Assembly: GCA_001822835.1 (NCBI GenBank)
Contig: MHSS01000002.1
Location: forward strand, 65,060 to 129,059
Source of the DNA: Candidatus Terrybacteria bacterium RIFCSPHIGHO2_01_FULL_48_17
Lineage (GTDB): Bacteria; Patescibacteriota; Minisyncoccia; Terrybacterales; 2-01-FULL-58-14
Reading direction: 5' to 3'
Length of the DNA stretch: 64,000 bases
In this document: positions 1-64,000 of the stretch, one piece after another
Position numbering within the stretch: the stretch's first letter is position 1
How the letters are laid out: each line of letters begins with the position of its first letter
Notes under the pieces: generated by a model
What the model was told of the DNA's origin: nothing
The model's input: only the letters and a program-made list of their open reading frames with translations
Database searches by the model: none
Made by a program: the position numbers and the translations under genes

Positions 1-1
1 T

Positions 2-874
2 TTCGACACACCCGCAAGATTCATCCATGATTTGTGGGAAAAACTTTTGTGGGGAGATCAGCCGGCCGGATGGCACGTGGGGGGTACTCCGCAAAGCGTT
101 GGGCAGATTACATATAAGGATCTTTCGGCCTTTTTCAAAACACACTATGTGGGGCATGCCACAGTGGTATGCCTTGCGGGCGCTGCACAACAAGCCGATC
201 TTAATCCTATGCGTAAACTTTTTTCTAAGATCGGCGCGGGAGAACAACACCAGCACTCAAAAATTCAGGAGGAACAAACCCATCCGCAGGTTCTTGTATA
301 TTATAAAAAGACCGATCAGACGCATATTGACCTTGGATTTCGCGCGGTTTCCTTAACCCATCCCATGCGATATGCTCTTGCGGTACTTGCAACGGTATTG
401 GGAGGAACCATGTCCTCGCGCCTTTTCTTGGAGCTTCGAGATAAACTCGGGCTGGCATATAGTGTAAAAACCGAGACATTTTTTGATACGGAATCTGGAT
501 ACTTGGTAACTTCTGCAGGAGTTAAGCATGAGTATTTAGAAAAGGCGATACGGGCAGTGCTTGCTGCGTACCACCATGCAAAAAAGTACCCGCCGGCACG
601 AGAGGAGCTTATGAAGGCAAAAGAGGCGATGCTTGGCCGTTTTGTGCTCGATTTGGAGCAGACGGATGAGGTTGCTTCGTATGTGGCAACGAATGCGTTA
701 TTACTCAACAAGTATGAGTCGGCGGAGGAGGAAATGCGGCGGCTCAAGCAGGTAACCGCCAGACAGATTCAGGAAGCGGCGAGATTGTTTTTTACTCCCG
801 AACGTCTTAATTTTGCGCTTATCGGACCTTATCGTGATAAAAAACCTTTCTATAAACTTTTAAATAATTTTTGA
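2..874 (+). CDS. M16 (insulinase/pitrilysin-like) peptidase family protein, C-terminal part; 5' end lies outside window (frame open to position 2)
   Basis: Open frame continues upstream of the TTG at 32 with no stop; sequence resembles M16 C-terminal/inactive domain; a second M16 with the HxxEH motif is at 21606. Confidence 0.6.
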   Translation, partial: FDTPARFIHDLWEKLLWGDQPAGWHVGGTPQSVGQITYKDLSAFFKTHYVGHATVVCLAGAAQQADLNPMRKLFSKIGAGEQHQHSKIQEEQTHPQVLVYYKKTDQTHIDLGFRAVSLTHPMRYALAVLATVLGGTMSSRLFLELRDKLGLAYSVKTETFFDTESGYLVTSAGVKHEYLEKAIRAVLAAYHHAKKYPPAREELMKAKEAMLGRFVLDLEQTDEVASYVATNALLLNKYESAEEEMRRLKQVTARQIQEAARLFFTPERLNFALIGPYRDKKPFYKLLNNF

Positions 875-932
875 GTTTCTTATACCGTTCCGTTATACTA
901 CTCACTACTTCCTGCTTTCTATTTTCTAAATT

Positions 933-1943
933 ATGTCTCTCGATATTCCCACAAAAACGATTGTTCGAGTGTTTGCAGCGCTTTTTATTGTTGCGCTGGT
1001 TTTGGTCTTGAAAGATATATTGGCGCTGTTTTTTTTGGCGCTCGTGGTTGCCTCTGGCCTTTCTCCTGTTATTGGATGGATGGAACGGAGGGGGTTTCCG
1101 CGCATTTTGGCTGTCACCATGCTTTTTGTTGGCGCGGCATTATTTATTGCGGGGCTGTTTTGGTTACTGATCCCCCCAATTTTGGAAGACATTAGCGAAC
1201 TCTCCAAAAATTTCCCCTTGTATGCCGAGCTTTTACGCGATAGTATTTCCCGTTTTGGTATTGCGCCGGAGGGTGCGGTTGGGGTTGGGGTTTCAGAAGT
1301 ATTTCGGGAGTTCGCCAATTATTTTGGCAAGGGAGTAACGGCGATTCCCGCAATTGTCTTTCAGTTTTTTGGCGGCATCATTGCGCTGCTTTCGTTTGTG
1401 TTGGTAACGTTTTATCTTGCGCTTGAACGGGATGGCGTTGAGCGATTTTTGAAAGCAATAGCGCCGGGGGAGGAGCCGTACGTTGTGGATCTGTGGCGCC
1501 GCGCGCAGCGGAAAATCGGATACTGGGCGCGCGGGCAGGCAGTACTTATGATCGTGATTGGCCTGGTAACGTATGCGGGGCTTTCGGTTTTGGGCGTGCG
1601 GTATGCCTTATTGCTTGCGGTATTGGCCGGACTTTTAGAGGTGGTGCAGCTCGTGGGGCCCATCGTGGCGGGTACCGTTGCGACCATTGTCGCGTTTTCT
1701 TCTTCTCCTTTGCTTGCCGTGGGGGTAGTACTTTTGTATGTTGCGATTCAGCAAATTGAGTCCAATATATTGGTTCCGGTCGTTTTCAAAAAAGCACTTG
1801 GCCTTTCTCCGGTTGTGGTGATATTTGCCTTGCTTGCCGGCGCAAAACTAGGAGGGGTGGTGGGCATGATTATTGCCGTGCCTTTGGTTGCTATTTTGTC
1901 GGAGCTTTTGTCAGATTTTTCTAAGGGGAAAATAAAATTGTAG
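933..1943 (+). CDS. AI-2E family transporter (PerM/UPF0118-like permease)
   Basis: 336-aa polytopic membrane protein with the characteristic AI-2E layout and G-rich C-terminal helices. Confidence 0.75.
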   Translation: MSLDIPTKTIVRVFAALFIVALVLVLKDILALFFLALVVASGLSPVIGWMERRGFPRILAVTMLFVGAALFIAGLFWLLIPPILEDISELSKNFPLYAELLRDSISRFGIAPEGAVGVGVSEVFREFANYFGKGVTAIPAIVFQFFGGIIALLSFVLVTFYLALERDGVERFLKAIAPGEEPYVVDLWRRAQRKIGYWARGQAVLMIVIGLVTYAGLSVLGVRYALLLAVLAGLLEVVQLVGPIVAGTVATIVAFSSSPLLAVGVVLLYVAIQQIESNILVPVVFKKALGLSPVVVIFALLAGAKLGGVVGMIIAVPLVAILSELLSDFSKGKIKL

Positions 1944-2002
1944 AAGCGGCTCAAAGCGCGGACTTGCGCGGATTTACCCGCCAGAGGCGGGCAAGCGCCG
2001 AC

Positions 2003-2452
2003 CTACGCGGACAATACGACTAATAGTAAAATCGTTGCCATTGCAACGTCAAATGGGAGGGTTTTGATAATCTTTCGCTCGCCCCGATAATGAAGCTTGC
2101 GATGAAATGCCCGAAATTGTTTCAAAAAGGGGATTTTGGGAAATAGAGATTGCATAACCCATAGCCCGTCGGGAAGCATGGCAAGAAACGCTGCCAAAAA
2201 TAAAAGCGGTTGCCAGCCCAACAAAAGCAAAATAATGGCAAACCCGGCGGATCCTTCAAGAACAGCACCCCCGATATTGAAGAACAGCCATGCCCCGCGC
2301 CTCTTTTCTTTGATCGCCTGTACCGAATAGTCGGTATGCGGCAGCCAATCAAACGCGAAGTGGCTTACAAAAGCCAACGGCAGCGCAATGAGCGGTTGCG
2401 GCATTATAGAAGCAATGGCTGCACCGGAAAGGGCGTGTAAGGCGAGTACCAT
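2003..2452 (-). CDS. hypothetical integral membrane protein
   Basis: 149 aa, about 4 hydrophobic helices, conserved-looking His/Asp residues; no family recognised. Confidence 0.45.
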   Translation of the reverse strand: MVLALHALSGAAIASIMPQPLIALPLAFVSHFAFDWLPHTDYSVQAIKEKRRGAWLFFNIGGAVLEGSAGFAIILLLLGWQPLLFLAAFLAMLPDGLWVMQSLFPKIPFLKQFRAFHRKLHYRGERKIIKTLPFDVAMATILLLVVLSA

Positions 2453-2590
2453 ATTGTAATAAGCTCAAATGTCCAAGCCCAAATGTCAAATAAATGTCCA
2501 ATGACTTAATGTCAAAGACCCGCGCATTCGGTTTTTGACATTGCTGCTTGGGATTTTGTTTGGCATTTGGATTTTGATATTGGGATTTGT

Positions 2591-3298
2591 ATGAGCGGTA
2601 TATTATACATCGTCGCCACCCCCATCGGAAATCTTGAAGATATCACCTTGCGGGCGTTGCGCGTGTTAAAAGAGGCGGATATGGTATTGGCGGAGGATAC
2701 GCGAGTCACAAAAAAATTGCTTTTTCATTATCACATTGAAAAGCCCCTTTTGTCATATCGGCAGCACTCGGGCGAGGGAGTGGTTGAAAAGATATTAAAA
2801 CTGCTTAGGGAGGGGAGGCGCCTTGCGTTGGTAACTGATGCAGGAACGCCAGGCATTGAAGATCCTGGAAACAAGCTCGTTGAAGAGGTGATTAAGCGAT
2901 TGGGTGATGGGGTGAACGTTGTTGTAACTCCCGGCGCATCTGCGCTGACAGCCCTTGCGTCGGTTGCGGGTATTTCCATGGACCGTTTTTGTTTTTTAGG
3001 GTATCCTCCGGCAAAAAAGGGGCGCAAGAGATTTTTTGAAGAAATGGCGCACGGCAGTCACGCCACGATACTTTATGAGTCACCTCACCGCATTCTTCGT
3101 ACGCTCGAAGATATAAGAGCCATCGTCGAAAACGAACGCTATATTGTCATTGGCCGCGAACTTACCAAAAAGTTTGAAACGATTTATCGCGGCAGTGTTG
3201 AGAAAATACTCGCGCAATTAGTGAGTCAAAAACCACAAGGCGAATATACGATTATTGTTGGGGCGGAAAAAGGAAAAGGCCGCAGAGCGGCCAATTAG
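2591..3298 (+). CDS. rsmI: 16S rRNA (cytidine1402-2'-O)-methyltransferase RsmI
   Basis: N-terminal ILYIVATPIGNLEDIT(L)RA motif and tetrapyrrole-methylase fold; start taken at the Met preceding GILYIV (the ORF-track start at 2567 is also possible). Confidence 0.85.
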   Translation: MSGILYIVATPIGNLEDITLRALRVLKEADMVLAEDTRVTKKLLFHYHIEKPLLSYRQHSGEGVVEKILKLLREGRRLALVTDAGTPGIEDPGNKLVEEVIKRLGDGVNVVVTPGASALTALASVAGISMDRFCFLGYPPAKKGRKRFFEEMAHGSHATILYESPHRILRTLEDIRAIVENERYIVIGRELTKKFETIYRGSVEKILAQLVSQKPQGEYTIIVGAEKGKGRRAAN

Positions 3299-3504
3299 AT
3301 AAGGTGCAATACCGCCAACCAAGAAAGAACGGTCGGTACTAAAAGCATGATAGTGATGAGCAGCGCGTATACGGAAAGCGCGACCTTAACAGCAGCCATT
3401 GTTGCAAAATCTGGTCCTTCTTTGGTTTCGCTTCGAGCGTAATAGATTGCAGCAACAAGGCCCATGATACACATTATGGTTAAGCTTATAGCAACTACCA
3501 ACAC
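3295..3504 (-). CDS. small two-helix membrane protein (hypothetical)
   Basis: 69-aa strongly hydrophobic ORF in the rsmI-metG gap; no homology recognised. Confidence 0.3.
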   Translation of the reverse strand: MLVVAISLTIMCIMGLVAAIYYARSETKEGPDFATMAAVKVALSVYALLITIMLLVPTVLSWLAVLHLI

Positions 3505-3568
3505 GAGCTTCTCCTTTGCCTGTTTTTATTAAAGATCCACCCCGTGATCTTAGTACCGTTTCATTTCT

Positions 3569-5056
3569 ATGTCAAATAAATTCTACATCACCACGGCAAT
3601 CGCATATACGAATGCGCCGCCTCATATCGGGTTTGCCCTGGAATTGGTGCAGGCGGATGTGTTGGCGCGGCTTCACGGTCTGCGCGGCGAAAAACGTTTT
3701 TTCCTTACTGGTACAGATGAGCACGGCCGAAAAAATATGCAGGCGGCACAGGGTGCCGGCAAAAAACCTGAAGAATTTGTTGATGAAATGGCGGGGCGTT
3801 TTGAAAAGCTCGCTCGCGCATTAAACGTTTCCAACGATGATTTTATAAGAACATCCGATCAAGACCGCCATTGGCCGGGCGTTGTCCAATTTTGGAAACA
3901 ACTTCAAGAATCCGGAGATCTATACAAAGCTCAATACGAAGGGCTTTATTGTTCGGGTTGCGAGGCATTCAAAAAACAAAGCGATCTTGAAGATGGCATG
4001 TGTCCTGACCACGGCAAAGTTCCCGACAGGGTGAAGGAAGAAAACTGGTTTTTCCGTCTTTCAAAATACCAAAAAGAGCTTACGCGCATTATTGGAGCGG
4101 ACGAACTTCGTATAGTGCCGGACACCCGTAAAAACGAAGTACTGTCATTTATTGCGCAAGGGCTGGAAGACGTTTCCTTTTCGCGTCCCCGAAGGGATTT
4201 GCCTTGGGGCGTTCCGGTTCCGGGCGACGACGCCCAAACTATATACGTTTGGGCCGATGCTTTAGTGAATTATCTTACCGGAATAGGGTACGGACACGGA
4301 CCTGGGGACAGGGTTCAGGGGACAGAAAGATTTGAAACATTCTGGCCGGCGGATATTCATGTTATCGGCAAAGACATCTTGCGATTCCATGCGGTAATCT
4401 GGCCGGCAATGCTGTTGTCGGCAAGATTGACGTTGCCCAAAATCCTTTTAGTGCATGGGCACATTCTTTCCGCTGGTAAAAAGATGTCAAAAACAATCGG
4501 AAACGTCGTTGACCCTTTTGCTATTGTTGAAAAATACGGGGTAGACGCAGTACGTTATTTTTTGCTAAAAGAAATTCCGACAACCGCAGACGGTGATTTT
4601 ACTGAAGACCGATTCCTTGAGGTTTATACTTCATCGCTTGCCAATAATCTTGGGAATCTGGTAGGGAGGATTGCCGCGTTGGGTAAAGATCAGGAGATAA
4701 CAGTACAGGCAGGACAGGATATTCAGGAAGTTGCAAAACGCGCGTGGGCAGAATACGAAGCGGCGTTTGCCGCCTTGCGGCTTGATGAGGCGTTGGGTGC
4801 TGTAGATAAGTTTGTCGGTTTCGGGAACGAATTCGTTGAGCGTACAAAGCCATGGGAAGGTGAGCATAATTTGCACGGTGCCTTGCCGCAGCTTGCGTGG
4901 ATGCTTGGCAATATTGCGTGGATGTTAGCACCACTTTTGCCCGAGACCGCGCGCAAAATTTTTGACCAATTAGGAATTGATCCGGGAGATACTGCGTTGT
5001 GGGAAGGAGAGAGTATTAAAATGAAAAAGGGCGCTTCGTTGTTTCCGAGGTTTTAA
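3569..5056 (+). CDS. metG: methionyl-tRNA synthetase (short form)
   Basis: Class I HIGH-like motif (PPHIGFA), KMSKT motif, and CSGC...CPDHG zinc knuckle. Confidence 0.9.
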   Translation: MSNKFYITTAIAYTNAPPHIGFALELVQADVLARLHGLRGEKRFFLTGTDEHGRKNMQAAQGAGKKPEEFVDEMAGRFEKLARALNVSNDDFIRTSDQDRHWPGVVQFWKQLQESGDLYKAQYEGLYCSGCEAFKKQSDLEDGMCPDHGKVPDRVKEENWFFRLSKYQKELTRIIGADELRIVPDTRKNEVLSFIAQGLEDVSFSRPRRDLPWGVPVPGDDAQTIYVWADALVNYLTGIGYGHGPGDRVQGTERFETFWPADIHVIGKDILRFHAVIWPAMLLSARLTLPKILLVHGHILSAGKKMSKTIGNVVDPFAIVEKYGVDAVRYFLLKEIPTTADGDFTEDRFLEVYTSSLANNLGNLVGRIAALGKDQEITVQAGQDIQEVAKRAWAEYEAAFAALRLDEALGAVDKFVGFGNEFVERTKPWEGEHNLHGALPQLAWMLGNIAWMLAPLLPETARKIFDQLGIDPGDTALWEGESIKMKKGASLFPRF

Positions 5057-5057
5057 T

Positions 5058-5203
5058 ACTCGCGATGAGCTTTTTCGCTTTCTGCGTTCCGCCCACCGAG
5101 CGGAACGCAGGGACTCGGCCTGCGCTCCCGAGCACTCAACGCGTTGAGTGCTCGGACCATGGCCGCTCCGGCCTCGTAACCCGCTCAAAAGCTCATCGTT
5201 CGC
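5058..5203. repeat. hairpin-rich intergenic repeat, copy A (terminal inverted repeats ctcgcgatgagctttt / aaaagctcatcgttcgc; internal perfect hairpins)
   Basis: Starts 2 nt after the metG stop; arms are near-identical to the arms of copy C (42421/42573); internal 24-nt perfect palindrome gagcactcaacgcgttgagtgctc. Confidence 0.7.
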
Positions 5204-5234
5204 ATATTAAAGAAGTCATCAGTCCTCATCAAAT

Positions 5235-5831
5235 ATGTTTAGGGAAAGAGAAACAAAGGAAGATTGGCGGGAGGATTTTGAGCGTGAGGTGATTCGGCGT
5301 TCGGCAGTTTCCGATGAGGAGCTGGTACGCAAGCGCGCAGCACCCTATGAGCCGCCGGCATTTGAAATTCGGGAAGCCCGTGAACGCGATGAATATATGG
5401 TGACATCACGAGAGATTTTGGATTTGTATCGTCTTCATTCGCAGATGACGGGTGATTTGTGGCCTAAAGCGGCGCCGTCGCTCCGTCCTTATTATGAAAA
5501 GCAGCTCGAACGTGTTTGGAATAAATTGCGGTGGACAATTCGACAAGAAACGCAAGAGGCAGAACAATCAGAACCCTTTTTTGATCAAGGACAACAGGAT
5601 TTCGCAAGAAAGCTCGAGGCGCTTTGGAATTCCATGGAAGAGCTCGGAGATAATGAAGACGATCAAGAGCATCGTTTCCATCAGATTGAAATTATTGGGC
5701 GAATTATTCACAGCCTGCATATTAACGGTCCACTCGCCCGATATTTGGTACGTGATATGCGCAATTTATCTGACGAACAGATTAAAGATTTTTTTGATAA
5801 ATTAGGCAACTACTACTACGCAGTTGCGTAA
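5235..5831 (+). CDS. hypothetical acidic protein
   Basis: 198-aa ORF, charged/helical composition; no recognisable domain. Confidence 0.5.
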   Translation: MFRERETKEDWREDFEREVIRRSAVSDEELVRKRAAPYEPPAFEIREARERDEYMVTSREILDLYRLHSQMTGDLWPKAAPSLRPYYEKQLERVWNKLRWTIRQETQEAEQSEPFFDQGQQDFARKLEALWNSMEELGDNEDDQEHRFHQIEIIGRIIHSLHINGPLARYLVRDMRNLSDEQIKDFFDKLGNYYYAVA

Positions 5832-5864
5832 CTGTGCCACCAAGCACCGTGTAACTATATCTCT

Positions 5865-6734
5865 ATGCCACAATTGGTAGATATCCATGGTCACATACAA
5901 TTTTCGGCATTCAAAGACGACGCCGACGAAGTGATAAAACGCGCCATAGATTCTGGCGTTTATATTATTGCGCCTTCGTCCCAGCTTTCCACTTCTAAGC
6001 GGGCGATTCTGTACGCGGAAAAATATCCGGGAAAGGTATTTGCAGCCGTAGGATTGCATCCAATTCACTTAAAACCCGCAAAGTTCGATCCGTCTGAGGG
6101 AGAAGCGCCTTCTTTTCAAACGCACGGAGATCAATTTGATGAGAAAACATGGCGGCCGTTGGCGGAGAATAAAAACGTGATTGCGTTGGGTGAGGTGGGT
6201 TTGGACTATATTGATCGGCTTGAGCTTTCAGAAAAAGACCGCGACGTGCAGGAAGAAACATTCCGCAAAGAAATTGAGTTGGCGCTTTCGGTCAATAAGC
6301 CCATTATCCAGCATTGCCGTTCAGGCATTGTCGAAGGCAAGGAACGTGATGCCCACGACGACGCGCTCCGCATCATCCGCGACTATATCCTGAACTCTGA
6401 ACCCTCTACCCTGCGTGGCGTTGCCCATTGCTACTCCGGCAATATCGGGCAAGCCAAGAAATATCTTGATTTGGGATTTCATCTTTCGTTTACCGGCCTT
6501 ATTACTTTTAACAACTTATGGGACGAGGTAATAAAAATGGCGCCTTTGGAGCGCCTGATGGTCGAAACCGATTGCCCGTATATGACACCGATACCGCATC
6601 GCGGCAAGCGCAATGAACCGATGTACGTGCGTTATATGGCAGATAAAATCGCGGAACTGAAAGGATTTTCTTTTGAAAGGGTAGCGGAGCGAACCACAAA
6701 GAATGCACAAGAGCTTTTTGGATTGCCATTGTAA
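5865..6734 (+). CDS. TatD family metal-dependent hydrolase/DNase
   Basis: N-terminal DIHGH/HxH motif and TIM-barrel TatD layout with a conserved C-terminal PYMxP-like segment. Confidence 0.85.
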   Translation: MPQLVDIHGHIQFSAFKDDADEVIKRAIDSGVYIIAPSSQLSTSKRAILYAEKYPGKVFAAVGLHPIHLKPAKFDPSEGEAPSFQTHGDQFDEKTWRPLAENKNVIALGEVGLDYIDRLELSEKDRDVQEETFRKEIELALSVNKPIIQHCRSGIVEGKERDAHDDALRIIRDYILNSEPSTLRGVAHCYSGNIGQAKKYLDLGFHLSFTGLITFNNLWDEVIKMAPLERLMVETDCPYMTPIPHRGKRNEPMYVRYMADKIAELKGFSFERVAERTTKNAQELFGLPL

Positions 6735-6769
6735 CCCTACAGAATATGTTTTAGTATAAAAAGGTAATT

Positions 6770-7231
6770 ATGATGGCCATCATAAAATTCTTTCGTTCTC
6801 TTCCAAAATCTCTGCTCGGGGGAATTCTTTTATTGTTTCTTGCGGGCGTTTTCGCAAATGCGGTTCCAACGCTTCACGCAGAACTGTTATTCCTTGATGG
6901 AGTCGTCCCCACGTTTTTATTGTGGGACCTCGTTTCTGATGGAGAGATCAACGCATGGTATCTGGATATTCCTGAAAATCCTTATTTGAAAATTATAAGT
7001 CCGGTGTATTTAGATCTTATTCTTCCAGCTATTGCTCTGCTTCTTTTTTGGGCGATAAGACCTCCTCGTACCACAAAACGTTTACTGGCCCGTCTTTTTT
7101 TAGTTTTCCTAATTCCTTTAATTTTAATACTCCTTCCAATACTGATCGGGATATTCTTATCCACCACGTTGTTTGCTCCCCCTCCTTTTTCTGATGTACC
7201 GGGCATTGACCCGACGTATTTCCAACAATGA
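6770..7231 (+). CDS. hypothetical Pro/Leu-rich membrane protein encoded inside the tatD 3'-end duplication
   Basis: 153 aa with 3-4 hydrophobic helices; AAAGG SD-like then ATG ATG; no homology recognised. Confidence 0.45.
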   Translation: MMAIIKFFRSLPKSLLGGILLLFLAGVFANAVPTLHAELLFLDGVVPTFLLWDLVSDGEINAWYLDIPENPYLKIISPVYLDLILPAIALLLFWAIRPPRTTKRLLARLFLVFLIPLILILLPILIGIFLSTTLFAPPPFSDVPGIDPTYFQQ

Positions 7232-7352
7232 ACCGATGTACGTGCGTTATATGGCAGATAAAATCGCGGAACTGAAAGGACTTTCGTTTGAAAAAGTGGC
7301 CGAGCAGACAACAGAAAATGCTATAACTCTTTTTGGGTTAAACATCGCTTGA
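7227..7352 (+). pseudogene. displaced duplicate of the tatD 3' end (encodes NEPMYVRYMADKIAELKG... about 41 aa)
   Basis: First 54 nt are identical to 6611-6664 of tatD, the rest diverged; no upstream gene body. Confidence 0.7.
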
Positions 7353-7415
7353 CGCTTATCGTGTAAGATGTAATAACGAAATCGCGCTCTTTGAAATACA
7401 AGGAAAGGAAAGTAG

Positions 7416-7748
7416 ATGACGCTTGAAGAAGCGAAGCAAATCATGACGGATTTTGTGGAAGTCCACGTGAAAACCCCGCCATTTAACGAATACATCAACG
7501 TGGTGGCACTTACCGATCGTATTACGGCGGAATTGATGTTAGCCGGAAGGGATCTTTCAACAGCTTCGGCAGAAGAAATGAAAGCGCAGCTTGAGGGCAA
7601 TGGCGAAAATCCCGATATGTGGGTGATTGCGCTTAGTGTCAAAACAGATTTGCCTCCGGAACTTTCATTGCCGAAAGAATATAAGGGTTTGCGCGTGTAT
7701 GTGTGCTGGAAGGGCGAATTTGTCTCTCATGGGAGGAGCAGAAAATGA
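7416..7748 (+). CDS. small protein, paralog 1 of a tandem triplicated family (C-terminal LP-x-EYKGLRVYVCW-GE motif)
   Basis: Strong SD (AAGGAAAGGA) upstream; alignable to the next two ORFs; stop overlaps the next start (ATGA). Confidence 0.6.
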   Translation: MTLEEAKQIMTDFVEVHVKTPPFNEYINVVALTDRITAELMLAGRDLSTASAEEMKAQLEGNGENPDMWVIALSVKTDLPPELSLPKEYKGLRVYVCWKGEFVSHGRSRK

Positions 7749-8068
7749 CCGAAGAAGAAGCGGTTGCGATCAAAACGGAATTTTCACGGAAATATATGCG
7801 AAAGGACCCGTGGAGTGATTACGTAAATACGTGTGCCCTTTCTGATTTAGCTACTGCAGAATGGATGACGGCAGATACACAAACCCAATTATCCCCCGGC
7901 GCACTGGAAGCCATACGAGTGCGTCTTGAGAAGAAGGGTTATAAGGCAGACGATTGGTGCATTACCGTCGGTCTCCGTAAACTTTTACCCAATAATTTGC
8001 GGTTGCCGAGCGCCTATAAAGGTTTGCGCGTTTATATCTGCTGGCTTGGCGAAGTTGTCGTCCACTAG
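7745..8068 (+). CDS. small protein, paralog 2 (MTEEEA..., LPSAYKGLRVYICWLGE)
   Basis: GGAGG 10 nt upstream of the ATG at 7745; clear similarity to paralog 1 along its full length. Confidence 0.6.
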   Translation: MTEEEAVAIKTEFSRKYMRKDPWSDYVNTCALSDLATAEWMTADTQTQLSPGALEAIRVRLEKKGYKADDWCITVGLRKLLPNNLRLPSAYKGLRVYICWLGEVVVH

Positions 8069-8077
8069 GAGGTCTTG

Positions 8078-8299
8078 ATGAATTATCAGCAGGCACGGCA
8101 GGCGAGGAAAGATTTTATGCGAGAGCACTTGCAGCAATTTAGCGACACGGTACACTCATGTAATCTTCTTGTGAAATGGAGCAATCCTCCGCAATGGACG
8201 ATTTACCTACGGCTCAAAAAGGAATTGCCGCAAGGCATGTACCTGCCGGAAACTTACCGAGGATTGAATGTCCGCACAGAGGTGGGAGGAAAAAAGTAA
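8078..8299 (+). CDS. small protein, paralog 3 (shorter, diverged; LPETYRGLNV)
   Basis: GGAGG 8 nt upstream; shares the C-terminal W-I...LP..Y(K/R)GL-V motif with paralogs 1 and 2. Confidence 0.5.
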   Translation: MNYQQARQARKDFMREHLQQFSDTVHSCNLLVKWSNPPQWTIYLRLKKELPQGMYLPETYRGLNVRTEVGGKK

Positions 8300-8646
8300 T
8301 GAAAAATCATGTAACTTGGAATGTGATCGAGCTTACTATTTTTGAGGCGATTAGGAGTGATCTTTCGGCAGCGCGCTCTGGGATTATGCGAGGCAATAAT
8401 TTACCCTCGCAACACCGAATTTTTACCGCATTGCTGAAAGCAGGTTATCTCACCAAAACCTTTGATCCCGCACGCTGTTGGAGGCCGATGGAAAGGCATT
8501 GCGACAACGAGATCGAGGCGTCAATTAGTAATACTTTTGAAGAATATCTTGCACAACACAAGAAGGGTGTTTTAAAGATCGGGCCAGATATCGTGCGTCG
8601 TATCTACCAAGCGCTTGCCCAAAAAGGATACGTAAGAAAAAAATAA
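8299..8646 (+). CDS. hypothetical protein (fourth gene of the coupled operon)
   Basis: TAATG stop/start overlap with paralog 3, GGAGG upstream; 115 aa, basic C-terminus; followed directly by a terminator. Confidence 0.5.
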   Translation: MKNHVTWNVIELTIFEAIRSDLSAARSGIMRGNNLPSQHRIFTALLKAGYLTKTFDPARCWRPMERHCDNEIEASISNTFEEYLAQHKKGVLKIGPDIVRRIYQALAQKGYVRKK

Positions 8647-8647
8647 T

Positions 8648-8673
8648 CCCCGCAATTAAGCGGGGTTTGTTCT
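8648..8673. terminator. bidirectional rho-independent terminator (CCCCGC-AATTAA-GCGGGG + TTTGTTCTT)
   Basis: Perfect 6-bp GC stem 2 nt after the stop at 8646, T-run following; also sits at the 3' end of the convergent gene 8673-9371. Confidence 0.6.
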
Positions 8674-9371
8674 TATCCGTCAATGCCGACATATTTTGTG
8701 TCGCGGAACAAGGATTTTTCCAAATCCCAATAACGGTTTTTTGCATCCGCTGGCTTTTGTTCAATCACCGAAACGTCGTACCAGGGATGAGGCGTGCAAG
8801 GGAATGGTACTTCTACATTTTCCACTACGAGGCATTCAATCGATATCCCCGCTTGTCGCGCAAGATAGTTTCGGTGCACGCCGTCCATCAGGATCAGACG
8901 ATCTCCGTGTTTTTCAACGATAGGGGGTAAGTAATGGCCAAGTACGCTTTCCCCGCTCTGTGTCGTTCCTATGATGAGGCAAGCAAGGAAACGGGTAAAG
9001 CCACGCATCATGCCAAAGCCCTTAAAGGTATCTCGGAAGCCCTCGACAATTGAAATATAGTTCGGCCGATACACGAATTTTTGGCCAAGCACCAGAGAGC
9101 TTGGATCGGTCATTCGCAAGTGTACTTCATGCTCGCAATAGGGCTTTTGCGCTCGATTGAAAGACAAGCTTATGCTTGAAAGCAATTTGTCGCGATAATG
9201 ATCTGGCATGACAACTACGCTTTCTACACGTGCGATATCTTTAGGGGAAACAATCCAGCCGATTTGTTCGCAACCCGGAATTTTTGAAAGGTCGATAGTG
9301 GTGCGGAAACGAAACTCATCAACGCTAATTGGGACAAAATCGGTTTGTGTAGAGGGTGTCCTTAAAGCCAT
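8673..9371 (-). CDS. ParB/Srx-like nuclease-domain protein (DGxHR motif LILMDGVHRNYLAR) with an uncharacterised N-terminal domain
   Basis: C-terminal half carries a ParB N-terminal-domain/sulfiredoxin-type DGHR motif; convergent on the small-protein operon. Confidence 0.5.
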   Translation of the reverse strand: MALRTPSTQTDFVPISVDEFRFRTTIDLSKIPGCEQIGWIVSPKDIARVESVVVMPDHYRDKLLSSISLSFNRAQKPYCEHEVHLRMTDPSSLVLGQKFVYRPNYISIVEGFRDTFKGFGMMRGFTRFLACLIIGTTQSGESVLGHYLPPIVEKHGDRLILMDGVHRNYLARQAGISIECLVVENVEVPFPCTPHPWYDVSVIEQKPADAKNRYWDLEKSLFRDTKYVGIDG

Positions 9372-9478
9372 TCCCGTCCTTTTTCTATTGTAAAATGTCT
9401 TTCTTTTTGTATCAGAGATATGCTAAAAAGGTCAACCTGTCTTTTCTTTTGCGCATGTGTTATTGTAAAATATTGTTT

Positions 9479-10054
9479 ATGCAAAACTCGCGTATTTTGG
9501 GACTTGATCTTGATGGGACGTTGGCAGATCATACGTTCGCCAAAATTGCTATTGCCCGCGAACTCGGCTACACCCTTTCCCCTCCGCAAACGGCATCGGC
9601 GATTTTAAGACACATCATGCAGCCGGAGCATTACCGGACGTTGCAAAAGCGACTCTATCACGATTTTGCCCCACATTCCCCAAAGACCGTGGGGGCCGAA
9701 GAAGCGCTTGATGAACTTCGAGTGCGTGGGTGGGATTTCCTAGTTATTTCCCGTCGAGGGGGAGAGGACTCGCAGGACTTGGCTCGGCAATGGGTTGTGC
9801 AGGAATACGCTGGCATGATTCCTTCCGAACAGGTTTTTTTCGTTGAGGAAGACGCCGCAAAAAACACCGTCGCGAAAGAACATGGCGTGTTGGGATATGT
9901 TGATGACCAACAGGAGGTTTTAAATTATCTTGCGTCCGTAAAATACCGTTTGTTGTTTGATCCCTTTGAGAATTTTCTTACTAAAACGCCGCCGCATATT
10001 TTTCTGATGCATGCATGGCGCGAATTACCCCAGCTTTTAGCCCCGTTTGAATAA
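9479..10054 (+). CDS. HAD-superfamily hydrolase
   Basis: DxDGT motif (LGLDLDGTLAD) 8 residues after the Met at 9479; the ORF-track start at 9356 overlaps the divergent gene and is unlikely. Confidence 0.7.
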   Translation: MQNSRILGLDLDGTLADHTFAKIAIARELGYTLSPPQTASAILRHIMQPEHYRTLQKRLYHDFAPHSPKTVGAEEALDELRVRGWDFLVISRRGGEDSQDLARQWVVQEYAGMIPSEQVFFVEEDAAKNTVAKEHGVLGYVDDQQEVLNYLASVKYRLLFDPFENFLTKTPPHIFLMHAWRELPQLLAPFE

Positions 10055-10059
10055 AAGAA

Positions 10060-10086
10060 GGCCCCGCACAGCGGGGCGTTTTTATT
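10060..10086. terminator. bidirectional rho-independent terminator (GGCCCCGC-ACA-GCGGGGC + GTTTTTATT)
   Basis: Stem-loop 6 nt after the HAD stop; serves both convergent genes. Confidence 0.6.
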
Positions 10087-10999
10087 ACAGATCAAAATCG
10101 CGGATTATTGCAGAATGGTCTTCGTCGGCATAGCCCATTGCGATAAGCAATTCGTATAGGCGTTTTAGCATTAACACAAACTCAAGTTCGGGGTGCGGCA
10201 TCTTAAGGGGACTCGAAGGTTCTTTGACCATGCGCGGGAAAAGCGCGCGCACCGCCCCTTCAATATTTTTAAGATCTTTAAGATGCAACGATGCGCGAAA
10301 TGCCGGGGGGAAGGTTCGGGTACACATCGGTTCTGCTTTGCGTTCCAGCACCCGGTTGTGCGCAAGGCCTCCCTGCCACGACGTAATAGCGCTTTGCGAA
10401 TTACCTCCTCCTCGTTCTACGAGCGCGATGGCGGCGGCATCGGCAGCCATGAGTGCTGCAACAATAATTTGGTTGCCGAGTTTCGCAAGCTGTCCTGTGC
10501 CGACAGGGCCCTGATGGTATATGGTATTGCCCAGTACCCCGAGAATCGGGTGTGCGCGCGCAAGTGTTTTCGCCTCACCCCCAACCATAATGGAAAGCGT
10601 ACCTCGCTCCGCTCCTTGCGTGGAACCCGACACCGGCGCATCAAGAAATTCCGCTCCTTTTTCTGAAAGCGCTTGGGCAATATGTACCGCAACCGAAGGC
10701 AAAATCGAGCTCATATCTATTACAATCTTTCCTTGGCTGATGCCTTCGATAATCCCATGTTTTCCCAATATTATTTCTTTAACATCTGGAGAGTCGGGAA
10801 GCATGGTGATGATCACTTGCGATAGGACGGCCACGCTTTTGGGAGAATCCGCTCCTGTTGCGCCTTTGGCTACCAACGGTAGCATTTTCTTTTGGGTTCG
10901 GTTAAATACCGTTAACGGATACCCTGCTTCAAGCAATCGTGCAGCCATAGGCATGCCCATGGTGCCAAGACCAATGAATCCAATACGGGGTTTTCGCAT
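10085..10999 (-). CDS. NAD(P)-dependent oxidoreductase, 3-hydroxyisobutyrate dehydrogenase / tartronate-semialdehyde reductase family
   Basis: N-terminal RIGFIGLGTMG Rossmann motif and 6PGDH-type NAD-binding and C-terminal helical domains; start set at the Met preceding RKPRIGF (the ORF track extends to 11071). Confidence 0.8.
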   Translation of the reverse strand: MRKPRIGFIGLGTMGMPMAARLLEAGYPLTVFNRTQKKMLPLVAKGATGADSPKSVAVLSQVIITMLPDSPDVKEIILGKHGIIEGISQGKIVIDMSSILPSVAVHIAQALSEKGAEFLDAPVSGSTQGAERGTLSIMVGGEAKTLARAHPILGVLGNTIYHQGPVGTGQLAKLGNQIIVAALMAADAAAIALVERGGGNSQSAITSWQGGLAHNRVLERKAEPMCTRTFPPAFRASLHLKDLKNIEGAVRALFPRMVKEPSSPLKMPHPELEFVLMLKRLYELLIAMGYADEDHSAIIRDFDL

Positions 11000-11123
11000 T
11001 TCGCTTCCCCTTTTTATTGTCAAGTTGCGTAGTGTCTTGGTAACATATGGATTTTTTGTTGACAAGGGCACGGGGCGGCGCTAGTTTGTGGATACAACCT
11101 TGACAATGAAAAACGAGGAAAAA

Positions 11124-12293
11124 ATGCAAGCAGTAGAAATCCGTTCGGTATGGTATCCGCGAGCCGGGAGTGAAGTGCATCCGCGTGATGTTGAGAAAAT
11201 TCGCGCCCAGCAAGGGTCGCGCGTATGGATGCAGCCAACAGCTGCGTTGATTCGCACAAAACGTCCGGAACTTCGCGATACCGAGGTTCTTATTCGCGTG
11301 CGCGCCTGTGGGCTTTGCGGCTCGGACGTTTCTATGGCCGCCCAAGACCATGATGGTTACGCCCGATATCCTTTCATGATGCGTTCCCCGATAATCCCGG
11401 GACACGAGTTTGCCGGTGAAGTGGTGGATATGGGTTCGCGCGCCGCAGAAAAAAGAAGTTGGTTAAAACGCGGCGTACCCGTCACTGCCCAATGTGTTTT
11501 AAACTGCGGCGCGTGCGATAACTGCCTTAATGGGGAATTTGACAGCTGTATTGCCGGAGAGGAGCTTGGGTTTACCCGTAATGGCGGTATGGCCGAATAT
11601 TGCGCGGTAGATGCCAGGCACGTATGGTCGTTGCTTCCGCTGTCGGATCACTACCGTACCGAAGATCAACTGTATCTTGCGGGTTCCCTTATTGAGCCGA
11701 TGGCCGGAGTTTTCAAGGGCTTGAACATGGTTGAGTGGGGGCATGGCGATACGCTTCTTATCATCGGAGCGGGCCCTATCGGGCTTTCTGCCCTGCTCGT
11801 AGCGCAAGCATTGGGTTTTGGAAACATTCTTGTAGCAGAAGTTTGGCGGGAACGGCGCGTGAAAGCAAATCGTCTAGGTGCTTCACATTCATTTTGTCCG
11901 CTTGCTCACAAGCTTTCCGATGTCGTGTTGGAACTTACCGGAGGAAGAGGGGCCGATGTCGTGTTTGAGGCATCAGGATATGCAGAGAAAAATTGGGATG
12001 AACTGAATGTTCTTTGGCGGCGCCAAAAAGCAGATCCCCGAATGGTTTTTTTCGGACAATCCAAAAAAGAACTGCCGTTCAACCCACAGCTTCCTATACA
12101 GCGGTATGCGAAATTCGTTGGTTCGCATGGCCATACAAAAGTGTGGGATTCGGTGATTCGTATGGTTGGCGCAGGACGGATCAACCCACTTCCCATGATT
12201 ACGCGCACCATCTCTTTACAAGAGGCGCCCGAATGGCTCAAGCGCCTGCAAACCGATAAGTCCGAATGTAAAGTAACAATTACTGAATTTTAA
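11124..12293 (+). CDS. zinc-dependent alcohol/polyol dehydrogenase (MDR family)
   Basis: GHEFAGEV catalytic-zinc motif, CGLCGSD and CGACDNC structural-zinc motifs, GAGPIGL Rossmann; start ambiguous between 11088, 11106 and 11124. Confidence 0.8.
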   Translation: MQAVEIRSVWYPRAGSEVHPRDVEKIRAQQGSRVWMQPTAALIRTKRPELRDTEVLIRVRACGLCGSDVSMAAQDHDGYARYPFMMRSPIIPGHEFAGEVVDMGSRAAEKRSWLKRGVPVTAQCVLNCGACDNCLNGEFDSCIAGEELGFTRNGGMAEYCAVDARHVWSLLPLSDHYRTEDQLYLAGSLIEPMAGVFKGLNMVEWGHGDTLLIIGAGPIGLSALLVAQALGFGNILVAEVWRERRVKANRLGASHSFCPLAHKLSDVVLELTGGRGADVVFEASGYAEKNWDELNVLWRRQKADPRMVFFGQSKKELPFNPQLPIQRYAKFVGSHGHTKVWDSVIRMVGAGRINPLPMITRTISLQEAPEWLKRLQTDKSECKVTITEF

Positions 12294-12303
12294 AAACACA
12301 AAA

Positions 12304-12330
12304 GGCCCGGATATCGGGCCTTGCTGTTTA
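12304..12330. terminator. bidirectional terminator (GGCCCG-GATAT-CGGGCC + TTGCTGTTT)
   Basis: Hairpin about 10 nt after the ADH stop, between convergent genes. Confidence 0.5.
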
Positions 12331-12774
12331 TATGCGATCAACAACTTTTCTGAAACCGGAGATGACGACGTCTCGGGCGCGTGATTGTCGTTTCGCAACC
12401 CTTACGGCTTCTTGTTCTCGTTGTTTTCGTATTCGTCCAAAATATCGCTGGATGGCCTTTGCAAGCGGAGATATGTTGTGTTCATACGAAATTCGATCAC
12501 CGTGCGGCCATTGGTTTACCGAGAGATCTTCATAAAAAAGTCGTGTTTTCCGTTCCAGGATTTCGATAATGCAAATCCGTGGTGAGTTGGGATAATGAAG
12601 GTCTATTTCAATGCCTTGGTACGTGCCGACGAGCACGTCGTGGTATCCTTCAAAGGGATCGCCGTCGCGCTTCGTTTTCCATTCGATTTTATTTTGCTGT
12701 GTGAGGCGCGCATATCGGCGAAGAAGCCGCTTTGCTAAAGCAACCTTTTCATTCAGAAATTCCTCTTCAGTCAT
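12328..12774 (-). CDS. hypothetical protein
   Basis: 148-aa ORF with reasonable composition; no homology recognised. Confidence 0.45.
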   Translation of the reverse strand: MTEEEFLNEKVALAKRLLRRYARLTQQNKIEWKTKRDGDPFEGYHDVLVGTYQGIEIDLHYPNSPRICIIEILERKTRLFYEDLSVNQWPHGDRISYEHNISPLAKAIQRYFGRIRKQREQEAVRVAKRQSRARDVVISGFRKVVDRI

Positions 12775-12892
12775 TTCTTTCCTTTCTCGCTTTCAAGAAT
12801 GCTATACATTATATATCACATAATATAGAGCGTTGCAAGCCAACCCGTCGGAAGATAAAAGGTTGCGACCCATGTGTGTGGGTCGCTTGTAT

Positions 12893-13153
12893 TTATTCTT
12901 TGATTGCTGAATCAGCAGCATGTTGCAACGCGGCACGGATGGCGCTACAAGGTGCTTCCCGGCATTTTCCGATGTGCTCAAACGTTCCCCGGTCGCGAAA
13001 CCCAAAATGCTTTTGGCCGGTTCTAATTTCCCCGCTTAACAAGGCAGATATCGAACGAGGCAATCTATCTCTTGCTTCTTTACAGGTATCAATCATGGTG
13101 CGCTGCTCCTTTCTTTTTTGTTTCGTGCAAACGGGCAAGTTGATCACGAACAA
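12893..13153 (-). CDS. hypothetical small Cys-containing protein (possibly the C-terminal part of a frameshifted gene with 13089-13346)
   Basis: 86-aa ORF; hairpin+T-run terminator immediately downstream (12850-12890); overlaps the upstream ORF by 64 nt in another frame. Confidence 0.35.
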   Translation of the reverse strand: MFVINLPVCTKQKRKEQRTMIDTCKEARDRLPRSISALLSGEIRTGQKHFGFRDRGTFEHIGKCREAPCSAIRAALQHAADSAIKE

Positions 13154-13346
13154 CTTGGCATGACCGTTTTTCGCATAAGCCGAAATGACGGAAGGCGATC
13201 CGATCGCCCATGTCCAGATAGTTCCATTCCGTTAAGGGAATAAGCGTATTTCTATATATCAGTCCATGTAAGCTGTCGTGAATCCGCTGCCATGCTTCTT
13301 GGCATGGCATTATCTTTGCTTGCGCTTCGATATCGGCGGAAGCCAT
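13089..13346 (-). CDS. hypothetical small protein
   Basis: 85-aa ORF; both it and 12893-13153 contain HFG(L/F) segments, suggesting one interrupted gene. Confidence 0.35.
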   Translation of the reverse strand: MASADIEAQAKIMPCQEAWQRIHDSLHGLIYRNTLIPLTEWNYLDMGDRIAFRHFGLCEKRSCQVVRDQLARLHETKKKGAAHHD

Positions 13347-13479
13347 AATGCTCCTAGTTTTGAAAGTACCCTACAACGTATATAGCATACCTAGTTTGAT
13401 TTTGCAAGAGGTGCATTGACTTTTGGATGCCGCGGGCGTAAAACAAAAGCAAGTTCGTTAAAAATTGAGGAGGATTATT

Positions 13480-14397
13480 ATGCGCCTTGCGTTCAAGGTC
13501 AATGCATTCGCCAACCGTCCTGATGTGCTTGTGCACGCTGCACACACGATTAAGGATGCGGGTTTTTCCGGAATCGGGTTGGTATTTGATAAGCCGTTTT
13601 TATGGCTTCCGAACCTTAAGGCAGATCGAATCAGGCAGCTGCGTAAGCTTTTGCAAGAAACTGGTTTGTCTGTTGAGAGCGTTTCAACGTGCACCGCTTC
13701 CGGGTATTGGCGGCCTGATGACGATTTTACCCCTGCGGGTCAGCGTTTCGGCCCTTCTTTTACTTCGCGCAATTCCAAAGAGCGGGAGCTGCGGGTGCGC
13801 CATACAATCAAGGTTATTGATTTTGCCCAAGCTGTGGGATGCCGTTATGTTGATACCTCAACCGGGTATCAGCCACAGGATATGGATGTTGCGACCACAT
13901 GGAAATACACGCGCGATTGCTTGCGCCAAATTTGCGACTATGCAGAGAAACGGTGCGTGTCCGTCAATATAGAATACGAACCGGGCGAGTTCGGTCCAGG
14001 CGGACTTTTTGTGGGCGATGCATCGACGGCAATGTTGATGATAGCCGATGTTGGCTCGCCTGCGTTGGGTGTCAACTTGGATGTCGGGCACTCGTATGTA
14101 TGCGGTGAAGATGTTCCTGCCACAATACGTATGTTGGGAGAGCGCGTACGCGTGGTTGAGCTTGACGATATCGCAAGCCGGCGCGACGAAAAAGGAGTTA
14201 TGCGCCGCAGGCATTATCATCTGGTCCCCGGAGAAGGGGAGATAGAGTACCGGCCTATTTTTGAGGCGTTGCGTGAAATCAATTTTCAAGGTCCCGTAAT
14301 TGTTGAGCTTTACAGTTTATTCGATAAAAATCCCGAAGATGCTTGCAAAAAGACCTTTGGTTATTTAGCAGCAAACTACGGATCCTTTTTCAAATAA
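13480..14397 (+). CDS. sugar phosphate isomerase/epimerase (xylose-isomerase-like TIM barrel)
   Basis: GGAGG 8 nt upstream of the ATG at 13480; AP-endonuclease-2/xylose-isomerase-like TIM-barrel signature with metal-ligand E/D/H pattern. Confidence 0.75.
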   Translation: MRLAFKVNAFANRPDVLVHAAHTIKDAGFSGIGLVFDKPFLWLPNLKADRIRQLRKLLQETGLSVESVSTCTASGYWRPDDDFTPAGQRFGPSFTSRNSKERELRVRHTIKVIDFAQAVGCRYVDTSTGYQPQDMDVATTWKYTRDCLRQICDYAEKRCVSVNIEYEPGEFGPGGLFVGDASTAMLMIADVGSPALGVNLDVGHSYVCGEDVPATIRMLGERVRVVELDDIASRRDEKGVMRRRHYHLVPGEGEIEYRPIFEALREINFQGPVIVELYSLFDKNPEDACKKTFGYLAANYGSFFK

Positions 14398-14403
14398 GGA
14401 GAT

Positions 14404-14847
14404 ATGGAAAGGAAGAAGATGCCAAACTATAAAATTCTTCGGCTTGATCATTACGGCGTCGGCCTTCCTAACGAGGAAGAGCTTGAGGCCTGCCGCGAGT
14501 TTTACCGACAACTTGGATTTGAGGTTTTTGCCAAGGATCTTGATGACGGGAACCGTAAAGTTATTTGGTTTGCAGCACCAGACGGCAGAGAGTTTCATAT
14601 TTTTGTGGATCTTCGCGCCGCCCTTCCAAAAGAACCGGGCATTGTTCACGGCTGCTGGGAAGTTAATGATATTGGTGCTGCCTGGGAGACGTGGCAGGAC
14701 CTTTGGCGTAATGGGTGGTCATACAATGGCAAAACCTATCGCATGACCAAACAGCCATATAAGGACTCTAAGCTTCCAGGACGAAAAGATCGTTTTCATG
14801 CCTGGGATCCATGGTTCATTCATACCGAATGGTATGAGAACGAGTGA
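14404..14847 (+). CDS. VOC (glyoxalase/bleomycin-resistance/dioxygenase) superfamily protein
   Basis: 147 aa, beta-alpha-beta-beta-beta module with HYGVG start, GGAG SD; immediately downstream of the isomerase. Confidence 0.6.
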   Translation: MERKKMPNYKILRLDHYGVGLPNEEELEACREFYRQLGFEVFAKDLDDGNRKVIWFAAPDGREFHIFVDLRAALPKEPGIVHGCWEVNDIGAAWETWQDLWRNGWSYNGKTYRMTKQPYKDSKLPGRKDRFHAWDPWFIHTEWYENE

Positions 14848-14967
14848 TAAGCGCTAAGTGCAACGTGTTGAGCATAACGTGGCTCGCCGGAAACGGCGGG
14901 CTTGTCTCTTTCTCGGGCCTATGCTAAAGCGAAAGTACAAGTTCTTCGACAAGGAAAAAGGGAAGCG

Positions 14968-15831
14968 ATGAAGAAAAACGTAGGAATCATTGCGCCCCTA
15001 CCATACTCAACCGATATCGGCCCCGCAATTTCCCAAATGAAAGAGCACATCAAATGGCTTTCGCATACGCACGTTTCTGGGCTTTGGTTTTTGGGAACTA
15101 CTGCCGAATTTCCCTATATTGATCTTTGGTGGAAGTTTAAGGCCATTCGTGAACTTGTGCCCTATGCCAAAAAACTCGGTTTTACGACGTATTGTGGCGT
15201 ATGGGATGCAGAGCCGCATCGCATGAATATGATTGCGCGTACGGCATGGGAAGCAGGAGCCGATGCGCTTTTTGCGATGACCCCGATTTTCACAAAAGTT
15301 TCTGACGCCGAAATGCTTGTATATTATGAACGGGTTTTGGGCGAAATTGCAGAAACTCATCTGCCTTTATATTTATACGACTTCCCGCAAAAAAGCGGAA
15401 ACCAAATTTCCCTTGATGTCATTGCCGCGCTGCTTGGAAAGTATCCTGGCCGCGTTGTTGGCATAAAAGATAGCTCCGGCGACATGGTTCGGCTTGGAGA
15501 GCTTGCGCGTCGATTTGAGCCGTTCGGCTTCACCGTATTTGCGGGTACGAACGCTAAAGTAGTTGAGGCGCGAAAGGCGGGAGCTCACGGAGTCGTGGGA
15601 AGTTTAGCGAATATCTCCCCGGAACTTATGTATCAGGCATGGGAGTTTGGTGAAAAACGTGCGCAAAAAATTTTGGAGAAAGAGGCGGAGCTTATTTTGC
15701 AATACGACGGCCCGCGCGCCATCAACGCATGGCTTGGGCAATGGCGTATGGCAGGAAAACCGAATTATCCGCATACCGAGCTTTCGGCACGCGAGAGGCG
15801 TTATCTTTTTGCCCGTCTACGGAATCCGTAG
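14968..15831 (+). CDS. DapA/NAL family class I aldolase (dihydrodipicolinate synthase-like)
   Basis: GTTAEFP(Y) motif, Schiff-base lysine region (GIKDSSG), TIM barrel length. Confidence 0.75.
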   Translation: MKKNVGIIAPLPYSTDIGPAISQMKEHIKWLSHTHVSGLWFLGTTAEFPYIDLWWKFKAIRELVPYAKKLGFTTYCGVWDAEPHRMNMIARTAWEAGADALFAMTPIFTKVSDAEMLVYYERVLGEIAETHLPLYLYDFPQKSGNQISLDVIAALLGKYPGRVVGIKDSSGDMVRLGELARRFEPFGFTVFAGTNAKVVEARKAGAHGVVGSLANISPELMYQAWEFGEKRAQKILEKEAELILQYDGPRAINAWLGQWRMAGKPNYPHTELSARERRYLFARLRNP

Positions 15832-15882
15832 ACGGTTTTTGTTTGCGGGACAATATTTTATGACGTACAATGTGTTCGTGGT

Positions 15883-18495
15883 ATGGCATATAACCCGAAA
15901 GAAATAGAACCAAAATGGCAGAAGTATTGGGGAGAAAAGGGAATGTATTGCGCCGAGGATTTTTCAAAAAAGCCAAAGCACTACGTGTTGGACATGTTTC
16001 CGTACCCTTCGGGCGAGGGTTTGCATGTAGGGCATGTTGAGGGCTATACCGCAACGGACGTGGTGTCGCGGTATTTACGCATGCGCGGGAAGAACGTATT
16101 ACACCCCATGGGCTGGGATGCGTTTGGTCTTCCTGCGGAAAACTTTGCAATTTCAAATAAAATGCATCCAAGCGTTGCCGTTGCACGCAACATTGGTCGG
16201 TTCAAACAACAACTTAAGCAACTTGGATTTTCGTATGATTGGACGCGGGAAATAAATACCACCGACCCCGAATATTATCGTTGGACGCAATGGATTTTTT
16301 TGCAGCTTTTTAAAAAAGGCCTTGCCTACCAGAAAGAAGCGCCCATTAATTTTTGCCCACAAGACGGCACCGGCCTTTCGGATGAGGAAGTAGAGGATGG
16401 ATGCTGTGTGCGTTGTGGTACGCAGGTTGAGCGAAAACACATGCGCCAATGGATGTTAAAAATCACGGACTATGCTGACCGCTTGCTCGAAGACCTTGAT
16501 TTGGTCGAATGGCCGGAAAATATCAAGGAAATGCAGAGAAATTGGATTGGAAAATCGCAGGGAACCGAAGCGATTTTCAGGGTTCGGGGTTTGGGGGACA
16601 GGGGACAGGCGTTTGATCTGCCGGTGTTTACGACGCGGGCGGATACGCTTTTTGGGGCAACGTACGTGGTATTAGCGCCCGAACATCCATTACTCACAGA
16701 TCCCAGATTAGTGATTAGTAATCAGGCGGAGGTTGGGCTTTATATTGAGCAGGCACAGCAAAAAACTGATCTTGAGCGGCAGGAGCATCAGAAGTCAGGG
16801 ATTAGGGTAGAGGGTATAACGGCGATAAATCCAGTGAATGATGAAGAAATCCCCGTATTGGTTGCCGATTATGTGCTGGGATACTACGGCACCGGTGCTA
16901 TTATGGCAGTTCCCGCACACGACGCGCGCGACTTTGCGTTTGCGCAGGAACACGATTTACCAATACGAGAAGTAGTGACGCCCGACGGCAAGGCGCGCAA
17001 GAATTTGGATGAGGCCTTTATTGAAGATGGTATTTTGGTAAATTCCGGAGAGTTTTCGAATCTTTCTTCCCAAGATGCGCGCAAGAAAATTATTACGCAT
17101 CTTGCGCAAAAGGGCTTGGCAAAAAAGATCGTGCATTATAAATTGCGCGACTGGATTTTTTCACGGCAACGGTATTGGGGAGAACCCATTCCGCTCGTGT
17201 TTTGTGAGCAATGCAAAACACGAGCGGAAATCCAAAGTTCAAAATCCAAAGTTCAAAATAACGGATTCTCGGACGGAATTCCAAATTCTAAATTCCAAAT
17301 TCCAAATTCTGAGTTCACGAAGGGCGAACTCATAAATCCCGGATGGGTGGCAGTGCCAGAAGAGCAGTTGCCGGTGAAATTGCCTGACGTTGAAAGCTAT
17401 GCGCCGCCGGGAACCGGAGAGTCGCCGTTGGCTCTTATTGCGGTTTGGGTGGAAACAACGTGTCCAAAGTGTGGGGGCGTAGCGCGGCGCGAGACGCACA
17501 CCATGCCGCAATGGGCAGGGTCGTGTTGGTATTACCTCGCATACCTTATCGGGGGTCAGGGGTCGGGGTACAGGGGACAGAAATACGAATGGGATGAGAA
17601 GAAAATAAAATATTGGATGGAGCCGGAGGGGGTGGATATGTATGTTGGGGGAGCGGAGCATGCGGTGCTCCATTTGCTCTATGCCCGTTTTTGGCACAAA
17701 TTTTTGTATGATATCGGGGCTGTTTCAACCAAGGAGCCATTTTATAAATTGAAAAACCAAGGACTTATTTTGGGGCCGGATGGCCAGAAAATGTCAAAGT
17801 CGCGCGGGAATGTTATAAACCCCGATGATGTCATTGAGCAATATGGCGCAGATACTTTACGCATATACGAGCTTTTTATGGGGCCGCTTGAGGACGCAAA
17901 ACCGTGGGATACAAAGGGCATAATTGGGGTATGGAGGTTTTTGAATAAAGTTTGGTCATTAGTAAATAAAGAAGATGCTGGTCACCAAGAAACTAAAAAT
18001 CCCAATGCCCAAGTCCCAATGACCAATAAGCCCTTAAATACGTTAACGCATAAAACCATCAAGAAAGTTACGGGTGACATCGAGCGTTTTCGTTTCAATA
18101 CTGCAATTTCTGCCCTAATGGAATACGTTAATTTCCTAGGCAACCAGTCATTAGTAACCAGTCATCAGTTACGGGTCTTGGTGTTGCTGTTGGCGCCGTT
18201 TGCGCCACATTTGGCAGAAGAATTATGGCAGGAAGCATTGAAGAGAGAGGGTAGCGCGCACGAACAAGCATGGCCGAAATATGACGAGTCGGCTCTTGAG
18301 GGGGGAGAAGTAACGATAGCGGTTCAGGTTAACGGCAAAACGAGGGGACAGGTAAGGGTGCGTAAAGGCGCCACAGAACAAGAGGCAAAAAACGCTGCCG
18401 AAATAAATCCTGCTGTTGCGCGCCATCTTCAGGGGAGAACAATCAAGCGCATATTTTTTGTGCCAGATCGGCTTATGAACATTGTGGTGAGCTAG
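15883..18495 (+). CDS. leuS: leucyl-tRNA synthetase
   Basis: PYPSGEGLHVGH HIGH motif, KMSKS (QKMSKSRGN), CP1 editing domain and the typical VQVNGK C-terminus; contains unusual low-complexity insertions. Confidence 0.92.
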   Translation: MAYNPKEIEPKWQKYWGEKGMYCAEDFSKKPKHYVLDMFPYPSGEGLHVGHVEGYTATDVVSRYLRMRGKNVLHPMGWDAFGLPAENFAISNKMHPSVAVARNIGRFKQQLKQLGFSYDWTREINTTDPEYYRWTQWIFLQLFKKGLAYQKEAPINFCPQDGTGLSDEEVEDGCCVRCGTQVERKHMRQWMLKITDYADRLLEDLDLVEWPENIKEMQRNWIGKSQGTEAIFRVRGLGDRGQAFDLPVFTTRADTLFGATYVVLAPEHPLLTDPRLVISNQAEVGLYIEQAQQKTDLERQEHQKSGIRVEGITAINPVNDEEIPVLVADYVLGYYGTGAIMAVPAHDARDFAFAQEHDLPIREVVTPDGKARKNLDEAFIEDGILVNSGEFSNLSSQDARKKIITHLAQKGLAKKIVHYKLRDWIFSRQRYWGEPIPLVFCEQCKTRAEIQSSKSKVQNNGFSDGIPNSKFQIPNSEFTKGELINPGWVAVPEEQLPVKLPDVESYAPPGTGESPLALIAVWVETTCPKCGGVARRETHTMPQWAGSCWYYLAYLIGGQGSGYRGQKYEWDEKKIKYWMEPEGVDMYVGGAEHAVLHLLYARFWHKFLYDIGAVSTKEPFYKLKNQGLILGPDGQKMSKSRGNVINPDDVIEQYGADTLRIYELFMGPLEDAKPWDTKGIIGVWRFLNKVWSLVNKEDAGHQETKNPNAQVPMTNKPLNTLTHKTIKKVTGDIERFRFNTAISALMEYVNFLGNQSLVTSHQLRVLVLLLAPFAPHLAEELWQEALKREGSAHEQAWPKYDESALEGGEVTIAVQVNGKTRGQVRVRKGATEQEAKNAAEINPAVARHLQGRTIKRIFFVPDRLMNIVVS

Positions 18496-18522
18496 TTTAC
18501 TGTTGACAGAAGTCAAAAAATA

Positions 18523-18550
18523 CGCTAGACAAGAGCTAGCGTTTTTTATT
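18523..18550 (+). terminator. rho-independent terminator after leuS (CGCTAG-ACAAGAG-CTAGCG + TTTTTTATTT)
   Basis: Stem-loop 28 nt after the leuS stop with a 6-T run. Confidence 0.6.
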
Positions 18551-18574
18551 TGAAAACAGAAAAAGGAGAAATAA

Positions 18575-20113
18575 GTGGACAACAATATTGCTCGAAGAAT
18601 TATTGATGATGTGCTCGATTTTGTAGAAAAACATGGCGCATCTTATGCCGACGTGCGTTTGTATCTTGATGATCAGGGCGAATCTCTTTCCGTAAAAAAT
18701 GAGGTCGTGGAGTCCGCCTCTATTGGATCGGAATCGGGGGCGGGAGTGCGCGTACTCAAAAACGGTTCATGGGGTTTCGCAAGCTTTTCTGATTTATCTC
18801 GCCCAGAATCCATTTGTCGTCACGAACTCTTTGCGGCCGCACGCGAGGCATTGGCTTTGGCGGAAACCAGTTCACGCCTTCGTTCTTTTCCTTTAGAACT
18901 TGCTCCGTTGGGAAATGTGCCCTTGGTTGCAAACTACGAAACGTCGTATAGTGTCGATCCGTTTTCCGTCCCAATTTCAGAGAAGATCGCGCTTTTGAAG
19001 GATGCATGTGCGGCGTTGAATGATGCGAGCGGGAAAATCGCGGTACGAACCTCGGAACTAACTTCCGGCCGTTTCACTAAAATGTGGGCCGCATTTGAGC
19101 GAGGTCTCCCGCAGCGCCGATATATTACCCAGACGTTTCGTTCGTGCGCGTTTGAATTGTTTGTCCTCGCGATTGACGGCGACGAGGTACAAGAACGCTC
19201 CTTTGGACATGGCGGAATTGCGCACGCCGGGGGCCTGGAGTTCATTCACACGCTTAATGTACAGGATCTCGCAACACAGTTGCGTTCCGAGGCGCACGAA
19301 CTCCTTACTGCTCCCGAATGCGAGCCGGGCATGGCCGATATCATCATTCTTCCGCACCATCTTGGGTTGCATGTGCACGAAACCGGACATGCGTTTGAAG
19401 GAGACCGACTTCTTGGGTATGAGCAAACATACGTGGGCGGTACATTCATTAATGAAATTATTGCCGATATCGGTTCTTATCCCTTTGGTTCAGAAGCAGT
19501 TAATATTGTTGCTGAGGCCACGTTTCCTGGCGGATACGGTACGTTCGCGTTTGACGACGAGGGCGTACCCGCACAATCATTCCATCTGGTGGAGCAAGGC
19601 ATAATCAAAAACGTTTTGACTTCTCGGGAAACCGTGCAGCAAATCAATCGCCGTATTGGCCGTAACTATTTTACGCAAAGCAATGGAACTATGCGCGCTG
19701 CCTCTTATACCCGTATGCCCTTGATCCGCATGACTAATATTTCGCTTCTTCCGGGAAATGTTACGCTTTCTGATCTTATTGGGCGACTAGACCGCGGCCT
19801 TCTGCTTGAAGGAACGCAGTCATGGTCCATGAGTGAGGATCGCAAAAACTTCGATTTTGGCGTGCAATACGCGCGCGAAATTCGAAACGGCAAGATTGGA
19901 AGAGTGGTACGCAATGCCGGCTATACGGGCAATAACCTTGCATTTTGGCGTTCGTGCGAAGCCATTGCCGGAGAAAATGAGGCGTATATGCTGAACGTTC
20001 CAAACTGCGGGAAAGGCATGCCAGGGCAAAGCATGAGTACTGGGCATCGAACAAGCCCGGCGCTTTTCCGAAACGTCGAGGTGTTTAACCGGAAACAACG
20101 AGGAGGTTCATAA
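18575..20113 (+). CDS. tldD: TldD family metallopeptidase
   Basis: HETGHAFEGD HExxxH zinc motif, GTG start with AAGGAG SD; 512 aa. Confidence 0.85.
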   Translation: MDNNIARRIIDDVLDFVEKHGASYADVRLYLDDQGESLSVKNEVVESASIGSESGAGVRVLKNGSWGFASFSDLSRPESICRHELFAAAREALALAETSSRLRSFPLELAPLGNVPLVANYETSYSVDPFSVPISEKIALLKDACAALNDASGKIAVRTSELTSGRFTKMWAAFERGLPQRRYITQTFRSCAFELFVLAIDGDEVQERSFGHGGIAHAGGLEFIHTLNVQDLATQLRSEAHELLTAPECEPGMADIIILPHHLGLHVHETGHAFEGDRLLGYEQTYVGGTFINEIIADIGSYPFGSEAVNIVAEATFPGGYGTFAFDDEGVPAQSFHLVEQGIIKNVLTSRETVQQINRRIGRNYFTQSNGTMRAASYTRMPLIRMTNISLLPGNVTLSDLIGRLDRGLLLEGTQSWSMSEDRKNFDFGVQYAREIRNGKIGRVVRNAGYTGNNLAFWRSCEAIAGENEAYMLNVPNCGKGMPGQSMSTGHRTSPALFRNVEVFNRKQRGGS

Positions 20114-21510
20114 TGCGCGGAAAGACCGAAACGCTGGATATTCTTTCGTGTGTCGTCAAAGAAGCGCGGCGACTGGGACTTGATGCAGAGGCGATCTGGT
20201 CGTCATACCGCGAAGCAACCATGCGGTCTGCGTGGGGTGAAGTCCATCAGACCCCTACGGCTGATGCAGGAATATTGGAGTTTCGTCTTCGGCGAGGGTT
20301 CCGAGCCGCACGTATTTCGGTTGCCGAGTCAAATCAGAAAGCAATCAGTGCTGCGGTGAAACGATGCAGCGAAATGCTTTCCGAAGTTCCAGAAAATCCT
20401 TATCTTCCCGATCTTCTCCATCCGCCGACCGATTTCCCAGAAGAAATAGGAAATCTTCAGGGCGTTCCTGAATTCCCTGATGATCTTACTGTTAAGGAAC
20501 GTGCCTTCGCACACGTTAAACGTTCCGCACGAGGGACTCAACTTGTGGGTTCTGGGCGTTTTTTCACCGCAGGGTGTGAAATGGGCGTTGCAAATACTGC
20601 TGGCCTCGCCCGTTATCATACAGCATCCTATTCATTCCTCTCGTTGGTGGTAACCGGCGCACATGGCCTTTCTTCGTATGCGGATCGAGCATCTACTTCC
20701 CCAGAAGGAGTCGATGTAGATGCGGTAATTGATGAGGCCTTTGCGCGCGCAGCGCGTGCGCAGCAATTGCCATTTTTTGATCCGTTTAGCGACGGAAAAG
20801 GAGCGCGGCGTTATGATTCCGTGTTTACCCATTACGCGGTGGGTGAGTGGCTATATTGGTTAAGCATGTTTATTTTTAACGGACTTTCCGTTTTTGAGGG
20901 AGAATCGTTTTTAAGCGGATATCGTATCGGCGATCGTATCACCGGTGATCGTTTCAGCATGAGAGATGACTGGACGCACCCGGGTGTAATCCCCCTGCCG
21001 TTTGATCTTGAGGGCGCGACGCGAAGCGTTCTTCCGCTTGTTGAGAGAGGAATTTTCAGAGGCATTCCTTGCGATGGCATGACCGCGAAGAAAAGTGGGA
21101 TGAAATCAACCGGCCATTCGCTTTTTGGTTCATGGGGCGCAGTACCATTTTGTGTTGTGGTAGACGGCGGAAATGATACGTTTGAGACGCTCGTTGCGCA
21201 AAGCGTTACGCCAACCATTGTGGGGACATATTTCAACTATCCCAGCTTGCCGGATTTGCGCGAGGCGGTATTCACCGCAACGACCAGACACGGCACGTTT
21301 TTGGTAGAGGATGGAAAATATAAAGCGGTATGTCCTCCGTTGCGTCTTCGCATGCGATCGTTCGAAGCGCTTGAGCGCATTGATGGCATGACGCCCCCGC
21401 GATTGATTCGAGGACAGGAAAATTACGGCATGTTTTATCCGATATCATTGGTGGTTCCCGCGATGCGCCTGAGCGATGTCAATTTTGTGGGAAGCAATCC
21501 GACTATTTAA
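20113..21510 (+). CDS. pmbA: TldE/PmbA family peptidase partner
   Basis: ATGA overlap with tldD, GGAGG SD; PmbA/TldE-like length and composition without the HExxxH motif. Confidence 0.8.
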   Translation: MRGKTETLDILSCVVKEARRLGLDAEAIWSSYREATMRSAWGEVHQTPTADAGILEFRLRRGFRAARISVAESNQKAISAAVKRCSEMLSEVPENPYLPDLLHPPTDFPEEIGNLQGVPEFPDDLTVKERAFAHVKRSARGTQLVGSGRFFTAGCEMGVANTAGLARYHTASYSFLSLVVTGAHGLSSYADRASTSPEGVDVDAVIDEAFARAARAQQLPFFDPFSDGKGARRYDSVFTHYAVGEWLYWLSMFIFNGLSVFEGESFLSGYRIGDRITGDRFSMRDDWTHPGVIPLPFDLEGATRSVLPLVERGIFRGIPCDGMTAKKSGMKSTGHSLFGSWGAVPFCVVVDGGNDTFETLVAQSVTPTIVGTYFNYPSLPDLREAVFTATTRHGTFLVEDGKYKAVCPPLRLRMRSFEALERIDGMTPPRLIRGQENYGMFYPISLVVPAMRLSDVNFVGSNPTI

Positions 21511-21525
21511 TAAATAATTCAAAGA

Positions 21526-21556
21526 CCCTCTGCGCTGCAGGGGGTTTGTTGCTTTT
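21526..21556 (+). terminator. rho-independent terminator after pmbA (CCCTCTGC...GCAGGGGG + TTTGTTGCTTTT)
   Basis: GC-rich inverted repeat 16 nt after the stop, followed by a T-run. Confidence 0.55.
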
Positions 21557-21605
21557 CAAGAGGTGGTATTTTATAATGCATACACCTTAAAAATCGCAAA
21601 AGGCG

Positions 21606-22883
21606 GTGGTTGTAGTGAAGCTTCATCAGTTTCGTCTCCCCAACGACATCCCTGCAGTCGCGTATCCCATGCCAAGTACCATGAGTGTATGTCTTGCCGT
21701 TTCTTTTAGTTGCGGATCACGCTATGAATCTAAAGAACAGAACGGTATGGCGCATTTTCTTGAGCACCTGCTTTTTCGGGGAAGTAAACGTTATCCTGAT
21801 ATCGCGCGCGTGGTTGAGGGCGCAGGCGGAAGGAAGAACGGTTTTACCGCACAGGAAACCATACTTTATTTCACTCACGTTCCTGATGGAAAGAGTAAGC
21901 TTGCAGCGCAAGTGTTGTCAGACATGTTGATAAGGCCATTGTTTCGCCCTTCCGATATCGAAACCGAGCGCGGGGTTGTAGAACAAGAGCTTCGCGGATA
22001 TCTTCAAGATTCTGCCGATCGCGCCGAGGAAACCGCGATGGCGCTTTACTTTCAAGATCATCCAATGGGCCAGTCGATTGGTGGACCTATTGAGAATCTT
22101 GCAAAATGGGGGCGAGAGGATATTAGGGCTTTCTTTCAGACGTTTTATTGCGCAGAACGTGCCAATATTGCACTTGCCGGGAATGTAGATGTTACAGCAA
22201 TATCAGCTTTGCTCTCGCCCTTTGAAATAATTCCGCAGCACGTCGATTGCCAAAGGGTGATCAACATACCTTCTCTTCCCGTTATTTCCCGCGTTGCCGT
22301 GCGGCGTCTAAAGCAGCGCGAGCAGGCGTATTTTTTCCTTATTCTTCCGGGTCCCGTTTACGCACATTCTCTCAGGCGCGCAAGCAGTTTTGCTACAGAT
22401 ATTCTAGGACAGGGAATGAGCTCTCGTTTAGAAAGGGTTTTGCGAGATGAGCTTGGTTTCGTCTACCATGTGGGAGCATCCCTCAATGCTTCTCAAGATT
22501 ACGGTATCGTGGCAATTGTGGGAGCTACTTCTCCAGGACAGCTTATGCAATGTATGCGTCGTATCATTGAGGAGTTGCGTCTGCTATCGAGAGCGGGGGT
22601 GACACGCGCCGAATATTTACGCGCAAAATCAATGCGGACCGCAAGAATAATGATAGCTTCATATTCTCCAGAAAACATAGCGCGAAGGAATGCGGCTGTG
22701 ATGGCGCTTGGGATGCCGGTCTATACACCCCATGAGCGCATCGAACATGAACGCGCAGTGCGTCACGAGGAAGTTAACGAGGCGGCGCGATTATTTCTAA
22801 ACCCCTCTGTGGTTACCTTAGCAGTAGCCGGTAACGTTAAAGAGTCCGAACAAGAGCTTTTGGATATCATCCAAAACGCATAG
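21606..22883 (+). CDS. M16 family zinc peptidase (insulinase-like)
   Basis: Inverted zinc-binding HxxEH motif (HFLEHLLFRGS) plus downstream ligand E; start may be an internal Met. Confidence 0.85.
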   Translation: MVVVKLHQFRLPNDIPAVAYPMPSTMSVCLAVSFSCGSRYESKEQNGMAHFLEHLLFRGSKRYPDIARVVEGAGGRKNGFTAQETILYFTHVPDGKSKLAAQVLSDMLIRPLFRPSDIETERGVVEQELRGYLQDSADRAEETAMALYFQDHPMGQSIGGPIENLAKWGREDIRAFFQTFYCAERANIALAGNVDVTAISALLSPFEIIPQHVDCQRVINIPSLPVISRVAVRRLKQREQAYFFLILPGPVYAHSLRRASSFATDILGQGMSSRLERVLRDELGFVYHVGASLNASQDYGIVAIVGATSPGQLMQCMRRIIEELRLLSRAGVTRAEYLRAKSMRTARIMIASYSPENIARRNAAVMALGMPVYTPHERIEHERAVRHEEVNEAARLFLNPSVVTLAVAGNVKESEQELLDIIQNA

Positions 22884-22887
22884 CAGT

Positions 22888-22918
22888 CCCTTGGCTAAAG
22901 CCAGGGGGCTTTTCTTTT
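22888..22918 (+). terminator. rho-independent terminator after the M16 peptidase (CCCTTGGC-TAAA-GCCAGGGGG + CTTTTCTTTT)
   Basis: Stem-loop 5 nt after the stop, followed by a T-run. Confidence 0.55.
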
Positions 22919-23026
22919 GGGTAAAAAAGCCATACGATGGATTTATAAGGTAATCCGCCTTCGCTAAAGCTTCGGCGAGATGCTCATAGTGGCATCTGCT
23001 CGAAGTTTCTCGCAGGCCACTATGGC

Positions 23027-24859
23027 ATGTGCGGAATAGTTGGTTATGCAGGGAAAAGGGAAGCAGCACCCATCTTACTTGATGGGTTAAAGCGTTTGGA
23101 ATATCGCGGATACGACTCCGCGGGTATCGCGGTTCAAGATGGCTCTACCCATGATGCAAAGGTGCTGCGAAAAGTTGGGCGCGTGGCGCAACTCGAGGAC
23201 GCCCTGCAAAGATCTATGCCCCAAGGCATCACCGGCATTTCCCACACGAGATGGGCAACCCATGGGGTGCCGTCGGTAGGAAATGCCCATCCGCATGCCG
23301 ACTGCACAGCCGCTTTCCATGTGGTGCATAATGGCATTATTGAAAATTATGCAACGTTGCGCGAGGAATTGAAAGGAAGAGGGCATCGCTTCTCATCGGA
23401 AACCGATACCGAGGTTATGGCGCATCTTGTGGAAGAGTGTTTTCGCGGAACCCTGGAAGATGCGGTAGCTGAGGCATTAAGACGCCTACGAGGTACATGG
23501 GCATTTGCTGTGATTTCTTCCCGCGACCCGGGGAAAGTAGTGGCTGCTCGCAATTCTTCGCCGTTACTTTTGGCGATAGGCGACAATGAACACTTTGTCG
23601 CATCAGATGCGTCGGCGGTATTGTCCGCCACAAAAAAAGTGGTGTATCTGGAAGATGGCGAAATGGCAGTGCTTACGTATGACGGATTCCGGATTTCGGA
23701 TGTTGATGATATAGAATTGCGCAAGCGTCTTGTGGAGATTCCCTGGACGCTTGAGGAAGCCGAGAAGGGAGGACACTCGCATTTCATGCATAAAGAAATT
23801 TGGGAGGGGCCCGAAGTTGTACATAACGCTTTGCGCGGCCGCATTCGTACAAAAGAGGGGATGGTCAAGTTAGGGGGACTTGAAGAAGTGCAGGAACGAC
23901 TTTACAGGGCAGAGCGGCTTGTGCTTACGGGAATGGGAACGGCCTTTCACGCAGCGCTTTTGGGCGAATATTTTTTAGAAGAGCTTGCTGGGATTCCTGC
24001 GGAAACCGAATATGCTGCGGAATTTCGCTATAAAAAAACGCCCGTAGCCAGAAATTCTGTTTTGCTTGCAGTATCACAGTCGGGAGAGACGGCAGATACG
24101 TTGGCGGCGTTGCGCAAAGCGCGGGAGCAGGGAATGCTTGCGTTGGGAATCGTGAATGTGGTTGGCTCGACCATCGCGCGGGAAACCGATGCGGGCATTT
24201 ATAACCATGCTGGTCCAGAAATTGGCGTTGCCTCAACAAAAGCGTTTCTTTCCCAGGTAGTGGTGTTGTTGCTTACCTCATTATTTTTGGGCAAACAGCG
24301 AGGTATGGATATGGGGTTGGCGAAAGAAATTTTAGAAGAGCTGGAGAAAATCCCTGAAAAAATGAGAAAGATCCTACGACAGGAAGACCAGATAAAAGAA
24401 CTAGCAAATCATTACGCGGCCTTTCACGACTTCCTTTTTATCGGCAGGAAGTTTTCCGCGCCAGTTGCGCTTGAAGGGGCGCTCAAGCTGAAAGAAATCA
24501 GTTATTTGCATGCCGAAGGGTACAATGCCGCCGAGATGAAACACGGGCCCATTGCAATGATTGACGAAAACTTTCCGACCGTTGCCGTGGTGCCGGACGA
24601 CATGATACGAGATAAAACGCTTTCTAATATGGAAGAAATTCGCGCCCGCCAGGGGCCGATTTTGGCAATTGCAACAGAAGGGGATAGGAAAGTTGCGGAA
24701 GTTGCCACCGATACGTTCTTTGTTCCCAAAACCCATGAGATGTTAACGCCGCTTCTCACCACCGTGCCGTTACAGTTGTTGTCCTATCACCTCGGTGTTT
24801 CCAAGGGGTATGATGTGGACAAGCCGAGAAATCTTGCCAAAAGCGTTACCGTTGAATAG
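23027..24859 (+). CDS. glmS: glutamine--fructose-6-phosphate aminotransferase (isomerizing)
   Basis: MCGIVGY N-terminal nucleophile start, two SIS domains, C-terminal KSVTVE. Confidence 0.93.
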   Translation: MCGIVGYAGKREAAPILLDGLKRLEYRGYDSAGIAVQDGSTHDAKVLRKVGRVAQLEDALQRSMPQGITGISHTRWATHGVPSVGNAHPHADCTAAFHVVHNGIIENYATLREELKGRGHRFSSETDTEVMAHLVEECFRGTLEDAVAEALRRLRGTWAFAVISSRDPGKVVAARNSSPLLLAIGDNEHFVASDASAVLSATKKVVYLEDGEMAVLTYDGFRISDVDDIELRKRLVEIPWTLEEAEKGGHSHFMHKEIWEGPEVVHNALRGRIRTKEGMVKLGGLEEVQERLYRAERLVLTGMGTAFHAALLGEYFLEELAGIPAETEYAAEFRYKKTPVARNSVLLAVSQSGETADTLAALRKAREQGMLALGIVNVVGSTIARETDAGIYNHAGPEIGVASTKAFLSQVVVLLLTSLFLGKQRGMDMGLAKEILEELEKIPEKMRKILRQEDQIKELANHYAAFHDFLFIGRKFSAPVALEGALKLKEISYLHAEGYNAAEMKHGPIAMIDENFPTVAVVPDDMIRDKTLSNMEEIRARQGPILAIATEGDRKVAEVATDTFFVPKTHEMLTPLLTTVPLQLLSYHLGVSKGYDVDKPRNLAKSVTVE

Positions 24860-24863
24860 CTCT

Positions 24864-25472
24864 ATGTCCAAGGAAGAATACCGGGCAGCATTTAAAGAAA
24901 TTTTTGCGGCATCAAGCGAAGATGCGGAACGTACTCGTGCAAAAACTTCCCGGGAAGTTTTTCCTCAATATGCCAATCTTGATATCAACGATGATGCGGT
25001 AATCCAAAAAGCCGTTGATGAGTTGAGAGAACGCGTGGGTTTGTTCACGACCTCTGACGAGCTTGCCGAAACTGTTGCCGGGGGAGGCGTCATTCCCGTG
25101 AAGGACGATGTCAAGGAAGTGGCGGATAGATATGAAGGGGGGCCATTGCGAGATCCGCTTGTGGAGTTAGATATAGAGCGCGTGCCAGCGGAGTTCCGAG
25201 ACATGCTTATCGAACACGAACTCGCGGAGATGCTTTTTGAGATGAACGGGCTTAATCGTGACGATGCGCATAGCCGGGCGTTGATATTTGAATATCGCAA
25301 GGCGTTCGAGCTTCCCGACCCGTATGCTTTTCAGGAATATGTACGGTCAACTTACCATGAACAGTTAGAAAGGACACCCGAATGGACTGATATTATTACG
25401 CATCGTTTGAGAGAACGCGAGAAGGTATTCAAGCGGTTTAAACAGGAACACAAAGATCGCTCTAATCGCTAA
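24864..25472 (+). CDS. hypothetical acidic protein
   Basis: ORF starting at the Met 5 nt after the glmS stop (MSKEEYRAAF...); no family recognised. Confidence 0.45.
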   Translation: MSKEEYRAAFKEIFAASSEDAERTRAKTSREVFPQYANLDINDDAVIQKAVDELRERVGLFTTSDELAETVAGGGVIPVKDDVKEVADRYEGGPLRDPLVELDIERVPAEFRDMLIEHELAEMLFEMNGLNRDDAHSRALIFEYRKAFELPDPYAFQEYVRSTYHEQLERTPEWTDIITHRLREREKVFKRFKQEHKDRSNR

Positions 25473-25518
25473 CCGCTATTCGCTATCGACCGTTCACTAC
25501 TCGTCACTCTCTGATTTC

Positions 25519-25677
25519 ATGGTTCAACACATCGAAAAGGACGGCGGGGATATGTATATCTGCGATGAATGCCGTTTTCGCTACAAAGAAAAGGAATATG
25601 CACAAATGTGCGAAGCGTGGTGCAGGGAACATCAAAGCTGTAATCTTAAGATCATAAAGCATGCAATAAAGCAATAG
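25519..25677 (+). CDS. small zinc-ribbon-like protein (CDEC...CEAWC...C), below the ORF-track size cutoff
   Basis: 52-codon ORF not in the supplied track, in the gap upstream of pgk; possible alternative start at 25552 with AAGGA upstream. Confidence 0.3.
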   Translation: MVQHIEKDGGDMYICDECRFRYKEKEYAQMCEAWCREHQSCNLKIIKHAIKQ

Positions 25678-25699
25678 TGTTGCTAAGATAAAGATAAGC

Positions 25700-26863
25700 A
25701 TGAAAACACTCCAAAGTATGGATGTTGGCGGCAAGCGCGTGATTGTGCGTGCCGATCTTAACGTTTCGTTCCGGGAAGATGGCGCGATCAGCGACGATTT
25801 TCGCCTTAAGGCCTTTTTGCCAACTCTTCGAACACTACAAAGCCGGGATGCGATTACTCTTGTGTTTTCGCATTTGGGGAGACCCGACGGGAAACGAGTC
25901 GAGCGTTTTGCCCTCAAGCCAGTTGCAGAAAAACTTTCCGAATTATTAGGAAAAGATATTTTGTTTATTGATGAAACGGTCGGTAAAAAAGCGAGTGCTG
26001 CAGCGCAAAACGCAAAGCCAGGTGATATTATTGTTTTTGAAAATCTTCGATTTAACCCCGGCGAAGAATCAAACGATTCCTCTTTTGCCAGGGAGCTTTC
26101 GGAACTTGGGGAGCTTTATGTAGATGACGCATTCGGGGTATGCCATCGTGCTCATGCATCGGTCGTGGGTTTGCCAAAACTTTTACCTTCCGCCGCAGGA
26201 ATGCTTTTGGTCCGGGAAATCGCCACATTAACTGCTCTTCGGGACAATCCAGAGCGGCCGCTTACGGTTATTTTAGGAGGTGCTAAAATTTCAACCAAAT
26301 TACCTATTGTCAAGCATATGTTGCCGCGTACTGATGCGCTTTGTTTGGGGGGTGCCCTTGCCAATACGGTGCTTAAAGCAAAAGGGTTTCATGTGGGAAG
26401 ATCCATGATCGAGGAAAGCATGGTTGAACAAATGAAGGAGTTGGTTCAGGACGGAAAAAAATTGCATTTGCCCAAAGACGTAGTAGTTGCCCAAGAGGCG
26501 CTTGCGAATGCTGTTGTGCGTACATGTCTGACAGGTGAGGTGCATGAACAGGAGATGATGCTTGATATTGGGCCAAAAACAGCCGAAGAGTTTATGGAAA
26601 TCGCACAGAAATCGCGAACCGTATTTTGGAATGGGCCGCTTGGCTGGACAGAAATCCCTGCTTTTGCCAAAGGTACGGAATATGTCGCAAGACGGCTTGG
26701 AGATATTGAGGGGTTTACGGTAGTTGGGGGAGGGGATATTGTCGCAGCTCTTGCCAATATGCGGTTACTCGATAAATTTAAGTTTATCTCAACGGGCGGG
26801 GGCGCCATGCTTGAATTTTTGGCAGGCAAGGAACTTCCCGGCGTTGCGGCACTTACACAGTAA
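25700..26863 (+). CDS. pgk: phosphoglycerate kinase
   Basis: N-terminal RADLNV substrate motif and the C-terminal nucleotide-binding domain; full-length 387 aa. Confidence 0.92.
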   Translation: MKTLQSMDVGGKRVIVRADLNVSFREDGAISDDFRLKAFLPTLRTLQSRDAITLVFSHLGRPDGKRVERFALKPVAEKLSELLGKDILFIDETVGKKASAAAQNAKPGDIIVFENLRFNPGEESNDSSFARELSELGELYVDDAFGVCHRAHASVVGLPKLLPSAAGMLLVREIATLTALRDNPERPLTVILGGAKISTKLPIVKHMLPRTDALCLGGALANTVLKAKGFHVGRSMIEESMVEQMKELVQDGKKLHLPKDVVVAQEALANAVVRTCLTGEVHEQEMMLDIGPKTAEEFMEIAQKSRTVFWNGPLGWTEIPAFAKGTEYVARRLGDIEGFTVVGGGDIVAALANMRLLDKFKFISTGGGAMLEFLAGKELPGVAALTQ

Positions 26864-26881
26864 ACTCTAAAGATTTTTGAT

Positions 26882-28618
26882 ATGAGACGGTTGCATCCCC
26901 AAGCACCAAAACCACGCTGGATTCTTAAACCGCAGCCGAGTGCTGCGGCTCTTCGTGTGCTTGGCAATTATCCGCCACAGTTGGCAACTCTTTTGTGGCA
27001 ACGGGGTCTTAAAACCCAAAAAACAGCTTCGGTTTTCCTAAATCCCGATTTTACGCAGCGAGCCGATCCGCGGGTTTTAAAGGATATGGAGAAGGCAGTT
27101 GAGCGTCTCGCGCGGGCGCAGAAACACCATGAGCGCGTTTTTGTCGCGGGAGATTTAGATCACGACGGCATTTGTGGCGCCGTTTTACTCTCAGGGTTTT
27201 TTAAAGACATGGGATTGGCCCACGAGGCCTATATGCCTTCGGAGGAGGAGGGACACGAGTTAAGCTATGTTGCAGTAGAGCGTGCAGAAAAATTTGGCGC
27301 AACACTTCTGATAACAGTCGATTTTGGCGTTTCCAGTAAATCGGCAATCGCATGGGCGCGACGCAAAGGTATGGATGTTATAATTTTGGATCATCATATG
27401 CTACCTCAAGACCTCCCAGAGGCGTATGCAATAATTGATCCTCGGTATCTTGGTACGCCAACCCCGTTGAGTTATCTGTGCGGAGCAGGCGTTGCGTTTG
27501 CCTTTGTCGATGCTTGTGCGCGTGGGGGAATACTGCCCCAAAAAATTCGCGACCAAAACTCCTATTTACGCAGTTTTCTTGATCTTGTTGCTATGGCCAC
27601 GATTGGAGATTTGGTACCGCTTCAGGGCGACAACAGGAGTTTCGTGCGCGAGGGTCTTACGGTATTGGGGGAGCGGAAACGCATTGGTGTTGCAGCGTTA
27701 TGCGGGATCGCACGTTTAAAAGAGGTTGTGGGGGAGGACGATGTGGCATTTTTGCTTGTGCCGCCTCTCAACGCTGCGCGACGTTTGGGAAATGCATCTT
27801 TGGCGTATGATCTTTTGCGTGTTCGTACTGTAAAGTCCGCAGAGAAACTTGCGCGCAGCATCGGTCGTGCAAATGCCGCAAGACAAACCGCTGCAAAACG
27901 TTTCATTAAAGAGGCCATGGAAAAAATCGAGCGTGAAAACGAAATCCCTTGGGTAATTATTATCGGTGATGCATCGTGGCCAATGTCGTATTTGTCCATC
28001 CTTGCTTCGCGCATTAAAGATCGCTATCACCGGCCGGTGTTTGTATGGTCGCGGCACCCCGAAGGTTTTTTGCGGATGTCCTCACGTTCGATTCCCGCGT
28101 TTGATCTTGTAGATGCTATGCAAAAATGTGGCGGTGGAGATTTTTTCAAAAAATACGGCGGACATCCGCAAGCAGCCGGTGGAGATTTTGAGGCAAACAA
28201 ATTTGTGGAATTTGAACGGCGTATGATTGCGCACGCAAAAACCTTGCTTTCGCCTGAGAATTTAATGCCCACTATCGAGATTGACCTTGAACTTAAAGGA
28301 CATGAGCTTGGGCCCGAACTTTCCAAAAGTTTTGAACCGCTGGCTCCCTTTGGCAAGGAGAACCCTCGTCCGCGCGTAGCGGTGCGTCAGCTCCGGGTTA
28401 TTTCTGTAGGAAAGCCGACGAAAGGATGGTTTGGAAAAATTTCTGTTGTCCCCGAAAACGGCGGACGGCTAATAACAGTATTTGCCGAACAAGATCACCC
28501 CGCATTTAATTTTCGACAGGGAGATATAATCGATATGGTGATTGAATATTCGCGCCTCTTTGGCATGTCGGCCGATAAAACCGCGCTTGCGATTCTTGTC
28601 GATGCCCACCTTCACTGA
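26882..28618 (+). CDS. recJ: single-stranded-DNA-specific exonuclease RecJ
   Basis: DHH motif (DLDHDGICGA), DHHA1-like region (GGHPQAAG), C-terminal OB-like domain. Confidence 0.85.
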   Translation: MRRLHPQAPKPRWILKPQPSAAALRVLGNYPPQLATLLWQRGLKTQKTASVFLNPDFTQRADPRVLKDMEKAVERLARAQKHHERVFVAGDLDHDGICGAVLLSGFFKDMGLAHEAYMPSEEEGHELSYVAVERAEKFGATLLITVDFGVSSKSAIAWARRKGMDVIILDHHMLPQDLPEAYAIIDPRYLGTPTPLSYLCGAGVAFAFVDACARGGILPQKIRDQNSYLRSFLDLVAMATIGDLVPLQGDNRSFVREGLTVLGERKRIGVAALCGIARLKEVVGEDDVAFLLVPPLNAARRLGNASLAYDLLRVRTVKSAEKLARSIGRANAARQTAAKRFIKEAMEKIERENEIPWVIIIGDASWPMSYLSILASRIKDRYHRPVFVWSRHPEGFLRMSSRSIPAFDLVDAMQKCGGGDFFKKYGGHPQAAGGDFEANKFVEFERRMIAHAKTLLSPENLMPTIEIDLELKGHELGPELSKSFEPLAPFGKENPRPRVAVRQLRVISVGKPTKGWFGKISVVPENGGRLITVFAEQDHPAFNFRQGDIIDMVIEYSRLFGMSADKTALAILVDAHLH

Positions 28619-28700
28619 AGTTTCGGCGAGCAAGCCGGATGGCATATAATGTTTCACCAAACGGGCGAATCTGTATTATATTCGTGTTATAATAATTATA

Positions 28701-29294
28701 ATGACCACTCATCCTAAAGAAGAAAAAACACTGCTTATTATAAAGCCCGATGCGGTAAGGCGTGGCTTGATTGGGGAAATAATAAAACGCGTTGAGGTGC
28801 GAGGACTTAAAATTGTTGCCCTACGCATGTTTTGGGCAAAACCCGAGGATATGGACCGACATTATCCTAAGGATCAAACATGGATTAGGCGCTTGGGCGA
28901 AAAAACGCTTACTACCTACGAAAAATATGGATATGACGCCAAAAAAGAACTGGGAACTACTGATGTTTTAGAAATTGGTACACAGGTGCGAGGATGGCTG
29001 ATTTCGTTTATGACAGCCGGTCCCTTGGTGAAAATGATTGTTCAAGGAGTACACGCGGTTGATATGGTGCGAAAACTTGTCGGTCAAACCATGCCCGCGA
29101 TGGCGGAAATGGGAACTATCCGCGGAGATTATTCGGTTGATTCTGCTGCTGCGGCAAATCAAGACAAAAGAGCGGTTCGTAATTTAGTTCACGCATCCGA
29201 AACGCCCGATGAGGCGGCAAATGAGATTGGGCTTTGGTTTTCCAAAAACGAAATATTCGAGTATCCGCGGTCCGACGAAGATGCCATTTGGTAA
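28701..29294 (+). CDS. ndk: nucleoside diphosphate kinase (with internal insertion)
   Basis: LLIIKPDAVRRGLIGEII N-terminus, active-site His region (NLVHASE); about 50-aa insertion relative to canonical NDK. Confidence 0.8.
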   Translation: MTTHPKEEKTLLIIKPDAVRRGLIGEIIKRVEVRGLKIVALRMFWAKPEDMDRHYPKDQTWIRRLGEKTLTTYEKYGYDAKKELGTTDVLEIGTQVRGWLISFMTAGPLVKMIVQGVHAVDMVRKLVGQTMPAMAEMGTIRGDYSVDSAAAANQDKRAVRNLVHASETPDEAANEIGLWFSKNEIFEYPRSDEDAIW

Positions 29295-29305
29295 TCTTGT
29301 GGTCC

Positions 29306-30514
29306 ATGGAACTTTCTTCTGTCTTTAATTTCACATGGAATTGGTATGCGGTACCTTCTTTTATCGGTGCCCTAGTTAATATTGTCCTTGGAATATACAT
29401 ATATCTAAAACCTCGCCAGCGGGATATGGCGAGTGTTTTGTTTATGTTTTTTGTGGCGTGTCTTGCGTTGTGGGCATTTGACGAAGGATTAACCCGGCTT
29501 GCCGCGACCGAAGATGCCACGCGATTCTGGGCGAATCGCGCCTCGACCGGCTGGATTTTTATGGCACCAATCTTTTTCCATTTCGCTTTGGCGCTCACAC
29601 GGCGCGAGAAAATAGCACAAAATCCAGCGGTCATTGCTGCCCTTTATTTTCCTGCCGCAATTTTTTATTTTATAAATCTCTCAACAACTCTTTTGTTGAA
29701 TGAACATTACAAACAGGTCCCCTGGGGATGGGATAATAGTCCTCCTACGCCATTATTTAATTTAGTTTTTTCGCCGTGGCTTGAGTTTTTCTTTATCGCG
29801 TCCATCATACTTTTTCTTCGGGAAAGGGCTCGAAAAACTGCGACCTACGACGAGAAACGCCGCGCATCGCTTATCGCAGCCGGCCTTTTCGTCCCCCTGT
29901 TTACGGGAACGATTTCACAGATTATTCTCCCAGCACTGGGTATTGAAATTGTGGGCCTTACCACGACCTTTATGCCGGTGTTGGCTCTTTCGGTTTTTAT
30001 TGCCATTGTGCGCCATCGTCTTTTCATCGTGACGCCCTCATTGGCCCTGGATACGGTTTTGGAAACCATGAATGATGCTATTGTAGTTACCGATACGATC
30101 GGAAGGATCCAATTTATCAATAAAACCGCAGAGACCCTTTTCTTCTGGAAGAACGACGATATTGCAGGATACGATCTTTCGATTTTGTTTCCTTCCAATA
30201 CCAATCATCATAGTCGATTTGTGACCGATTCGGTTTCGCGTCTCATGCAGGGCGAGTTTGTGGACGATTTTGAAACAATATTTGTGGATAGCCAGAACCG
30301 TCAAATTCCCGTAACCATTTCTGCAGCCCCTGTTCAGTTTTCTGAGGAGGGATTTGAGCCCGCAGGTTTTGTGCTTGTTGCGCACGATACAAGAGAACTG
30401 CAGCTTCTTACGGGAAAACTTAAGCGCATTAACGATGCTTTGCGTGCCGCCAAGGGGGGCCTTGAATCGGAACTCGGTGTACTCATGCGGGGAAAACTCA
30501 AAGGCACACCATAA
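29306..30514 (+). CDS. membrane sensor-like protein: N-terminal about 7TM domain + cytoplasmic PAS domain, no output domain
   Basis: Hydrophobic N-terminal about 260 aa with W/F-rich helices; PAS fold (LETMNDAIVVTD...GRIQFINKTAE); ends in a short coiled coil. Confidence 0.65.
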   Translation: MELSSVFNFTWNWYAVPSFIGALVNIVLGIYIYLKPRQRDMASVLFMFFVACLALWAFDEGLTRLAATEDATRFWANRASTGWIFMAPIFFHFALALTRREKIAQNPAVIAALYFPAAIFYFINLSTTLLLNEHYKQVPWGWDNSPPTPLFNLVFSPWLEFFFIASIILFLRERARKTATYDEKRRASLIAAGLFVPLFTGTISQIILPALGIEIVGLTTTFMPVLALSVFIAIVRHRLFIVTPSLALDTVLETMNDAIVVTDTIGRIQFINKTAETLFFWKNDDIAGYDLSILFPSNTNHHSRFVTDSVSRLMQGEFVDDFETIFVDSQNRQIPVTISAAPVQFSEEGFEPAGFVLVAHDTRELQLLTGKLKRINDALRAAKGGLESELGVLMRGKLKGTP

Positions 30515-30526
30515 TCTCTGCTTTTT

Positions 30527-31729
30527 ATGTTTTATACCGACCTTTCGTCTTTAACAGATCTTGCATGGAATCCGTATGCGTTGATGTCGTTTATTCCGGC
30601 GCTTTTAATGTTTGGCCTGGCATGGTATTTGCTACTATGGTTTCGGCAGCGGCCAGGCAACATTTTCTATATCCTTTTGCTTGCGTTTTTGGGAATTTGG
30701 TCATTTACCGAAGGGATGTCCCGCTTAAGCGGAAATGCGGAGGCCGCTTCATTTTGGATTAAAGCATCAGCAATCGGATTTTGTTTTGCCATTCCGTTTT
30801 ATGCGCATTTTGCATTGTTTTATACAAGACGCGAAAAAACCGCAAGCCATCCTTTAACATATCTTTCGTTTTATTTCCCCGCACTCCTTTTTTATTTTAT
30901 AGCTATGCAAACTACGTTAATCGTTGATCCGGCAACATATGAATTGACCCCTTGGGGATGGGCTGGCATGCCTCCGCCATTTGTTCTTTTTGTTTTTACT
31001 CCCTGGTTATGGGTGCTTGGCACTCTTGTCTTCTTTCTGTTTTTGTGGGAATTTCGAAGACATGGCTTAAGCTCGAATGAGAAAAAAGTGTTGGGAGCCG
31101 CATTACTTGCAACCGCATTTCCGTTTATCGCTGGAACCATCACGCAAATCGTGCTGCCAGCTTTTGAAATCAAAATCCTTCCTCCTATGGTTACCGCTTC
31201 GTTGGTGGTGCTTGCCGCGATTCTCTTTCTGCAGGTGATGCGCTGGAAGATGTTTGGGATTACGCCTTCTCTGGCGCGACAATCGATTCTCTCTGCTATG
31301 GCAGATGGGGTTATTATTACGGATAATAGCGGGAGAATTCAGTATGTAAACCGCGCAGCCGAAAAACTCTCGGATATTCCCGAAGAAGGTTTGAAAGGAA
31401 ACGATCTTTCGGTTTTGTTTCCACGGGAAGGCATTTCCTACGAGCGTTTTGTAAGTGCCCTCCTTGCTCAAGTAAAGGCGGGCAAACGCATGAATAGTTT
31501 CGAAGGAGAATTTTTGGGAAAAGAGGGGACGCACATTCCCGTGCTCATTTCGGGTGCCGGGGTTGTCTTGGAAGAGAGCGGGGGGCGCGAAACAGTTGGT
31601 ATGGTGTTTGTGGTACACGATAATCGCAAGGCCACATCCGTTTTGCAGGAACTTGAGGCAAAAAGCCATGAGTTAGCAACCGTCGAGAAGCGGCTTCGGG
31701 AACAACTGAAGGGAGCCGCGCAAGCATAG
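30527..31729 (+). CDS. paralogous 7TM + PAS membrane sensor-like protein
   Basis: Same architecture and alignable to 29306-30514 (ILSAMADGVIITDNSGRIQYVNRAAE); tandem duplicate. Confidence 0.65.
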   Translation: MFYTDLSSLTDLAWNPYALMSFIPALLMFGLAWYLLLWFRQRPGNIFYILLLAFLGIWSFTEGMSRLSGNAEAASFWIKASAIGFCFAIPFYAHFALFYTRREKTASHPLTYLSFYFPALLFYFIAMQTTLIVDPATYELTPWGWAGMPPPFVLFVFTPWLWVLGTLVFFLFLWEFRRHGLSSNEKKVLGAALLATAFPFIAGTITQIVLPAFEIKILPPMVTASLVVLAAILFLQVMRWKMFGITPSLARQSILSAMADGVIITDNSGRIQYVNRAAEKLSDIPEEGLKGNDLSVLFPREGISYERFVSALLAQVKAGKRMNSFEGEFLGKEGTHIPVLISGAGVVLEESGGRETVGMVFVVHDNRKATSVLQELEAKSHELATVEKRLREQLKGAAQA

Positions 31730-31784
31730 CCGTCGCGCACAAGGCCGGCGGTTTGTCATATATATTGAATTGCCTGGCGTGTTT

Positions 31785-32984
31785 TTAGACCCCAAATCCA
31801 GGTTTTGCGATTGGCAAAAGAACCGTAAACGTAGAACCCTTCCCTTCTTCTGAAATAACATTGACGTCGCCTCCATGCATGCGGGCGATATTTTTTGAAA
31901 TAAATAATCCCATTCCCGTTCCCTCGGTTTGCATGCGAATAACGTTTTCTGCCCGGAAGAACTTTGTAAAAAGCCGCGGAAGATCCTCTTTAGGGATACC
32001 AACGCCCGTATCCATAACTTCCACTTTTACGCTCCCTTCCTCTTTGAAGGCACGTATCGTAATAGTCCCTCCTGGTGGCGTATAGTTTACCGCATTGGCC
32101 AAAAGATTCGAAAAAATCATAGATATGCGTTGGGCATCAAGGTATAGTTTTGGAAGTGGCTCTTCCGGTTTTTCATAGCGAACCGTAATGCGTTTTTGTA
32201 ATGCAGTTTGTTCTGTCTGTTTCACCTCTGCTTCAAGAATTGGTTCAAGTTGCGTAGGTTGCAGAGAATACCCGAACCTTCCCTCTTCGATGCGCGATGC
32301 GTCCAGCAAATCCGAAACGAGTTTAATCATTCGTTCATTCGATTCGTAGCCGCGTCCAAGAAATTCCTGCTGTTCGGAACTAAGTTGTCCCAAGTCGCCG
32401 TCAAGCGCCATGCGAAACGTCCATTTAATAGTTGAAAGGGGGGTGCGTAGCTGATGAGCCGCAATGGAGATAAATTCTGATTTAAGTTTCGCAAGTTCGT
32501 GTTCACGTTCTTGTGTTTCCATAAAGTTTTGCACAAGCTGATTGAACGAACGCCCCAGCTGCGCAAGCTCATCCTGGCCTGGGATGACAAGTTGTATCGG
32601 CTTTCCGCCATGGCTCATCCATTGGATTGCAGCAAGCATCCTGCGAACAGGACTCACCACGATTCTCGCGATAAGAAGCGCGGTAAGAATTGCGGAAAGC
32701 GACGCAATAAAGGCAATTATGGTAAATTCTGCTGTCTGTCTGCTTGTGGTTTCTGCCAAAAATATGGCCGCATCGTTTGATGAAGAAGTTCCGATGTTTG
32801 TAGTAAGGCGCTCTAATTGTATGCGTTCAAGGATAATCATTCCCACAAGTCCTATGGTAATAGGAAAGATGAGTACAACGAAAAAGAGCGATAGGATTTT
32901 TGCGCCAAGATTTATGCGCACCCGAGATACTCCAAGTTTCGTTTCTGGGGATTGTTCAACGGTTTTATAGGATGATTGGGCCAT
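31785..32984 (-). CDS. sensor histidine kinase (TM-HAMP-HisKA-HATPase_c)
   Basis: H-box (AAHQLRTPL), N/G1/G2 boxes (NLLANAVNYT, DTGVGI, GTGMGL); two N-terminal TM helices. Confidence 0.85.
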   Translation of the reverse strand: MAQSSYKTVEQSPETKLGVSRVRINLGAKILSLFFVVLIFPITIGLVGMIILERIQLERLTTNIGTSSSNDAAIFLAETTSRQTAEFTIIAFIASLSAILTALLIARIVVSPVRRMLAAIQWMSHGGKPIQLVIPGQDELAQLGRSFNQLVQNFMETQEREHELAKLKSEFISIAAHQLRTPLSTIKWTFRMALDGDLGQLSSEQQEFLGRGYESNERMIKLVSDLLDASRIEEGRFGYSLQPTQLEPILEAEVKQTEQTALQKRITVRYEKPEEPLPKLYLDAQRISMIFSNLLANAVNYTPPGGTITIRAFKEEGSVKVEVMDTGVGIPKEDLPRLFTKFFRAENVIRMQTEGTGMGLFISKNIARMHGGDVNVISEEGKGSTFTVLLPIAKPGFGV

Positions 32985-33003
32985 ACGTTTAGTGTAGCGC
33001 GGG

Positions 33004-33050
33004 AATTTGCGAAAGCAAAGAAAGTTCCCGCAGATCTTTATCTGCGGGAA
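33004..33050 (-). terminator. rho-independent terminator downstream of the minus-strand NUDIX/GT operon (TTCCCGCAGAT-loop-ATCTGCGGGAA)
   Basis: Perfect 11-bp stem just 3' of the NUDIX stop (minus strand), followed by a T-rich tract on the minus strand. Confidence 0.5.
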
Positions 33051-33057
33051 TAGTTAT

Positions 33058-33483
33058 TTATAGACGATCTTCAAATAGTGCAAAGCGTTTAAAATGACTT
33101 TGGTACATATTGGGCGGGAGCTCTTCGATGGGAAACCATTGTGCATCTAGGATATCGTCGCCGGCCCTAAGTTTCAGTCGCTCATAGACAATTGCCAAAA
33201 AAATAATGACTTCGTGGTCGTTGGTCCCGGCCTCCCTATGTGCGGCCTGAAAAACTGATGGGTCAAGCTCCACGGTTGCTTCTTCGCGCCCTTCTCGTTG
33301 CGCGGTCTCCAAGGGTTTTTCACCTTTTCGCGCGCGACCTCCAATCATTCCCCATTTGCTTGGTTTTTGGATACCCGGCGCCGGCATGCTTTCAGGATTA
33401 AGCACGAGCGCTGTTTCGTATTTGCCCTTTGGGCTTTGGTAGAGGAGCGCGATAAAAACCGATCGCGATAGCGGTTTTGTCAC
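33058..33483 (-). CDS. NUDIX hydrolase
   Basis: Nudix box GGRARKGEKPLETAQREGREEATV (Gx5Ex7REUxEExGU). Confidence 0.8.
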   Translation of the reverse strand: MTKPLSRSVFIALLYQSPKGKYETALVLNPESMPAPGIQKPSKWGMIGGRARKGEKPLETAQREGREEATVELDPSVFQAAHREAGTNDHEVIIFLAIVYERLKLRAGDDILDAQWFPIEELPPNMYQSHFKRFALFEDRL

Positions 33484-33518
33484 TTCTGCTGTGCCTCCGT
33501 TTTTGATTTTGTAGTATT

Positions 33519-34610
33519 CTACGCCTTTTTGTTTATAATGTCAAGAAACAGTTGTTCGTAGCCGTCCACCATCTTTTCTACCGTAAAATATTCCTCTACG
33601 TGTTTTCGGCACGCCCTACGATCAATTTGGTCAATTTTTTTCATAGCGTCGGCCATTTCCTCAACCGTATCTACAATAAATCCAGTCACTCCGTCTTTCA
33701 CCACTTCAGGTACCGATCCACGACGGAATGCGATTACTGGGGTTCCGCAGGCCATCGCCTCAATCATGGTAAGCCCAAATGGTTCTTCCCATCGAATAGG
33801 GATCAGTACGGCCCGGGCTTTTTGGTAGAAGCGAACAGTTTCCGAATAGGGGACAAGACCTTCGCTGCGAATCTGATTGCCATCAAGGAAGGGTTCGATG
33901 CGGGTATTCCAATAGTCATCTTTTCCCTGTCCCCCCACAATGCGAAGAGATTGTTTGCAAAGTCGTGCCGCCTCTATAGCTTCTGCCGTTCCCTTGTCTT
34001 TATTTATGCGACCGATGAAGAGGAAAAAATCTTCTGGGGTTTGGGAAAAAGGAAATTTTTCTATATCAATGCCGTTATATACTGTTTCTATCCAATGAAG
34101 ATTTTGCGCAGGTTTTCGTTGCGCATCGCTGATGGAAACAAGGTATTGGGGGGAATCTTTGAAGAGTCCAAAAGCTTTTTCATGCCAACTATATACCGGA
34201 GTATGAAGAGTATATATAGTTGGCGTCTTAGCAACAAAACCTAACGGAAGACCTCGATCAAGGGCATGGGCGTGAATTACATCAAATGGCTTGTCACGAT
34301 CCATTTTGTAGAGTTCCGCGAAAAGGCGTTGATCCCATAGATTAATGATTTTTTCCCGTTCGGTATGCCGAATATCCTCTGCCTGATAAATTTCCGGTTC
34401 TTGCGGGTAATTTTTATGAAACGGCTCAAGCTCTGCAGTAACAATAGTAGTTCCCTCAAGTCGCGAGCCATTGGGAGTAAAGAACGTAACTTCATGGCCG
34501 CGTTGCGCAAGTCCTTTATTGATCATCATGGCCATCCATATGGGGGCATACACGACCGAAGGTGGGGGCGGGGCGGGAAAGGCGGCAGTAACAATTGAAG
34601 CAATGCGCAT
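33519..34610 (-). CDS. glycosyltransferase family 4 (GT-B)
   Basis: EPFGLTMIEAMACGTPVIA...GSVPEVV...GFIV C-terminal GT4 signature. Confidence 0.85.
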   Translation of the reverse strand: MRIASIVTAAFPAPPPPSVVYAPIWMAMMINKGLAQRGHEVTFFTPNGSRLEGTTIVTAELEPFHKNYPQEPEIYQAEDIRHTEREKIINLWDQRLFAELYKMDRDKPFDVIHAHALDRGLPLGFVAKTPTIYTLHTPVYSWHEKAFGLFKDSPQYLVSISDAQRKPAQNLHWIETVYNGIDIEKFPFSQTPEDFFLFIGRINKDKGTAEAIEAARLCKQSLRIVGGQGKDDYWNTRIEPFLDGNQIRSEGLVPYSETVRFYQKARAVLIPIRWEEPFGLTMIEAMACGTPVIAFRRGSVPEVVKDGVTGFIVDTVEEMADAMKKIDQIDRRACRKHVEEYFTVEKMVDGYEQLFLDIINKKA

Positions 34611-34615
34611 ATCCT

Positions 34616-35671
34616 TTATTTTCTTCTTAAAATTTTGTAGTAGAGACGTTCATATGCCTCCACCATTCGTTCTTTTGAAAACATTCGTTCTACCCATCGA
34701 CGGCACATGTTTCTGTCAATCTCGTTGATGCGCGTCATCGCCGCCACTATTCCTGGAATGTTTTTGACAAGAAAACCGGTTTTCCCCTGAAGGACAAGTT
34801 CTGGCACTGATCCTCGAGGATATCCGATTATCGGCGTTCCGCACGCCATGGCTTCGGTCATGACAAGCCCAAATGGCTCATTCCATTCGATTGGGTAAAG
34901 AAGCGCGCGCGCACCGCCATAGAAAGCAGAGAGTTCGTGCTCGGGAATTTCTCCGATGTATTGTATTTTTCTTGATAGATGGGGCTTGATCGCTTTCCGA
35001 AAATAGTCGCGTTGCGTTGGGTCAAGTCGCCCCGCCAACAGTAATTTTTCGCCTGCACGTTCGCATGCAGCGATCGCGTTTTCGATCCCTTTGTGTTTAT
35101 TGATGCGCGCAATCCATGCAAAATAATCTTTCGGCCTTGAAGAAAAATAAAGATGTGCAAGATCGTTTCCGTTATAAATTACCCAGCTTTTGGGAAAGTG
35201 GACTTTTGCAATAGCGCGCTCGGATTTGCTGATAAATACCGCGTTGGTGCTGTGGCGATAGACACGGAAAAGCGAAAGCCGATCATCTAATCCGCGGGCT
35301 TCTCGGTAGAGTTGATTATGAAACGTGTGAACAGTTGGCGTTGCCGTAAGCTCTTGAAAAAAAAGTGTCCACAAATCAAGATGCGAGTGGATAATATCAA
35401 ATTGATGAGATTTCCCATAAACCGCGCTGAGATTCCGTAGATTCCACAGTGGATTTTGCCACTGAATACCTTCGGCAATGAGAGGTTTTGGGTATACGCT
35501 TACCAACTTCGCGCGCGTTTTTGAACCTGGCGCTGCAAAAAGCGTCACCTCATGACCATGTTCTATAAGTCCATCGCAGAGCCACGCAATAATGCGTTCA
35601 ATCCCGCCATATTTTTTTGGGGGGATGGTAAACCATAGGGGCGCAATTTGTGCGATGCGTAATTTTTTCAT
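34616..35671 (-). CDS. glycosyltransferase family 4 (paralog)
   Basis: EPFGLVMTEAMACGTPIIG signature; tandem with its neighbours. Confidence 0.85.
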   Translation of the reverse strand: MKKLRIAQIAPLWFTIPPKKYGGIERIIAWLCDGLIEHGHEVTLFAAPGSKTRAKLVSVYPKPLIAEGIQWQNPLWNLRNLSAVYGKSHQFDIIHSHLDLWTLFFQELTATPTVHTFHNQLYREARGLDDRLSLFRVYRHSTNAVFISKSERAIAKVHFPKSWVIYNGNDLAHLYFSSRPKDYFAWIARINKHKGIENAIAACERAGEKLLLAGRLDPTQRDYFRKAIKPHLSRKIQYIGEIPEHELSAFYGGARALLYPIEWNEPFGLVMTEAMACGTPIIGYPRGSVPELVLQGKTGFLVKNIPGIVAAMTRINEIDRNMCRRWVERMFSKERMVEAYERLYYKILRRK

Positions 35672-36702
35672 GCTTGTTTGGAAAGAATTTTTCTATAGAG
35701 CTTTTCGTATTCGTTTGTCATGCGCTCAAGCGAAAAGTGGCGCTCCGCAACCGCACGACACATGTGTCGCGATATCTCCGGGATTTTTGAAACGAGGCGC
35801 GCCATATGAAGCGTTGAGCGGGCAAAAAAACCGGTTTTGCCGTTTTCAATGATTTCAGGAACCGATCCTTCAGGAAATGCGAGTACGGGCGTGCCACAGG
35901 CGAGTGCCTCTATCATAACAAGCCCGAATGGTTCTCGGCGTAAGATCGGAAACAAAAGGGCGTCTGCTCCCTGCATGAGTTTTACCTTTTTGTCAAAATC
36001 TGCCTGTCCGATATAGATGATTTTTTCATTGAGACGCGGTTTAATTCTTCGCACAAAAAACTCCCAGCCGTCTTTTCCTACGATGTTTCCCGCAATAATT
36101 AATCTGCGTTTCGCAATGCGGGCGACCTCAATTGCTTCGATAACTCCTTTCTCTTCATCAATTTTTGAAAGGAACAGCAGATATCCCTCCGAGTGTTTGG
36201 AGAAAGGATAGCGCTCAAGCGGAAGGCCGTGGTAAATAACTTGTTCGATGGAAAGGGGAGATGCGCTTTGCGCTTGGTCTTTTGAAATGGCGACGAACTT
36301 GATGTTTTTTGCTTCTTGATAGAGGTGGTGGGTTTCGGGGTAAAGCGGACGATGCAGGGTTTGCACAATCGGGATGGTGAGTTGTCGTGCAAAGGGTGCA
36401 AAATAAAATCCAATGTGGCTATGGATGATGTCAAATTGATTGGCGTTTTCTGTAACTTTTTGAATTAAGTGAAGAATACATGCGTGGGGATCGCGCAGGG
36501 TTCGGTCGCGCCAAATCGCTTTGGGACACGAAGACACGAGGGTACCCGCTGTCTTGGAATCCCCTGATGCGAAAAGCGTAACGTGATGGCCGCGCGCAAT
36601 CAGCTCTTCGGTAAGAAGCGAGACGACATATTCTGTGCCGCCATGGGTAATTGGCGGCACGGGAACCCACACGGGCGCTATTTGTGCAATACGCAATGGC
36701 AC
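35668..36702 (-). CDS. glycosyltransferase family 4 (paralog)
   Basis: EPFGLVMIEALACGTPVLA signature; 4-nt overlap with the upstream gene. Confidence 0.85.
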   Translation of the reverse strand: MPLRIAQIAPVWVPVPPITHGGTEYVVSLLTEELIARGHHVTLFASGDSKTAGTLVSSCPKAIWRDRTLRDPHACILHLIQKVTENANQFDIIHSHIGFYFAPFARQLTIPIVQTLHRPLYPETHHLYQEAKNIKFVAISKDQAQSASPLSIEQVIYHGLPLERYPFSKHSEGYLLFLSKIDEEKGVIEAIEVARIAKRRLIIAGNIVGKDGWEFFVRRIKPRLNEKIIYIGQADFDKKVKLMQGADALLFPILRREPFGLVMIEALACGTPVLAFPEGSVPEIIENGKTGFFARSTLHMARLVSKIPEISRHMCRAVAERHFSLERMTNEYEKLYRKILSKQA

Positions 36703-36731
36703 AATAATAGTATAGCATAGCGTACAAGAAA

Positions 36732-36752
36732 TATCCCCGCGTGGGCGGGGAT
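36732..36752 (-). terminator. terminator hairpin abutting the stop of 36752-37153 (TCCCCGC-GTGG-GCGGGGA)
   Basis: 7-bp GC stem; T-rich on the minus strand downstream. Confidence 0.45.
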
Positions 36753-37153
36753 TATTTACCGTTTAAACATTTTCGGAGGCGGCGTTTCAAAAGCATATAC
36801 CGTTTTCGCGTTGTGAACTTGGGATCAAGCACGTATTGGCGCGTGCGTTCTTGCGGAGGGCTGAATAGAGCCCCATCGGGAAATTGCTTGCGCGTAAGAT
36901 CAATAACGCTGCCATCCGGAAGTTGATTAAAATAGTGGCTTATTGGTTCACTTACCTCCGGCACAAATACGTTGACGCGTAGCAGCGTTCCCCCAAATTG
37001 GTCTTGTACGATACATGCGGTAACGGCGCACTGTCCCCATGCCGGATTTTTTCTTGACCAATTATGAGGATCAGCGCTTGTAGCACGCGACCACGCTCTC
37101 TCCAAGAGTATCCCCAGTTCTTTAAACTCTCGTTCCTGTTTGTCTTGAGACAC
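36752..37153 (-). CDS. hypothetical protein
   Basis: 133-aa ORF, basic C-terminus; no confident family assignment. Confidence 0.45.
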   Translation of the reverse strand: MSQDKQEREFKELGILLERAWSRATSADPHNWSRKNPAWGQCAVTACIVQDQFGGTLLRVNVFVPEVSEPISHYFNQLPDGSVIDLTRKQFPDGALFSPPQERTRQYVLDPKFTTRKRYMLLKRRLRKCLNGK

Positions 37154-37168
37154 TGCGATCCTCCTTTT

Positions 37169-37678
37169 CTACCGTGCTCGTTTTATTTCTCGTTCCCCAA
37201 AAGCGACTTCAAACGAAGTAATAAGCGCCTGCTCTATTGAGAGTGAGGCGAAATCCCATCCCGCTTTATTGCGCGCCTTTACTTGCACAATAAGCTCTTT
37301 AATTTCAAAGAGCGCGCACAATCGTGCGCAAAGCGTACAGGATGCGTATGGTTCTTCGCGAATCCATGCTTCATCAGAAGGTCCCATGCCGCAAATCACA
37401 AGTGACGCACCAGAAGGATCGTGACCATTTCGTACCGTATCTCTAAGTGCAGCCCATTCGGCATGTATTGCTTCGCAACGTTCCGCTTTCCCGCGCGGCC
37501 TGATGTTTTTTCGGTATTCGCAACACTGGAAACGCGCAACGCAGGGATGGACTTTTTTGGTATATCCGCGGCCGATGACTTCGCCGTCTTTTATGAGCAA
37601 TGCACCAAATTTCATGAGTGTGCAATCAGATTGCGCGGCGAGCGCAAGACATTCTTCCGCAAGCGATCGTTTGAACAT
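37169..37678 (-). CDS. cytidine/deoxycytidylate deaminase family protein (dCMP deaminase-like)
   Basis: Zinc-binding H(A)E (CEAIHAEWAAL) and PC..C-like (SCTLCAR) motifs. Confidence 0.7.
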   Translation of the reverse strand: MFKRSLAEECLALAAQSDCTLMKFGALLIKDGEVIGRGYTKKVHPCVARFQCCEYRKNIRPRGKAERCEAIHAEWAALRDTVRNGHDPSGASLVICGMGPSDEAWIREEPYASCTLCARLCALFEIKELIVQVKARNKAGWDFASLSIEQALITSFEVAFGEREIKRAR

Positions 37679-37744
37679 CGGACAGCATCCGTTCTTTATT
37701 TTTCAAGGTTAGTTTTTGTGTAACACGGTCTTTTAAAAAAGAAA

Positions 37745-37789
37745 AGGCCGACCGAAAAGGAGTCGCCGCGATCAGCGGCGACTCCTTTT
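37745..37789 (-). terminator. rho-independent terminator 3' of tRNA-Pro (GGAGTCGCCGC-GATC-GCGGCGACTCC flanked by A/T runs)
   Basis: Perfect 11-bp stem with TTTTT (plus strand) and TTTTCGG (minus strand) on either side. Confidence 0.7.
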
Positions 37790-37863
37790 TGGTCGGGGTG
37801 GGGAGAATCGAACTCCCGCTACAAGACCCCCAGCCTTGCGTACTACCATTATACGACACCCCG
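37790..37863 (-). tRNA. tRNA-Pro (anticodon GGG), CCA encoded
   Basis: Hand-folded cloverleaf: acceptor CGGGGUG/CACCCCG, D arm GUAU/GUAC, anticodon loop CUGGGGG, T arm GGGAG-UUCGAUU-CUCCC, 3' ACCA. Confidence 0.8.
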
Positions 37864-37930
37864 AAGCCCGCCTCTGGCGGGAAACTCGAAATCCTAAATC
37901 CGAAATCCAAAATAAATCCAAAACAAAAAA

Positions 37931-37966
37931 TTCGTATATTCGTATCTATTCGTATTTCGTAGTATG
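37931..37966 (+). repeat. 36-nt TTCGTA-hexamer motif, copy 1 (ttcgtatattcgtatctattcgtatttcgtagtatg)
   Basis: Near-identical to the motifs at 40255-40290 and 45986-46020; here it lies between rpmB (minus strand) and tRNA-Pro. Confidence 0.7.
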
Positions 37967-37967
37967 G

Positions 37968-38180
37968 TCATCTTCCCTTTTTTGCTACTGTTCTCATGCA
38001 CTGGGTGCATGTCAAAAGACGAGTGCCTATGGCAAAACCCTTATATGTATACGGCAGCCGTAACCATTGGAGGTTTGGTTTTCTGTGAACAATTTTAGTG
38101 GGGTTATAGTGACCTCGGAGAAGTTTTCGTTTTCCACCCTTTAACCTCCCTTTGCCACATAATGCGCATTTTTTTTCCAT
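37968..38180 (-). CDS. rpmB: 50S ribosomal protein L28 (bL28)
   Basis: 70 aa, CxxC...CxxC zinc-ribbon L28 pattern with NP...NLQ core. Confidence 0.75.
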   Translation of the reverse strand: MEKKCALCGKGRLKGGKRKLLRGHYNPTKIVHRKPNLQWLRLPYTYKGFAIGTRLLTCTQCMRTVAKKGR

Positions 38181-38292
38181 AAAGTTTTGGTTATTGGGAT
38201 TTGGACATTTGGATTTTATCTGTTACCCTGTGTAAGGTAAACCCTATGCCTTATCCCTTATACCCTATACCCTATACTCTCATTTTTGCAAC

Positions 38293-38958
38293 ATGGATCC
38301 TATACTAGGCGGCCTTTTCACTAATGGGTTTAGTTTGGTGGTGATTCTTTTTTCTGCCATTTTGCATGAAGTCGCGCATGGCGCGATGGCATTGCGTTTG
38401 GGCGACCCTACGGCAAAATATGCAGGCCGTTTAACATTAAACCCTCTTAAACATTTAGACCCGTTCGGTTCGGTGCTTTTGCCGTTGCTGCTTATTCTTG
38501 CCCGTTCGCCCATTCTTTTTGGCTATGCGTTGCCCGTGCCGTACAACCCCTATTATTTCAAAAATCCAAAATGGGGAAGCGTATGGGTAGGGCTTGCCGG
38601 ACCCCTCACGAATATCCTTATTGCCGTTGTCTGTGCCGTGGGGTTGCGAATTCTCTTGGGCCTTGGCCTTACATTGCCGCCGCTTTTCCCGCTGCTGATA
38701 TTTTATGCGGTATTGTTAAATCTTTTTTTGGCATTGTTTAACTTAATCCCCATTCCTCCGCTTGACGGCTCAAAGTTACTCTTGGCAATATTTCCTGAAC
38801 CCCTTCGTGCATTGCAGGATTTTTTAAACCGGCTTGGAGTATTTGCCTTAGCGCTTTTGTTCCCCATACTTATTTTGGTGTTCGCCCCCATTCTTTCCCG
38901 TATTGCGATTACGGTAGCCGTATGGCTTATTGGAGGCCCGCTTCCAACCCCTCTCTAA
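38293..38958 (+). CDS. site-2 protease (peptidase M50) family membrane metalloprotease
   Basis: HEVAHG HExxH motif in the first TM helix, second motif LNL(F/I)P..PLDGS, polytopic. Confidence 0.8.
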   Translation: MDPILGGLFTNGFSLVVILFSAILHEVAHGAMALRLGDPTAKYAGRLTLNPLKHLDPFGSVLLPLLLILARSPILFGYALPVPYNPYYFKNPKWGSVWVGLAGPLTNILIAVVCAVGLRILLGLGLTLPPLFPLLIFYAVLLNLFLALFNLIPIPPLDGSKLLLAIFPEPLRALQDFLNRLGVFALALLFPILILVFAPILSRIAITVAVWLIGGPLPTPL

Positions 38959-39017
38959 TCCTTGCGTTTATATTTGGGATACTGTACCCTGTTTCCTGAA
39001 CCCTAAATCCTATTATC

Positions 39018-39428
39018 ATGCCTACTATCCACCAGCTTGTGAAAAGGCCGCGTAAAAGGGCGATCCGAAAATCGACTTCGCCCGCATTGGAATATTCGTT
39101 TAATGCCATTAAAAACCGACCCACGTTTCATGCCTCTCCTTTCAAACGCGGCGTGTGTATCAAGGTAACGACTGTTACGCCCAAAAAACCAAATTCTGCG
39201 TTGCGCAAAGTTGCGCGCGTACGTTTGTCAAACGGCATGGAAGTGACGGCATATATTCCGGGTGAAGGGCATACGCTGCAAGAGCACTCGATGGTGGTAA
39301 TTCGCGGCGGGCGCGTGAAAGATTTGCCCGGCGTGCGGTATCACGTGGTGAGGGGCGTTTTGGACGCTTCTGGGGTTGAGGGAAGAAAGCGGCGAAGAAG
39401 CAAGTATGGTACAAAGCAGCCGAAATAA
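39018..39428 (+). CDS. rpsL: 30S ribosomal protein S12 (with about 13-aa insertion near the N-terminus)
   Basis: [11 protein letters not shown]...[13 protein letters not shown] core; extra segment [13 protein letters not shown] between PAL and KRGVC. Confidence 0.92.
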
Positions 39429-39447
39429 TTAAGAAACAACTTTCATT

Positions 39448-39933
39448 TTGTGGTTTTTAAGTATGCGCAGGAACCGTAAACTTCATAAAAGAGAACAACT
39501 TGATCGTTTGTATAACTCGCCGCTGGTGGGCAAGCTTATCAATTATGTAATGTACGACGGAAGGCGGCTTACCGCCGAGAGAGTTGTGTATGCGGCGCTT
39601 AAAGAGGCGGCAAAGCGCACGGAGAAAGAGCCGCTTGCGGTATTTGAGGAAGCGCTTAAAAATACGTCCCCCGTGCTTGAGGTGCGCTCACGGCGCGTAG
39701 GGGGCGCAACGTATCAGGTGCCGCGCGAGGTTCGAGGAGAGCGCAGAGTACAATTGTCGCTTCGGTGGATTGTGGCTGCATCCCGCGGACATAAAAAACG
39801 AAAGAATATGGCAGAGGCGTTAGCCGAAGAGTTGGCACTGGCAGCGCAAGGACAGGGAAGTGCGGTGAAAAAGCGGGAGGATATGCATAAAATGGCAGAG
39901 GCGAACAGGGCGTTTGCGCATTTTGCATGGTAG
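39448..39933 (+). CDS. rpsG: 30S ribosomal protein S7
   Basis: S7 signature (DGRRLTAE...ALKE; SRRVGGATYQVP). Confidence 0.92.
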   Translation: MWFLSMRRNRKLHKREQLDRLYNSPLVGKLINYVMYDGRRLTAERVVYAALKEAAKRTEKEPLAVFEEALKNTSPVLEVRSRRVGGATYQVPREVRGERRVQLSLRWIVAASRGHKKRKNMAEALAEELALAAQGQGSAVKKREDMHKMAEANRAFAHFAW

Positions 39934-40024
39934 CTTTGGCGCTCGGGTAGCCCGCCTCGCGTCTGCAGGGGACCCTTGCGTTCCCTAAGGCCGCTTCGGC
40001 GTGCCACCGCTCGCGCCAAAGCTC
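39934..40024. repeat. hairpin-rich intergenic repeat, copy B (arms gctttggcgctcggg / ccgctcgcgccaaagc; its core is shared with copy C)
   Basis: Begins at the nucleotide after the rpsG stop; about 75-nt core about 90% identical to 42463-42546. Confidence 0.7.
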
Positions 40025-40188
40025 TCTTTATCCGCATGCGCAAGGAGGAGGGGGAGAGAAAAAACTAACTCCACAGCTTCGCTCACGCTCAGCAAGATTT
40101 TCGGGACTTTTCAAAACGCACCCTTCGCGCCTTCTTAATTGGAGGGGTGCGCGGAAGCCGGAAAAGAAAGGGTAAGAAAAACGAAAGT

Positions 40189-40212
40189 AATCCGCGGTGC
40201 GGATTTTTATTT
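40189..40212 (+). terminator. terminator-like hairpin (AATCCGC-GGT-GCGGATT + TTTATTTGGG) between rpsG and fusA
   Basis: Stem with T-run; implies fusA is transcribed from its own promoter. Confidence 0.45.
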
Positions 40213-40220
40213 GGGAAAAT

Positions 40221-40255
40221 TTGACGTATACTGCTTGAAGCGTTATTGTTATAAT
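40221..40255 (+). promoter_or_regulatory. candidate sigma-70-type promoter for fusA (TTGACG-N17-TATTGT, then TATAAT)
   Basis: Same TTGACG-N17-TATT.T architecture as the candidate tuf promoter at 43274. Confidence 0.35.
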
Positions 40256-40290
40256 TCGTATATTCGTATTCATTCGTACTTCGTAGTATT
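40255..40290 (+). repeat. 36-nt TTCGTA-hexamer motif, copy 2, ending 5 nt before the fusA ATG
   Basis: ttcgtatattcgtattcattcgtacttcgtagtatt; no SD between the motif and the start codon. Confidence 0.7.
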
Positions 40291-40295
40291 TATTT

Positions 40296-42419
40296 ATGCC
40301 TCGACAATATCCAATAGAACGTCTTCGCGACATTGGCATCATTGCCCACATTGACGCGGGCAAGACAACCGTAACCGAACGGGTGCTTTTCTATACCGGG
40401 ATTTCTCACAAAATCGGGGAGGTGCATGAAGGGCAGGCCGTTATGGATTGGATGGAACAGGAGCGCGAACGTGGTATTACCATAACATCCGCCGCCACCA
40501 CTTGTTTTTGGATACCGCTTGAGTTTACCGGTCTTGTAGACCAAGCAGCGCGAAAAGCAAAAGAATTTCGGTTCAATATCATCGATACCCCGGGCCACGT
40601 TGACTTTACTATTGAAGTTGAGCGGTCATTGCGCGTGCTTGACGGGGGCGTGGTTGTATTTGATGGAGTTGCGGGGGTGGAGCCGCAGTCGGAAACCGTA
40701 TGGCATCAGGCAGACCGGTATCACGTTCCTCGTATTTGTTTCATTAACAAACTTGATCGCCTCGGGGCTTCATTTGAAAAATCGCTTGCATCAATTCACG
40801 AACGCTTAACCCCCCATGCCGTAGCGTTGCAGCTCCCTATTGGTATTGAGGATTCGTTTTCCGGCGTTGTTGATCTTTTGCTTGAAAAAGCAATTCGTTT
40901 TGAAGGGGAACACGGGGAGAAAGTAGTATATGGGGATATCCCTGAAAACATGAAAGCGGAGGTGCGAAAAGCGCGTGAAGCGCTTATTGAAAAAATTGTT
41001 GAGCATGACGATACGCTCATGGAAAAATATCTAGCAGGAGAGATGCCCTCGGTTGATGAGTTGCGCGCGGTTTTGCGAAAAGCAACCATTACAGGAAAGG
41101 TGATCCCGGTACTATGTGGCTCGGCCTTAAAAAACAAGGGTGTGCAGCCCTTGCTTGATGCGGTGGTTTATTATCTTCCGTCTCCACCCGAGCTTCCACC
41201 GGTTGAGGGTACGCACCCCAAAACCGAAGCGCAGGAAACCCGTGAGCCCGATGACAATATGCCCTTTGCCGCTTTGGCTTTTAAAGTTGCAACGGATCCT
41301 TATGTTGGGCAATTAACTTTCTTCCGTGTATATTCGGGAACCTTAGGTCGAGGATCTTACGTGTTAAATACTACTTCCGGCGAGAAAGAGCGGATTGGTC
41401 GCATTGTGCGCATGCATGCAAATACCCGAGAAGAGGTTGAGGAAATGTTTGCGGGAGATATCGGCGCAATCGTGGGACTCAAAAATACTTCTACCGGAGA
41501 TACGTTGTGTGCGCCAGAAAAACCAATTGTGCTTGAGCGTATTACCATTCCAGAACCCGTAATCTCCGTACGGATTGAACCAAAATCGAAAGCGGATGAA
41601 GAAAAACTTGGGATGGCGCTTCGCCGGCTTGCAGAAGAAGATCCCACGTTTCGTGTTTCCGGTGATCAAGAAACGGGTGATACGATTATTTCTGGAATGG
41701 GGGAGCTTCATCTTGAAATTATTGTCGACAGAATGAAACGCGAATTTTCCGTTGATGCAAATGTCGGCGCGCCACAAGTTGCATACAAAGAAACCGTTTT
41801 AACAACGGCGGAAGCGGAAGGAAAATATATTCGCCAGACGGGCGGGCGCGGGCAATACGGCCATGTATGGCTTCGGGTGGAGCCGACGGAGCGAGGATCG
41901 GGTTTTGAATTTGTTGATGCAATTAGGGGAGGAGTAATTCCTAACGAATTTATCCCTGCAGTTGGCAAGGGCGTGAAGGAGGCAATGGATAAAGGAATTG
42001 TGGCCGGTTACCCGATGGTGGATGCGAAAGTAACGCTTTATGACGGCTCGTACCATGACGTTGATTCTTCAGAGGCCGCGTTTAAAATCGCCGGCTCCAT
42101 GGCATTTCAGGAAGCAGCAAAACGGGCAAAGCCGGTTATGTTGGAACCGGTAATGAGCTTATCGGTGGTGGTACCAGAACAATTTTTGGGCGATATTACG
42201 GGGGATATTTCGTCCAGACGCGGCCGCATTGAGGAGCTTGGCGAGCGCGGACAAATGAAGGAGGTAGATTCAAAAGTGCCCTTGTCTGAAATGTTTGGCT
42301 ATGCCACGCAACTTCGCTCTATGACACAGGGAAGGGGAGCGTTTACCATGGAATTTTCACATTACGAGGAGGTGCCCGGGAATATTGCGCAGGAGATTGC
42401 GGCAGGGAAGCGGAGATAA
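40296..42419 (+). CDS. fusA: elongation factor G
   Basis: [10 protein letters not shown]1 motif, DTPGHVDF, full five-domain length (707 aa). Confidence 0.95.
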
Positions 42420-42420
42420 T

Positions 42421-42590
42421 GCTCGCGATAGCGCTTTTCGCTTTCTTCGGCTTGTCGATTTCTTGGGCGCTCGGGTAACCCGCCTCACGTCTGCAGGGTA
42501 CCCTTCCGTTCCCTAAGGCCGCTTGGCGGGCCACCGCTCGCGCCCAACAATTTTTGACCTCGTAACCCGCTCAAATCACTATCGCTCGCT
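42421..42590. repeat. hairpin-rich intergenic repeat, copy C (composite: arms like copy A, core like copy B)
   Basis: Starts 1 nt after the fusA stop; left arm gctcgcgatagcgcttttcgctttc matches copy A; right arm ctcgtaacccgctcaaa...atcgctcgc matches copy A 5170-5203. Confidence 0.7.
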
Positions 42591-42763
42591 AGAGAAATCG
42601 AGACGCTTTTCAAAACGCATCTTCTCGCGCCTAAGAATGAGGGAGGAAAAAAGAAGCCGCCGGTGGGCGGCTGTTGTTATCCCGAGCCGGGTCGAAGGAT
42701 TGATTTTTTTGATAGAAATGGTATATGATTTTTGCACGTTTAGAATTCGAAAAGGAGGATGTT

Positions 42764-43480
42764 ATGACTGCCCCGAATATCTATCTTCGCGCATGGTATG
42801 CGCGATACGGTTTCTCCGATGCCGAATCGTTTCGAGATGCTCTTCTTTCTTCTTTCTCGGGCGCGCCTCTTTTGTCACAGTTTCAGGAAAGGAAAATCGT
42901 GTTATTCCGCAGAACCCGAATATCGCATTTCGCCTTACTTGATGTCTATGACGATGGGTTTCATATTTTATTGAATCGAGAAAGAAGCGTACGCCAGTGG
43001 CTTGTTGACATCGGACACGAGCTTATTCATACGTTTCATTATGATCTTTCGACTCTTCCGCCAGTAAATCTGTTTCGAAAGATGTTCGGGGATCCCGATC
43101 CCGCGCTTGAATATTTTTGTGATTCTGTGGCACGCCGGTGGTTGTTGCAAGATCGGAACGCACGGGCATTGGTTGCACTCTTACGGTCGCAAAGATGGCA
43201 GGGCGAGGTGTTGTGGATTCCAAAACCGCTCCATATGGGCGGTTTCCCCTTTTTATGTATATATTGTAAGGGCTTGACGGATTGTTTTGCCTTGACTATT
43301 ATAATGGTTGCGCTGTATAACAGTGAAGTTAGCTTTATTAATGAAATCCCTCGATTGCGCAGTGATTGCAAAAGGAAGTCCCTCGTTTTGCTTGGGGATC
43401 TACTTTCGCAGCCACTCGCGAAGCTCGCGGGCGAAAGTAACATATGGCAGGAAAATTTGAACGCACCAAACCTCACGTAA
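42764..43480 (+). CDS. hypothetical HExxH protein (ImmA/IrrE- or SprT-like putative zinc metallopeptidase) inserted between fusA and tuf
   Basis: AAAAGGAGG SD 8 nt before the ATG at 42764; motif [13 protein letters not shown]; the 3' end overlaps the tuf start by 37 nt and contains the candidate tuf promoter, so the true stop may be earlier (possibly decayed). Confidence 0.45.
43274..43305 (+). promoter_or_regulatory. candidate sigma-70-type promoter for tuf (TTGACG-N17-TATTATAAT)
   Basis: Good -35/-10 with 17-nt spacer about 140 nt upstream of the tuf ATG. Confidence 0.4.
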
Positions 43481-44637
43481 ACGTAGGAACTGTTGGTCAC
43501 GTTGACCACGGCAAGACCACCCTGACTGCGGCAATCATGCACGGCCTGAAACTTAAAGGTCTTATTGACACCGCAGAATCGGTCGACCAGATCGATAATG
43601 CTCCCGAAGAGAAGGCGCGTGGTATTACCATAGCCCTTCACCACTCCGAATACGAAACAGAAAAGCGTCACTATGCACACATCGATGCTCCCGGACACGC
43701 CGACTATATTAAAAACATGATTACGGGGGCAGCCCAAATGGACGGTGCGGTTTTGGTGGTTTCTGCAGCCGACGGCCCGATGCCCCAGACGCGCGAACAT
43801 ATTCTTTTGGCGCGGCAGGTGGGAGTTCCTAAAATTATCGTCTTTTTGAATAAAGTTGACGCGGTTGACGATCCTGAATTTATTGATATTGCAGAATCGG
43901 AAGTGCGGGACCTTTTGAAAAAATATGAGTATCCTGGCGATGAAATTCCTGTGGTTAGGGGATCGGCGCTCAAAGCCCTTGAGGCAAAATCCGCGGATGA
44001 CGAGGCGGTAAAACCCATTTTTGAGCTTTTGGCAAAATTGGATGAGTATATTCCGGAACCGCAAAGAGATATCGACAAACCTTTCTTGATGCCCGTTGAG
44101 GATATTTTTTCCATTGAGGGTCGCGGAACAGTGGTTACCGGAAGGATCGAACGCGGGCTTATTAAGCTTAATGATGAGATAGAAGTCATTGGATTGCGGC
44201 CAACGCAAAAGACCGTGATTACGGGTATTGAGATGTTCCGCAAGAGCTTGGACGAAGGCCGGGCAGGGGATAATGCCGGACTCCTTTTACGAGGCCTTAA
44301 GAAGGAGGATGTCGAGCGCGGGCAGGTCCTTGCAAAGCCAGGAAGCGTTACCCCGCATACTGAATTTGAGTGCGAACTTTATGTGTTAACAAAAGATGAA
44401 GGCGGCCGCCATACGCCCTTCTTTACCGGTTACAAACCCCAGTTTTATATCCGAACGTGTGACGTGACTGGAGAGGTTACGCTTCCGGAGGGCACAGAAA
44501 TGGTGATGCCAGGAGATACGGTGTCGGTGAAATCGAAATTAATGGCTCCGGTTGCGCTGGAGGAGAAACAGCGGTTTGCGGTGCGCGAAGGCGGACGAAC
44601 TGTTGGTGCAGGAGTGGTTACAAAAATTATTCAATAA
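43444..44637 (+). CDS. tuf: elongation factor Tu
   Basis: [26 protein letters not shown] motifs; 397 aa. Confidence 0.97.
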
Positions 44638-44711
44638 TACACACCATTGATTTGCGCTAGGGTGATAACGGGGCGCGCTGTTCTTTGAGGTGATATTTTA
44701 TCCGTTTTTAC

Positions 44712-45074
44712 ATGGCCGATGCTCCCTTAAAGGAAAAGAAAACAAAAGCGGTGCCGGAGATCGAAACGACACCAAAGCTACGTATTAAAGTTCGGGCATA
44801 CGACCATAAGGTTTTGGACAATTCGTGCCGACAAATTGTGGAAACGGCGTTGCGCGCAAATGCGGAAGTATATGGTCCGGTACCTTTACCCACGGAGTTT
44901 CATCGTTACACCGTAAACCGTTCCACGTTTGTGCACAAAGATGCACAGGAGCAATTCGAAATTCGTGTTCATCGTCGCCTCATTGATATCGTAAACCCTT
45001 CCCAGAAACTTATCGATGCGCTCACCAATTTGACCTTGCCAACCGGTGTTGATGTTGAGATAAAGGCCGTTTAA
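44712..45074 (+). CDS. rpsJ: 30S ribosomal protein S10
   Basis: S10 core ([14 protein letters not shown]...GPVPLPT...[10 protein letters not shown]). Confidence 0.92.
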
Positions 45075-45178
45075 GTATTTCTTTTAGAAACATGCGAATG
45101 AACTAGTATGCACTGTTGAGTCGCGAGAGCCAGGCCCGCTCCGGCGGGCTTTCTTTATGCCCGCGGCATTTAAACATT

Positions 45179-45781
45179 ATGAAATTTCTTTTAGGAACGA
45201 AAATAGGAATGAGCCAAACATGGAAAACGGATGGGGGCGTAGTTCCGCTTACCGTTATTCAGGCGGGGCCCATGGTGGTTACTCAAAAAAAGACATCAGA
45301 AAGGGATGGTTATGAAGCCATACAAGTATCCCTTGGCAAAAGAAAACGGCTTAAGAAGCCGCAACAAGGACATCTGAAGAAGGGCAAAACTGATACCGCA
45401 CGCTGGTTGCGCGAAGCTCGCGGGGCATGGAACGTAGAGTCAGGGGCCGTTATTGATGTATCCGTATTTGTTCCAGGTGATATTGTTAAGGTTTCCGGCA
45501 TTTCCAAAGGGAAGGGTTTTCAGGGAGGTGTAAAGCGACATGGTTTTCATGGGGCTTCGGCAACGCATGGTACCAAACATGCGCATAGACAGCCCGGATC
45601 TATTGGATCTTCTTGGCCCGAGCGAGTGCGAAAGGGAAAGAGAATGGCAGGAAGGATGGGGCATGAGCGGGTTACGGTGAAAAACCTAGAAGTGGTGAGT
45701 GTGGACAAAGAGAAAAATTTGTTGGCGGTGAAAGGAGCGGTGCCTGGTGCACGGGGAACGTTGCTTGAGATACGGGGCTAG
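45179..45781 (+). CDS. rplC: 50S ribosomal protein L3
   Basis: MKFLLGTKIGMSQ... L3 N-terminus; the ORF track's upstream extension from 45116 spans a GC hairpin and is unlikely to be coding. Confidence 0.9.
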   Translation: MKFLLGTKIGMSQTWKTDGGVVPLTVIQAGPMVVTQKKTSERDGYEAIQVSLGKRKRLKKPQQGHLKKGKTDTARWLREARGAWNVESGAVIDVSVFVPGDIVKVSGISKGKGFQGGVKRHGFHGASATHGTKHAHRQPGSIGSSWPERVRKGKRMAGRMGHERVTVKNLEVVSVDKEKNLLAVKGAVPGARGTLLEIRG

Positions 45782-45784
45782 ATC

Positions 45785-45945
45785 GGATGCTTGGGATGCG
45801 TCTCGAAAAGACGTGTCGCGCGCCCAGCGAGGCGCGCGCACTCTCGCTCGGCGTTGTTCTCCCGCCAACGATTAAACTTTTAGGGAAGGCGGGAACCATG
45901 CCCGCAACGCCTCCGCGAAGCTTTTCTCAACACATCCCAAGCATC
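45785..45945. repeat. hairpin-rich intergenic repeat, copy D (arms ggatgcttgggatg / catcccaagcatc)
   Basis: Starts 4 nt after the rplC stop; shares the ggaaccatgcccgc segment with copies E and F. Confidence 0.65.
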
Positions 45946-45985
45946 TGACGAGATTTTCATTTTGTCAAAGTGGCGTGAAAAAAGA

Positions 45986-46020
45986 TTCGTATATTCTTAT
46001 CGATTCGTACTTCGTAGTAT
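45986..46020 (+). repeat. 36-nt TTCGTA-hexamer motif, copy 3, ending 3 nt before the rplD ATG
   Basis: ttcgtatattcttatcgattcgtacttcgtagtat. Confidence 0.7.
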
Positions 46021-46023
46021 TTT

Positions 46024-46677
46024 ATGAAGGTTAAGGTTTATACCAAAGAAGGAAAACAGAACGGCACCGTTGAGCTGCCGGATTCTGTGTTTGGCGTTCC
46101 CATGAACAATGATTTGTTACATCAGGCAATGAGCGTTATGCTTTCGCGAAGGCGTCAGCCGCGTGCGCATACCAAAACCAGAGAAGAGGTGCGGGGCGGT
46201 GGGCGTAAGCCCTGGCGTCAAAAAGGAACTGGGTTTGCGCGGCATGGTTCGCGCCGCTCGCCCATTTGGAAGGGCGGTGGTGTAACGTTTGGCCCACGCA
46301 AAGATAAAAGATTTGCAAAACGAATTCCCGATGCCATGAAGAAAAAAGCATTGGCCGTTGCATTGTCTCAAAAAGCACGAGACGAGGAGCTTGCCGTTAT
46401 TGAAAAGATTTCCGTATCGCAGCCAAAAACAAAAGAAGCGGCATTGCTTCTTACCACGCTTCTCGCGTCAATTTTTAAAGTAGAAAAGAAAGCAAAAAAA
46501 CCATCGGTGCTTATTGCTTTTGCGAAAGAAAATCAGGGGCAGGCATTCCGTGCAGTGCGTAATATACCCTATGCCCAAGCATTCCGTCCGGAAAATCTCA
46601 ATCTTCTTGAGGTGCTGGAATATCGCTATATTTTAATCCCAAAAGAAACAGTGGATGATTTGGTGAAACGTTTTTAA
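46024..46677 (+). CDS. rplD: 50S ribosomal protein L4
   Basis: L4 family pattern (RRQPRAHTKTR...GGGRKPWRQKGTG(F)ARHGS). Confidence 0.92.
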   Translation: MKVKVYTKEGKQNGTVELPDSVFGVPMNNDLLHQAMSVMLSRRRQPRAHTKTREEVRGGGRKPWRQKGTGFARHGSRRSPIWKGGGVTFGPRKDKRFAKRIPDAMKKKALAVALSQKARDEELAVIEKISVSQPKTKEAALLLTTLLASIFKVEKKAKKPSVLIAFAKENQGQAFRAVRNIPYAQAFRPENLNLLEVLEYRYILIPKETVDDLVKRF

Positions 46678-46709
46678 GCTTTTGCCATTTATCATTTATC
46701 TTCCTTGTT

Positions 46710-47099
46710 ATGAGTCCTTTACTGCCTTTTCGTAAGGCAAAAGAGAAAAAGAGGAAACCAAGACAGGTGGAGCAGAGCAAAGAAAAGCAAGAGCCATCAG
46801 AGACAAAGATGGGCGGCACGACAGCCCATGGGATTTTATTGTCTCCGCATGTTACGGAAAAGGCGGGAAGGATAGAAGGGTTGAATCAATATATGTTTCG
46901 CATTGCGCGTGGGGCAAAAAAATCAGAGGTTCTTCAGGCAGTTTCGCAAATATACGGTGTGCGGCCCACCCGGATAAATATTATCAATCTTCCTGGAAAG
47001 TCCCGCAGGCGCGGCTCGTTTATTGGCAAAAAAAGTGGAAAGCGAAAAGCGATTGTTACTTTACCCGAGGGGAAAACCATTGAAGTATTACCGAAATAA
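46710..47099 (+). CDS. rplW: 50S ribosomal protein L23 (with a Lys-rich N-terminal extension; start may be internal)
   Basis: L23 core (ILLSPHVTEKA...YMFRIARGAKKSEV); 129 aa versus about 95 typical. Confidence 0.8.
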   Translation: MSPLLPFRKAKEKKRKPRQVEQSKEKQEPSETKMGGTTAHGILLSPHVTEKAGRIEGLNQYMFRIARGAKKSEVLQAVSQIYGVRPTRINIINLPGKSRRRGSFIGKKSGKRKAIVTLPEGKTIEVLPK

Positions 47100-47121
47100 A
47101 CGACATACATAAGGTAAAGAT

Positions 47122-47952
47122 ATGAAAATCTATAAACCTACCTCACCGGGCCGCAGAGGAATGTCTATAGTTGATTTTTCTCACATTGCCAAAAAAGACC
47201 CAGAAAAACGTTTGTCCTCTGGGAAAAAACGTTCGGGCGGTCGTAATTTTCAAGGGCGTATCACTTCCCGTTTCCGCGGTGGCGGTGCCAGGCGCATTTT
47301 TCGAAAAATCGATTTTGGGCAATCCAAACGCGACGTTCCCGGAACCGTACGTTCGATCGAATACGATCCGAATCGCTCGGCCTTTGTGGCTCTGGTTTCA
47401 TTTCGCGATGGCGATTGGCGTTATATTCTTGCACCACATGGTCTGCGTTCCGGTGACGAAGTATATATTGGGGAGCGCGCGCCCATTCGTGTGGGATCTA
47501 GGATGTTGCTCAAAAACATTCCGCCCGGAACCCAAGTGCATAATATTGCTTTGGTTGTCCAAGGTCCCGGGAAACTTGTTCGTTCAGCGGGTGCCGCCGC
47601 CATTGTGCTATCGCATGAAGGCCGTTATACTCAATGCACGATGCCTTCGCGGGAGATCCGATTGTTTCCGACAGAAGCATTTGCTTCCGTCGGTTCTGTT
47701 TCAAACGCCGAATGGAGTTCGACGACGATCGGAAAAGCAGGACGTTCGCGACTTCGGGGAAGAAGGCCACACGTACGCGGATCTGCTATGAATCCGGTTG
47801 ATCATCCGCATGGAGGTGGCGAGGGACGAGCGCCCATAGGACTCAAGCACCCGAAAACTCCTTGGGGCAAACCGGCATTGGGTGTGAAAACAAGAAAAAG
47901 ATATAAACCCTCCAACGCTTTCATTGTACAGAGGAGAACTAAGAAGAAGTAA
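47122..47952 (+). CDS. rplB: 50S ribosomal protein L2
   Basis: [13 protein letters not shown] start, GGGEGRAP and other L2 motifs. Confidence 0.95.
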
Positions 47953-47963
47953 AACATCATAGT

Positions 47964-48266
47964 ATGTCCAGATCACTCAAGAAGGGTCCATACACAGACC
48001 AAAAACTTCTCAAGAAGCTTCAGGCCTTAAAGCCGGGTGCTAAGGCGGTGGTAAAAACATGGTCGCGTGCTTCGGTGATTACGCCAGACATGGTAGGTTT
48101 TACGATAGCGGTTCACAATGGAAAACAACACATTCCCGTTCAAATAGCAGAAGATATGGTGGGTTTTCGATTAGGAGAATTTGCGCCGACCAGAAAATTT
48201 GTAAGGCACGGTGGGAAGCTTCAGCGCGAGGTTGAATCCAAAGGGCAACAACCAGCCCAAAGCTAA
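47964..48266 (+). CDS. rpsS: 30S ribosomal protein S19
   Basis: [12 protein letters not shown]...(A)[10 protein letters not shown]. Confidence 0.93.
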
Positions 48267-48285
48267 CCGATTTTTTTAAGAACCT

Positions 48286-48777
48286 ATGCAAGCATCAGCC
48301 ACGCTTCGCCATCTGCGCATAAGTCCACGCAAGGTCCGTTTGATCGCGCGGGAGCTTGGGGGAAAGCAGTTTTTCCATGCGGAAGCACTGCTTGAGCTTT
48401 TGCCACACCGGGCAACAAAACCATTGGTAAAGTTACTTCGTTCTGCCGCGGCAAATGCTGAAGCGCAGGGTGTTGGCGAAAAACAAGTATTGCGCGTGAA
48501 GGGCGTTATGGTAAACCAAGGAAGAACGATTCAACGTTTTCGTCCCCGCTCACGCGGCATGGCGCACCCTATCGCCCGTAGGTCCTCTCATATAACCATT
48601 GTGCTTGAAGGCCCGGGTGGCGTTCCCAAACGCAAACGCGCAAAACAAGAAACAACGACGGAAAGCTCCGACACGCGCGATAGGCCACACCCAACGGCGC
48701 GGACGAAACAGGATCTTCCTACACCACGCAAATTAGTTGATGTAGGAAAACGCGTTTTCCGCAGGAAATCCATCTAA
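48286..48777 (+). CDS. rplV: 50S ribosomal protein L22 (with a basic C-terminal extension)
   Basis: L22 core (LRISPRKVRLIAR...); about 50 extra C-terminal residues. Confidence 0.85.
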   Translation: MQASATLRHLRISPRKVRLIARELGGKQFFHAEALLELLPHRATKPLVKLLRSAAANAEAQGVGEKQVLRVKGVMVNQGRTIQRFRPRSRGMAHPIARRSSHITIVLEGPGGVPKRKRAKQETTTESSDTRDRPHPTARTKQDLPTPRKLVDVGKRVFRRKSI

Positions 48778-48887
48778 GGAACGAAATTCGAAATTTGAGA
48801 TATTGAAACACAAAACAATAGCTAATGGTTGCAGTTTAAAATTTTTGAATGTTTAGGATTTAGAGTTTCTTTCGCTAAGTTAAAGGT

Positions 48888-49562
48888 ATGGGACAAAAAA
48901 CACATCCAATGGCGTTGCGCATCGGTATCTTTAGGGGATGGGCCTCAAAGTGGTTCGCTCTTGATTACAAAGAACGGTTACGTGAAGATATTTTACTTCG
49001 CGAGTGGCTTCGTAAGCGACTTCGCCGTTCCTTTGTAAATGAAATCCTCATTGATCGTTCCGGCGCAACCATAAAGGTTCATATTTCCACTTCTCGACCG
49101 GGAATGCTTATTGGGCGCGGGGGAGCTGGAATTGAAGAACTAAAACGAACAGTATTAAAAAAGCTCGAGGAGTTGCGAAAACAAAAAGTAAATCCGGTGG
49201 ATATCCGTATTGAGGTACAAGAAGCTCGAAACGCCGACAGCCAAGCAGCGTTGGTCGCGCAAAGCGTTGCAGAACAGCTTGAGCGACGTTTGCCATTTCG
49301 CCGTGTGTTAAAACGCACTCTTGAACGTACCATGGCTTCTCCTGGAGTCGGTGGTGCACGAATTGCTATTGCGGGGCGTTTAGGAGGATCTGAAATGTCG
49401 CGGCGTGAGTGGATTGCCGATGGTAAAGTTCCACTTCATACTTTTCGGGCAGATGTTGATTTTGCTCAAGAGACGGCGTATACCACGTGGGGAACTATCG
49501 GTGTGAAAGTATGGCTCTATAAAGGAGAAGTGTTTAAAGAGAAAGAAGAAACTACCGATTGA
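48888..49562 (+). CDS. rpsC: 30S ribosomal protein S3
   Basis: MGQKTHPMALRIG, KH domain, GRLGG S3 motifs. Confidence 0.95.
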   Translation: MGQKTHPMALRIGIFRGWASKWFALDYKERLREDILLREWLRKRLRRSFVNEILIDRSGATIKVHISTSRPGMLIGRGGAGIEELKRTVLKKLEELRKQKVNPVDIRIEVQEARNADSQAALVAQSVAEQLERRLPFRRVLKRTLERTMASPGVGGARIAIAGRLGGSEMSRREWIADGKVPLHTFRADVDFAQETAYTTWGTIGVKVWLYKGEVFKEKEETTD

Positions 49563-49665
49563 TTTAATTTCTAATTAACCTAATTGACCTAAGTGTTTAT
49601 GTGGTTTTGAATTAGTCATTCATTAGATCAATTAGAGATTAGAGCAATTAGACATTTTTACGGTT

Positions 49666-49698
49666 ATGCTAATTCCCAAGAAAGTAAAACATCTCAAG
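49666..49698 (+). pseudogene. displaced duplicate of the rplP 5' end (encodes MLIPKKVKHLK, compare real [11 protein letters not shown]), followed by unrelated sequence
   Basis: 33-nt segment 27/33 identical to the real rplP start at 49875; continues into a GC hairpin (gcccgcctcgggcgggc), not into an L16 body. Confidence 0.6.
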
Positions 49699-49874
49699 TC
49701 GCCCGCCTCGGGCGGGCTCTCAAGAAACCCTCGGTTTCTTGCGCTCGCCTTCGGCTCGCTGGTTTCCGATACGGGAAACTTCCGTTTTCCGACCCTTTCC
49801 CGATTTTCAATGTTTTACTTTTTGCCCGGACAACATGTTTGCATGAAAAAATATAAGGTTATGGTTTTTGCGCT

Positions 49875-50285
49875 ATGCTGATGCCTAAAAAGGTAAAACA
49901 TCGAAAGTGGCAGAAGGGTAGATCTCGCGGAATGGCGTCGCGGGGAACCACCCTTGCGTTCGGCGCCTACGGTCTTAAAGCCGAAGGCACGTCTTGGATC
50001 TCATCTCGTCAGATTGAGGCGGCGCGTCGTGCTATTATCAGAACTGCTCGCAAAGGCGGAAAAGTTTGGGTTCGCATTTTTCCGGATAAGCCAGTTACGC
50101 AAAAAGGAACCGAAGTACCCATGGGTGGGGGAAAGGGCGCGCTGGATCACTATGTGTTTCCGGTAACCCCCGGGCGAATTCTCTTTGAGCTTGATGGTGT
50201 TGAGGAGGATATTGCACGCCATGCGCTTCGCCTTGGTGCCCATAAGCTTCCAATAGCGGCGCGCTTTGTACGGCGTGAACACTAA
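49875..50285 (+). CDS. rplP: 50S ribosomal protein L16
   Basis: [15 protein letters not shown]...RIFPDKPVT...GKG L16 motifs. Confidence 0.93.
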
Positions 50286-50289
50286 TGTC

Positions 50290-50481
50290 ATGGCTAAGGA
50301 ATTGTCACAACTGAAAAATATGAACGCGACTGATTTAAATCATACGCTGCAAGAAACACGAGATAAATTGCGCCAGCTTCGATTTAATCTTGCAGGGGGG
50401 AGAATTCGCAACATCAGAGAAATTCGTGCCATGCGCCGTCGGATAGCGCGCATTTTAACCCTTTTACACTTACATGAATAA
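50290..50481 (+). CDS. rpmC: 50S ribosomal protein L29
   Basis: Short helical protein (LRQLRFNLA...IREIRAMRRRIARI) at the canonical position; start set at MAKEL. Confidence 0.8.
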   Translation: MAKELSQLKNMNATDLNHTLQETRDKLRQLRFNLAGGRIRNIREIRAMRRRIARILTLLHLHE

Positions 50482-50755
50482 CACCACCTTACGCACCAGA
50501 AAACTTACCGGAATAGTAGCGAGTACTAAAATGTCAAAGACCGTTTCTGTGCGCGTTGAGCATATTAAAAAACTTGTAAAGCTCCAGCGTTTTGTGAAAC
50601 GGCATCGAAAATTCTTAGCCCATGATGAGCTTGGCGTACACGAAGGAGATCTGGTGCAGATTCAAGAGACCCGTCCCGTCTCACGGCACAAACGATGGAA
50701 GGTGGTAAAAATTATTTCTTCTATCCACAAAAGCGGAGAAAGCGAGAATGCCTAA
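50474..50755 (+). CDS. rpsQ: 30S ribosomal protein S17
   Basis: G.V.S.KM.KT..V.V OB-fold pattern; 8-nt overlap with rpmC. Confidence 0.88.
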   Translation: MNNTTLRTRKLTGIVASTKMSKTVSVRVEHIKKLVKLQRFVKRHRKFLAHDELGVHEGDLVQIQETRPVSRHKRWKVVKIISSIHKSGESENA

Positions 50756-50784
50756 CTTTTTCATGACGCGATTTAACTAAATAC

Positions 50785-51150
50785 ATGGTTCAACCTCGTT
50801 CAATGCTTCAAGTTGCAGATAACACCGGAGCGAAATTGCTGCAGGTGATTACGGTATTGGGCAGCACACGACGCAGATACGCGCAATTAGGGGATCTTGT
50901 GGTTGCGTCTGTAAAGGTGGCAGAACCTCGTAGGGCGGTAAAGAAAAGCGACGTGGTACGGGCGGTCGTGGTCCGACAAAAAAATGCATTTCGCCGTGCC
51001 GACGGGTCTTTTGTGCGGTTTGATGAGAATGCCGCAGTTCTTGTTGATGGTCTTAATCCGCGGGGCGGAAGAATTTTCGGCCCGATTGCCCGGGAAGTGC
51101 GGGATCGTGGTTTTACTAAAATTGCCTCATTGGCGGCTGAAGTTGTATGA
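50785..51150 (+). CDS. rplN: 50S ribosomal protein L14
   Basis: [11 protein letters not shown]...RRYA.LGD L14 motifs. Confidence 0.93.
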
Positions 51151-51452
51151 AAATCAAAACCGGTGACACCGTTACTGTACGCGTGGGGAAAGATCGCGGA
51201 AAATCTGGAAAGATCGTGCGCGCAATACCTTCCTTGGGCAAGGTGCTTGTGGAGAATATTAATCTGGTAAACCGTCATAAAAAACCGCGCAAACAAGGAG
51301 AGAAAGGACAGCGCGTATCGATCCCCGCTTTTATCAATGTTTCGAATGTAAAACTCGTATGCCCTTCATGCAAACAAGCAGTTCGTGTACGGTCTCGACG
51401 GCATGATGGGGGGCGCGAGCGTCAATGCCATAAATGTGGTGCATCGTTATAA
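51147..51452 (+). CDS. rplX: 50S ribosomal protein L24 (with C-terminal CxxC...CxxC zinc-ribbon extension)
   Basis: [11 protein letters not shown]...GKSGK KOW motif; extra C-terminus CPSCKQ...CHKCG. Confidence 0.88.
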
Positions 51453-51455
51453 TCT

Positions 51456-52013
51456 ATGACATCCTCTTTTGCAAAAATCCATAAGGAAATTTTGCCGGAG
51501 CTTTTAAAACATGTCGGCTCACAGAATATCCTCGCGGCACCCAAAATCGACAAGGTAATTGTACATGTGTCGGTGGGACGTCTTGTAGTTGGTCAAGGAG
51601 AAAAAACGTTGGAACCATATGAAAAGGATCTTTTACGAATTTGCGGCCAAAAGCCAGCAAGACGTCCTGCTAAAAAATCAATTTCAGCTTTTAAGGTCCG
51701 TCAAGGGATGCCCGTTGGGCTTATGGTAACGCTTCGCGGGAAACGCGCACAAGATTTTTTCTCACGCTTGATTTTAGTCGCGCTTCCTCGTTTACGAGAT
51801 TTCCGTGGAATCGATCAAAAAGCCGTTGATCAAAACGGCAATTTGACCATAGGTATTCGTGAGCAAACTGCATTTCCGGAAGCCGCGAACGAACCAACAG
51901 GAACCGTTTTTGGTTTAGAGGTAACCGTAGTTACAAAAGCAAAAAATCGAGAACATGCGCTTGGATTATTCAAATTGTTGAGAGTTCCCTTTAAAGCCCA
52001 GGACCAGGTATAA
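51456..52013 (+). CDS. rplE: 50S ribosomal protein L5
   Basis: L5 family pattern, position between L24 and S14. Confidence 0.9.
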
Positions 52014-52018
52014 TCGTT

Positions 52019-52204
52019 ATGGCAAAAAAATCGCAAGTGATACGCGCACAACGCAAGCCAAAATTTTCTACGCGCACAGTACGCCGATGTTTTCGTTGTG
52101 GAAGGCGCCGGGGCTTTATGCGCATGTTTGGAATTTGCCGTATTTGTTTCCGCGAACTTGCAAGAAAAGGCGAAATTCCTGGGGTAAGAAAAGCCTCATG
52201 GTAG
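52019..52204 (+). CDS. rpsZ: 30S ribosomal protein S14 type Z (zinc-binding)
   Basis: 61 aa, CFRCGR...CRICFRE zinc motif. Confidence 0.9.
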
Positions 52205-52232
52205 GTGCCCGTTACCCCATATTCTATCTTCT

Positions 52233-52622
52233 ATGACCGATCCCATTGCCGACATGTTAACCAGAATTCGCAATGCCTATGCCCAGGGTGCGGCAGAAGC
52301 GCGTATTCCTTTTTCTCGTCTCAAGGCACAAATTGCCGATATTCTTTCACAAGAGGGATATCTTAGCGGCGTGGAAATAAAGGGACGACTTCCGCGGCGT
52401 ACGCTCGTAGTTGCGCTTCGGTATATTAATCAACGGCCGACCATTGAGGGCATAAAACGAATTTCAAGGCCCGGCCAGAGAATTTATAGAAATGCGCGTC
52501 AATTGCGGCCAACACGATATGGCTTTGGAATAACTATTCTTTCAACCGCAAAGGGTCTTATGACGGAAAGAGCGGCAAGGGACGCACGGCTTGGTGGAGA
52601 GGTTTTGTGCGAAGTGTGGTAA
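52233..52622 (+). CDS. rpsH: 30S ribosomal protein S8
   Basis: MTDPIADMLTRIRNA S8 N-terminus. Confidence 0.93.
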   Translation: MTDPIADMLTRIRNAYAQGAAEARIPFSRLKAQIADILSQEGYLSGVEIKGRLPRRTLVVALRYINQRPTIEGIKRISRPGQRIYRNARQLRPTRYGFGITILSTAKGLMTERAARDARLGGEVLCEVW

Positions 52623-52627
52623 TTAGT

Positions 52628-53173
52628 ATGAGCAGAATCGGCAAACAACCAATTTCGGTTCCCTCCGATGTTTCGATTACCATCGAGGGATCTTTGATTC
52701 AGGCGAATGGACCGAAGGGGAAATTGTTCACCCAGCTCCCCCCCGAAATAAAAGCAGACCACAAAGACGGCATGGTGCTTGTTTCCCCTGTCGGGAACGC
52801 AACAAAACGCGTAAAATCTGTATGGGGATTAACCCGCATGCGGATTGCAAATGCGGTGCAAGGCGCGCACCAGGGTTTTTCAAAGAAACTTATACTTGAG
52901 GGAATTGGGATTCGCGCCCAGTTGGAGGGCAAAGCGCTTGTGTTATCATTAGGGTTTTCACATCCTGTACGGGTTGAGCCGCCAGAAGGCATTACATTTC
53001 TTGTTGAGAAAAATGCGGTTACTATTTTAGGGCCGGATAAACACATGGTGGGTCAAGTGGCGGCTTCCATCAGGGGAATGAAAAAACCGGAACCATATAA
53101 GGGAGCGGGAATTCGTTATGAAAATGAGCAGGTTCGCCGGAAGGCCGGGAAGAAAGCCGCTGCCATAAAATAA
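52628..53173 (+). CDS. rplF: 50S ribosomal protein L6
   Basis: MSRIGKQPI(S)VP L6 N-terminus; start set at this Met rather than the track's 52607. Confidence 0.92.
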   Translation: MSRIGKQPISVPSDVSITIEGSLIQANGPKGKLFTQLPPEIKADHKDGMVLVSPVGNATKRVKSVWGLTRMRIANAVQGAHQGFSKKLILEGIGIRAQLEGKALVLSLGFSHPVRVEPPEGITFLVEKNAVTILGPDKHMVGQVAASIRGMKKPEPYKGAGIRYENEQVRRKAGKKAAAIK

Positions 53174-53188
53174 TCTTTATAGCTTTTT

Positions 53189-53566
53189 ATGCCCCGCAAT
53201 GTTTCCAGAACCATCAAACGAATATCACGTCACCGGCGTATACGCGCACGTATTTTGGGTACAAGCGCTGTGCCGCGCCTTGCGGTGTTTCGTTCGAACA
53301 AAACTATTGTTGCGCAGCTTATTGATGATACCAGGGGATTTACATTAGCCGCGGCATCAAGTAAGCAGATAAAGAAAACAAAAGAGATTCCCAAAATAGA
53401 TTTTTCTCCGGGCCTGCTTCGGGCGTATCTGGTTGGTAGGGCAGTTGGGGATACCGCCAAGAAAGCGGGATTTTTGAGAGTTAAATTTGATCGTGGGGGC
53501 TTCGCTTATCATGGGAAGATCAGGGCATTGGCTCAAGGTGCCCGCGATGCAGGCCTTTCGTTTTAA
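53189..53566 (+). CDS. rplR: 50S ribosomal protein L18
   Basis: RLAVFRSNK(T)IVAQLIDD L18 pattern. Confidence 0.9.
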   Translation: MPRNVSRTIKRISRHRRIRARILGTSAVPRLAVFRSNKTIVAQLIDDTRGFTLAAASSKQIKKTKEIPKIDFSPGLLRAYLVGRAVGDTAKKAGFLRVKFDRGGFAYHGKIRALAQGARDAGLSF

Positions 53567-53580
53567 AGAAAGATTTTTAT

Positions 53581-54108
53581 ATGCTTCGACAAAAGCGAGA
53601 TTTCACAAGAGGCGCAAAGAAAGGAAGCGGGAGAGAGCAAGAGCAAGAATTTGAAAGCCGGACACTGGACTTAAGCCGTACTGCGCGCATGGTTGCTGGC
53701 GGGCGCCGCTTTCGTTTTCGTGCCCTGGTTGTGGTGGGTGATAGAGCAGGTAGAGTTGGGTTGGGGATGGCAAAAGCAAAAGATGCCACGCAGGCAGTAG
53801 AAAAAGCCGTAACGCGTGCAAAAAATTCACTGGTACGTGTGCCGAGACGCGGCTCTACCGTGCCAAGCGACGCAATTGCAAAGGTGGGCCCTGCAAGGGT
53901 ACTTTTGCGACCTTCACGTCCGGGACGGGGTATTCGTGCAGGAGGTACGGTACGGCATGTGCTTGAATTGGCAGGCATTGCGGACGTTACTGCAAAAATT
54001 CTTTCTCGTTCAACAAATAGTTTAAATAATGCGCGCGCCACCCTTGCTGCGCTTGAAAAACTTTCTAGGCGCCTTGAGGTTGCAAAGGTGCGAAAACAGA
54101 AATCTTAA
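53581..54108 (+). CDS. rpsE: 30S ribosomal protein S5
   Basis: RV.KGGRRFRF.ALVVVGD..G.VG.G S5 dsRBD motif. Confidence 0.93.
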   Translation: MLRQKRDFTRGAKKGSGREQEQEFESRTLDLSRTARMVAGGRRFRFRALVVVGDRAGRVGLGMAKAKDATQAVEKAVTRAKNSLVRVPRRGSTVPSDAIAKVGPARVLLRPSRPGRGIRAGGTVRHVLELAGIADVTAKILSRSTNSLNNARATLAALEKLSRRLEVAKVRKQKS

Positions 54109-54112
54109 CAGT

Positions 54113-54562
54113 ATGCAACTACATCACATCAAAAAACCAAGGAATCAAAAACTAAGCCGTCGCGTGGGAAGGGGGGGGAAGCGTGGTACGTATTCCGGCA
54201 GAGGCATGAAAGGACAACGATCAAGAGCCGGAGCCAAAATACGTCCAGCAGTTCGAGATCTTATTAAGAAGATTCCAAAATTGCGAGGGGCCGAAGGGAG
54301 AGGCACAAGCCCCAAAAAACCTCTTGCCCCAACGATAGTTTTGGTGGAACGAATCCAGCAACACTTTCGGGCAGGAGAAAAAGTAACCCCACGAACACTT
54401 TTCGCAAAAGGTATCGTTGAAAAACGGCTTGGAAAAATTCCTGAAGTAAAACTTTTGGGATCAGGAAAAATCTCCAAGAAATTATTGGTGTCTGAATGTC
54501 AAATATCCTCCGGAGCTCGCAAGGCGATTGAAAAAGCAGGCGGGAGCATAGAGAAACCCTAA
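54113..54562 (+). CDS. rplO: 50S ribosomal protein L15 (directly after S5; no L30 gene present)
   Basis: L15 G/R-rich N-terminus (RRVGRGGKRGTYSGRGMKGQRSR); start set at MQLHHIKKP. Confidence 0.9.
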   Translation: MQLHHIKKPRNQKLSRRVGRGGKRGTYSGRGMKGQRSRAGAKIRPAVRDLIKKIPKLRGAEGRGTSPKKPLAPTIVLVERIQQHFRAGEKVTPRTLFAKGIVEKRLGKIPEVKLLGSGKISKKLLVSECQISSGARKAIEKAGGSIEKP

Positions 54563-54576
54563 ACTTTATTGTATAT

Positions 54577-55848
54577 ATGTTTGAGAAACTTTTACTTTTG
54601 TGGAAAATTTCGGAATTGCGCGCAAAGATTCTTTTTGTGCTTGGCATGCTTGCGGTGTTCCGGCTCGCCGCATCGATCCCCGTGGCCGGTGTCGACACAG
54701 AACGGCTTGCTGCATTTTTCCAGTCGAATCAGCTTTTTGGCCTCATCAATATTTTTACGGGGGGAACGCTTGAAAATTTATCAATCGCCATGCTTGGTGT
54801 GGGGCCTTATATTACCGCAACCATTATTCTGCAGTTGCTGACCATGATCTTCCCGCGTTTAAAGGAAATGTATTACGAAGAGGGCGAACAGGGGCGGCAG
54901 AAATTTAACCAAATCGGGCGTCTTTTGACCGTCCCCTTGGCGATTCTGCAAGGTTTTGGTTTTTTGCGACTTTTAGCTTCACAGGGCGTTGTAGAGTTAA
55001 CACCTATCACCACCGCAGTTAACATTGCGGTCGTAGTTGCAGGAACCATTCTTTTAATGTGGCTTGGGGAACTGATTACGGAAAAAGGTATTGGCAACGG
55101 TGTTTCGCTTATCATCTTTGCCGGTATTGTGGCATCTATCCCGCAATCACTCTTTCAGTTTTTCTCAACGTGGGATCAGACAAAACTTTTTCAAACCGTA
55201 GCATTTGCGGCAATTGCAATTATTGTTGTGGCGGGTGTGGTTTTAATTAACGAGGCACAGCGGCGCGTTCCTATTGCGTATGCCAAGCGTATCCGCGGAT
55301 TTCGTATGTACGGTGGTGTTTCAACGCACCTTCCTATACGCGTAAATTCCGCTGGCGTTATTCCCATTATTTTTGCCTTGTCCATCGTGCTTTTTCCGGG
55401 AATGATAGCCCAATTTTTCACTACGGTGGATGTTCCTCAAATTGCAAGTATCGCTAATACAATTCAAAATATTTTTTCCGTAAATAACTGGACGAGCATA
55501 TTTATCTATTTTGGTTTAGTGTTTATATTCACTTATTTTTATACCGCTGTCATTTTTGATCCCAAGGAAATTTCACAAAACATCCAGCGCTCAGGCGGAT
55601 TTATCCCAGGAATTCGGCCGGGCTCGCCCATGGTAAGCCATCTCTCGCGTATTATTAACCGAACTACTCTTGTCGGAGCTTCGTTTTTGGGAATCATTGC
55701 GGTGTTGCCACAAGTGATGCAGCAGGGCTTGAATCTGCCCGCCCTCACCATCGGGGGAACGGCGGTATTGATTGTCGTGTCGGTGGTGATTGAGACGATG
55801 AAACAAATAGAAGCGCAGCTGACAATGCGGGAATACGAAGGGTTTTAG
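54577..55848 (+). CDS. secY: preprotein translocase subunit SecY
   Basis: 10-TM SecY pattern, 423 aa, canonical position after L15. Confidence 0.93.
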   Translation: MFEKLLLLWKISELRAKILFVLGMLAVFRLAASIPVAGVDTERLAAFFQSNQLFGLINIFTGGTLENLSIAMLGVGPYITATIILQLLTMIFPRLKEMYYEEGEQGRQKFNQIGRLLTVPLAILQGFGFLRLLASQGVVELTPITTAVNIAVVVAGTILLMWLGELITEKGIGNGVSLIIFAGIVASIPQSLFQFFSTWDQTKLFQTVAFAAIAIIVVAGVVLINEAQRRVPIAYAKRIRGFRMYGGVSTHLPIRVNSAGVIPIIFALSIVLFPGMIAQFFTTVDVPQIASIANTIQNIFSVNNWTSIFIYFGLVFIFTYFYTAVIFDPKEISQNIQRSGGFIPGIRPGSPMVSHLSRIINRTTLVGASFLGIIAVLPQVMQQGLNLPALTIGGTAVLIVVSVVIETMKQIEAQLTMREYEGF

Positions 55849-55850
55849 AG

Positions 55851-56000
55851 CTCGCGCAGGGCCATTTGCGAAACGCGACAATCCCCAGCGAGGATTGTCG
55901 CTCTGTCCTCGCCGCGCTCCCCCGCATACGGTTTATATTTTATAAGGAAGCGGGGACCATGCCCGCGCGGCTGCGAAGGTTCGCAAATGTCCCTTCGCTC
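55851..56000. repeat. hairpin-rich intergenic repeat, copy E (arms cgcagggccatttgcgaa / ttcgcaaatgtccct); same subfamily as copy F
   Basis: Starts 3 nt after the secY stop; about 25-nt terminal segments identical to 59705/59814; internal perfect hairpin gcgacaatcc/ggattgtcgc. Confidence 0.7.
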
Positions 56001-56099
56001 ACCCCAAAAAAGTTGCTTGGCTGCTTCATTCATTGTTTCGTAAAGAGAAGGGTAGGATAAAAGGAGACCGGCCGTGCATTGCACGGCCGGTTTTTGTTT

Positions 56100-56777
56100 T
56101 TATCCTGCTTCGTCTGATCCATCTTCATGATTTTCACCCATGATCGCTTTGAGCAGCTTTTCGGTGGGAAAGATGACGAGCGTGCCCTTTACCCATTTTT
56201 CGCGGAAATAACCCCATTGAATTAAACCATCAACGGTCCATGGGCCGTCTGACAATCGTATGAGGTCTTCCTTGGGGAATCCCGCAAGGCGGTTCCATAT
56301 ACGGCAGAGAATCATAAAGGTTTCAACAAAAGATTCATCCTCTGCTTTTCCAAGACGCAGCCCTCTTTCAAAATAGACGCTGGTTGGAGAATACCGATCC
56401 GTCCGAGAGTTTAGAGTATTTTCCAATTCTAGATCCCAAAAAGCGGCCCTACAGAAAGATTGGATGAGAACTCTTTTGCCGTGTTCGTCAATCCAGACCT
56501 CTTCCGCGTCTGTTTTTTCTGGTGCGGTTTTCCGTTTCATTTGCCTTTCTTCTTTTGTTGCGCTTTCAAGGATTTTCTGGAAGGCATCCGGGTTGCGTTC
56601 CTTCAGACGTATGACATCTGCGACGATTTTCACTTCCTCGTCTGTAAGCCCCAGCATTTGGGCTGCTCTCCCGGCTTTATTTTGGGAGCAGTGGGCGCGT
56701 TGCCCAAGCTCAACGAGAAAAGGGTTTTGCCGTAGTGCTTCCCGAATTCTTTCCGCAAGCTCTTTTTGTGAGCGCAT
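56100..56777 (-). CDS. hypothetical protein (opposite strand, between secY and adk)
   Basis: 225-aa ORF with plausible composition; no family recognised. Confidence 0.5.
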   Translation of the reverse strand: MRSQKELAERIREALRQNPFLVELGQRAHCSQNKAGRAAQMLGLTDEEVKIVADVIRLKERNPDAFQKILESATKEERQMKRKTAPEKTDAEEVWIDEHGKRVLIQSFCRAAFWDLELENTLNSRTDRYSPTSVYFERGLRLGKAEDESFVETFMILCRIWNRLAGFPKEDLIRLSDGPWTVDGLIQWGYFREKWVKGTLVIFPTEKLLKAIMGENHEDGSDEAG

Positions 56778-56997
56778 TGCTCAACCTCCGGAGGCGGGCG
56801 CGTTGCCGCTTTCAAAGAGCATAGAGAAAGCGTAGTAAATAATAGTTGGCTTGTCAATGCTTCATGGGGACACGCCGAAAGTTTTTATTATTTTTGGTTC
56901 GGACCTCTTGAGATCCTACTATCGAGGTCGGACCTCGATAGCGATAGTTTGTTGTTGCAGGAGCCCATTTTTCTTGTTACTGTATGGTTGAACTTTC

Positions 56998-57567
56998 ATG
57001 CAGAGGCGCTACGATGCGGTATTTTTAATTGGGAGACCTGGCTGCGGCAAGGGGACGCAGTCGCGGCTATTGCAAAGACGTGCTGGTTTTGCCTTGGTGA
57101 AAACCGGTACTCTTTTTCGGGCATTGGCAAAAAAACAAACAACACTTGGCCGTAACGTCAAAAAAACGCTCAATCGAGGAAAACTCATGCCGCCATGGCT
57201 TGCGTTTTCCGTAGTGCTGGATGCATCGGGACGTGTCGATGCAAAGAAGCCGGTGTTGTTTGATGGCAGCCCCCGTACTAAAAGAGAGGCCGAATGGCTC
57301 ACTGCTGCTTTACCATGGTTTGGCAGAAATCATATTGCCGCCGTGCATCTTTTCATACGTCCGCAAGAATCATACCGCCGGCTCATCTTACGCAAAAGAC
57401 ACGACGATACTCCCGTCGTGATTCGTGCACGTCTACAAGAGTTTGACCGTAATGTAATGGCTGCCCTTCGTGTGCTTCGTGAAAAGCGGCTGCTTAAAAC
57501 GGTCAAGGGAGAACGACCCATCCAGGAAGTAGCACGCGATATTCGCAGGGTATTGCATTTGACATAA
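56998..57567 (+). CDS. adenylate kinase-like P-loop NMP kinase (paralog 1, no zinc lid)
   Basis: P-loop GRPGCGKGTQ; short LID region; tandem with the canonical adk. Confidence 0.7.
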   Translation: MQRRYDAVFLIGRPGCGKGTQSRLLQRRAGFALVKTGTLFRALAKKQTTLGRNVKKTLNRGKLMPPWLAFSVVLDASGRVDAKKPVLFDGSPRTKREAEWLTAALPWFGRNHIAAVHLFIRPQESYRRLILRKRHDDTPVVIRARLQEFDRNVMAALRVLREKRLLKTVKGERPIQEVARDIRRVLHLT

Positions 57568-57576
57568 CGTGGATTT

Positions 57577-58260
57577 ATGCAAAAAGCTGTTATCATTTTT
57601 GGTCCGCCAGGTGCGGGTAAGGGGACACAAGCAGAGATGTTTGCGGACGCGTTTGGTTTTTTGCATCTTGAAACAAGCCGCATTATTGAGGAGGCGTTGG
57701 CGACGCACGATTCAACGGAATATATTATTGCCGGAAAATCATACACCTACGGGCAGGAGAAAGAAAATTTCGACAAAGGAATTTTGGTGGAGCCGGAGGT
57801 AGTTGTACATTGGATGGTTGAGGCGATACGAAGCCATGCCCGTGCGGGAAAATCGATTGTTTTTTCTGGATCTCCCCGTACCCTCTTCGAGGCAGAGCAC
57901 CTATATCCGGTATTGCATGAATGTTTTGGCGGCAATGGCTTTTTTTGTTTTCATCTAACTGTTCCGCCAGATCTTTCAGTAAGCCGTAACATGCGGCGGC
58001 GTATTTGTGTCGCATGCCGTCTACCGCATGAGCCCAATAAAACGGTGTTGGAGTGTACGCGTTGCCGGGGAAGTTTAGTGACGCGCGGTGAACTTGATTC
58101 GCATACCTCGCTTCGCAAGCGGCTCGAAGAGTTTGAAAAACGCACCCTGCCTGGAATTTATCACTTTGAAGATCAAGGTCGTGCGGTATCGCGGCTGGAC
58201 GGTTCGCGCCCACCCGATGATGTTTTTAGGCATTTGTGTGCATTGCTTGGTTTAGTATGA
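57577..58260 (+). CDS. adk: adenylate kinase (zinc-lid type)
   Basis: GPPGAGKGTQA P-loop; LID with CVACR...CTRCRG zinc knuckle. Confidence 0.88.
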   Translation: MQKAVIIFGPPGAGKGTQAEMFADAFGFLHLETSRIIEEALATHDSTEYIIAGKSYTYGQEKENFDKGILVEPEVVVHWMVEAIRSHARAGKSIVFSGSPRTLFEAEHLYPVLHECFGGNGFFCFHLTVPPDLSVSRNMRRRICVACRLPHEPNKTVLECTRCRGSLVTRGELDSHTSLRKRLEEFEKRTLPGIYHFEDQGRAVSRLDGSRPPDDVFRHLCALLGLV

Positions 58261-58997
58261 AACACTCTCCACAAGATATTGTCGCAATGCGCGCGTCGGG
58301 GCAAACCGCCGCGCGTATCCTTAAAGAAGTGGCCTTGCGCGTTCAAGCGGGTATAACGCCAAAAGAACTTGATCGTATTGCGCGCAAGGAAATTGAATCG
58401 GCAAAAGTTAAGCCCGCTTTTTTGGGCTATGATAAATTTCCCGCGGTGTTGTGCGTTTCGGTAAACAGCGTTGCGGTGCACGGCGCGCCAAGCGATATTG
58501 AATTTTGTGAGGGGGACGTCGTGGGGCTTGACTTTGGCGTTATCAAAAACGGCTGGTATTCCGATTTGGCTATAACAGTAGGGGTTGGCCAAATTTCCTC
58601 TGAAGCACAAAAACTTATTACGGTATGCAAAACAGCGCTTGAACGAGCAATTTCAGTATTAAAAGAAGGGGTGAGTGTAGGTGATATTTCCTCCACAATT
58701 CAAACATACGTTGAGGGGAATGGCTTTTTGGTTATTCGTGAACTTGTGGGACACGGCATTGGGAAAAACCTTCACGAGTTGCCTCATGTGCCCAATTTTG
58801 GGAAACCCGGCATTGGGGAAGTGCTGGAAGAAGGGGCAACGATTGCCATTGAGCCGATTATTTCGGTTTCCGACGAGCACGTGGAGCTTGATTCGGACCA
58901 GTTTAGCTGGCGTACAAAAAAAGGGTCGCTTGCCGCGCATTTTGAACATACCGTTGTAGTTACCAAAGAGGGCGCGGATATTTTGACATTGCCGTAA
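58257..58997 (+). CDS. map: methionine aminopeptidase type I
   Basis: MetAP pita-bread fold motifs (AVHG, DVVGLDFG, H..GHGIG, E..FAIEP); ATGA overlap with adk. Confidence 0.9.
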   Translation: MKHSPQDIVAMRASGQTAARILKEVALRVQAGITPKELDRIARKEIESAKVKPAFLGYDKFPAVLCVSVNSVAVHGAPSDIEFCEGDVVGLDFGVIKNGWYSDLAITVGVGQISSEAQKLITVCKTALERAISVLKEGVSVGDISSTIQTYVEGNGFLVIRELVGHGIGKNLHELPHVPNFGKPGIGEVLEEGATIAIEPIISVSDEHVELDSDQFSWRTKKGSLAAHFEHTVVVTKEGADILTLP

Positions 58998-59006
58998 GAA
59001 AAAGAT

Positions 59007-59327
59007 ATGCTGCACATAGCATCTTTGAAAAGAAGAGGAATCCCCATGGACTTTCCCCATAACTTTTCCTACGATCTACTTAAGTGTCTTGGAGTTTTGC
59101 GGATCAACGATGACGGAACAGCGACATTACAATTTTTTCAAGGCGCATCTTCTGTTAACGCACCGCTAGGATTTGTTGCGGTAGATCATATGGGTATTGC
59201 AATTGCCCATATTGTAGATAAGGATGTCGCCGGTGAATTTATAAAAATGATCCCTGGAGCCGTCTTCCGCGTTTTCAAGATAGTTCGGCTTCCGAACTCG
59301 ATCTTTCTTTTTGGCGAGCCCAGTTAG
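59007..59327 (+). CDS. hypothetical protein (occupies the position where infA is usually found, but is not IF-1)
   Basis: 106-aa ORF; no S1/OB IF-1 signature. Confidence 0.4.
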   Translation: MLHIASLKRRGIPMDFPHNFSYDLLKCLGVLRINDDGTATLQFFQGASSVNAPLGFVAVDHMGIAIAHIVDKDVAGEFIKMIPGAVFRVFKIVRLPNSIFLFGEPS

Positions 59328-59345
59328 GGTTCGCTTTTTGCCATT

Positions 59346-59630
59346 ATGCGTTTTTCAATACCCAAACAGCGCTATATTTTGACCACTGCGTTGCGGCGCA
59401 TCGGATATGCGCCGAGTCGCCGCGGGCAGAGTTTTGTGCGCAAACTTTCTTCAACGCCCTATCCCCAATTTCATTTATATGTGGAAGAAACCGAACGCGG
59501 ATGGGGGTTTAACCTTCATTTGGATCAGAAGCAGCCAACGTATGAGCCGGGGCGGGCGCACGCAGGGGAGTATGAGGGTGAAGTAGTGGAGCGCGAGGCC
59601 GCGCGAATACGCGCGTTTATCGATACATAA
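59346..59630 (+). CDS. hypothetical protein
   Basis: 94-aa ORF, charged; no family recognised. Confidence 0.4.
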   Translation: MRFSIPKQRYILTTALRRIGYAPSRRGQSFVRKLSSTPYPQFHLYVEETERGWGFNLHLDQKQPTYEPGRAHAGEYEGEVVEREAARIRAFIDT

Positions 59631-59694
59631 AGCTGGTCGGGCACATTTCGAAAAGGAGAGTGCTCGCGCAAGCCCCTTTTACTTTCCCGGTTTC

Positions 59695-59838
59695 CACGAG
59701 TTCACGCAGGGCCATTTGCGAAACGCGCGCAGCCCCAGCGTGTCTGCGCGCTCTGTCCTCGCCGCGCTCGCCCCGATGGCCATCGGGGCACCATGCCCGC
59801 GCGGCTGCGGAGGTTCGCAAATGTCCCTCCGCTCACTC
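59695..59838. repeat. hairpin-rich intergenic repeat, copy F (same subfamily as copy E)
   Basis: Arms cacgcagggccatttgcgaaacgcg / aggttcgcaaatgtccctccgctcac; internal hairpins gcgcag...ctgcgc and ccccgatgg/ccatcgggg. Confidence 0.7.
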
Positions 59839-59976
59839 GCGGGAGGATCATAACGCGCTCAAAGTGCTACGCGCCCGCAAGAATAATCTGTTTTTCTCAA
59901 TCTTAATGCACTAGTCGCGTTTTTTCTGGAAGACGCACGTTCCTCCCTTTGTTTTTAGAGAGGAAAAGAGAAAAGG

Positions 59977-60003
59977 AAGCCGCTGGTGGCGGCTTTTATG
60001 TTT
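59977..60003 (+). terminator. rho-independent terminator (AAGCCGC-TGGTG-GCGGCTT + TTATGTTTG); same hairpin type as 42655-42675
   Basis: 7-bp stem + T-run; a homologous gaggaaaa...aagccgcNggtggNcggct module follows copy C. Confidence 0.5.
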
Positions 60004-60092
60004 GTATCAGCAACATTACTATGGGGATCGGATCCCCATAGTTTGGTTAGCGCAAATTTGTGGCGTTCGTTTTCTTGCGCCTTTCCGTTTGC

Positions 60093-60121
60093 TTGACAGG
60101 TCGCTTCTCCTTTGCTATCAA
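60093..60121 (+). promoter_or_regulatory. candidate sigma-70-type promoter (TTGACA-N17-TATCAA)
   Basis: Consensus -35 with 17-nt spacer, about 120 nt upstream of the Cys-rich small ORF / ruvX. Confidence 0.4.
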
Positions 60122-60239
60122 AAGAGAGGATAAAAAAGAAAAAGCGAGGAGTATATTGACAAGAAAAAAGCCGTCCGCCGTTAAGTTCTTACGGTTTATT
60201 CATGAGGCATATTGTTTTCGTTGCCGCAGGAAACAGCCG

Positions 60240-60485
60240 ATGAAAAACCCCAAGGAAACTATTCTTTCAAATAGTTCCTCGGTCATTAGGGGACGATGCG
60301 TGCATTGTGGTACTAAGGTGAGTGTTTTGCAGAAAAAGATTTCCCTTCGCAATGCTTTGCGATCGGTCGAATGTCCTACCGATGGGGTGCACATATGTTG
60401 TATCCCGACCGGAGGTGGCGTTGATTTGTCTGAGTTTGGCTGTGGCTGTTGGTGTCATAAACCGATCGGTAGTGCGCTGCAATAA
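60240..60485 (+). CDS. small Cys-rich protein (RCVHCGTKV zinc-ribbon-like N-terminus; C-terminal CC...GCGCWCH cluster)
   Basis: 81-aa ORF starting at an internal Met of the 60060-60485 frame; 11 Cys. Confidence 0.4.
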   Translation: MKNPKETILSNSSSVIRGRCVHCGTKVSVLQKKISLRNALRSVECPTDGVHICCIPTGGGVDLSEFGCGCWCHKPIGSALQ

Positions 60486-60539
60486 GCAGCGCATTTTTAT
60501 TGAGCGATTTATGTTACGATAAAATAGTATTCGTGTCTT

Positions 60540-60920
60540 ATGCGCATACTCGCCATTGACCACGGCTCCAAACGAATAGGTCTTGCGGTAGGGGACACCG
60601 GGCATGGGGTTGCCACACCCCTAAAAAGCATTGGGGCACACGATGTCTTTGGCGAGCTTCGTGCGTTTGTAGCAAAGGAAAATATAGAACGTATTGTAAT
60701 TGGAATGCCGTTGACATTGCGGGGAGAAAAAGGAGCGCAGGCGCAAAAGGTAGAGGCATTTGGTAAAAAACTTGGATCGTTGCTTAACCTCCCAGTTGAA
60801 TTTTTTGATGAGCGCCTTACCTCAAAAATGGTGTTAAAAGACACGCAAGATAAAGACGCAGCAGCCGCTGCTATTTTGCTTTCCGATTGGCTCCAGGCGT
60901 ACCAGAATAAGAAAACATAG
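60540..60920 (+). CDS. ruvX: Holliday junction resolvase-like protein RuvX/YqgF
   Basis: MRILAIDHGSKRIGLAV(G)D RNase H-like N-terminus, 126 aa. Confidence 0.85.
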   Translation: MRILAIDHGSKRIGLAVGDTGHGVATPLKSIGAHDVFGELRAFVAKENIERIVIGMPLTLRGEKGAQAQKVEAFGKKLGSLLNLPVEFFDERLTSKMVLKDTQDKDAAAAAILLSDWLQAYQNKKT

Positions 60921-60937
60921 TGTGGTATAATAAAAAA

Positions 60938-61687
60938 ATGAACATAGGAAAACCATATCTTTCCATCATTATCCCTGCCTATAACGAAGGGGAGCGTATC
61001 GGATCAACGCTAAAGGCGGTTGCGGGCTTTATAGAGAAGCAGTCGTATTCGGCTGAAATTTTGGTGGTGAGCGACGGCTCAACAGATAAGACCGTCGAAA
61101 TTGCAGAGAGCGCCAGGGATCATATATCTTCGCTTCGTGTGATAGAAAACAAGGAGAATCACGGGAAGGGATGGGTAGTGAGACAAGGCATGCTTGAGGC
61201 GCAGGGTGGCTTCCGTTTATTCACCGACGCCGATAACGCAACTCCTATTGAGGAATTTGAGAAGCTTCTTGGTTGGGTTAAACCACAAGGCATTTATGAT
61301 ATTGCGATTGGCTCTATTGGTTTAAAAGAAAGCAAAGTAGACCGGCCTGAACCTTTGCCGCGCGTGATTGCAGGCCGCATGGCGAATTTTTTGATCCAGA
61401 CAGTGGCTGTTCCGGGAATTCAGGATACGCAGCGAGGGTTTAAGTTGTTTACCGCAGAAAGCGCTGAAGCTATTTTTTCAAAAACCAAAATAGACCGCTG
61501 GGGTTTTGATATCGAAGTACTTGCTTTGGCGCGAAAGCTTGGCTTCACCGTTAAGGAAGTGCCCATCCGTTGGATTCATATGGCCGGCTCCAAAGTGAAG
61601 GCGGATATTTATTACAAGACCTTGGCGGAACTCGCAAAAATACGATGGTGGCTATGGACGAATTCTTATGGAATTCGTCGAAATTGA
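60938..61687 (+). CDS. glycosyltransferase family 2 (dolichyl-phosphate mannose/glucose synthase-like)
   Basis: LSIIIPAYNE ... VVSDGSTD ... DAD GT-A motifs. Confidence 0.85.
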   Translation: MNIGKPYLSIIIPAYNEGERIGSTLKAVAGFIEKQSYSAEILVVSDGSTDKTVEIAESARDHISSLRVIENKENHGKGWVVRQGMLEAQGGFRLFTDADNATPIEEFEKLLGWVKPQGIYDIAIGSIGLKESKVDRPEPLPRVIAGRMANFLIQTVAVPGIQDTQRGFKLFTAESAEAIFSKTKIDRWGFDIEVLALARKLGFTVKEVPIRWIHMAGSKVKADIYYKTLAELAKIRWWLWTNSYGIRRN

Positions 61688-61748
61688 CCTAATTTCTAAT
61701 TTTTATAAAATTCCCAAAAGACCGTCTTTAGGTCAATTAGAAATTTTT

Positions 61749-62756
61749 ATGGATTCTTCTTCCGAACTTCGGAGAGATCTCATCTCTGGCGATTGGGTTG
61801 TTATTGCAACAGGTCGCGGCAAGCGTCCCCAACGGGCAGTGAAAAAACGGGCGCGCGATCTTGAGTACGAGAAAACCGAAGGATGTCCGTTCGATAATCC
61901 TCAAAGTGGGAGTAATGCGCCCCCGCTTTTTGTTGTGCAAAAACCCGGTGCACAAATGAGTGAAGATTGGTTTATTCAGGTGATCCCCAATAAATACCCA
62001 GCGCTTGCGCCCGGCGAAGAATACGATCGTACTGTTGGACCCTTTGATGTAAAAAGCGGCGTGGGATTTCATGAACTTGTTATTACTCAACCACATGATC
62101 GGGGATTGCCTCAATTTTCAATCGAGGAGGCAAGTTTGGTGTTGCATACCTATCGTTCCCGATACCATGCGCTTGCGCACGAACATTCGGTGCGTTATAT
62201 TTCGATCTTCCATAATTTCGGTAAAGAAGCGGGTGCTTCTATCTTCCATCCGCATTCGCAAATTCTTGCAATTCCCGTTATCCCTCCTGATGTAAATAGA
62301 TCCTTTCAGGGTTCGTTGAAATATTTTGAGGAGAAAGGGCATTGTGTGCATTGCGATCTTATCGGGTGGGAACGCCAACAGCGGCTGCGTGTTATTTTTG
62401 AAAATAATTCTTTCATCGCACTATGCCCTTTTGTTTCCCGTTCGGCCTTTGAAGTCCGCATATTCCCTAAAGCTCATGAGCCGTGTTTTCAGGAACTCGG
62501 AGATCGCGAACTTTCAGATGCTGCAGAAGCGTTGAAAGAAACGCTTCGAAAAATCTGGGCAGTACTCGAGGAGCCCTCCTATAATTTTTTTATTCACAGT
62601 TCGCCCTGTGGGAAATCCTTATATTTCCCGCATTACCATTGGCATCTTGAAGTATTGCCGAAAGTTTCGATTTGGGCTGGGTTTGAGATCGCAACGGGAA
62701 TCGAAATTTCGACTGTCGCGCCGGAAGAAGCAGCAGCTATGCTGCGCAAGGCCTAG
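61749..62756 (+). CDS. galT: galactose-1-phosphate uridylyltransferase (HIT superfamily)
   Basis: CPFD..., HCVHCD zinc site, FHPHSQILA HxHxQ active-site motif; start set at MDSSSELRR (the track's 61668 overlaps the GT2 gene). Confidence 0.8.
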   Translation: MDSSSELRRDLISGDWVVIATGRGKRPQRAVKKRARDLEYEKTEGCPFDNPQSGSNAPPLFVVQKPGAQMSEDWFIQVIPNKYPALAPGEEYDRTVGPFDVKSGVGFHELVITQPHDRGLPQFSIEEASLVLHTYRSRYHALAHEHSVRYISIFHNFGKEAGASIFHPHSQILAIPVIPPDVNRSFQGSLKYFEEKGHCVHCDLIGWERQQRLRVIFENNSFIALCPFVSRSAFEVRIFPKAHEPCFQELGDRELSDAAEALKETLRKIWAVLEEPSYNFFIHSSPCGKSLYFPHYHWHLEVLPKVSIWAGFEIATGIEISTVAPEEAAAMLRKA

Positions 62757-62767
62757 GTTCTTCGGAT

Positions 62768-63529
62768 TTGCTTATGAGGTACGTTATTGCAAATTGGAAA
62801 ATGTATCCCCAACGCCGGGAGGATGCGCTGCGTATTTTTGGCGATACGGTAGCCATGATGGGGGCTATGCGGGGAATTCGAGTTGCTATTTGTCCGCCAT
62901 TTGTATGGCTTCCGGTCGTTTCATCTTTGGCAAAATCAACGGTATGGCTCGGTGCGCAGGACAGCGGCTGGGCAGATGAGGGCGCGTTTACTGGGGAAAT
63001 TTCACCCACCATGTTGAAGAATATTGGCTGCCGTTTAGTCATTGTCGGTCATTCCGAGCGAAGAACTCATGTTGCAGAATCGCAAGAAATCATCAGAAAA
63101 AAGACCGTTGCAACATTACGTGCAGGTCTTTTTGCTGTTTTATGTGTAGGCGAGCAACAACGGGAAGGAGAATGGGAAAAGGAGATACTTGAGCAGACAA
63201 GAAGCGCTATCGCAGATATTGCGCAGGATAATATCCAGCGCCTCCTCATTGCCTACGAGCCGGTTTGGGCTGTTGGCACTGGCAAGGCAGATAGTCCCAA
63301 GGATACGGTAACCTCTATTTTGCTCGTTCGAAGGGTGTTAAAAGATAAATTTGGCGCAGCTGCGGCCGAACAGATGCCGGTACTTTATGGCGGATCAATA
63401 AATGCGCAAAATATTCATGGATTTGCTGTTGAACCCGAAATTGGGGGATTTCTGGTGGGGCACGGTTCGCTTGATGCAGGCGAATTTTCAAAGATCGTAA
63501 TGGCTGCCCGACTGAAAGAAGAAACATAG
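62768..63529 (+). CDS. tpiA: triosephosphate isomerase
   Basis: ANWKM start, catalytic VGHSERR and AYEPVWAVGTG motifs. Confidence 0.92.
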   Translation: MLMRYVIANWKMYPQRREDALRIFGDTVAMMGAMRGIRVAICPPFVWLPVVSSLAKSTVWLGAQDSGWADEGAFTGEISPTMLKNIGCRLVIVGHSERRTHVAESQEIIRKKTVATLRAGLFAVLCVGEQQREGEWEKEILEQTRSAIADIAQDNIQRLLIAYEPVWAVGTGKADSPKDTVTSILLVRRVLKDKFGAAAAEQMPVLYGGSINAQNIHGFAVEPEIGGFLVGHGSLDAGEFSKIVMAARLKEET

Positions 63530-63769
63530 TGCCTGTTTGTGTATATATACAAAGGGGTTTGCTCGAGGGTGCCTATATCTACCATCGGGCTTGCCGTGGC
63601 CGCTTATTCTTGTTATGCTTTTGGGAGATTTCGGTTTTGTATTTTTATCGTTCACTCGCATAAGCACGTTGGTGTTTTTGCGCAATATGCAAGTTTCCCT
63701 TACGCAATTTCCATAGCATGAAATATTTGCTGACAACACCTCGAATGCAAAGCGGGTGCGCTCACCCAT

Positions 63770-64000
63770 ATGACTTTTGGTATTGTGATCGCGGCGGCCC
63801 TGGCGCTTGCTGCCGGTCTTGGTATTGGTTGGTACCTTTGGTCTTCTCTTCCAGCCAAACAAAAAGAGAAAGCTGAGGCCTCTGCAAAATCCATCCGTGA
63901 AAGGGCAGAGGCGGATGCCAAATCATTCATCCTTTCTGCAAAGGATGAGGCGCACAAACTTCTTGAAGAAGCAAAACAAGAAGAACGTGAACGGCTCCGC
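63770..64000 (+). CDS. rny: ribonuclease Y, N-terminal part (3' end outside window)
   Basis: N-terminal TM helix followed by EAK/KEE-rich coiled coil typical of RNase Y; frame still open at window end. Confidence 0.6.
   Translation, partial: MTFGIVIAAALALAAGLGIGWYLWSSLPAKQKEKAEASAKSIRERAEADAKSFILSAKDEAHKLLEEAKQEERERLR

Follow-up and report, generated by a model that had tools for sequence, protein, structure and literature searches.

Hairpin repeats behind rpsG and fusA in a Patescibacteria genome as probable derivatives of R1, a small mobile repeat family

Two GC-rich hairpins that directly follow rpsG and fusA in Candidatus Terrybacteria bacterium RIFCSPHIGHO2_01_FULL_48_17, here called copies B and C, are probably lineage-specific, internally truncated derivatives of a small non-coding mobile repeat family, R1. 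The DNA analysed was a 64,000-nt stretch of contig MHSS01000002.1 (assembly GCA_001822835.1), referred to as the window, and all coordinates are positions in it unless a locus is named. B and C were linked to the family on the basis of shared termini, the nesting context and an orthologous site in a relative (locus L087). R1 elements insert at gene ends, either beside the last codons or within them and in the orientation of the gene, and nest into or recombine with each other. The family is best read as REP/BIME/MITE-like repeats transcribed within 3′ UTRs, a reading that is likely though well short of certain, and apparently adds an undescribed family to the well-known REP/MITE-like repeats, without amounting to a system of a new type. 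Features are collected in Table 1.

Table 1. Repeat elements and predicted signals in the window
Feature	Position	Strand	Description
Copy A, full R1 element	5050–5208	+	Directly 3′ of the TAA of a metG-like gene; 45.4 bits, E 4.5e-12
Copy B	39932–40023	+	92-nt GC-rich imperfect hairpin, starting inside the rpsG TAG
Module 2 after B	40071–40135	+	GCTTCGCTC..CGCTCAGC..TTTTC..ACCCTTCGCGCC; probable decayed 3′ part of an R1-type element
Intrinsic-terminator-like hairpin	40189–40212	+	AATCCGCGGTGCGGATT with T-run, preceded by a purine-rich tract; scan
Promoter-like site upstream of fusA	40221–40249	+	TTGACG-17-TATTGT; scan, 9/12 matches
TTCGTA-repeat leader	40249–40289	+	Ends 6 nt before the fusA ATG
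Copy C, 5′ outer arm (A-type)	42417–42449	+	First bases are the fusA TAA; 79% to 5054–5086
Copy C core	42462–42548	+	B-type hairpin, at the place of the branched core of an A-type element
Copy C, 3′ outer arm (A-type)	42558–42589	+	81% to 5172–5203
Module 2 after C	42596–42633	+	ACGCTTTTCAAAACGCATCTTCTCGCGCC; 14-nt exact match and extended alignment to the B module
Terminator-like hairpin	42655–42680	+	AGCCGCCGGTGGGCGGCT; scan
Promoter-like site upstream of ORF 42764–43480	42700–42729	+	TTGATT-18-TATGAT; scan
Promoter-like site upstream of tuf	43274–43302	+	TTGACG-17-TATTAT; scan, 10/12 matches
R1 element directly after the rplC TAG	45781–45948	+	82.4 bits, E 4.8e-24
R1 element directly after the secY TAG	55842–56009	+	75.7 bits, E 7.1e-22
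Composite element	59660–59873	+	R1 copy 59692–59843 inside A-type-like arms 59660–59697 and 59844–59873

The termini of copy B (GGCGC-TC-GGGT ... ACC-GC-TC-GCGCC) form a perfect 11-nt inverted repeat, and the resulting 11-bp terminal stem takes in the AG of the rpsG TAG. Its fold was predicted at −51.3 kcal/mol (z −3.8), with 0 of 200 shuffled sequences as stable; the core of copy C was predicted at −43.2 kcal/mol (z −3.7), and the entire copy C folds as one stem of −62.8 kcal/mol. The two cores had been put at about 90% identity in the original prediction and by blastn are 92.5% identical over 80 nt (39938–40017 versus 42466–42544, E 1.5e-24; repeat family D5), and their outer stems differ by one compensatory double change (TTTGGCGC/GCGCCAAA in B versus TTGGGCGC/GCGCCCAA in C). 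The proposed match between the outer arms of C and copy A was also recovered, over 33 nt in the 5′ arms, both of which contain a TAA stop codon, and over 32 nt in the 3′ arms, which share an 18-nt exact run (E 2.8e-4). A start of copy C 1 nt after the fusA stop holds for the A-type arm, which begins at the stop codon, but not for the core, which begins 43 nt after the stop. Against the family model R1, B and C scored 6 bits or less and are thus unmatched. B-type copies number only two in 82.6 kb (the window and an 18.6-kb extension, which added no copies), with none in the remaining 1.5 Mb of loci and none in two metagenome scans. An exact scan of metagenome contigs with a B/C 18-mer returned nothing; the collection lacks this genome, since a JGI contig known to carry the 18-mer was likewise unmatched. 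Exact-pattern scans of viral contigs with the X-arm 18-mer and the B/C core pattern also returned nothing.

An R1 element is an imperfect palindrome of 150–170 nt, or up to about 240 nt with extended arms. Its long terminal stem, P1, starts with a GC clamp, carries a conserved TC × TC mismatch and joins both termini (consensus GCTCRGG ... CCYTCGC) in all copies. P1 encloses a three-way junction that comprises, in order, P2 (loop CCCAGCGWG), GCTCGG, P3, tCGCTC, the P4 hairpin and aACCWTGSCCGCTC. Across two phyla, about 35 unpaired positions hardly vary; such constancy is uncommon inside MITEs and suggests a function beyond selfish spread. A metagenome motif scan returned at least 119 stretches, and 80 loci were examined among the matches listed; these contained 121 pattern matches, of which about 105 were judged true and 13 were rejected by eye. 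In a MAFFT alignment of 76 sequences, paired cells amounted to 78% versus 56% in shuffles, and covariation was 0.549 versus 0.194 when shuffled (reached in 0 of 500) and at most 0.225 when partners were slid. A model-fitted alignment of 101 sequences gave 82% versus 60% and 0.522 versus 0.168, respectively. All four helices covary while the unpaired motifs stay invariant. Model R1 was built without any window sequence; when searched, it found four copies in the window at 45–82 bits and one in a Patescibacteria MAG (L035) at 67 bits. The hosts include Patescibacteria and Aminicenantes, and thus uncultivated bacteria of at least two phyla.

Within the window, copy A follows a gene for a class I (Met) tRNA synthetase and has a predicted fold of −75.6 kcal/mol (z −7.6), and the inner R1 copy of the composite element scores 67.6 bits and is flanked by outer arms resembling those of A and C. 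Each of the six elements begins at a stop codon or a short way beyond it, is in sense orientation to a highly expressed gene, and lies upstream of a separate predicted terminator. The original prediction, with its repeat set A, B and C, missed the much larger cross-phylum mobile family, whose four copies in the window are A and three elements in the ribosomal-protein cluster. Spurious small ORFs have been called inside elements, of 69 aa in L214 and of 84 aa at 59660–59914.

R1 behaves as mobile DNA, with filled and empty sites, nesting, breaks inside copies and no linked gene. Between birA and coaX of Aminicenantes, the element is present in three loci (L151, L104 and L214) and absent from two (L215 and L216), in which the two genes lie 1–2 nt apart. 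The rplC–rplD spacer is 242 nt here, where it is filled, versus 12 nt in a 77% relative (L089), where it is empty. After rpsG, the 88% relative L087 keeps the 13-nt 5′ arm of B, carries a 1.1-kb insertion and has a different interior, which matches the post-rplC element of the window (97% over 34 nt). Nested copies are represented by C, a B-type hairpin in an A-type element, and by the composite at 59660–59873, an R1 copy within A-type arms; several loci hold two or three copies, in both contig orientations. Contigs of other assemblies break inside the repeats, one at 39963 within copy B and those of two further assemblies at 42475 and 42487 within the core of copy C. No recurrent neighbouring protein family or transposase was found in the 972 ORFs of 119 loci among the matches listed, and the genes between paired R1 copies were ordinary housekeeping genes, without transposases. 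Searches for an autonomous parent IS with the same termini in 1.5 Mb of loci, and for a Y1/HUH or RAYT-type gene among the annotated window genes or beside copies (about 1.5 Mb of fragments), were negative, as was blastn of a canonical element against plasmid and phage collections. When species-representative genomes were scanned with EF-G, the best relative reached only 73% identity, and none of the loci gave a blast match to an element. Filled and empty birA–coaX sites revealed no clear target-site duplication, at best a repeated AAAAAG in an A-rich context, and the flanking dinucleotides of one subfamily (TA..TA, CG..CG, TTG..CAA) behave as extensions of the stem and not as direct repeats.

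A co-oriented ORF of at least 100 codons ends within 12 nt of the 5′ end in 22 of 93 R1 copies, and a convergent ORF ends within 12 nt of the 3′ end in 2 of the 93. Orientation was judged by this stop-codon adjacency test only, since the crude ORF maps mis-called known genes (L035, L122); by the crude map, roughly a third of copies are antisense in one-directional gene contexts. Pairing looks strand-symmetric, like that of DNA palindromes: stem G·U and A·C pairs number 122 versus 98 and are balanced in P1 and P4 too. In P2 and inner P3, G·U is two- to threefold above A·C. In 91 of the 93 copies the complementary strand has the more stable fold, by about 11 kcal/mol; this mainly reflects the C-rich loops of the gene-sense strand, so that fold energy names no functional strand.

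The composite anatomy originally proposed (B/C core, A-type arms around C, downstream module, hairpin with T-run, promoter-like site) was confirmed. The second module common to both sides is supported by a three-way alignment, in which the post-B and post-C stretches align across module 2, the purine-rich tract and the terminator hairpin; by itself, module 2 is a mere 14-nt exact B/C match (E about 0.07). It is probably the decayed 3′ remnant of an R1-type element, as judged from a weak alignment of the B-side module to R1 (5.7 bits, E 0.12) and from the complementarity of its end to the 5′ arm of B, including the TC × TC mismatch of the family. The B-side module region is 80% conserved over 143 nt in L087 (5660–5802), a relative with 88% EF-G. 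The predicted hairpin with T-run, then a promoter-like site, was found by scan behind both B and C, with a poor T-run behind fusA: the tail of the 40189–40205 hairpin, which is conserved in L087, is TTTATTTGGG, and that of the 42655–42672 hairpin is GTTGTTATCC. Promoter-like sites in the region number 13 versus 6.3 ± 2.8 in shuffles, and terminator-like sites 11 versus 8.5 ± 2.9. The promoter-like site of tuf lies inside an annotated ORF, 3′ of a terminator-like hairpin at 43223–43245, and the TTCGTA repeat (family D3) has three copies in the window and occurs also in loci of relatives. B and C were rejected as intrinsic (Rho-independent) terminators: there is no T-run directly after either, B being followed by CTCTCTTTATCC and the C core by CAATTTTTGA, which is within the outer stem, and the terminator-like sites found by scan are 165 nt (B) and 65 nt (C) beyond the repeats, not at them.

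An additional ORF, 42764–43480, overlooked in the original prediction, lies between fusA and tuf. Relatives have whole accessory genes in the rpsG–fusA interval, namely a HicA pair (L087) and two hypothetical genes (L088), and across Patescibacteria relatives the rpsG–fusA gap is 1 to about 1500 nt and the fusA–tuf gap often about 500 nt. The str region, said to be unlike the usual compact operon, is indeed non-compact here, but in view of these gaps is not peculiar to this genome. It is plausible that rpsL–rpsG, fusA and tuf are separate transcription units, each insulated by a repeat, a terminator and a promoter, an arrangement that fits the terminators and promoters predicted by consensus scans and the accessory genes between rpsG and fusA in relatives. 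The hypothetical genes next to elements (5235–5831, 42764–43480 and 56100–56777) had no match in PHROGs, only a sub-threshold GemA match in Pfam (5235–5831; 22.8 bits, cut-off 27) and only a far sub-threshold sigma-54 match in NCBIfam (56100–56777; 15.1 bits, cut-off 396).

At the gathering threshold, Rfam 15 identified one tRNA and nothing else in the window, and at E up to 10 only chance-level matches in 39900–43460 and 55800–60100; 18 canonical loci searched at the gathering threshold contained no family, nor did L122 when E was allowed up to 10. The literature was searched for the motif strings and for repeats of this type in CPR or Aminicenantes, with no relevant result. An integron attC identity was rejected on the termini, which are not RYYYAAC ... 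GTTRRRY, and on the upstream genes, which are housekeeping genes (rpsG, fusA, rplC, secY, metG-like) and not cassettes; attC, K-turn, tRNA-like and hammerhead readings of R1 were ruled out by inspection of the consensus. The P2 loop (GCGAG) could pair with the junction (CUCGC) as a pseudoknot, but an A/T polymorphism is uncompensated and 39 of 98 are broken. A small ORF starting at the conserved ATG/TTG in aACCWTGSCC was also rejected, as the peptides vary freely and the purine-rich P4 strand is not universal.

Since core, module 2, purine tract and terminator follow in the same order behind both genes, the likeness of B and C could stem from local duplication or gene conversion across 2.5 kb and not from transposition. 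B and C would then not be mobile, being one 3′-UTR segment duplicated locally or hairpins homogenised by gene conversion, with incidental R1-like termini; that just two B-type copies occur, close together, and that R1 does not score them argue for this. It is nevertheless somewhat unlikely. Identity is uneven, 92% in the core versus about 60–70% in the downstream modules, a pattern indicative of a more recent event limited to the hairpin; the C core lies exactly within A-type arms, at the position of the branched core of A; the first 13 nt of B are common to an R1-type element at the same site in L087; and the termini of B (GCGC-TC-GGGTAG ... ACC-TC-GCGC) match those of an R1 member, L179. R1, and by descent B and C, might also be above all a cis-acting RNA of the gene-sense strand, a 3′-UTR or intercistronic module placed right after the stop, for which spread is secondary and which might act by binding to a conserved protein or RNase, by folding in step with translation termination, or by self-cleavage. 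The invariant unpaired motifs and four covarying helices, the strong preference for sense orientation beside stop codons (22 versus 2), the placement of the six window elements, the local excess of G·U and conservation from Patescibacteria to Aminicenantes are all consistent with such a role, yet it is an unlikely primary one: orthologous sites filled in some genomes are empty in close relatives, G·U and A·C are balanced overall and in P1 and P4, the complementary strand folds better, where selection on a sense RNA fold would predict the reverse, the crude map puts roughly a third of the copies in one-directional contexts as antisense, Rfam searches with E up to 10 yield neither a ribozyme nor any other family, and the candidate pseudoknot is without compensation.

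In another reading, an HUH tyrosine transposase acting on single-stranded DNA (RAYT or IS200-IS605 type), encoded elsewhere and once per genome, would use the elements as REPIN- or PATE-like substrates. Its targets would be hairpins with short unpaired tags (GCTC preceding each helix, ACCA following P4) in single-stranded DNA at the replication fork, and insertion would occur without target duplication, with orientation tied to replication and hence to gene direction. The element is hairpin from end to end and has no convincing target duplication, its tag-hairpin-tail units recall the CGTC/GTAG tags and CCA tails of REPs, and both its orientation bias relative to genes and its nesting within other palindromes, as for REP dimers, would be expected (PMC3733652). 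This mechanism is judged improbable, given that no Y1/HUH gene was found in annotated parts of the window or beside copies in about 1.5 Mb of fragments, that R1 is branched and four to eight times REP length, that the defining GTAG/CGTC tag is missing from its consensus and that replication polarity alone leaves exact stop-codon placement unexplained. A more far-reaching proposal, considered very unlikely, is that R1 is more than selfish DNA: a cross-phylum structured nucleic-acid device that, by its invariant loops, attracts a conserved host factor to the very end of the ORF or catalyses cleavage there, so that each insertion would make a defined mRNA 3′ end or processing site and uncouple neighbouring cistrons; such a mobile "operon splitter" would have been co-opted by reduced genomes (Patescibacteria), with TTCGTA-repeat leaders after several copies.

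Under the preferred reading, that of a REP/BIME/MITE-like repeat family, R1 elements would be transcribed together with the upstream gene, and their very stable 3′-UTR or intercistronic structures may shield the upstream mRNA or serve in its processing. Acting with the separate terminators and promoter-like leaders downstream, they may split the str/S10/spc cluster into smaller transcription units, and they would be mobilised in trans by an enzyme recognising the invariant unpaired motifs. If this is right, it would explain why the str/S10/spc cluster is in pieces here and why assemblies of these genomes break there, and would mean that even Patescibacteria genomes of about 1 Mb tolerate, and may use, a mobile structured repeat within their most conserved operons. 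The more interesting product is the R1 family itself, branched, about 160 nt long, with invariant loops and shared by Patescibacteria and Aminicenantes, as it offers a handle on the mobilisation of small repeats without a linked transposase and on a possible part of small repeats in forming the mRNA ends of uncultivated bacteria. In annotation, spurious small ORFs inside elements would be cleared by a covariance model of R1.

Structured RNAs of Rfam 15 (self-cleaving ribozymes, leaders, sRNAs) share with R1 conserved loops and junctions and covariation in four helices; R1 differs in matching none of these families, in lacking a G·U over A·C excess and in its mobile multi-copy behaviour. The RPEs of Rickettsia, some of which are classed among CGTC REPs (PMC3733652), are likewise small palindromic repeats of a reduced genome whose insertion at or inside coding ends is tolerated; RPEs often insert in frame and are translated, whereas R1 in the window is outside the reading frame save for last codons or the stop codon. 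REP/BIME repeats (Di Nocera et al., 2013, PMC3733652) are GC-rich, palindromic and intergenic, are found chiefly 3′ of ORFs, where the neighbouring genes are one-directional or convergent, and have termini that supply, often as TAG, or abut the stop codon; they also form mosaics, nest in palindromes, differ in abundance among related genomes, are presumably transcribed as 3′-UTR hairpins and have short unpaired tags beside hairpins, all of which is like R1. Downstream-of-ORF, stop-abutting copies are thus shared with REPs, and the short single tagged hairpin is not: R1 is 150–240 nt versus 20–40 nt and has a conserved three-way junction as well as some 35 invariant unpaired bases; in its consensus the helices are preceded by GCTC/CGCTC, and neither GTAG nor CGTC is present, GTAG occurring only where it is paired, in P1 of B and of L179; no RAYT gene turned up among the annotated window genes or beside copies; and one family spans two phyla where REP families are mostly limited to a species or genus. 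From bacterial MITEs (Correia/NEMIS of Neisseria, ERIC/IRU of enterobacteria, RUP, Nezha), R1 differs in its strongly conserved, structured interior and in 5′ ends preferentially at stop codons in sense orientation; in addition, neither a clear target-site duplication (TA in Correia and RUP) nor, within 1.5 Mb of loci, a parent insertion sequence sharing its termini was found. Like MITEs, R1 is a small non-coding element (100–250 nt in MITEs) without a conserved ORF, has terminal inverted repeats, folds in its entirety as one hairpin, is gene-adjacent and presumably co-transcribed, gives rise to nested and truncated derivatives, and is present or absent at orthologous sites among relatives (birA–coaX, rplC–rplD).

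The source is a groundwater Patescibacteria genome whose contig was found again in several aquifer assemblies; the window is 48% GC, and its fusA product is identical to EF-G of Terrybacteria MAG GCA_001822935.1 (RIFCSPHIGHO2_01_FULL). Features are listed in the table.

Features in the window and, where a locus is named, in loci from relatives or metagenome contigs
Feature	Position	Strand	Remarks
rpsL	39018-39428	+	
rpsG	39463-39933	+	
fusA	40296-42419	+	
Unannotated ORF	42764-43480	+	between fusA and tuf
tuf	43444-44637	+	
S10/spc genes		+	same strand as str genes
Copy B	39932-40023		92-nt hairpin; predicted -51.3 kcal/mol, z -3.8
Copy C, core	42462-42548		predicted fold -43.2 kcal/mol, z -3.7
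Copy C, outer arms	42417-42449; 42558-42589		enclose the core; like ends of copy A
Module 2	40071-40135; 42596-42633		after B; after C
R1-family element	45781-45948		after rplC stop; GC-rich
R1-family element	55842-56009		after secY stop; GC-rich
Composite element	59660-59873		follows stop codon in ribosomal cluster; R1 copy inside A-type-like arms
Terminator-like hairpin	40189-40205		good T-run
Terminator-like hairpin	42655-42672		weak T-run
Promoter-like sites	40221-40249; 42700-42729; 43274-43302		
Purine tract-hairpin-T-run terminators	40160-40212; 42637-42680; 56040-56095; 59958-60000		
TTCGTA leader	37925-37965; 40249-40289; 45980-46020		
TTCGTA leader	L166 1299-1325; L087 924-961		
TTCGTA leader	L211 2995-3027	-	
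GGATTT / TTTGGATTT motifs	2555-2589; 17228-17257; 38169-38217; L087 5990-6060		periodic, upstream
CTGAGCGAAGTCGAAGG repeat	L087 890-905, 4394-4412; L166 ~1335-1365; L173 within 369-1457 (queA)		

The original prediction placed structured repeats with a common core on both sides of fusA, and this was borne out: copy B, the hairpin behind rpsG, and copy C, the composite repeat behind fusA, are 92.5% identical across 80 nt (E 1.5e-24). The outer arms of C were also said to match copy A, which lies behind a metG-like gene, and do so, with 79% and 81% identity to the two ends of A (5054-5203), the TAA stop codon being part of the 5′ arm match. The terminal stem of B is 11 bp and takes in the AG of the rpsG TAG, and the whole of C is predicted to fold as a single nested stem. 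In three other assemblies of this organism, contigs break off inside B or C (39963, 42475 and 42487), as would be expected of repeats.

One architecture is common to the elements behind rplC and secY, the composite element and the interior of A, and defines the R1 family: a long outer stem P1, a hairpin P2 whose loop is CCCAGCGAG or CCCACCGAG, a CTCG-containing linker, a stem P3 around hairpin P4, and an unpaired ACCATG(C/G)CCGC. The stem sequences differ completely from copy to copy. The sixth member lies directly behind the TAA of a co-oriented gene in a Patescibacteria MAG (L035, EF-G 73% identical). Metagenome contigs were scanned with the pattern CCCASCGWG..CTCGS..ACCWTGSCCGC, which matched at least 119 stretches; among the matches listed, about 105 of 121 in 80 loci were clear family members, and visual inspection removed 13 loci in which high-GC coding sequence had matched by chance. 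In a MAFFT alignment of 76 family sequences, 78% of cells in the four-helix structure were paired versus 56% in shuffles, and the covariation score was 0.549 versus 0.194, a value reached by 0 of 500 shuffles (slid controls, at most 0.225); in a model-fitted alignment of 101 distinct sequences, 82% were paired versus 60%. The R1 covariance model, built with no window sequence, gives scores of 82, 76, 68 and 45 bits for four copies in the window and 67 bits for L035. The family spans, on sequence evidence, at least Patescibacteria and Aminicenantes, the latter because a canonical copy (L151) adjoins a valyl-tRNA synthetase with 96% identity to proteins from Candidatus Aminicenantes MAGs. Rfam 15 gave no match to the window or canonical copies, nothing similar was found in plasmid and phage collections, and literature searches returned no description of such a family. 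Small ORFs called within R1-type elements (84 aa, window 59660-59914; 69 aa, L214 8459-8668) are probably spurious. Elsewhere in the window, a structured GC-rich stretch (CCGCCTTCGCTAAAGCTTCGGCGAGATGCTCATAGTGGCATCTGCTCGAAGTTTCTCGCAGGC, 22950-23020) lies downstream of a terminator-like hairpin.

The R1 family is mobile, or at least duplicative. The birA-coaX junction is filled by an element in three Aminicenantes loci (L151, L104 and L214; ValRS 91-100% identical), with the birA stop (TGA or TAA) exactly at the element's 5′ junction, and is empty in L215 (81%) and the complete genome L216 (77%), in which the genes are 1-2 nt apart. Likewise, the rplC-rplD spacer is 242 nt with the element in the window versus 12 nt in a 77% relative (L089). 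Many loci hold more than one copy (two or three), both contig orientations are represented, and many metagenome contigs terminate at a copy. The genes between paired copies are ordinary genes, and no recurrent protein family was found beside R1 copies. Position is non-random: for 93 full-length copies among the matches listed, scored against ORFs of at least 100 codons, a co-oriented ORF stops within 12 nt of the element 5′ end in 22 and within 40 nt in 32, and a convergent ORF is equally near the 3′ end in 2 and 5, respectively. The pairing constraint looks strand-symmetric (G·U versus A·C in stems, 122 versus 98 overall, the G·U excess confined to P2 and inner P3). The gene-sense strand is C-rich, and the complementary strand has the better predicted fold, by about 11 kcal/mol, in 91/93 copies.

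B and C receive no real score from the R1 model (at most 6 bits), and the remaining 1.5 Mb of loci contain no sequence of B type; their termini, an ortholog and their nesting still tie them to the family. B ends in GGCGC-TC-GGGTAG ... ACC-GC-TC-GCGCC, the family terminal design of a GC clamp with a TC x TC mismatch, and its ends are nearly the same as those of R1 member L179. In L087, an 88% relative, the post-rpsG sequence opens with the same CTTTGGCGCTCGG as the window, and goes on as half of an R1-type element, the 5′ one, scored at 17.8 bits; its interior shares 97% identity over 34 nt with the element behind rplC in the window. Next come a 1.1-kb insertion with a HicA toxin pair and the ortholog of module 2 and terminator (80% identity). 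The C core occupies the exact place of the branched core in A, and the composite element parallels C in that an R1 copy sits within A-type-like arms.

A second segment shared behind B and C (module 2) had also been proposed, and the regions downstream of rpsG and fusA are indeed homologous in the order core, module 2, purine tract, terminator. Identity between them is very uneven: the core reaches 92%, the other parts roughly 60-70%; given the shared order but uneven identity, the B/C pair may reflect local duplication or gene conversion. Against the R1 model, module 2 gives a weak alignment to the 3′ portion (5.7 bits, E 0.12). Its end, ACCCTTCGCGCC, is complementary to the 5′ arm of B, and we read module 2 as the putative remnant of the 3′ terminus of an older, decayed element. 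Overall, the best explanation of B and C is that they are copies, nested and in part decayed, of a family of structured repeats resembling REP/BIME/MITE elements.

Since no T-run lies directly behind them, B and C are not terminators themselves. A separate hairpin with T-run and a promoter-like site were recovered behind each repeat as predicted sites, the T-run after fusA being weak; these, with the leader, make split transcription units in the str region plausible. Terminators of this genome share a design of purine-rich tract, GC hairpin and T-run that looks bidirectional; by eye, the terminator behind fusA seems homologous to the one at 59958-60000. A strong ribosome-binding site (AAGGAGG) and a HELIH (HExxH-like) motif mark the ORF between fusA and tuf, which has no match in Pfam, PHROG or NCBIfam. 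Within it lie the tuf promoter-like site and, at 43223-43245, a terminator-like hairpin; its end overlaps the first 37 nt of tuf, and its final third is probably non-coding.

A TTCGTA-repeat leader (ATTCGTATATTCGTAT..ATTCGTAYTTCGTAGTAT) ends 0-7 nt upstream of the start codons of fusA, rplD and a 44-aa lipoprotein-like ORF (37964-38097), which are without a Shine-Dalgarno sequence, and lies directly 3′ of the R1 element in L166 and L211. One possibility is a promoter or translation leader specific to this lineage, accompanying or compensating for the repeats. Before fusA in L087, GGATTT / TTTGGATTT motifs take its place. A second, unrelated short repeat, CTGAGCGAAGTCGAAGG, reads ..PERSRRVE.. 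in frame and is present in frame within queA.

Comparison of the str operon with relatives, as originally suggested, showed that the region takes insertions (1.7 kb in L087; two hypothetical genes between rpsG and fusA in L088). Spacing differs among Patescibacteria loci: rpsG and fusA are 1 to ~1500 nt apart, and fusA and tuf often ~500 nt (~480-600 nt in about ten: L013, L015, L017, L018, L020, L021, L027, L031, L034, L048). In L087, an 80-nt insert is flanked by a duplication of the final 15 nt of rpsG (4333-4428), and a small membrane-like ORF accompanies the HicA toxin/antitoxin pair between rpsG and fusA (5176-5629). Isoleucyl-tRNA synthetase, about 7-9 kb upstream of the window, is called as a pair of neighbouring ORFs 62 nt apart, the catalytic and anticodon-binding parts (L091 1-2058 and 2121-2930).

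The kind of repeat is already known, and this family appears undescribed, set apart by its branched form, invariant loops, occurrence in two phyla and adjoining stop codons. REPs are located downstream of ORFs, the TAG stop codon is often provided by their termini, they form mosaics within other palindromes, and their abundance varies among relatives (PMC3733652). The properties of R1 agree with those reported for REPs and hairpin-forming MITEs.

Follow-up and report, generated by a model that had tools for sequence, protein, structure and literature searches.

A gene for a predicted, divergent ImmA/IrrE-type peptidase between fusA and tuf in Candidatus Terrybacteria

The fusA-tuf interval

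In the window, the whole 64,000-nucleotide stretch of Candidatus Terrybacteria DNA considered here, fusA and tuf lie on the same (+) strand and are separated by 1024 nt (42419 to 43444), in agreement with the distance of about 1 kb given in the initial annotation. The closest named homologues of the encoded EF-Tu are from Candidatus Terrybacteria, with others from Parcubacteria. The gene order, M50-rpsL-rpsG-fusA-(X)-tuf-rpsJ-rplC, resembles that of the canonical str operon (rpsL-rpsG-fusA-tuf) and is also found at loci L027 and L028; the order M50-rpsL-rpsG-fusA-tuf-rpsJ is kept in genomes with 85-87% identical EF-Tu. Unlike the canonical operon, the window has an extra gene with a promoter-like site and a terminator-like hairpin between fusA and tuf, and its tuf has a conserved promoter of its own and a structured leader of about 135 nt (Table 1). 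A length of 50-100 nt had been assumed to be normal for this junction; however, the spacers without an ORF in the closest relatives lacking the gene measure 187 nt (L027), 229 nt (L028), and 320 nt (L026), at EF-Tu identities of 85-87%, so the excess in the window is only about 0.7-0.8 kb.

Table 1. Features of the fusA-tuf region, in window coordinates.
Feature	Position	Strand	Basis or detail
fusA (EF-G, 707 aa)	40296-42419	+	ORF list; Pfam domains of identical gene on L007
GC-rich intergenic repeat (copy C), long imperfect hairpin TTGGGCGC...GCGCCCAA	42462-42547	+	
Intrinsic-terminator-like hairpin AGCCGCC-GGTG-GGCGGCT with T-rich tail, end of fusA unit	42655-42672	+	Consensus scan
Promoter-like site of the peptidase gene, TTGATT-N18-TATGAT	42700-42729	+	Consensus scan, 9/12 matches; putative function
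Shine-Dalgarno sequence AAAAGGAGG, 5 nt ahead of ATG	42750-42758	+	Direct reading
Peptidase ORF, 238 aa	42764-43480	+	ATG 42764; TAA 43478-43480
Conserved coding core, residues 1-156, stand-alone M78 (ImmA/IrrE)-like metallopeptidase	42764-43231	+	
HELIH (H85, E86, H89), predicted zinc-binding/catalytic motif	43016-43030	+	Near-invariant in 33- and 122-sequence alignments
E116, predicted third zinc ligand, motif E-x-F-C-D-x-x-A-x-x-W	43109-43111	+	Near-invariant, with C119
Terminator-like hairpin AAACCGCTC-CATAT-GGGCGGTTT with CCCCTTTTTA, end of conserved core	43223-43255	+	Consensus scan
Non-conserved read-through tail, residues 157-238 and stop	43232-43480	+	Not protein-coding by conservation
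tuf promoter TTGACG-N17-TATTAT(AAT) (TATTAT/TATAAT)	43274-43305	+	Consensus scan, 10/12 matches
Conserved hairpin of the tuf 5' leader, 4 nt short of the start codon	43401-43439	+	RNAalifold
tuf (EF-Tu, 397 aa)	43444-44637	+	ORF list; homologues named elongation factor Tu

The repeat that the initial annotation placed in this spacer as copy C is present there. A second copy after rpsG (39934-40020) is 92% identical, where 0 matches are expected by chance, and the similarity between the copies reaches beyond the repeat into the CTTTTCAAAACGCA block. An Rfam scan of positions 37000-47000 returned one tRNA and nothing else, so both the intergenic repeat and the tuf leader fall outside described RNA families. 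The terminator-like hairpin at the end of the fusA unit has a fold energy of -18.3 kcal/mol (z -3.1), and an equivalent GAAGCCGCCGG..GGC element occurs at L001, the sister-lineage locus that carries the single close orthologue of the extra gene.

The ORF that follows can be read from an in-frame upstream ATG at 42725 as 251 aa, and this is the form deposited in GenBank (OHA52848.1, 'hypothetical protein A3A30_03050', Candidatus Terrybacteria). The ATG linked to the Shine-Dalgarno sequence gives 238 aa. That sequence is strong, as had been claimed, but it lies 5 nt and not 8 nt from the start codon; L001 keeps it as AAAAAGGAGG, likewise 5 nt ahead of a GTG start. The -10 region of the promoter-like site aligns with TGTATAAT at the orthologous locus.

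Coding evidence and family assignment

A word-indexed search of 5.8 billion proteins with the peptidase ORF gave two matches only, the identical protein and the orthologue P0002. The identical 238-aa ORF is found on 11-12 contigs from several samples. P0002 has 157 aa and is 62-63% identical over 157 aa, covering 66% of the query; its gene lies directly upstream of tuf-rpsJ-rplC at L001, where a Mur ligase gene and a gene for a Cys-rich 147-aa protein take the place of fusA. In the codon alignment of the two genes, differences number 44, 39, and 76 at codon positions 1, 2, and 3, with pN 0.25 and pS 0.66 (pN/pS approximately 0.4, dN/dS approximately 0.2). For tuf, the same pair of loci, with EF-Tu 93% identical, gives pN 0.046 and pS 0.64. 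This coding pattern indicates purifying selection on the peptidase gene, less strong than on EF-Tu; with a single close orthologue, the selection is assigned to the shared divergence and not to the window lineage specifically.

More remote relatives were found with HMMER, using a two-sequence profile against 1.84 billion cluster representatives: 122 representatives matched at E<1e-3, most of them 140-170 aa long. Among the 33 closest relatives W126 is invariant, and G84, H85, E86, H89, T90, F91, E116, F118, and C119 are at least 90% conserved. The family consensus is LGHE[LI]GHTFxYDL..P...(~15)...ExFCDxFAxxWL. The 13-residue segment in which the initial annotation recognized an HExxH motif is found at residues 82-94 (nt 43007-43045), with HELIH in a predicted helix (76-92), and E116 stands 27 residues past H89. 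At residue 122 the window protein has V, where at least 90% of the closest family members have F. The ORF goes beyond chance, since it has an orthologue, about 120 clusters of remote homologues, and coding-type substitution; on these comparisons it is a genuine protein-coding gene.

The window protein by itself matches no Pfam family even at E<=10, and NCBIfam and PDB sequence scans were also empty; support for an HExxH domain from profile searches is nevertheless found through the family. The ImmA/IrrE family PF06114 (gathering score 22 bits) is matched by 36 of the 122 relatives (best E 9e-14) and by 10 of the 33 closest (best E 3.7e-6), while P0009 and P0012, the closest relatives, stay below the gathering score at 16.8 and 15.3 bits. 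In hhalign, the small family (A4) aligned to long relatives (A5) with 99.5% probability and E 1.2e-22 over 118 columns at 28% identity, the reference set being ten relatives of 255-350 aa drawn from the query profile's own hit list, eight at or above the 22-bit PF06114 cut-off and two within 0.3 bit of it. Against PDB sequences, the mixed 122-member profile matched PprI (E 4e-7) and IrrE (E 1.3e-6), in an alignment that spans the preceding beta-strand, the HExxH, and E-x-L-C-N; HELIH is aligned to HEISH of IrrE/PprI and E116 to the E of E-T-L-C-N. The 33-member alignment profile had no significant match in the PDB, the best being archaemetzincin at E 0.28.

M78 peptidases are marked by an HExxH and a Glu ligand about 25-30 residues further on, in a helix of the form E-x-x-[AC]-[ND]-x-x-A. 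Both sequence features are present here, the HExxH on a helix and the Glu 27 residues downstream. The AlphaFold2 model built from the 33-sequence alignment (pLDDT 93.9, pTM 0.89) has three N-terminal helices, a three-stranded sheet, the HExxH helix (76-92), and a helix with the Glu (113-128). In the fold search PprI/IrrE were the best plausible solved matches, although weak (probability 0.66-0.80, TMq 0.46-0.47, E 0.2-0.4), and phage 'IrrE protein' models matched at E 8e-4. The peptidase is concluded to belong to the M78 superfamily as a divergent and minimal member, with putative activity and substrate. The initial annotation had offered two contexts for the motif, ImmA/IrrE or SprT-like, and the first is upheld by the PF06114, hhalign, and PprI matches. 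The second is rejected: only one of the 122 relatives matches the SprT-like/SPRTN family PF10263 (E 0.0034), and the ligand conserved downstream of the HExxH is a Glu in place of the further His of SprT-like proteins. The SPRTN structures 6MDX and 6MDW compare with the peptidase model at E 0.4-0.7 and TMq 0.34-0.35.

Among characterized members of the superfamily, IrrE/PprI of Deinococcus (PDB 3DTE, 8SLM) has in its N-terminal M78 domain the same succession of a beta-strand, an HExxH helix, and, about 27 residues further on, a Glu on an E-x-[LF]-C-[ND] helix. IrrE is larger, at about 300 aa including HTH and GAF-like domains, and the repressor that it cleaves is DdrO; in contrast, the peptidase is a bare domain of about 156 aa with a distinct three-helix N-terminus and no linked repressor gene, and the similarity in fold is weak (TM 0.46). 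ImmA of Bacillus subtilis ICEBs1, and of phage or ICE ImmA/ImmR modules, is a small stand-alone M78 protein of similar size that is encoded beside its XRE-type substrate ImmR inside a mobile element, whereas the peptidase has neither an HTH neighbor nor a mobile-element context and falls below the PF06114 threshold. CapP, the CBASS-associated M78 protease (PDB 7T5T), gave non-significant matches to the same core: the PADLOC capP model, the best in a PADLOC scan without significant matches, reached E 0.016 with P0002 only, and the 7T5T sequence reached E 0.12 with the mixed family profile. No CBASS genes lie near the peptidase gene. The closest PF06114-positive relatives are M78 proteins of 255-350 aa with the sequence 'HEIGHTFFYDL..PP' (P0040, P0057, P0090, and others), which share with the small family the strand, HE[IL]xHTF[FH]YD, PP, and the E..C..A motifs. 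They differ in extending at the C-terminus by about 150 aa that are absent from the small Patescibacteria family, and in ending the C-terminal helix with L-M-P where the small family has W-L.

A cognate XRE-type HTH repressor, adjacent or fused, is typical of ImmA/IrrE proteins but not universal. None was found beside the window gene (neighbors fusA and tuf) or its orthologue (neighbors the Cys-rich 147-aa protein and tuf), 16 other family loci showed no consistent HTH partner, and no examined locus of the small family had a cognate HTH/XRE gene adjacent; an ImmA-like mechanism would therefore operate without its usual partner. Family members that could be located in genomes are almost all in metagenome-assembled genomes (MAGs) of Patescibacteria (CPR). 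Thirteen loci were placed in species-representative genomes, 12 of them Patescibacteria MAGs, from Peribacteria, Parcubacteria, Saccharibacteria, Staskawicz-, Giovannoni-, and Taylorbacteria; the sole actinobacterial locus (L024) encodes a long canonical protein beside an HTH gene and a helicase. The located small homologues (140-215 aa) are all in Patescibacteria MAGs among housekeeping genes, with valS, argS, pheST, tsf-rpsB, rplS, secDF, and folD as neighbors and no partner that recurs. When S12, S7, EF-G, EF-Tu, S10, and L3 of the window were compared by tblastn with 13 remote-homologue loci there was no match, so linkage to tuf is not a trait of the family. Small-family proteins with source information are all unnamed or 'hypothetical', none with a recorded Pfam match, and a literature search for IrrE or M78 in CPR/Patescibacteria found no relevant paper. 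The assignment gives a name to about 120 unannotated clusters, a minimal, partner-less ImmA/IrrE-type peptidase family; since Patescibacteria genomes are very small, a protease retained in them is likely to matter.

The end of the gene and the tuf control region

Conservation with the orthologue is limited to residues 1-156. P0002 ends at the aligned position (...VLWIPTPL-TAA), and the window ORF continues past the 11 residues aligned there. At L001 the equivalent of the core-end hairpin is GCCACTCT-AACG-AGAGTGGC followed by TTTCTTTTAT, and the stop codon TAA runs from the last stem base into the loop; the window has CAT at the equivalent position. The hairpin has been retained although its arms differ, with most bases of the 3' arm changed, and its fold energy is -12 kcal/mol in the window (z -1.9) and -14.2 kcal/mol at L001. 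Since the window stop codon was lost, the frame continues for 82 codons through the hairpin, the tuf promoter, the leader hairpin, and the start of tuf, overlapping the first 37 nt of that gene. By a rough estimate, (61/64)^82, an open frame of this length past a lost stop has a chance of about 2%.

Past the core, the conservation between the window and L001 shifts from codon-periodic to blocks of DNA. The orthologue frame has five further in-frame stops after its own, the two sequences are separated by frame-breaking indels of 29, 1, 1, and 2 nt, and they come close to identity in the promoter and in the roughly 100 nt ahead of tuf. The tail has no homologue among 5.8 billion proteins. These comparisons mark the tail as non-coding DNA whose frame is open by accident, and not as part of the protein family. 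The initial annotation had judged the C-terminal third less protein-like and had noted its overlap with the tuf promoter and start, both of which are borne out, since the orthologue stops at residue 156 and the remainder corresponds to the tuf promoter and leader; the earlier true stop that it also suggested is absent from the window itself. Its observation is partly confirmed, being correct apart from the Shine-Dalgarno spacing and the figure for a normal spacer. For OHA52848.1, a gene model called at 251 aa (238 from the Shine-Dalgarno-linked ATG), the correction is to a conserved protein of about 156 aa, the rest of the model being tuf regulatory DNA.

The TTGACG-N17 promoter reported within the last third of the ORF is present as a consensus match. 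The elements CTTGAC..TTG.CT..ATA are kept at the same or a similar distance from tuf in L001, L026, L027, L028, and L029, and the form CTTGACG...TTGCCTTGACTA..ATA is common to L026, L027, and L028; judged by this conservation, the predicted tuf promoter is ancestral to the clade. In the leader, RNAalifold shows compensatory C-G to U-A changes in L029 for the conserved hairpin, and the last 100 nt or so are about 93% identical with L001, while synonymous sites between the two loci are saturated.

Origin of the gene and competing explanations

Uninterrupted fusA-tuf junctions, which the initial annotation had proposed to look for in related genomes, are found in L026, L027, and L028; the next-closest genomes thus lack the gene at this junction, so it is a lineage-specific insertion. 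The explanation regarded as probable is that it is a genuine gene with a functional product of about 156 residues, an M78-like peptidase, that it was inserted as a unit, and that its stop was later lost in the window to leave a non-coding tail. In the predicted domain, H85-E86-x-x-H89 would lie on the active-site helix, with E116 supplied by a second helix as third zinc ligand. Judged from ImmA, IrrE/PprI, and CapP, the peptidase most likely binds one Zn2+ and cleaves a specific, probably regulatory, protein, and this putative substrate would not be encoded beside the gene. The promoter-like site, strong Shine-Dalgarno sequence, ORF, and hairpin with T-run would make the gene a unit of its own. 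In the simplest history, the ancestral spacer would already have carried the tuf promoter and leader, and before the window lineage and L001 diverged the unit would have entered this spacer, downstream of the fusA terminator and upstream of the tuf promoter. A later rearrangement at L001 would have swapped what lies upstream of the gene, removing fusA, and in the window the stop within the orthologue's terminator loop would have been lost, so that the frame stays open for 82 codons and ends 37 nt into tuf. The peptidase is a divergent, unannotated member of a known superfamily in an unusual position, with no new mechanism or system; as a real but unnamed gene of known type, with a last third that is mere read-through, it is therefore a curiosity and not a new kind of system.

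Several other explanations bear on the same evidence. A chance ORF over a long spacer, with a coincidental HExxH, would fit the lack of a direct Pfam, NCBIfam, or PDB sequence match for the window protein, but it is refuted by the coding substitution pattern shared with the orthologue, the 122 homologue clusters, and the hhalign match to M78 proteins (E 1e-22), and the AlphaFold2 pLDDT of 93.9 also speaks against it; it can practically be dismissed. Decay of the window copy has more in its favor and is still unlikely. Loss of the stop would give a non-stop mRNA, rescue by tmRNA, and degradation of the product, with the sister copy working; the replacement of the orthologue TAA by CAT in the hairpin loop, the hairpin and T-run kept at 43223-43255, and the V at residue 122 are all consistent with this. 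However, the core of 156 codons has no frameshift or internal stop and keeps all predicted catalytic residues, the Shine-Dalgarno sequence and the -10 region are conserved, 11-12 contigs of several samples carry the same 238-aa ORF, and pN/pS points to purifying selection over most of the divergence. Read-through to the TAA at 43478 is also plausible, given that the window hairpin has no more than moderate stability (z -1.9).

It is quite improbable that the full 238-aa product is functional, with the 82-residue tail and its hydrophobic stretch of 25 residues serving as a new membrane anchor or domain laid over the tuf control region. Against the length of the open frame, long for chance, and the 238 or 251 aa given by gene callers in several sources stand the absence of a tail homologue, the aligned end of the orthologue with its five additional stops, the frame-breaking indels, conservation that tracks promoter and leader blocks and not codons, and a family size of about 140-170 aa. 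Very improbable is a remnant of mobile-element or prophage immunity, in which an ImmA-like anti-repressor protease without its ImmR/XRE partner would be foreign DNA in the str cluster. Phages and integrative elements commonly carry ImmA/IrrE domains, the best significant fold matches are phage IrrE-like models, the distant long homologue of the actinobacterial MAG (L024) adjoins an HTH gene and a helicase, and the GC content of the gene is 0.42-0.47 against about 0.50 in its neighbors. On the other side, a PHROG scan gave no significant match (best phrog_2439, E 0.0046, P0002 only), the window protein reached nothing below E 0.046 in PHROG or PADLOC, no integrase, HTH, phage gene, or repeat-bounded element was found near the gene, no second family member was found in the 64-kb window, and the located small homologues sit amid housekeeping genes of Patescibacteria MAGs. 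The description of the gene as foreign in style is not supported by these scans and neighbors, the GC content being only slightly low. A reading as a defense system is rejected on the PADLOC and PHROG evidence.

A coupling between the peptidase gene and tuf, or else a role of the small Patescibacteria-wide M78 family as a housekeeping protease acting on a translation-related substrate, is highly improbable. With coupling, the gene would have stayed tied to the tuf promoter through the rearrangement that removed fusA in the sister lineage, and its 3' end would be set in a hairpin-terminator just upstream of that promoter. Ribosomes on the stop-less ORF would melt the terminator, the promoter region, and the leader hairpin, which may occlude the tuf start, itself without a Shine-Dalgarno sequence; translation of the ORF could then set read-through transcription, initiation of EF-Tu translation, or both.

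Relatives of the window lineage carry further extra genes in the cluster: two ORFs stand between rpsG and fusA in L026, and in L029 tuf is preceded by an unrelated ORF, so the str cluster spacers look permissive. In this Terrybacteria clade the cluster appears divided into separately promoted units, with spacers that accept extra genes.

Unannotated reading frames in the str cluster

The str-cluster spacers carry different unannotated reading frames in two other Terrybacteria-like relatives (L026 and L029), and these spacers are suggested to be hot spots of gene gain. The sister-lineage locus (L001) carries a further small protein beside its peptidase orthologue, with a DnaJ-like cysteine-rich zinc-finger region (CGRCGGSGKT...CLGCGGKGTT...CHRCG); the protein has no match in Pfam and no counterpart in the window.

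Positions of the features in the window and in the compared loci
Feature	Locus	Position	Strand	Remarks
ORF, 147 aa	L001	4298-4741		immediately 5' of the peptidase orthologue
Two unannotated ORFs, 163 and 132 aa	L026	944-1869		between rpsG and fusA
Unannotated ORF, at least 159 aa	L029	2-481		unrelated; 5' of tuf
AT-rich 41-nt motif with TTCGTA repeats (AAAATTCGTATATTCGTATCTATTCGTAYTTCGTAGTAT)	window	37925-37965, 40249-40289, 45980-46020	+	3 copies, 85-90% identity
GC-rich intergenic repeat	window	39934-40020 (to ~40170), 42462-42547 (to ~42640)		~87 nt, copies 92% identical
tuf 5' leader	window	43340-43443		hairpin 43401-43439, ending 4 nt before the ATG
Three ~119-nt direct repeats	window	33700-35967		~1.1 kb spacing, 67-71% identity
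Repeat pair, 76 and 51 nt	window	55848-56002, 59698-59836		3.8 kb apart, 83-94% identity
ORF, 70 aa	window	37968-38180	-	ribosomal protein L28-like by eye
tRNA gene	window	37793-37863	-	Rfam, 58 bits
Small M78 gene neighbourhood	L017, L021	3968-4639, 3266-4757

Candidate regulatory elements and repeats

The tuf leader is ~93% identical between the window and the sister lineage, despite saturated synonymous sites, and compensatory changes in its hairpin are seen in L029. There is no evident Shine-Dalgarno sequence for tuf, and the leader, for which Rfam has no match, could be a structured regulatory one. The usual Shine-Dalgarno place is taken up by the 41-nt TTCGTA motif at two other genes, one copy ending 6 nt 5' of the fusA ATG (40296) and another 3 nt 5' of the rplD ATG (46024); the motif may serve in translation initiation or in the binding of a regulator.

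The GC-rich repeat lies 3' of rpsG and 3' of fusA. It folds as an extended hairpin with imperfect pairing (TTGGGCGC...GCGCCCAA), and after it come a second common block (CTTTTCAAAACGCA) and a GAAGCCG.. terminator. A looser counterpart is found in the sister lineage 3' of the Mur ligase gene, and no Rfam family matches the repeat. The ~119-nt direct repeats are probably tandem paralogous genes. The 70-aa ORF, which looks like ribosomal protein L28, and the tRNA gene are both on the minus strand, the latter upstream of the M50 peptidase-rpsL cluster.

Neighbours of the small M78 gene in remote homologues

Two loci with remote homologues of the small M78 family, L017 and L021 (one from a Staskawiczbacteria MAG, the other labelled Saccharibacteria), share the order rluD-rplS, small M78 gene, and then one or two proteins of ~220 aa with an apparent tRNA gene, which looks like one as judged from ORF translation. 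The ~220-aa proteins have an HTH-like N-terminal segment (..LSLNEIITETGFAKGSVSLWVRDIELT..) and are the sole hint of an HTH neighbour for this family.

Follow-up and report, generated by a model that had tools for sequence, protein, structure and literature searches.

Copy D, a 166-nt repeat between the ribosomal protein genes rplC and rplD of an uncultured groundwater bacterium (positions 45783-45948, + strand, of the window, i.e. the whole stretch of 64,000 nucleotides analysed), is predicted to fold into a three-way junction closed by a long stem, P1, and has relatives both in the window and on other contigs. With a probability of about one half, we regard these copies as a new, lineage-restricted family of structured and co-transcribed repeats, like ERIC, BOX and REP, that probably act on mRNA 3' ends; the family is multi-copy, with elements of 140-185 nt, previously uncatalogued and restricted to a few lineages.

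Copy D and its relatives in the window

The gene upstream of copy D is rplC (L3; 45179-45781, + strand; Pfam Ribosomal_L3), whose stop codon TAG occupies 45779-45781, and copy D starts 1-3 nt later. Its 5' end GGATGCTTGGGATG (from 45785) is exactly complementary over 13 nt to CATCCCAAGCATC (up to 45945); with one G.U pair this end helix comprises 16 bp (45783-45798 with 45933-45948), and a repeat search gave arms of 28 nt with 82% complementarity. Downstream, rplD (L4; 46024-46677, + strand; Pfam Ribosomal_L4, E = 2e-57) follows after 75 nt, and a 41-nt TTCGTA-repeat block (45980-46020, + strand; three copies, 85-90% identical) stands before its ATG at 46024. This block is an element separate from copy D and not a part of it; a related sequence, ATTCGTAGTA, stands before rplD in locus L156. 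The rplC-rplD spacer measures 242 nt here, whereas 80 other genomes have a median of about 24 nt. The sequence-only reading, which had placed an element with complementary ends of 13-14 nt just behind the rplC stop, followed by the TTCGTA motif and rplD and wedged into an otherwise tight S10 cluster, was thus accurate in all these respects. No sigma-70-like promoter was predicted from copy D to rplD, and no intrinsic terminator at copy D or between it and rplD, the nearest terminator-like site being located between rpsJ and rplC (45132-45151); U-rich stretches are present 3' of P1 in D-type copies. The locus also contains CGAAA (45804-45808) and CTGACGAG (45946-45953), the latter lying beyond the element proper and in none of the other copies.

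We built two covariance models, R1 and R2, from the D type on the + strand. Copy D scored 189 bits (R1) and 166 bits (R2) on this strand and 26-29 bits on the other, an asymmetry that follows by construction from the strand on which the models were built. Both models recovered three further copies in the window, A, E and F, together with copies on other contigs (36-204 bits with R1, 58-167 bits with R2). Copy A (5054-5208, + strand; R2 103 bits, E = 6e-26) starts at the metG stop codon (5054-5056), the upstream ORF being a MetRS according to Pfam; copy E (55848-56005, + strand; R2 131 bits) begins with the final base of the secY stop codon; and copy F (59698-59839, + strand; R2 103 bits) lies 68 nt after an ORF of 94 amino acids. 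Copies E and F are 83-94% identical. All copies, those on other contigs included, share a long closing stem, a hairpin with a CCAGCGA or CCACCGA loop and a second arm with the bulge ACCAUGSCC. As had been noticed from the letters, a word of copy D, GGGAACCATGCCCGC (45891-45905), recurs with 0-1 mismatch in E (55952) and F (59786), and has a more distant counterpart in A (GGACCATGGCCGC, 5154-5166); allowing up to three mismatches, it matched 12 times against 2.9 expected, a count reached in none of 100 shuffles.

For two more repeats a correction applies: copies B and C have a different core type and were detected by neither R1 nor R2. A, E and F do belong with D. Copy B (39934-40022, + strand), directly after the rpsG stop, is possibly a distant relative of the family. 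Copy C (42420-42595, + strand) lies directly after the fusA stop and has a B-type core (42462-42545) nested between arms that are homologous to P1 of copy A, which makes it a mosaic of two element types.

Predicted fold and covariation

The RNA fold of copy D has a free energy of -84.7 kcal/mol compared with -55.2 +/- 4.0 kcal/mol for shuffled sequences (z = -7.5; none of 200 shuffles as good), and the z-score for copies E and F is -3.4. The 5' strand of P1 (45783-45810, + strand) consists of the 16-bp outer helix (45783-45798), a small internal loop and an inner helix GAAAAG (45805-45810); its 3' strand (45921-45948, + strand) is derived from both the repeat search and the fold. Among copies, the inner helix co-varies (GAAAAG/CUUUUC, UGCGAA/UUCGCA, GAGC/GCUC), and P1 as a whole is about 17-25 bp long and differs in sequence between subfamilies. 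Across the family, loops stay fixed while stems co-vary. Hairpin P2 (45813-45841, + strand) is composed of GUG-U-CGCGCGCC, the loop CAGCGA (45825-45830) and GGCGCGCG-CAC, and in all copies its loop reads CCAGCGA, CCAGCGU or CCACCGA. Arm P3 (45843-45920, + strand) comprises P3a (CUCGC/GCG-A-AG), P3b (GGCGUUGU/GCAACGCC), an internal loop UC, P3c (UCCCGCC/GGCGGGA) and an AU-rich terminal loop (45867-45887) that differs in length and sequence between copies. On its 3' side P3 carries the conserved bulge ACCAUGCCC (45895-45903, + strand), which reads ACCAUGGCC in copy A and ACCGUGGCC in L156. The strands at the junction are not conserved (AC, UUU or CC, and U, UCUGU or none), and no K-turn motif was seen by inspection.

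MAFFT plus RNAalifold mis-paired P2, and the alignment of nine copies was therefore curated by hand and N-padded. In this alignment, which was fitted to the structure and represents only about five independent lineages, 98.6% of the cells pair and 32 of the 36 pairs show changes on both sides; when partners were slid by 1-3 columns only 31-54% paired, and the observed values were reached in none of 500 shuffles. Compensatory changes affect all 11 pairs of P2, in which 99% of the cells pair, and 15 of the 19 pairs of P3; one such change in P2 distinguishes two strains (GCGCGC/GCGCGC vs GCACGC/GCGUGC). A consensus structure with co-varying stems therefore exists.

The alignment further suggests a pseudoknot, in which the bulge would contact the P2 loop through the pairs U45899-G45829, G45900-C45828 and C45901-G45827. 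The last of these, G45827-C45901, reads G-C in seven copies and C-G in two and is broken in none; the two subfamilies that show the switch to C-G are separate, and the flanking pairs are an invariant C-G and an invariant G.U, the latter being a C.A mismatch on the other strand. This support amounts to one co-varying pair in nine sequences and was equalled by 15 of 500 shuffles.

Retention and dispersal of the family

D-type elements stand directly behind rplC in three species, with L4 identities of 100%, 75% and 59%. Relatives thus carry the element, and with a consensus structure at hand the outcome that would have spoken against the sequence-only reading did not occur. In the species with 59% L4 identity, the copy (L156:491-639) lies right after the rplC stop and reaches 106 bits (E = 3e-28). 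For the species with 75% identity, the counterpart (L091:4112-4340) was recognised by eye from its P1 and its downstream similarity to D, the models giving 10-14 bits (E = 0.3-2). Among the D-type species, similarity of the rplC-rplD spacer extends past the element; in other organisms labelled Terrybacteria, rplC and rplD overlap. A 5' end of the copy E type, TAG-TCGTTCGCGCAGAGCC, was also found after secY in a relative with 74% SecY identity, in which the contig ends at this point, and a search with R2 in secY relatives at 67-71% identity found nothing, their spacers holding other repeat families. In eight of ten Terrybacteria loci the closing stem begins 0-3 nt behind an upstream stop codon, that of a gene on its own strand.

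Two near-identical copies (L151) belong to a CPR organism outside the Terrybacteria, whose nearest named relatives are Berkelbacteria. They adjoin divergent promoters, are not behind an ORF, and are missing from the corresponding spacers of L153, while L154 has a different element there. Size variants include an extra 33-nt hairpin in L151 copy 1 and an expanded P2 in L091. Other copies are recent duplicates or insertions, and site retention together with dispersed near-identical copies indicates that the family is both retained and dispersed. A stand-alone small-RNA gene in L114 was considered and rejected because the locus varies among relatives.

Wider searches delimit this distribution. 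In the S10 loci of 80 other genomes (1.29 Mb), the covariance models gave no match with E <= 1, a regular-expression search of 80 S10 loci from GTDB representative genomes did not find the element, and no close relative was present among the GTDB representatives (best L4 identity 48%). A pattern scan of viral contigs yielded 10 matches, all by chance and in contigs of 53-72% GC, and a scan of metagenomes yielded 42, comprising 36 chance matches in high-GC contigs and six true ones. Nothing relevant was found in the literature on structured repeats in these bacteria.

Comparison with known systems and competing readings

If the family acts on messengers, as we prefer to read it, the Terrybacteria copies would be read as sense-strand RNA within 3' untranslated or intercistronic regions of highly expressed housekeeping genes (rplC, secY, metG and a class II aminoacyl-tRNA synthetase), and P1, whose long stem begins at the stop codon, would work as a cis-acting part of the messenger, blocking 3'-to-5' exonucleases or offering a double-strand processing site. 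In both cases this would give the upstream cistron a stable and well-defined 3' end and let rplC be expressed independently of rplD. The conserved loop and bulge would build a fold or a docking site for a factor, and new copies would arise through duplication or mobilisation. We propose the stabilising or processing role by analogy and infer transcription with the sense as active strand.

Several known repeat systems resemble the family. ERIC/IRU repeats, which are reported to alter the stability of flanking mRNAs, are likewise imperfect palindromes of more than 100 nt, multi-copy, situated in mostly transcribed intergenic regions including operon spacers, and subject to size variation by internal insertions (here L151 copy 1 and L091). 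However, they show no sequence similarity to copy D and occur in another phylum, and ERIC is essentially one long hairpin with conserved sequence, whereas D's family has a three-way junction with fixed loops, stem covariation and a probable pseudoknot. In descriptive terms the family fits an ERIC/BOX-type class, its copies (four in 64 kb, plus those on other contigs) being multi-copy, all intergenic and imperfect palindromes with size variants due to internal insertions. In BOX of Streptococcus pneumoniae, 5' and 3' modules pair as a long stem around variable inner modules, an arrangement comparable to that of copy C; there is, however, no homology, BOX modules are conserved in sequence, and we know of no conserved loop or bulge motifs or tertiary pairing described for them. 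REP/BIME elements are also dispersed, GC-rich, structured and mosaic repeats, found behind stop codons and in intercistronic spacers; REPs shield the mRNA upstream of them from 3' exonucleases, and those within about 15 nt of a stop codon can reportedly stall terminating ribosomes. They differ in being hairpins of 20-40 nt with a conserved GTAG head, mobilised by RAYT transposases, whereas D's element is four to five times longer (140-185 nt), branched and outside the REP range in size and head, and no RAYT-like gene was present among the ORFs next to copies. Correia/NEMIS and other MITEs are comparable as abundant, co-transcribed, non-coding elements of about 100-160 bp with inverted ends that are RNase III substrates. 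In MITEs, however, the sequence of the terminal inverted repeats is preserved and insertion duplicates the target site, whereas the outer stems of D's family are not conserved (GGAUGCUUGGGAUG in D, AGGG-C-CAUUUGCGAA in E and F, GCGAUGAGCUUUU in A, GGCAUUACUUUUU in L151), and an alignment of the flanks of E, F and L113 revealed no direct repeat at the borders, a weak test on filled sites.

The alternative with the most substance, possible though we do not favour it, is that copy D is purely selfish, non-autonomous mobile DNA of the MITE/REP/BIME kind, an old, tolerated insertion without host role, whose hairpins serve no purpose except as single-stranded DNA substrates of a transposase with its gene elsewhere. 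Near-identical paralogues (E, F and L113 at 83-95%, D and L121 at about 90%, the two L151 copies almost identical), insertion polymorphism at the L151 sites, assembly breaks inside or at elements (L092-L096, L158), a core that is very similar in two candidate phyla with 48% and 40% GC, the mosaic structure of copy C and the presence of other repeat families in equivalent spacers of a neighbouring lineage (L161) would all be expected of such DNA; and since the L151 copies stand beside divergent promoters and are absent in relatives, a mobile element fits them better than a dedicated mRNA module. On the other hand, between subfamilies it is the loops and bulges that are conserved and not the terminal stems, the opposite of what transposase-recognised repeats predict; besides the lack of target-site duplications at the E, F and L113 junctions, there is no transposase among the ORFs next to copies, blastn against 72,556 plasmids and 50,697 phages gave no match, and the D type persists behind rplC, with compensatory changes, in species with as little as 59% L4 identity, where an inert insertion should have decayed. 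Integron attC sites were rejected, because inspection of the ends of D, E and A showed no RYYYAAC...GTTRRRY cores and the flanking genes are essential housekeeping genes rather than a cassette array.

Processing at the element might also be its main purpose. As an RNA that punctuates transcripts, copy D would cleave itself at the base of P1, or be cleaved there by RNase P or RNase III, and mRNAs with their 3' end at the stop codon would be set free, in the way that tRNAs punctuate mitochondrial transcripts; this we consider unlikely. The analogy concerns the mode of action, a compact folded RNA right after the upstream stop that recurs between cistrons, for the element is not tRNA-like (ARAGORN and Rfam found only true tRNAs) and its P1 is far longer than an acceptor stem. 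The closeness of P1 to stop codons in the eight Terrybacteria loci, a P1 of 17-25 bp that is long enough as a double-strand RNase substrate, conserved unpaired nucleotides with a co-varying candidate tertiary pair, and the several structured repeat families that punctuate ribosomal protein clusters in these bacteria speak for such a role, whereas the lack of likeness to any Rfam ribozyme or RNase P substrate family, the copies outside Terrybacteria that are not behind ORFs, the unconserved junction strands and the single co-varying pair behind the pseudoknot, equalled in 15 of 500 shuffles, speak against it. A bolder version, which we hold to be rather improbable, would make the family a new class of functional folded RNA specific to the CPR (Candidate Phyla Radiation), a pseudoknotted three-way junction that cleaves itself, or is cleaved by an RNase of the host, where its closing stem begins. 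It would punctuate fragmented housekeeping operons by setting the 3' ends of mRNAs at stop codons, as a bacterial counterpart of mitochondrial tRNA punctuation, and would spread as a mobile module at the RNA level. Cleavage by a known small ribozyme of the hammerhead-like or another kind, for which the sequence-only reading had proposed an Rfam check, was rejected in silico and has practically no chance of being correct. In Rfam 15, the whole window gave only a tRNA at gathering score; with E-value thresholds, copy D gave nothing at E <= 2, while copy E and copies in three other loci gave nothing below about 0.5, the best scores on elements being 11-14 bits against thresholds of 39-114 bits; and with permissive filters no hammerhead, twister, pistol, hatchet or HDV match was obtained at E <= 10 (45760-46030 and 55800-56050). 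The element shares with small self-cleaving ribozymes a three-helix junction, multiple copies, variable stems and conserved unpaired bases, and both CGAAA and CUGACGAG are present, but CUGACGAG lies outside P1 and only in D (absent from E, F, A, L121 and L156), the strands of the would-be hammerhead stem II, GCGUCUC and GAUUUUC, are not complementary by hand check, and the conserved nucleotides are in a hairpin loop and an internal bulge, off the junction, where no hammerhead core (CUGANGA, GAAA, UH site) is common to all copies.

Since L4 autoregulation is known in this cluster in E. coli, copy D might be thought to be a cis-regulatory leader or attenuator of rplD, acting as an L4-binding mimic or as a terminator/antiterminator. 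Its location upstream of rplD and the U-rich stretches after P1 in D-type copies are compatible with this, yet we judge it very improbable: a ribosomal-protein autoregulatory leader is restricted to its operon, whereas paralogues also stand behind metG, secY and the gene of a class II aminoacyl-tRNA synthetase; copy E cannot be a leader because a convergent gene follows it; no terminator, in the sense of a GC-rich hairpin with a U tract 0-2 nt behind it, is predicted at D; and a switch between P3c and the alternative hairpin GCGGG-loop-CCCGC was rejected, as covariation does not maintain this hairpin in A or L156. That the functional molecule is instead the antisense strand, as RNA or as single-stranded DNA, appears distinctly unlikely. 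The antisense fold is lower in free energy by 2-18 kcal/mol in 10 of 10 copies, the sense UC/UC loops and C.A mismatches that recur in P1, as well as C.U mismatches, become tandem G.A and G.U, and hairpins 3' of the L091 and L156 elements are scored as terminators on the minus strand. However, both strands have equal fold z-scores (-7.5 and -7.2), and the energy gap therefore reflects base composition and is uninformative on strand; the invariant G.U of the proposed pseudoknot exists only on the sense strand; all Terrybacteria copies are oriented as the upstream gene, an observation confounded with replication direction in the window; and antisense RNA within highly expressed operons needs promoters of its own, for which there was one weak candidate (9 of 12 matches). 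A small protein, either from the listed 53-aa ORF (45787-45948) or from the AUG of ACCAUGCCC, which is kept in most copies, was likewise rejected as next to impossible, because neither frame nor length is conserved: an indel of 1 nt in the P2 loop (L121 vs L142 or D) puts the copies in different frames, the peptides that begin at the conserved AUG have nothing but MPA in common and, where read out, stop after 6-55 codons, the AUG is GUG in L156, and there is no conserved Shine-Dalgarno sequence.

CPR genomes are tiny, and non-coding DNA that is kept inside essential operons therefore calls for an explanation. In this Terrybacteria species the classical str-S10-spc cluster is broken up by structured repeats, at least one of which, with compensatory changes, has kept its place behind rplC in species whose L4 identity falls to 59%. 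Because contigs break at repeats of this family, they also serve as a warning for genome assemblers; now at hand are a covariance model ready for use and a fold, including a candidate tertiary pair, that can be tested. If the elements act on mRNA ends, they would show how ribosomal-protein ratios can be set without the usual tightly packed operon, and if they are mobile, they would represent a new, structure-defined type of element present in lineages of different candidate phyla.

Copy D in the ribosomal cluster

The window carries a str-S10-spc ribosomal cluster on the plus strand, running from rpsG (39448-39933) through fusA (40296-42419), tuf (43444-44637), rpsJ (44712-45074), rplC (45179-45781; stop TAG at 45779-45781) and rplD (46024-46677) to secY (54577-55848), and the same locus was found again on many Rifle aquifer metagenome contigs. 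Copy D, a structured repeat at 45783-45948 (+), lies between rplC and rplD. Its complementary ends occur where the sequence-only reading had placed them and, with one G.U pair included, form a 16-bp helix (45783-45798 with 45933-45948); an inverted-repeat search of the window gave arms of 28 nt. A segment of 169 nt spanning D (45782-45950) folds at -84.7 kcal/mol, compared with -55.2 +/- 4.0 in dinucleotide shuffles (z = -7.5). The word GGGAACCATGCCCGC, said to be common to other copies, is indeed present again in E (55848-56005) and F (59698-59839) and, in a weaker form, in A (5054-5208). D was also rightly held to split rplC from rplD: the spacer measures 242 nt, versus a median of about 24 nt (mostly <=30 nt) in 80 S10 loci of other genomes. 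Neither an intrinsic terminator nor a sigma-70-like promoter was predicted at D or 3' of it.

The rpsJ-rplC gap contains a hairpin (45132-45151) that resembles a terminator and has a U tract; taken with other hairpins, it suggests that this organism transcribes its S10 cluster as several separate units. Four TTCGTA repeats make up a 41-nt block present in three copies, 85-90% identical (37925-37965, 40249-40289 and 45980-46020), ending 6 nt 5' of the fusA ATG and 3 nt 5' of the rplD ATG, and a related ATTCGTAGTA precedes rplD in a relative with 59% L4 identity (L156). No sigma-70-like promoter was called at these blocks, which could be a translation-initiation or protein-binding signal.

Fold and covariation of the family

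Despite stems of unlike sequence, A, D, E and F have a common architecture: a long closing stem (P1), a junction, a hairpin (P2) with the loop variants CAGCGA, CCAGCGA, CCAGCGU and CCACCGA, and a composite arm (P3a, P3b, P3c), whose conserved bulge, ACCAUGCCC or ACCAUGGCC, is opposed by a UC loop of two bases. Trained on the D type only, covariance model R1 recovers E, F, A and the second copy at locus L151 with 36-71 bits, and a retrained model (R2) scores them at 58-167 bits; in the S10 loci of 80 other genomes (1.29 Mb), R2 found no match with E <= 1.

Because MAFFT plus RNAalifold mis-paired P2, nine copies were aligned by hand, block by block, and the alignment stayed gapless when put through the aligner with N padding. 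Standard pairs fill 98.6% of its 285 cells, 32 of 36 pairs show changes on both sides, none of 500 shuffles matches the observed pairing and covariation values, and pairing falls to 31-54% when partners are slid by 1-3 columns, all for an alignment fitted to the structure, about five independent lineages and a shuffle control that ignores relatedness. Support independent of the hand alignment comes from two strains (L121 and L142), whose sole difference is a compensatory change in P2. A candidate tertiary pair between G 45827 of the P2 loop and C 45901 of the bulge is G-C in seven copies, C-G in two (A and L156, from different subfamilies) and broken in none; it is flanked by an invariant C-G and an invariant G.U, and 15 of 500 shuffles do equally well. 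This one co-varying pair suggests that the loop-bulge contact is a three-base-pair pseudoknot.

The possibility of a known self-cleaving ribozyme, raised earlier, did not survive: Rfam 15 returned only a tRNA in the window at gathering score, and at permissive thresholds no meaningful match to D, E or three other loci. A hammerhead reading fails since CUGACGAG lies outside P1 and occurs in D only, the strands of the would-be stem II lack complementarity, the junction strands lack conservation, and the conserved bases are in the loop and bulge. A 53-aa ORF across D was rejected as a gene, its frame not being conserved among copies because of a 1-nt indel in the P2 loop between L121 and L142; peptides read from a conserved AUG (GUG in L156) have only three residues in common.

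Retention, placement and dispersal

One metagenome pattern scan yielded further copies: a D-type paralogue 2 nt 3' of a class II aminoacyl-tRNA synthetase stop (L121 and L142), a copy of E type (L113) and a copy belonging to a 40%-GC organism (L114, the L151 locus). A species with 75% L4 identity has an rplC-rplD spacer of 404 nt with a D-like element at its start, directly behind the stop (L091:4112-4340), which has the inner P1 sequence as in D, an expanded P2 and the ACCAUGCCCGC motif, and which was matched to D by eye, R1 and R2 giving just 10-14 bits. The spacer of the species with 59% L4 identity (528 nt) starts with a D-type element (L156:491-639) scoring 106 bits, and the spacers of these species stay similar 3' of the element too. 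rplC and rplD overlap at L157 (a record labelled Terrybacteria) and L098 (an assembly labelled Armatimonadetes), and a relative with 74% SecY identity has an E-type 5' end behind secY, where its contig stops. The element is real, multi-copy and structurally constrained, and it is kept behind rplC in three species. The sequence-only reading had allowed that searches might find no consensus structure and that relatives might lack the element; no Rfam family matches, but the consensus fold co-varies and relatives hold D-type elements. The L156 spacer also holds, at about 733-915 on the minus strand, a 60-aa zinc-ribbon-like ORF (CxxC...CxxC) with its own minus-strand terminator (721-698), so that this species has a genuinely interrupted S10 cluster.

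P1 begins 0-3 nt past a same-strand upstream stop codon at eight of ten Terrybacteria loci (A, D, E, L121, L091, L156, and B and C, window copies of another core type), and 40-68 nt from it at F and L113. At most of the 0-3-nt loci the spacer minus the element still amounts to tens to hundreds of bases, which makes adjacency by chance unlikely. Housekeeping genes with high expression precede these elements. GC hairpins 50-150 nt 3' of the element score as minus-strand or bidirectional terminators in several loci, and the elements concerned are part of 3' untranslated regions, many of them at junctions of convergent genes.

Identity between copies at different loci is 83-95% among E, F and L113 and about 90% between D and L121, and contig breaks fall repeatedly inside elements. 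The 40%-GC organism, whose nearest named relatives for one protein are Candidatus Berkelbacteria (45-49% identity), has two copies that lie 2.5 kb from each other and are almost identical, both adjoining divergent promoters and not 3' of an ORF; in its relatives, the equivalent spacers are without the copy or hold another GC-rich element. No target-site duplication, conserved terminal repeat or adjacent transposase was seen at the examined copies. In the spacer of the first L151 copy, L154 (9696-9790) and L155 carry, in identical sequence, another branched element rich in GC (GGGATCGCCTT...AAGGCGATCC, with GCTCGCTCCGTCGAGCTCCGCCC), which may be a very divergent relative.

Active strand, possible function and companion repeats

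Fold z-scores are equal on both strands, and the antisense strand has the lower free energy in every case because it is G-rich. If the antisense strand were active, the UC/UC loops and C.A mismatches of sense-strand P1 would become tandem G.A and G.U, which speaks for that strand. Two observations point to the sense strand instead, to which we give a probability of about 0.6: the proposed pseudoknot has an invariant G.U, and orientation always follows the upstream gene. D would be co-transcribed with rplC and act on the messenger in cis, with the long stem serving as a barrier to 3' exonucleases or as a double-strand RNase site; either could set where the upstream mRNA ends and free expression of rplC from that of rplD. 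The conserved loop-bulge core may provide a fold or dock a putative partner, and copies would spread by duplication or mobilisation. The main rival, a purely selfish mobile element, agrees well with the insertion polymorphism and with the likeness between organisms assigned to different candidate phyla, but poorly with long retention accompanied by compensatory change, and we consider it rather unlikely; a processing or punctuation RNA, or a new ribozyme, appears improbable. Among known elements, D comes closest to structured intergenic repeats from other bacteria (ERIC, REP/BIME, BOX, Correia), which are alike in placement and probably in effect. The present family differs in that its fold is branched, its unpaired motifs are conserved, covariation from one subfamily to another is strong and there is a candidate pseudoknot, and it falls outside these kinds because their defining sequence features are absent.

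B and C (39934-40022 and 42462-42545) are 92% identical and have their own closing stem, B starting at the rpsG stop; their core is unlike that of A, D, E and F and was matched by neither R1 nor R2. C (42420-42595 overall) is a mosaic, since its B-type core is nested between arms homologous to P1 of A (42417-42449 and 42558-42589). A conserved block, TTTTCAAAACGCAYC..CTCGCG (40085-40135, 42608-42640 and L091:95-125), lies 60-100 nt 3' of B, C and the relative's post-fusA element; behind it come GCCGCC...GGCGGC hairpins that have an A tract 5' and a U tract 3'. The rpsC-rplP spacer (49563-49874, 312 nt) has a GC-rich structured core of three short hairpins closed by AGAAAGUAAAACAU/AUGUUUUACUUUUU amid AT-rich AATTAG-type repeats, and apparently represents a third element type of the cluster. 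Between fusA and tuf, a 251-aa ORF (42725-43480) overlaps the tuf start and has no Pfam match; in L091 this position is taken up by a pair of ORFs, of which one has an HExxH motif. On the minus strand at 33519-36702, three paralogues of about 350 aa each lie in tandem and show up as direct repeats about 1.05-1.09 kb apart.

In a neighbouring lineage (L161, SecY 67% identical), many ribosomal-cluster gaps (2581-2726, 3249-3403, 4193-4301, 4719-4840, 8088-8323, 9809-10000 and 13802-13923) carry one of two other inverted-repeat families, of AGTGAATTGGC...CCAAACCTTTACCCC and ACCAACAAC...GTTGTTAGTTAC type, so that ribosomal protein genes may commonly be separated by structured repeats in this bacterial group.
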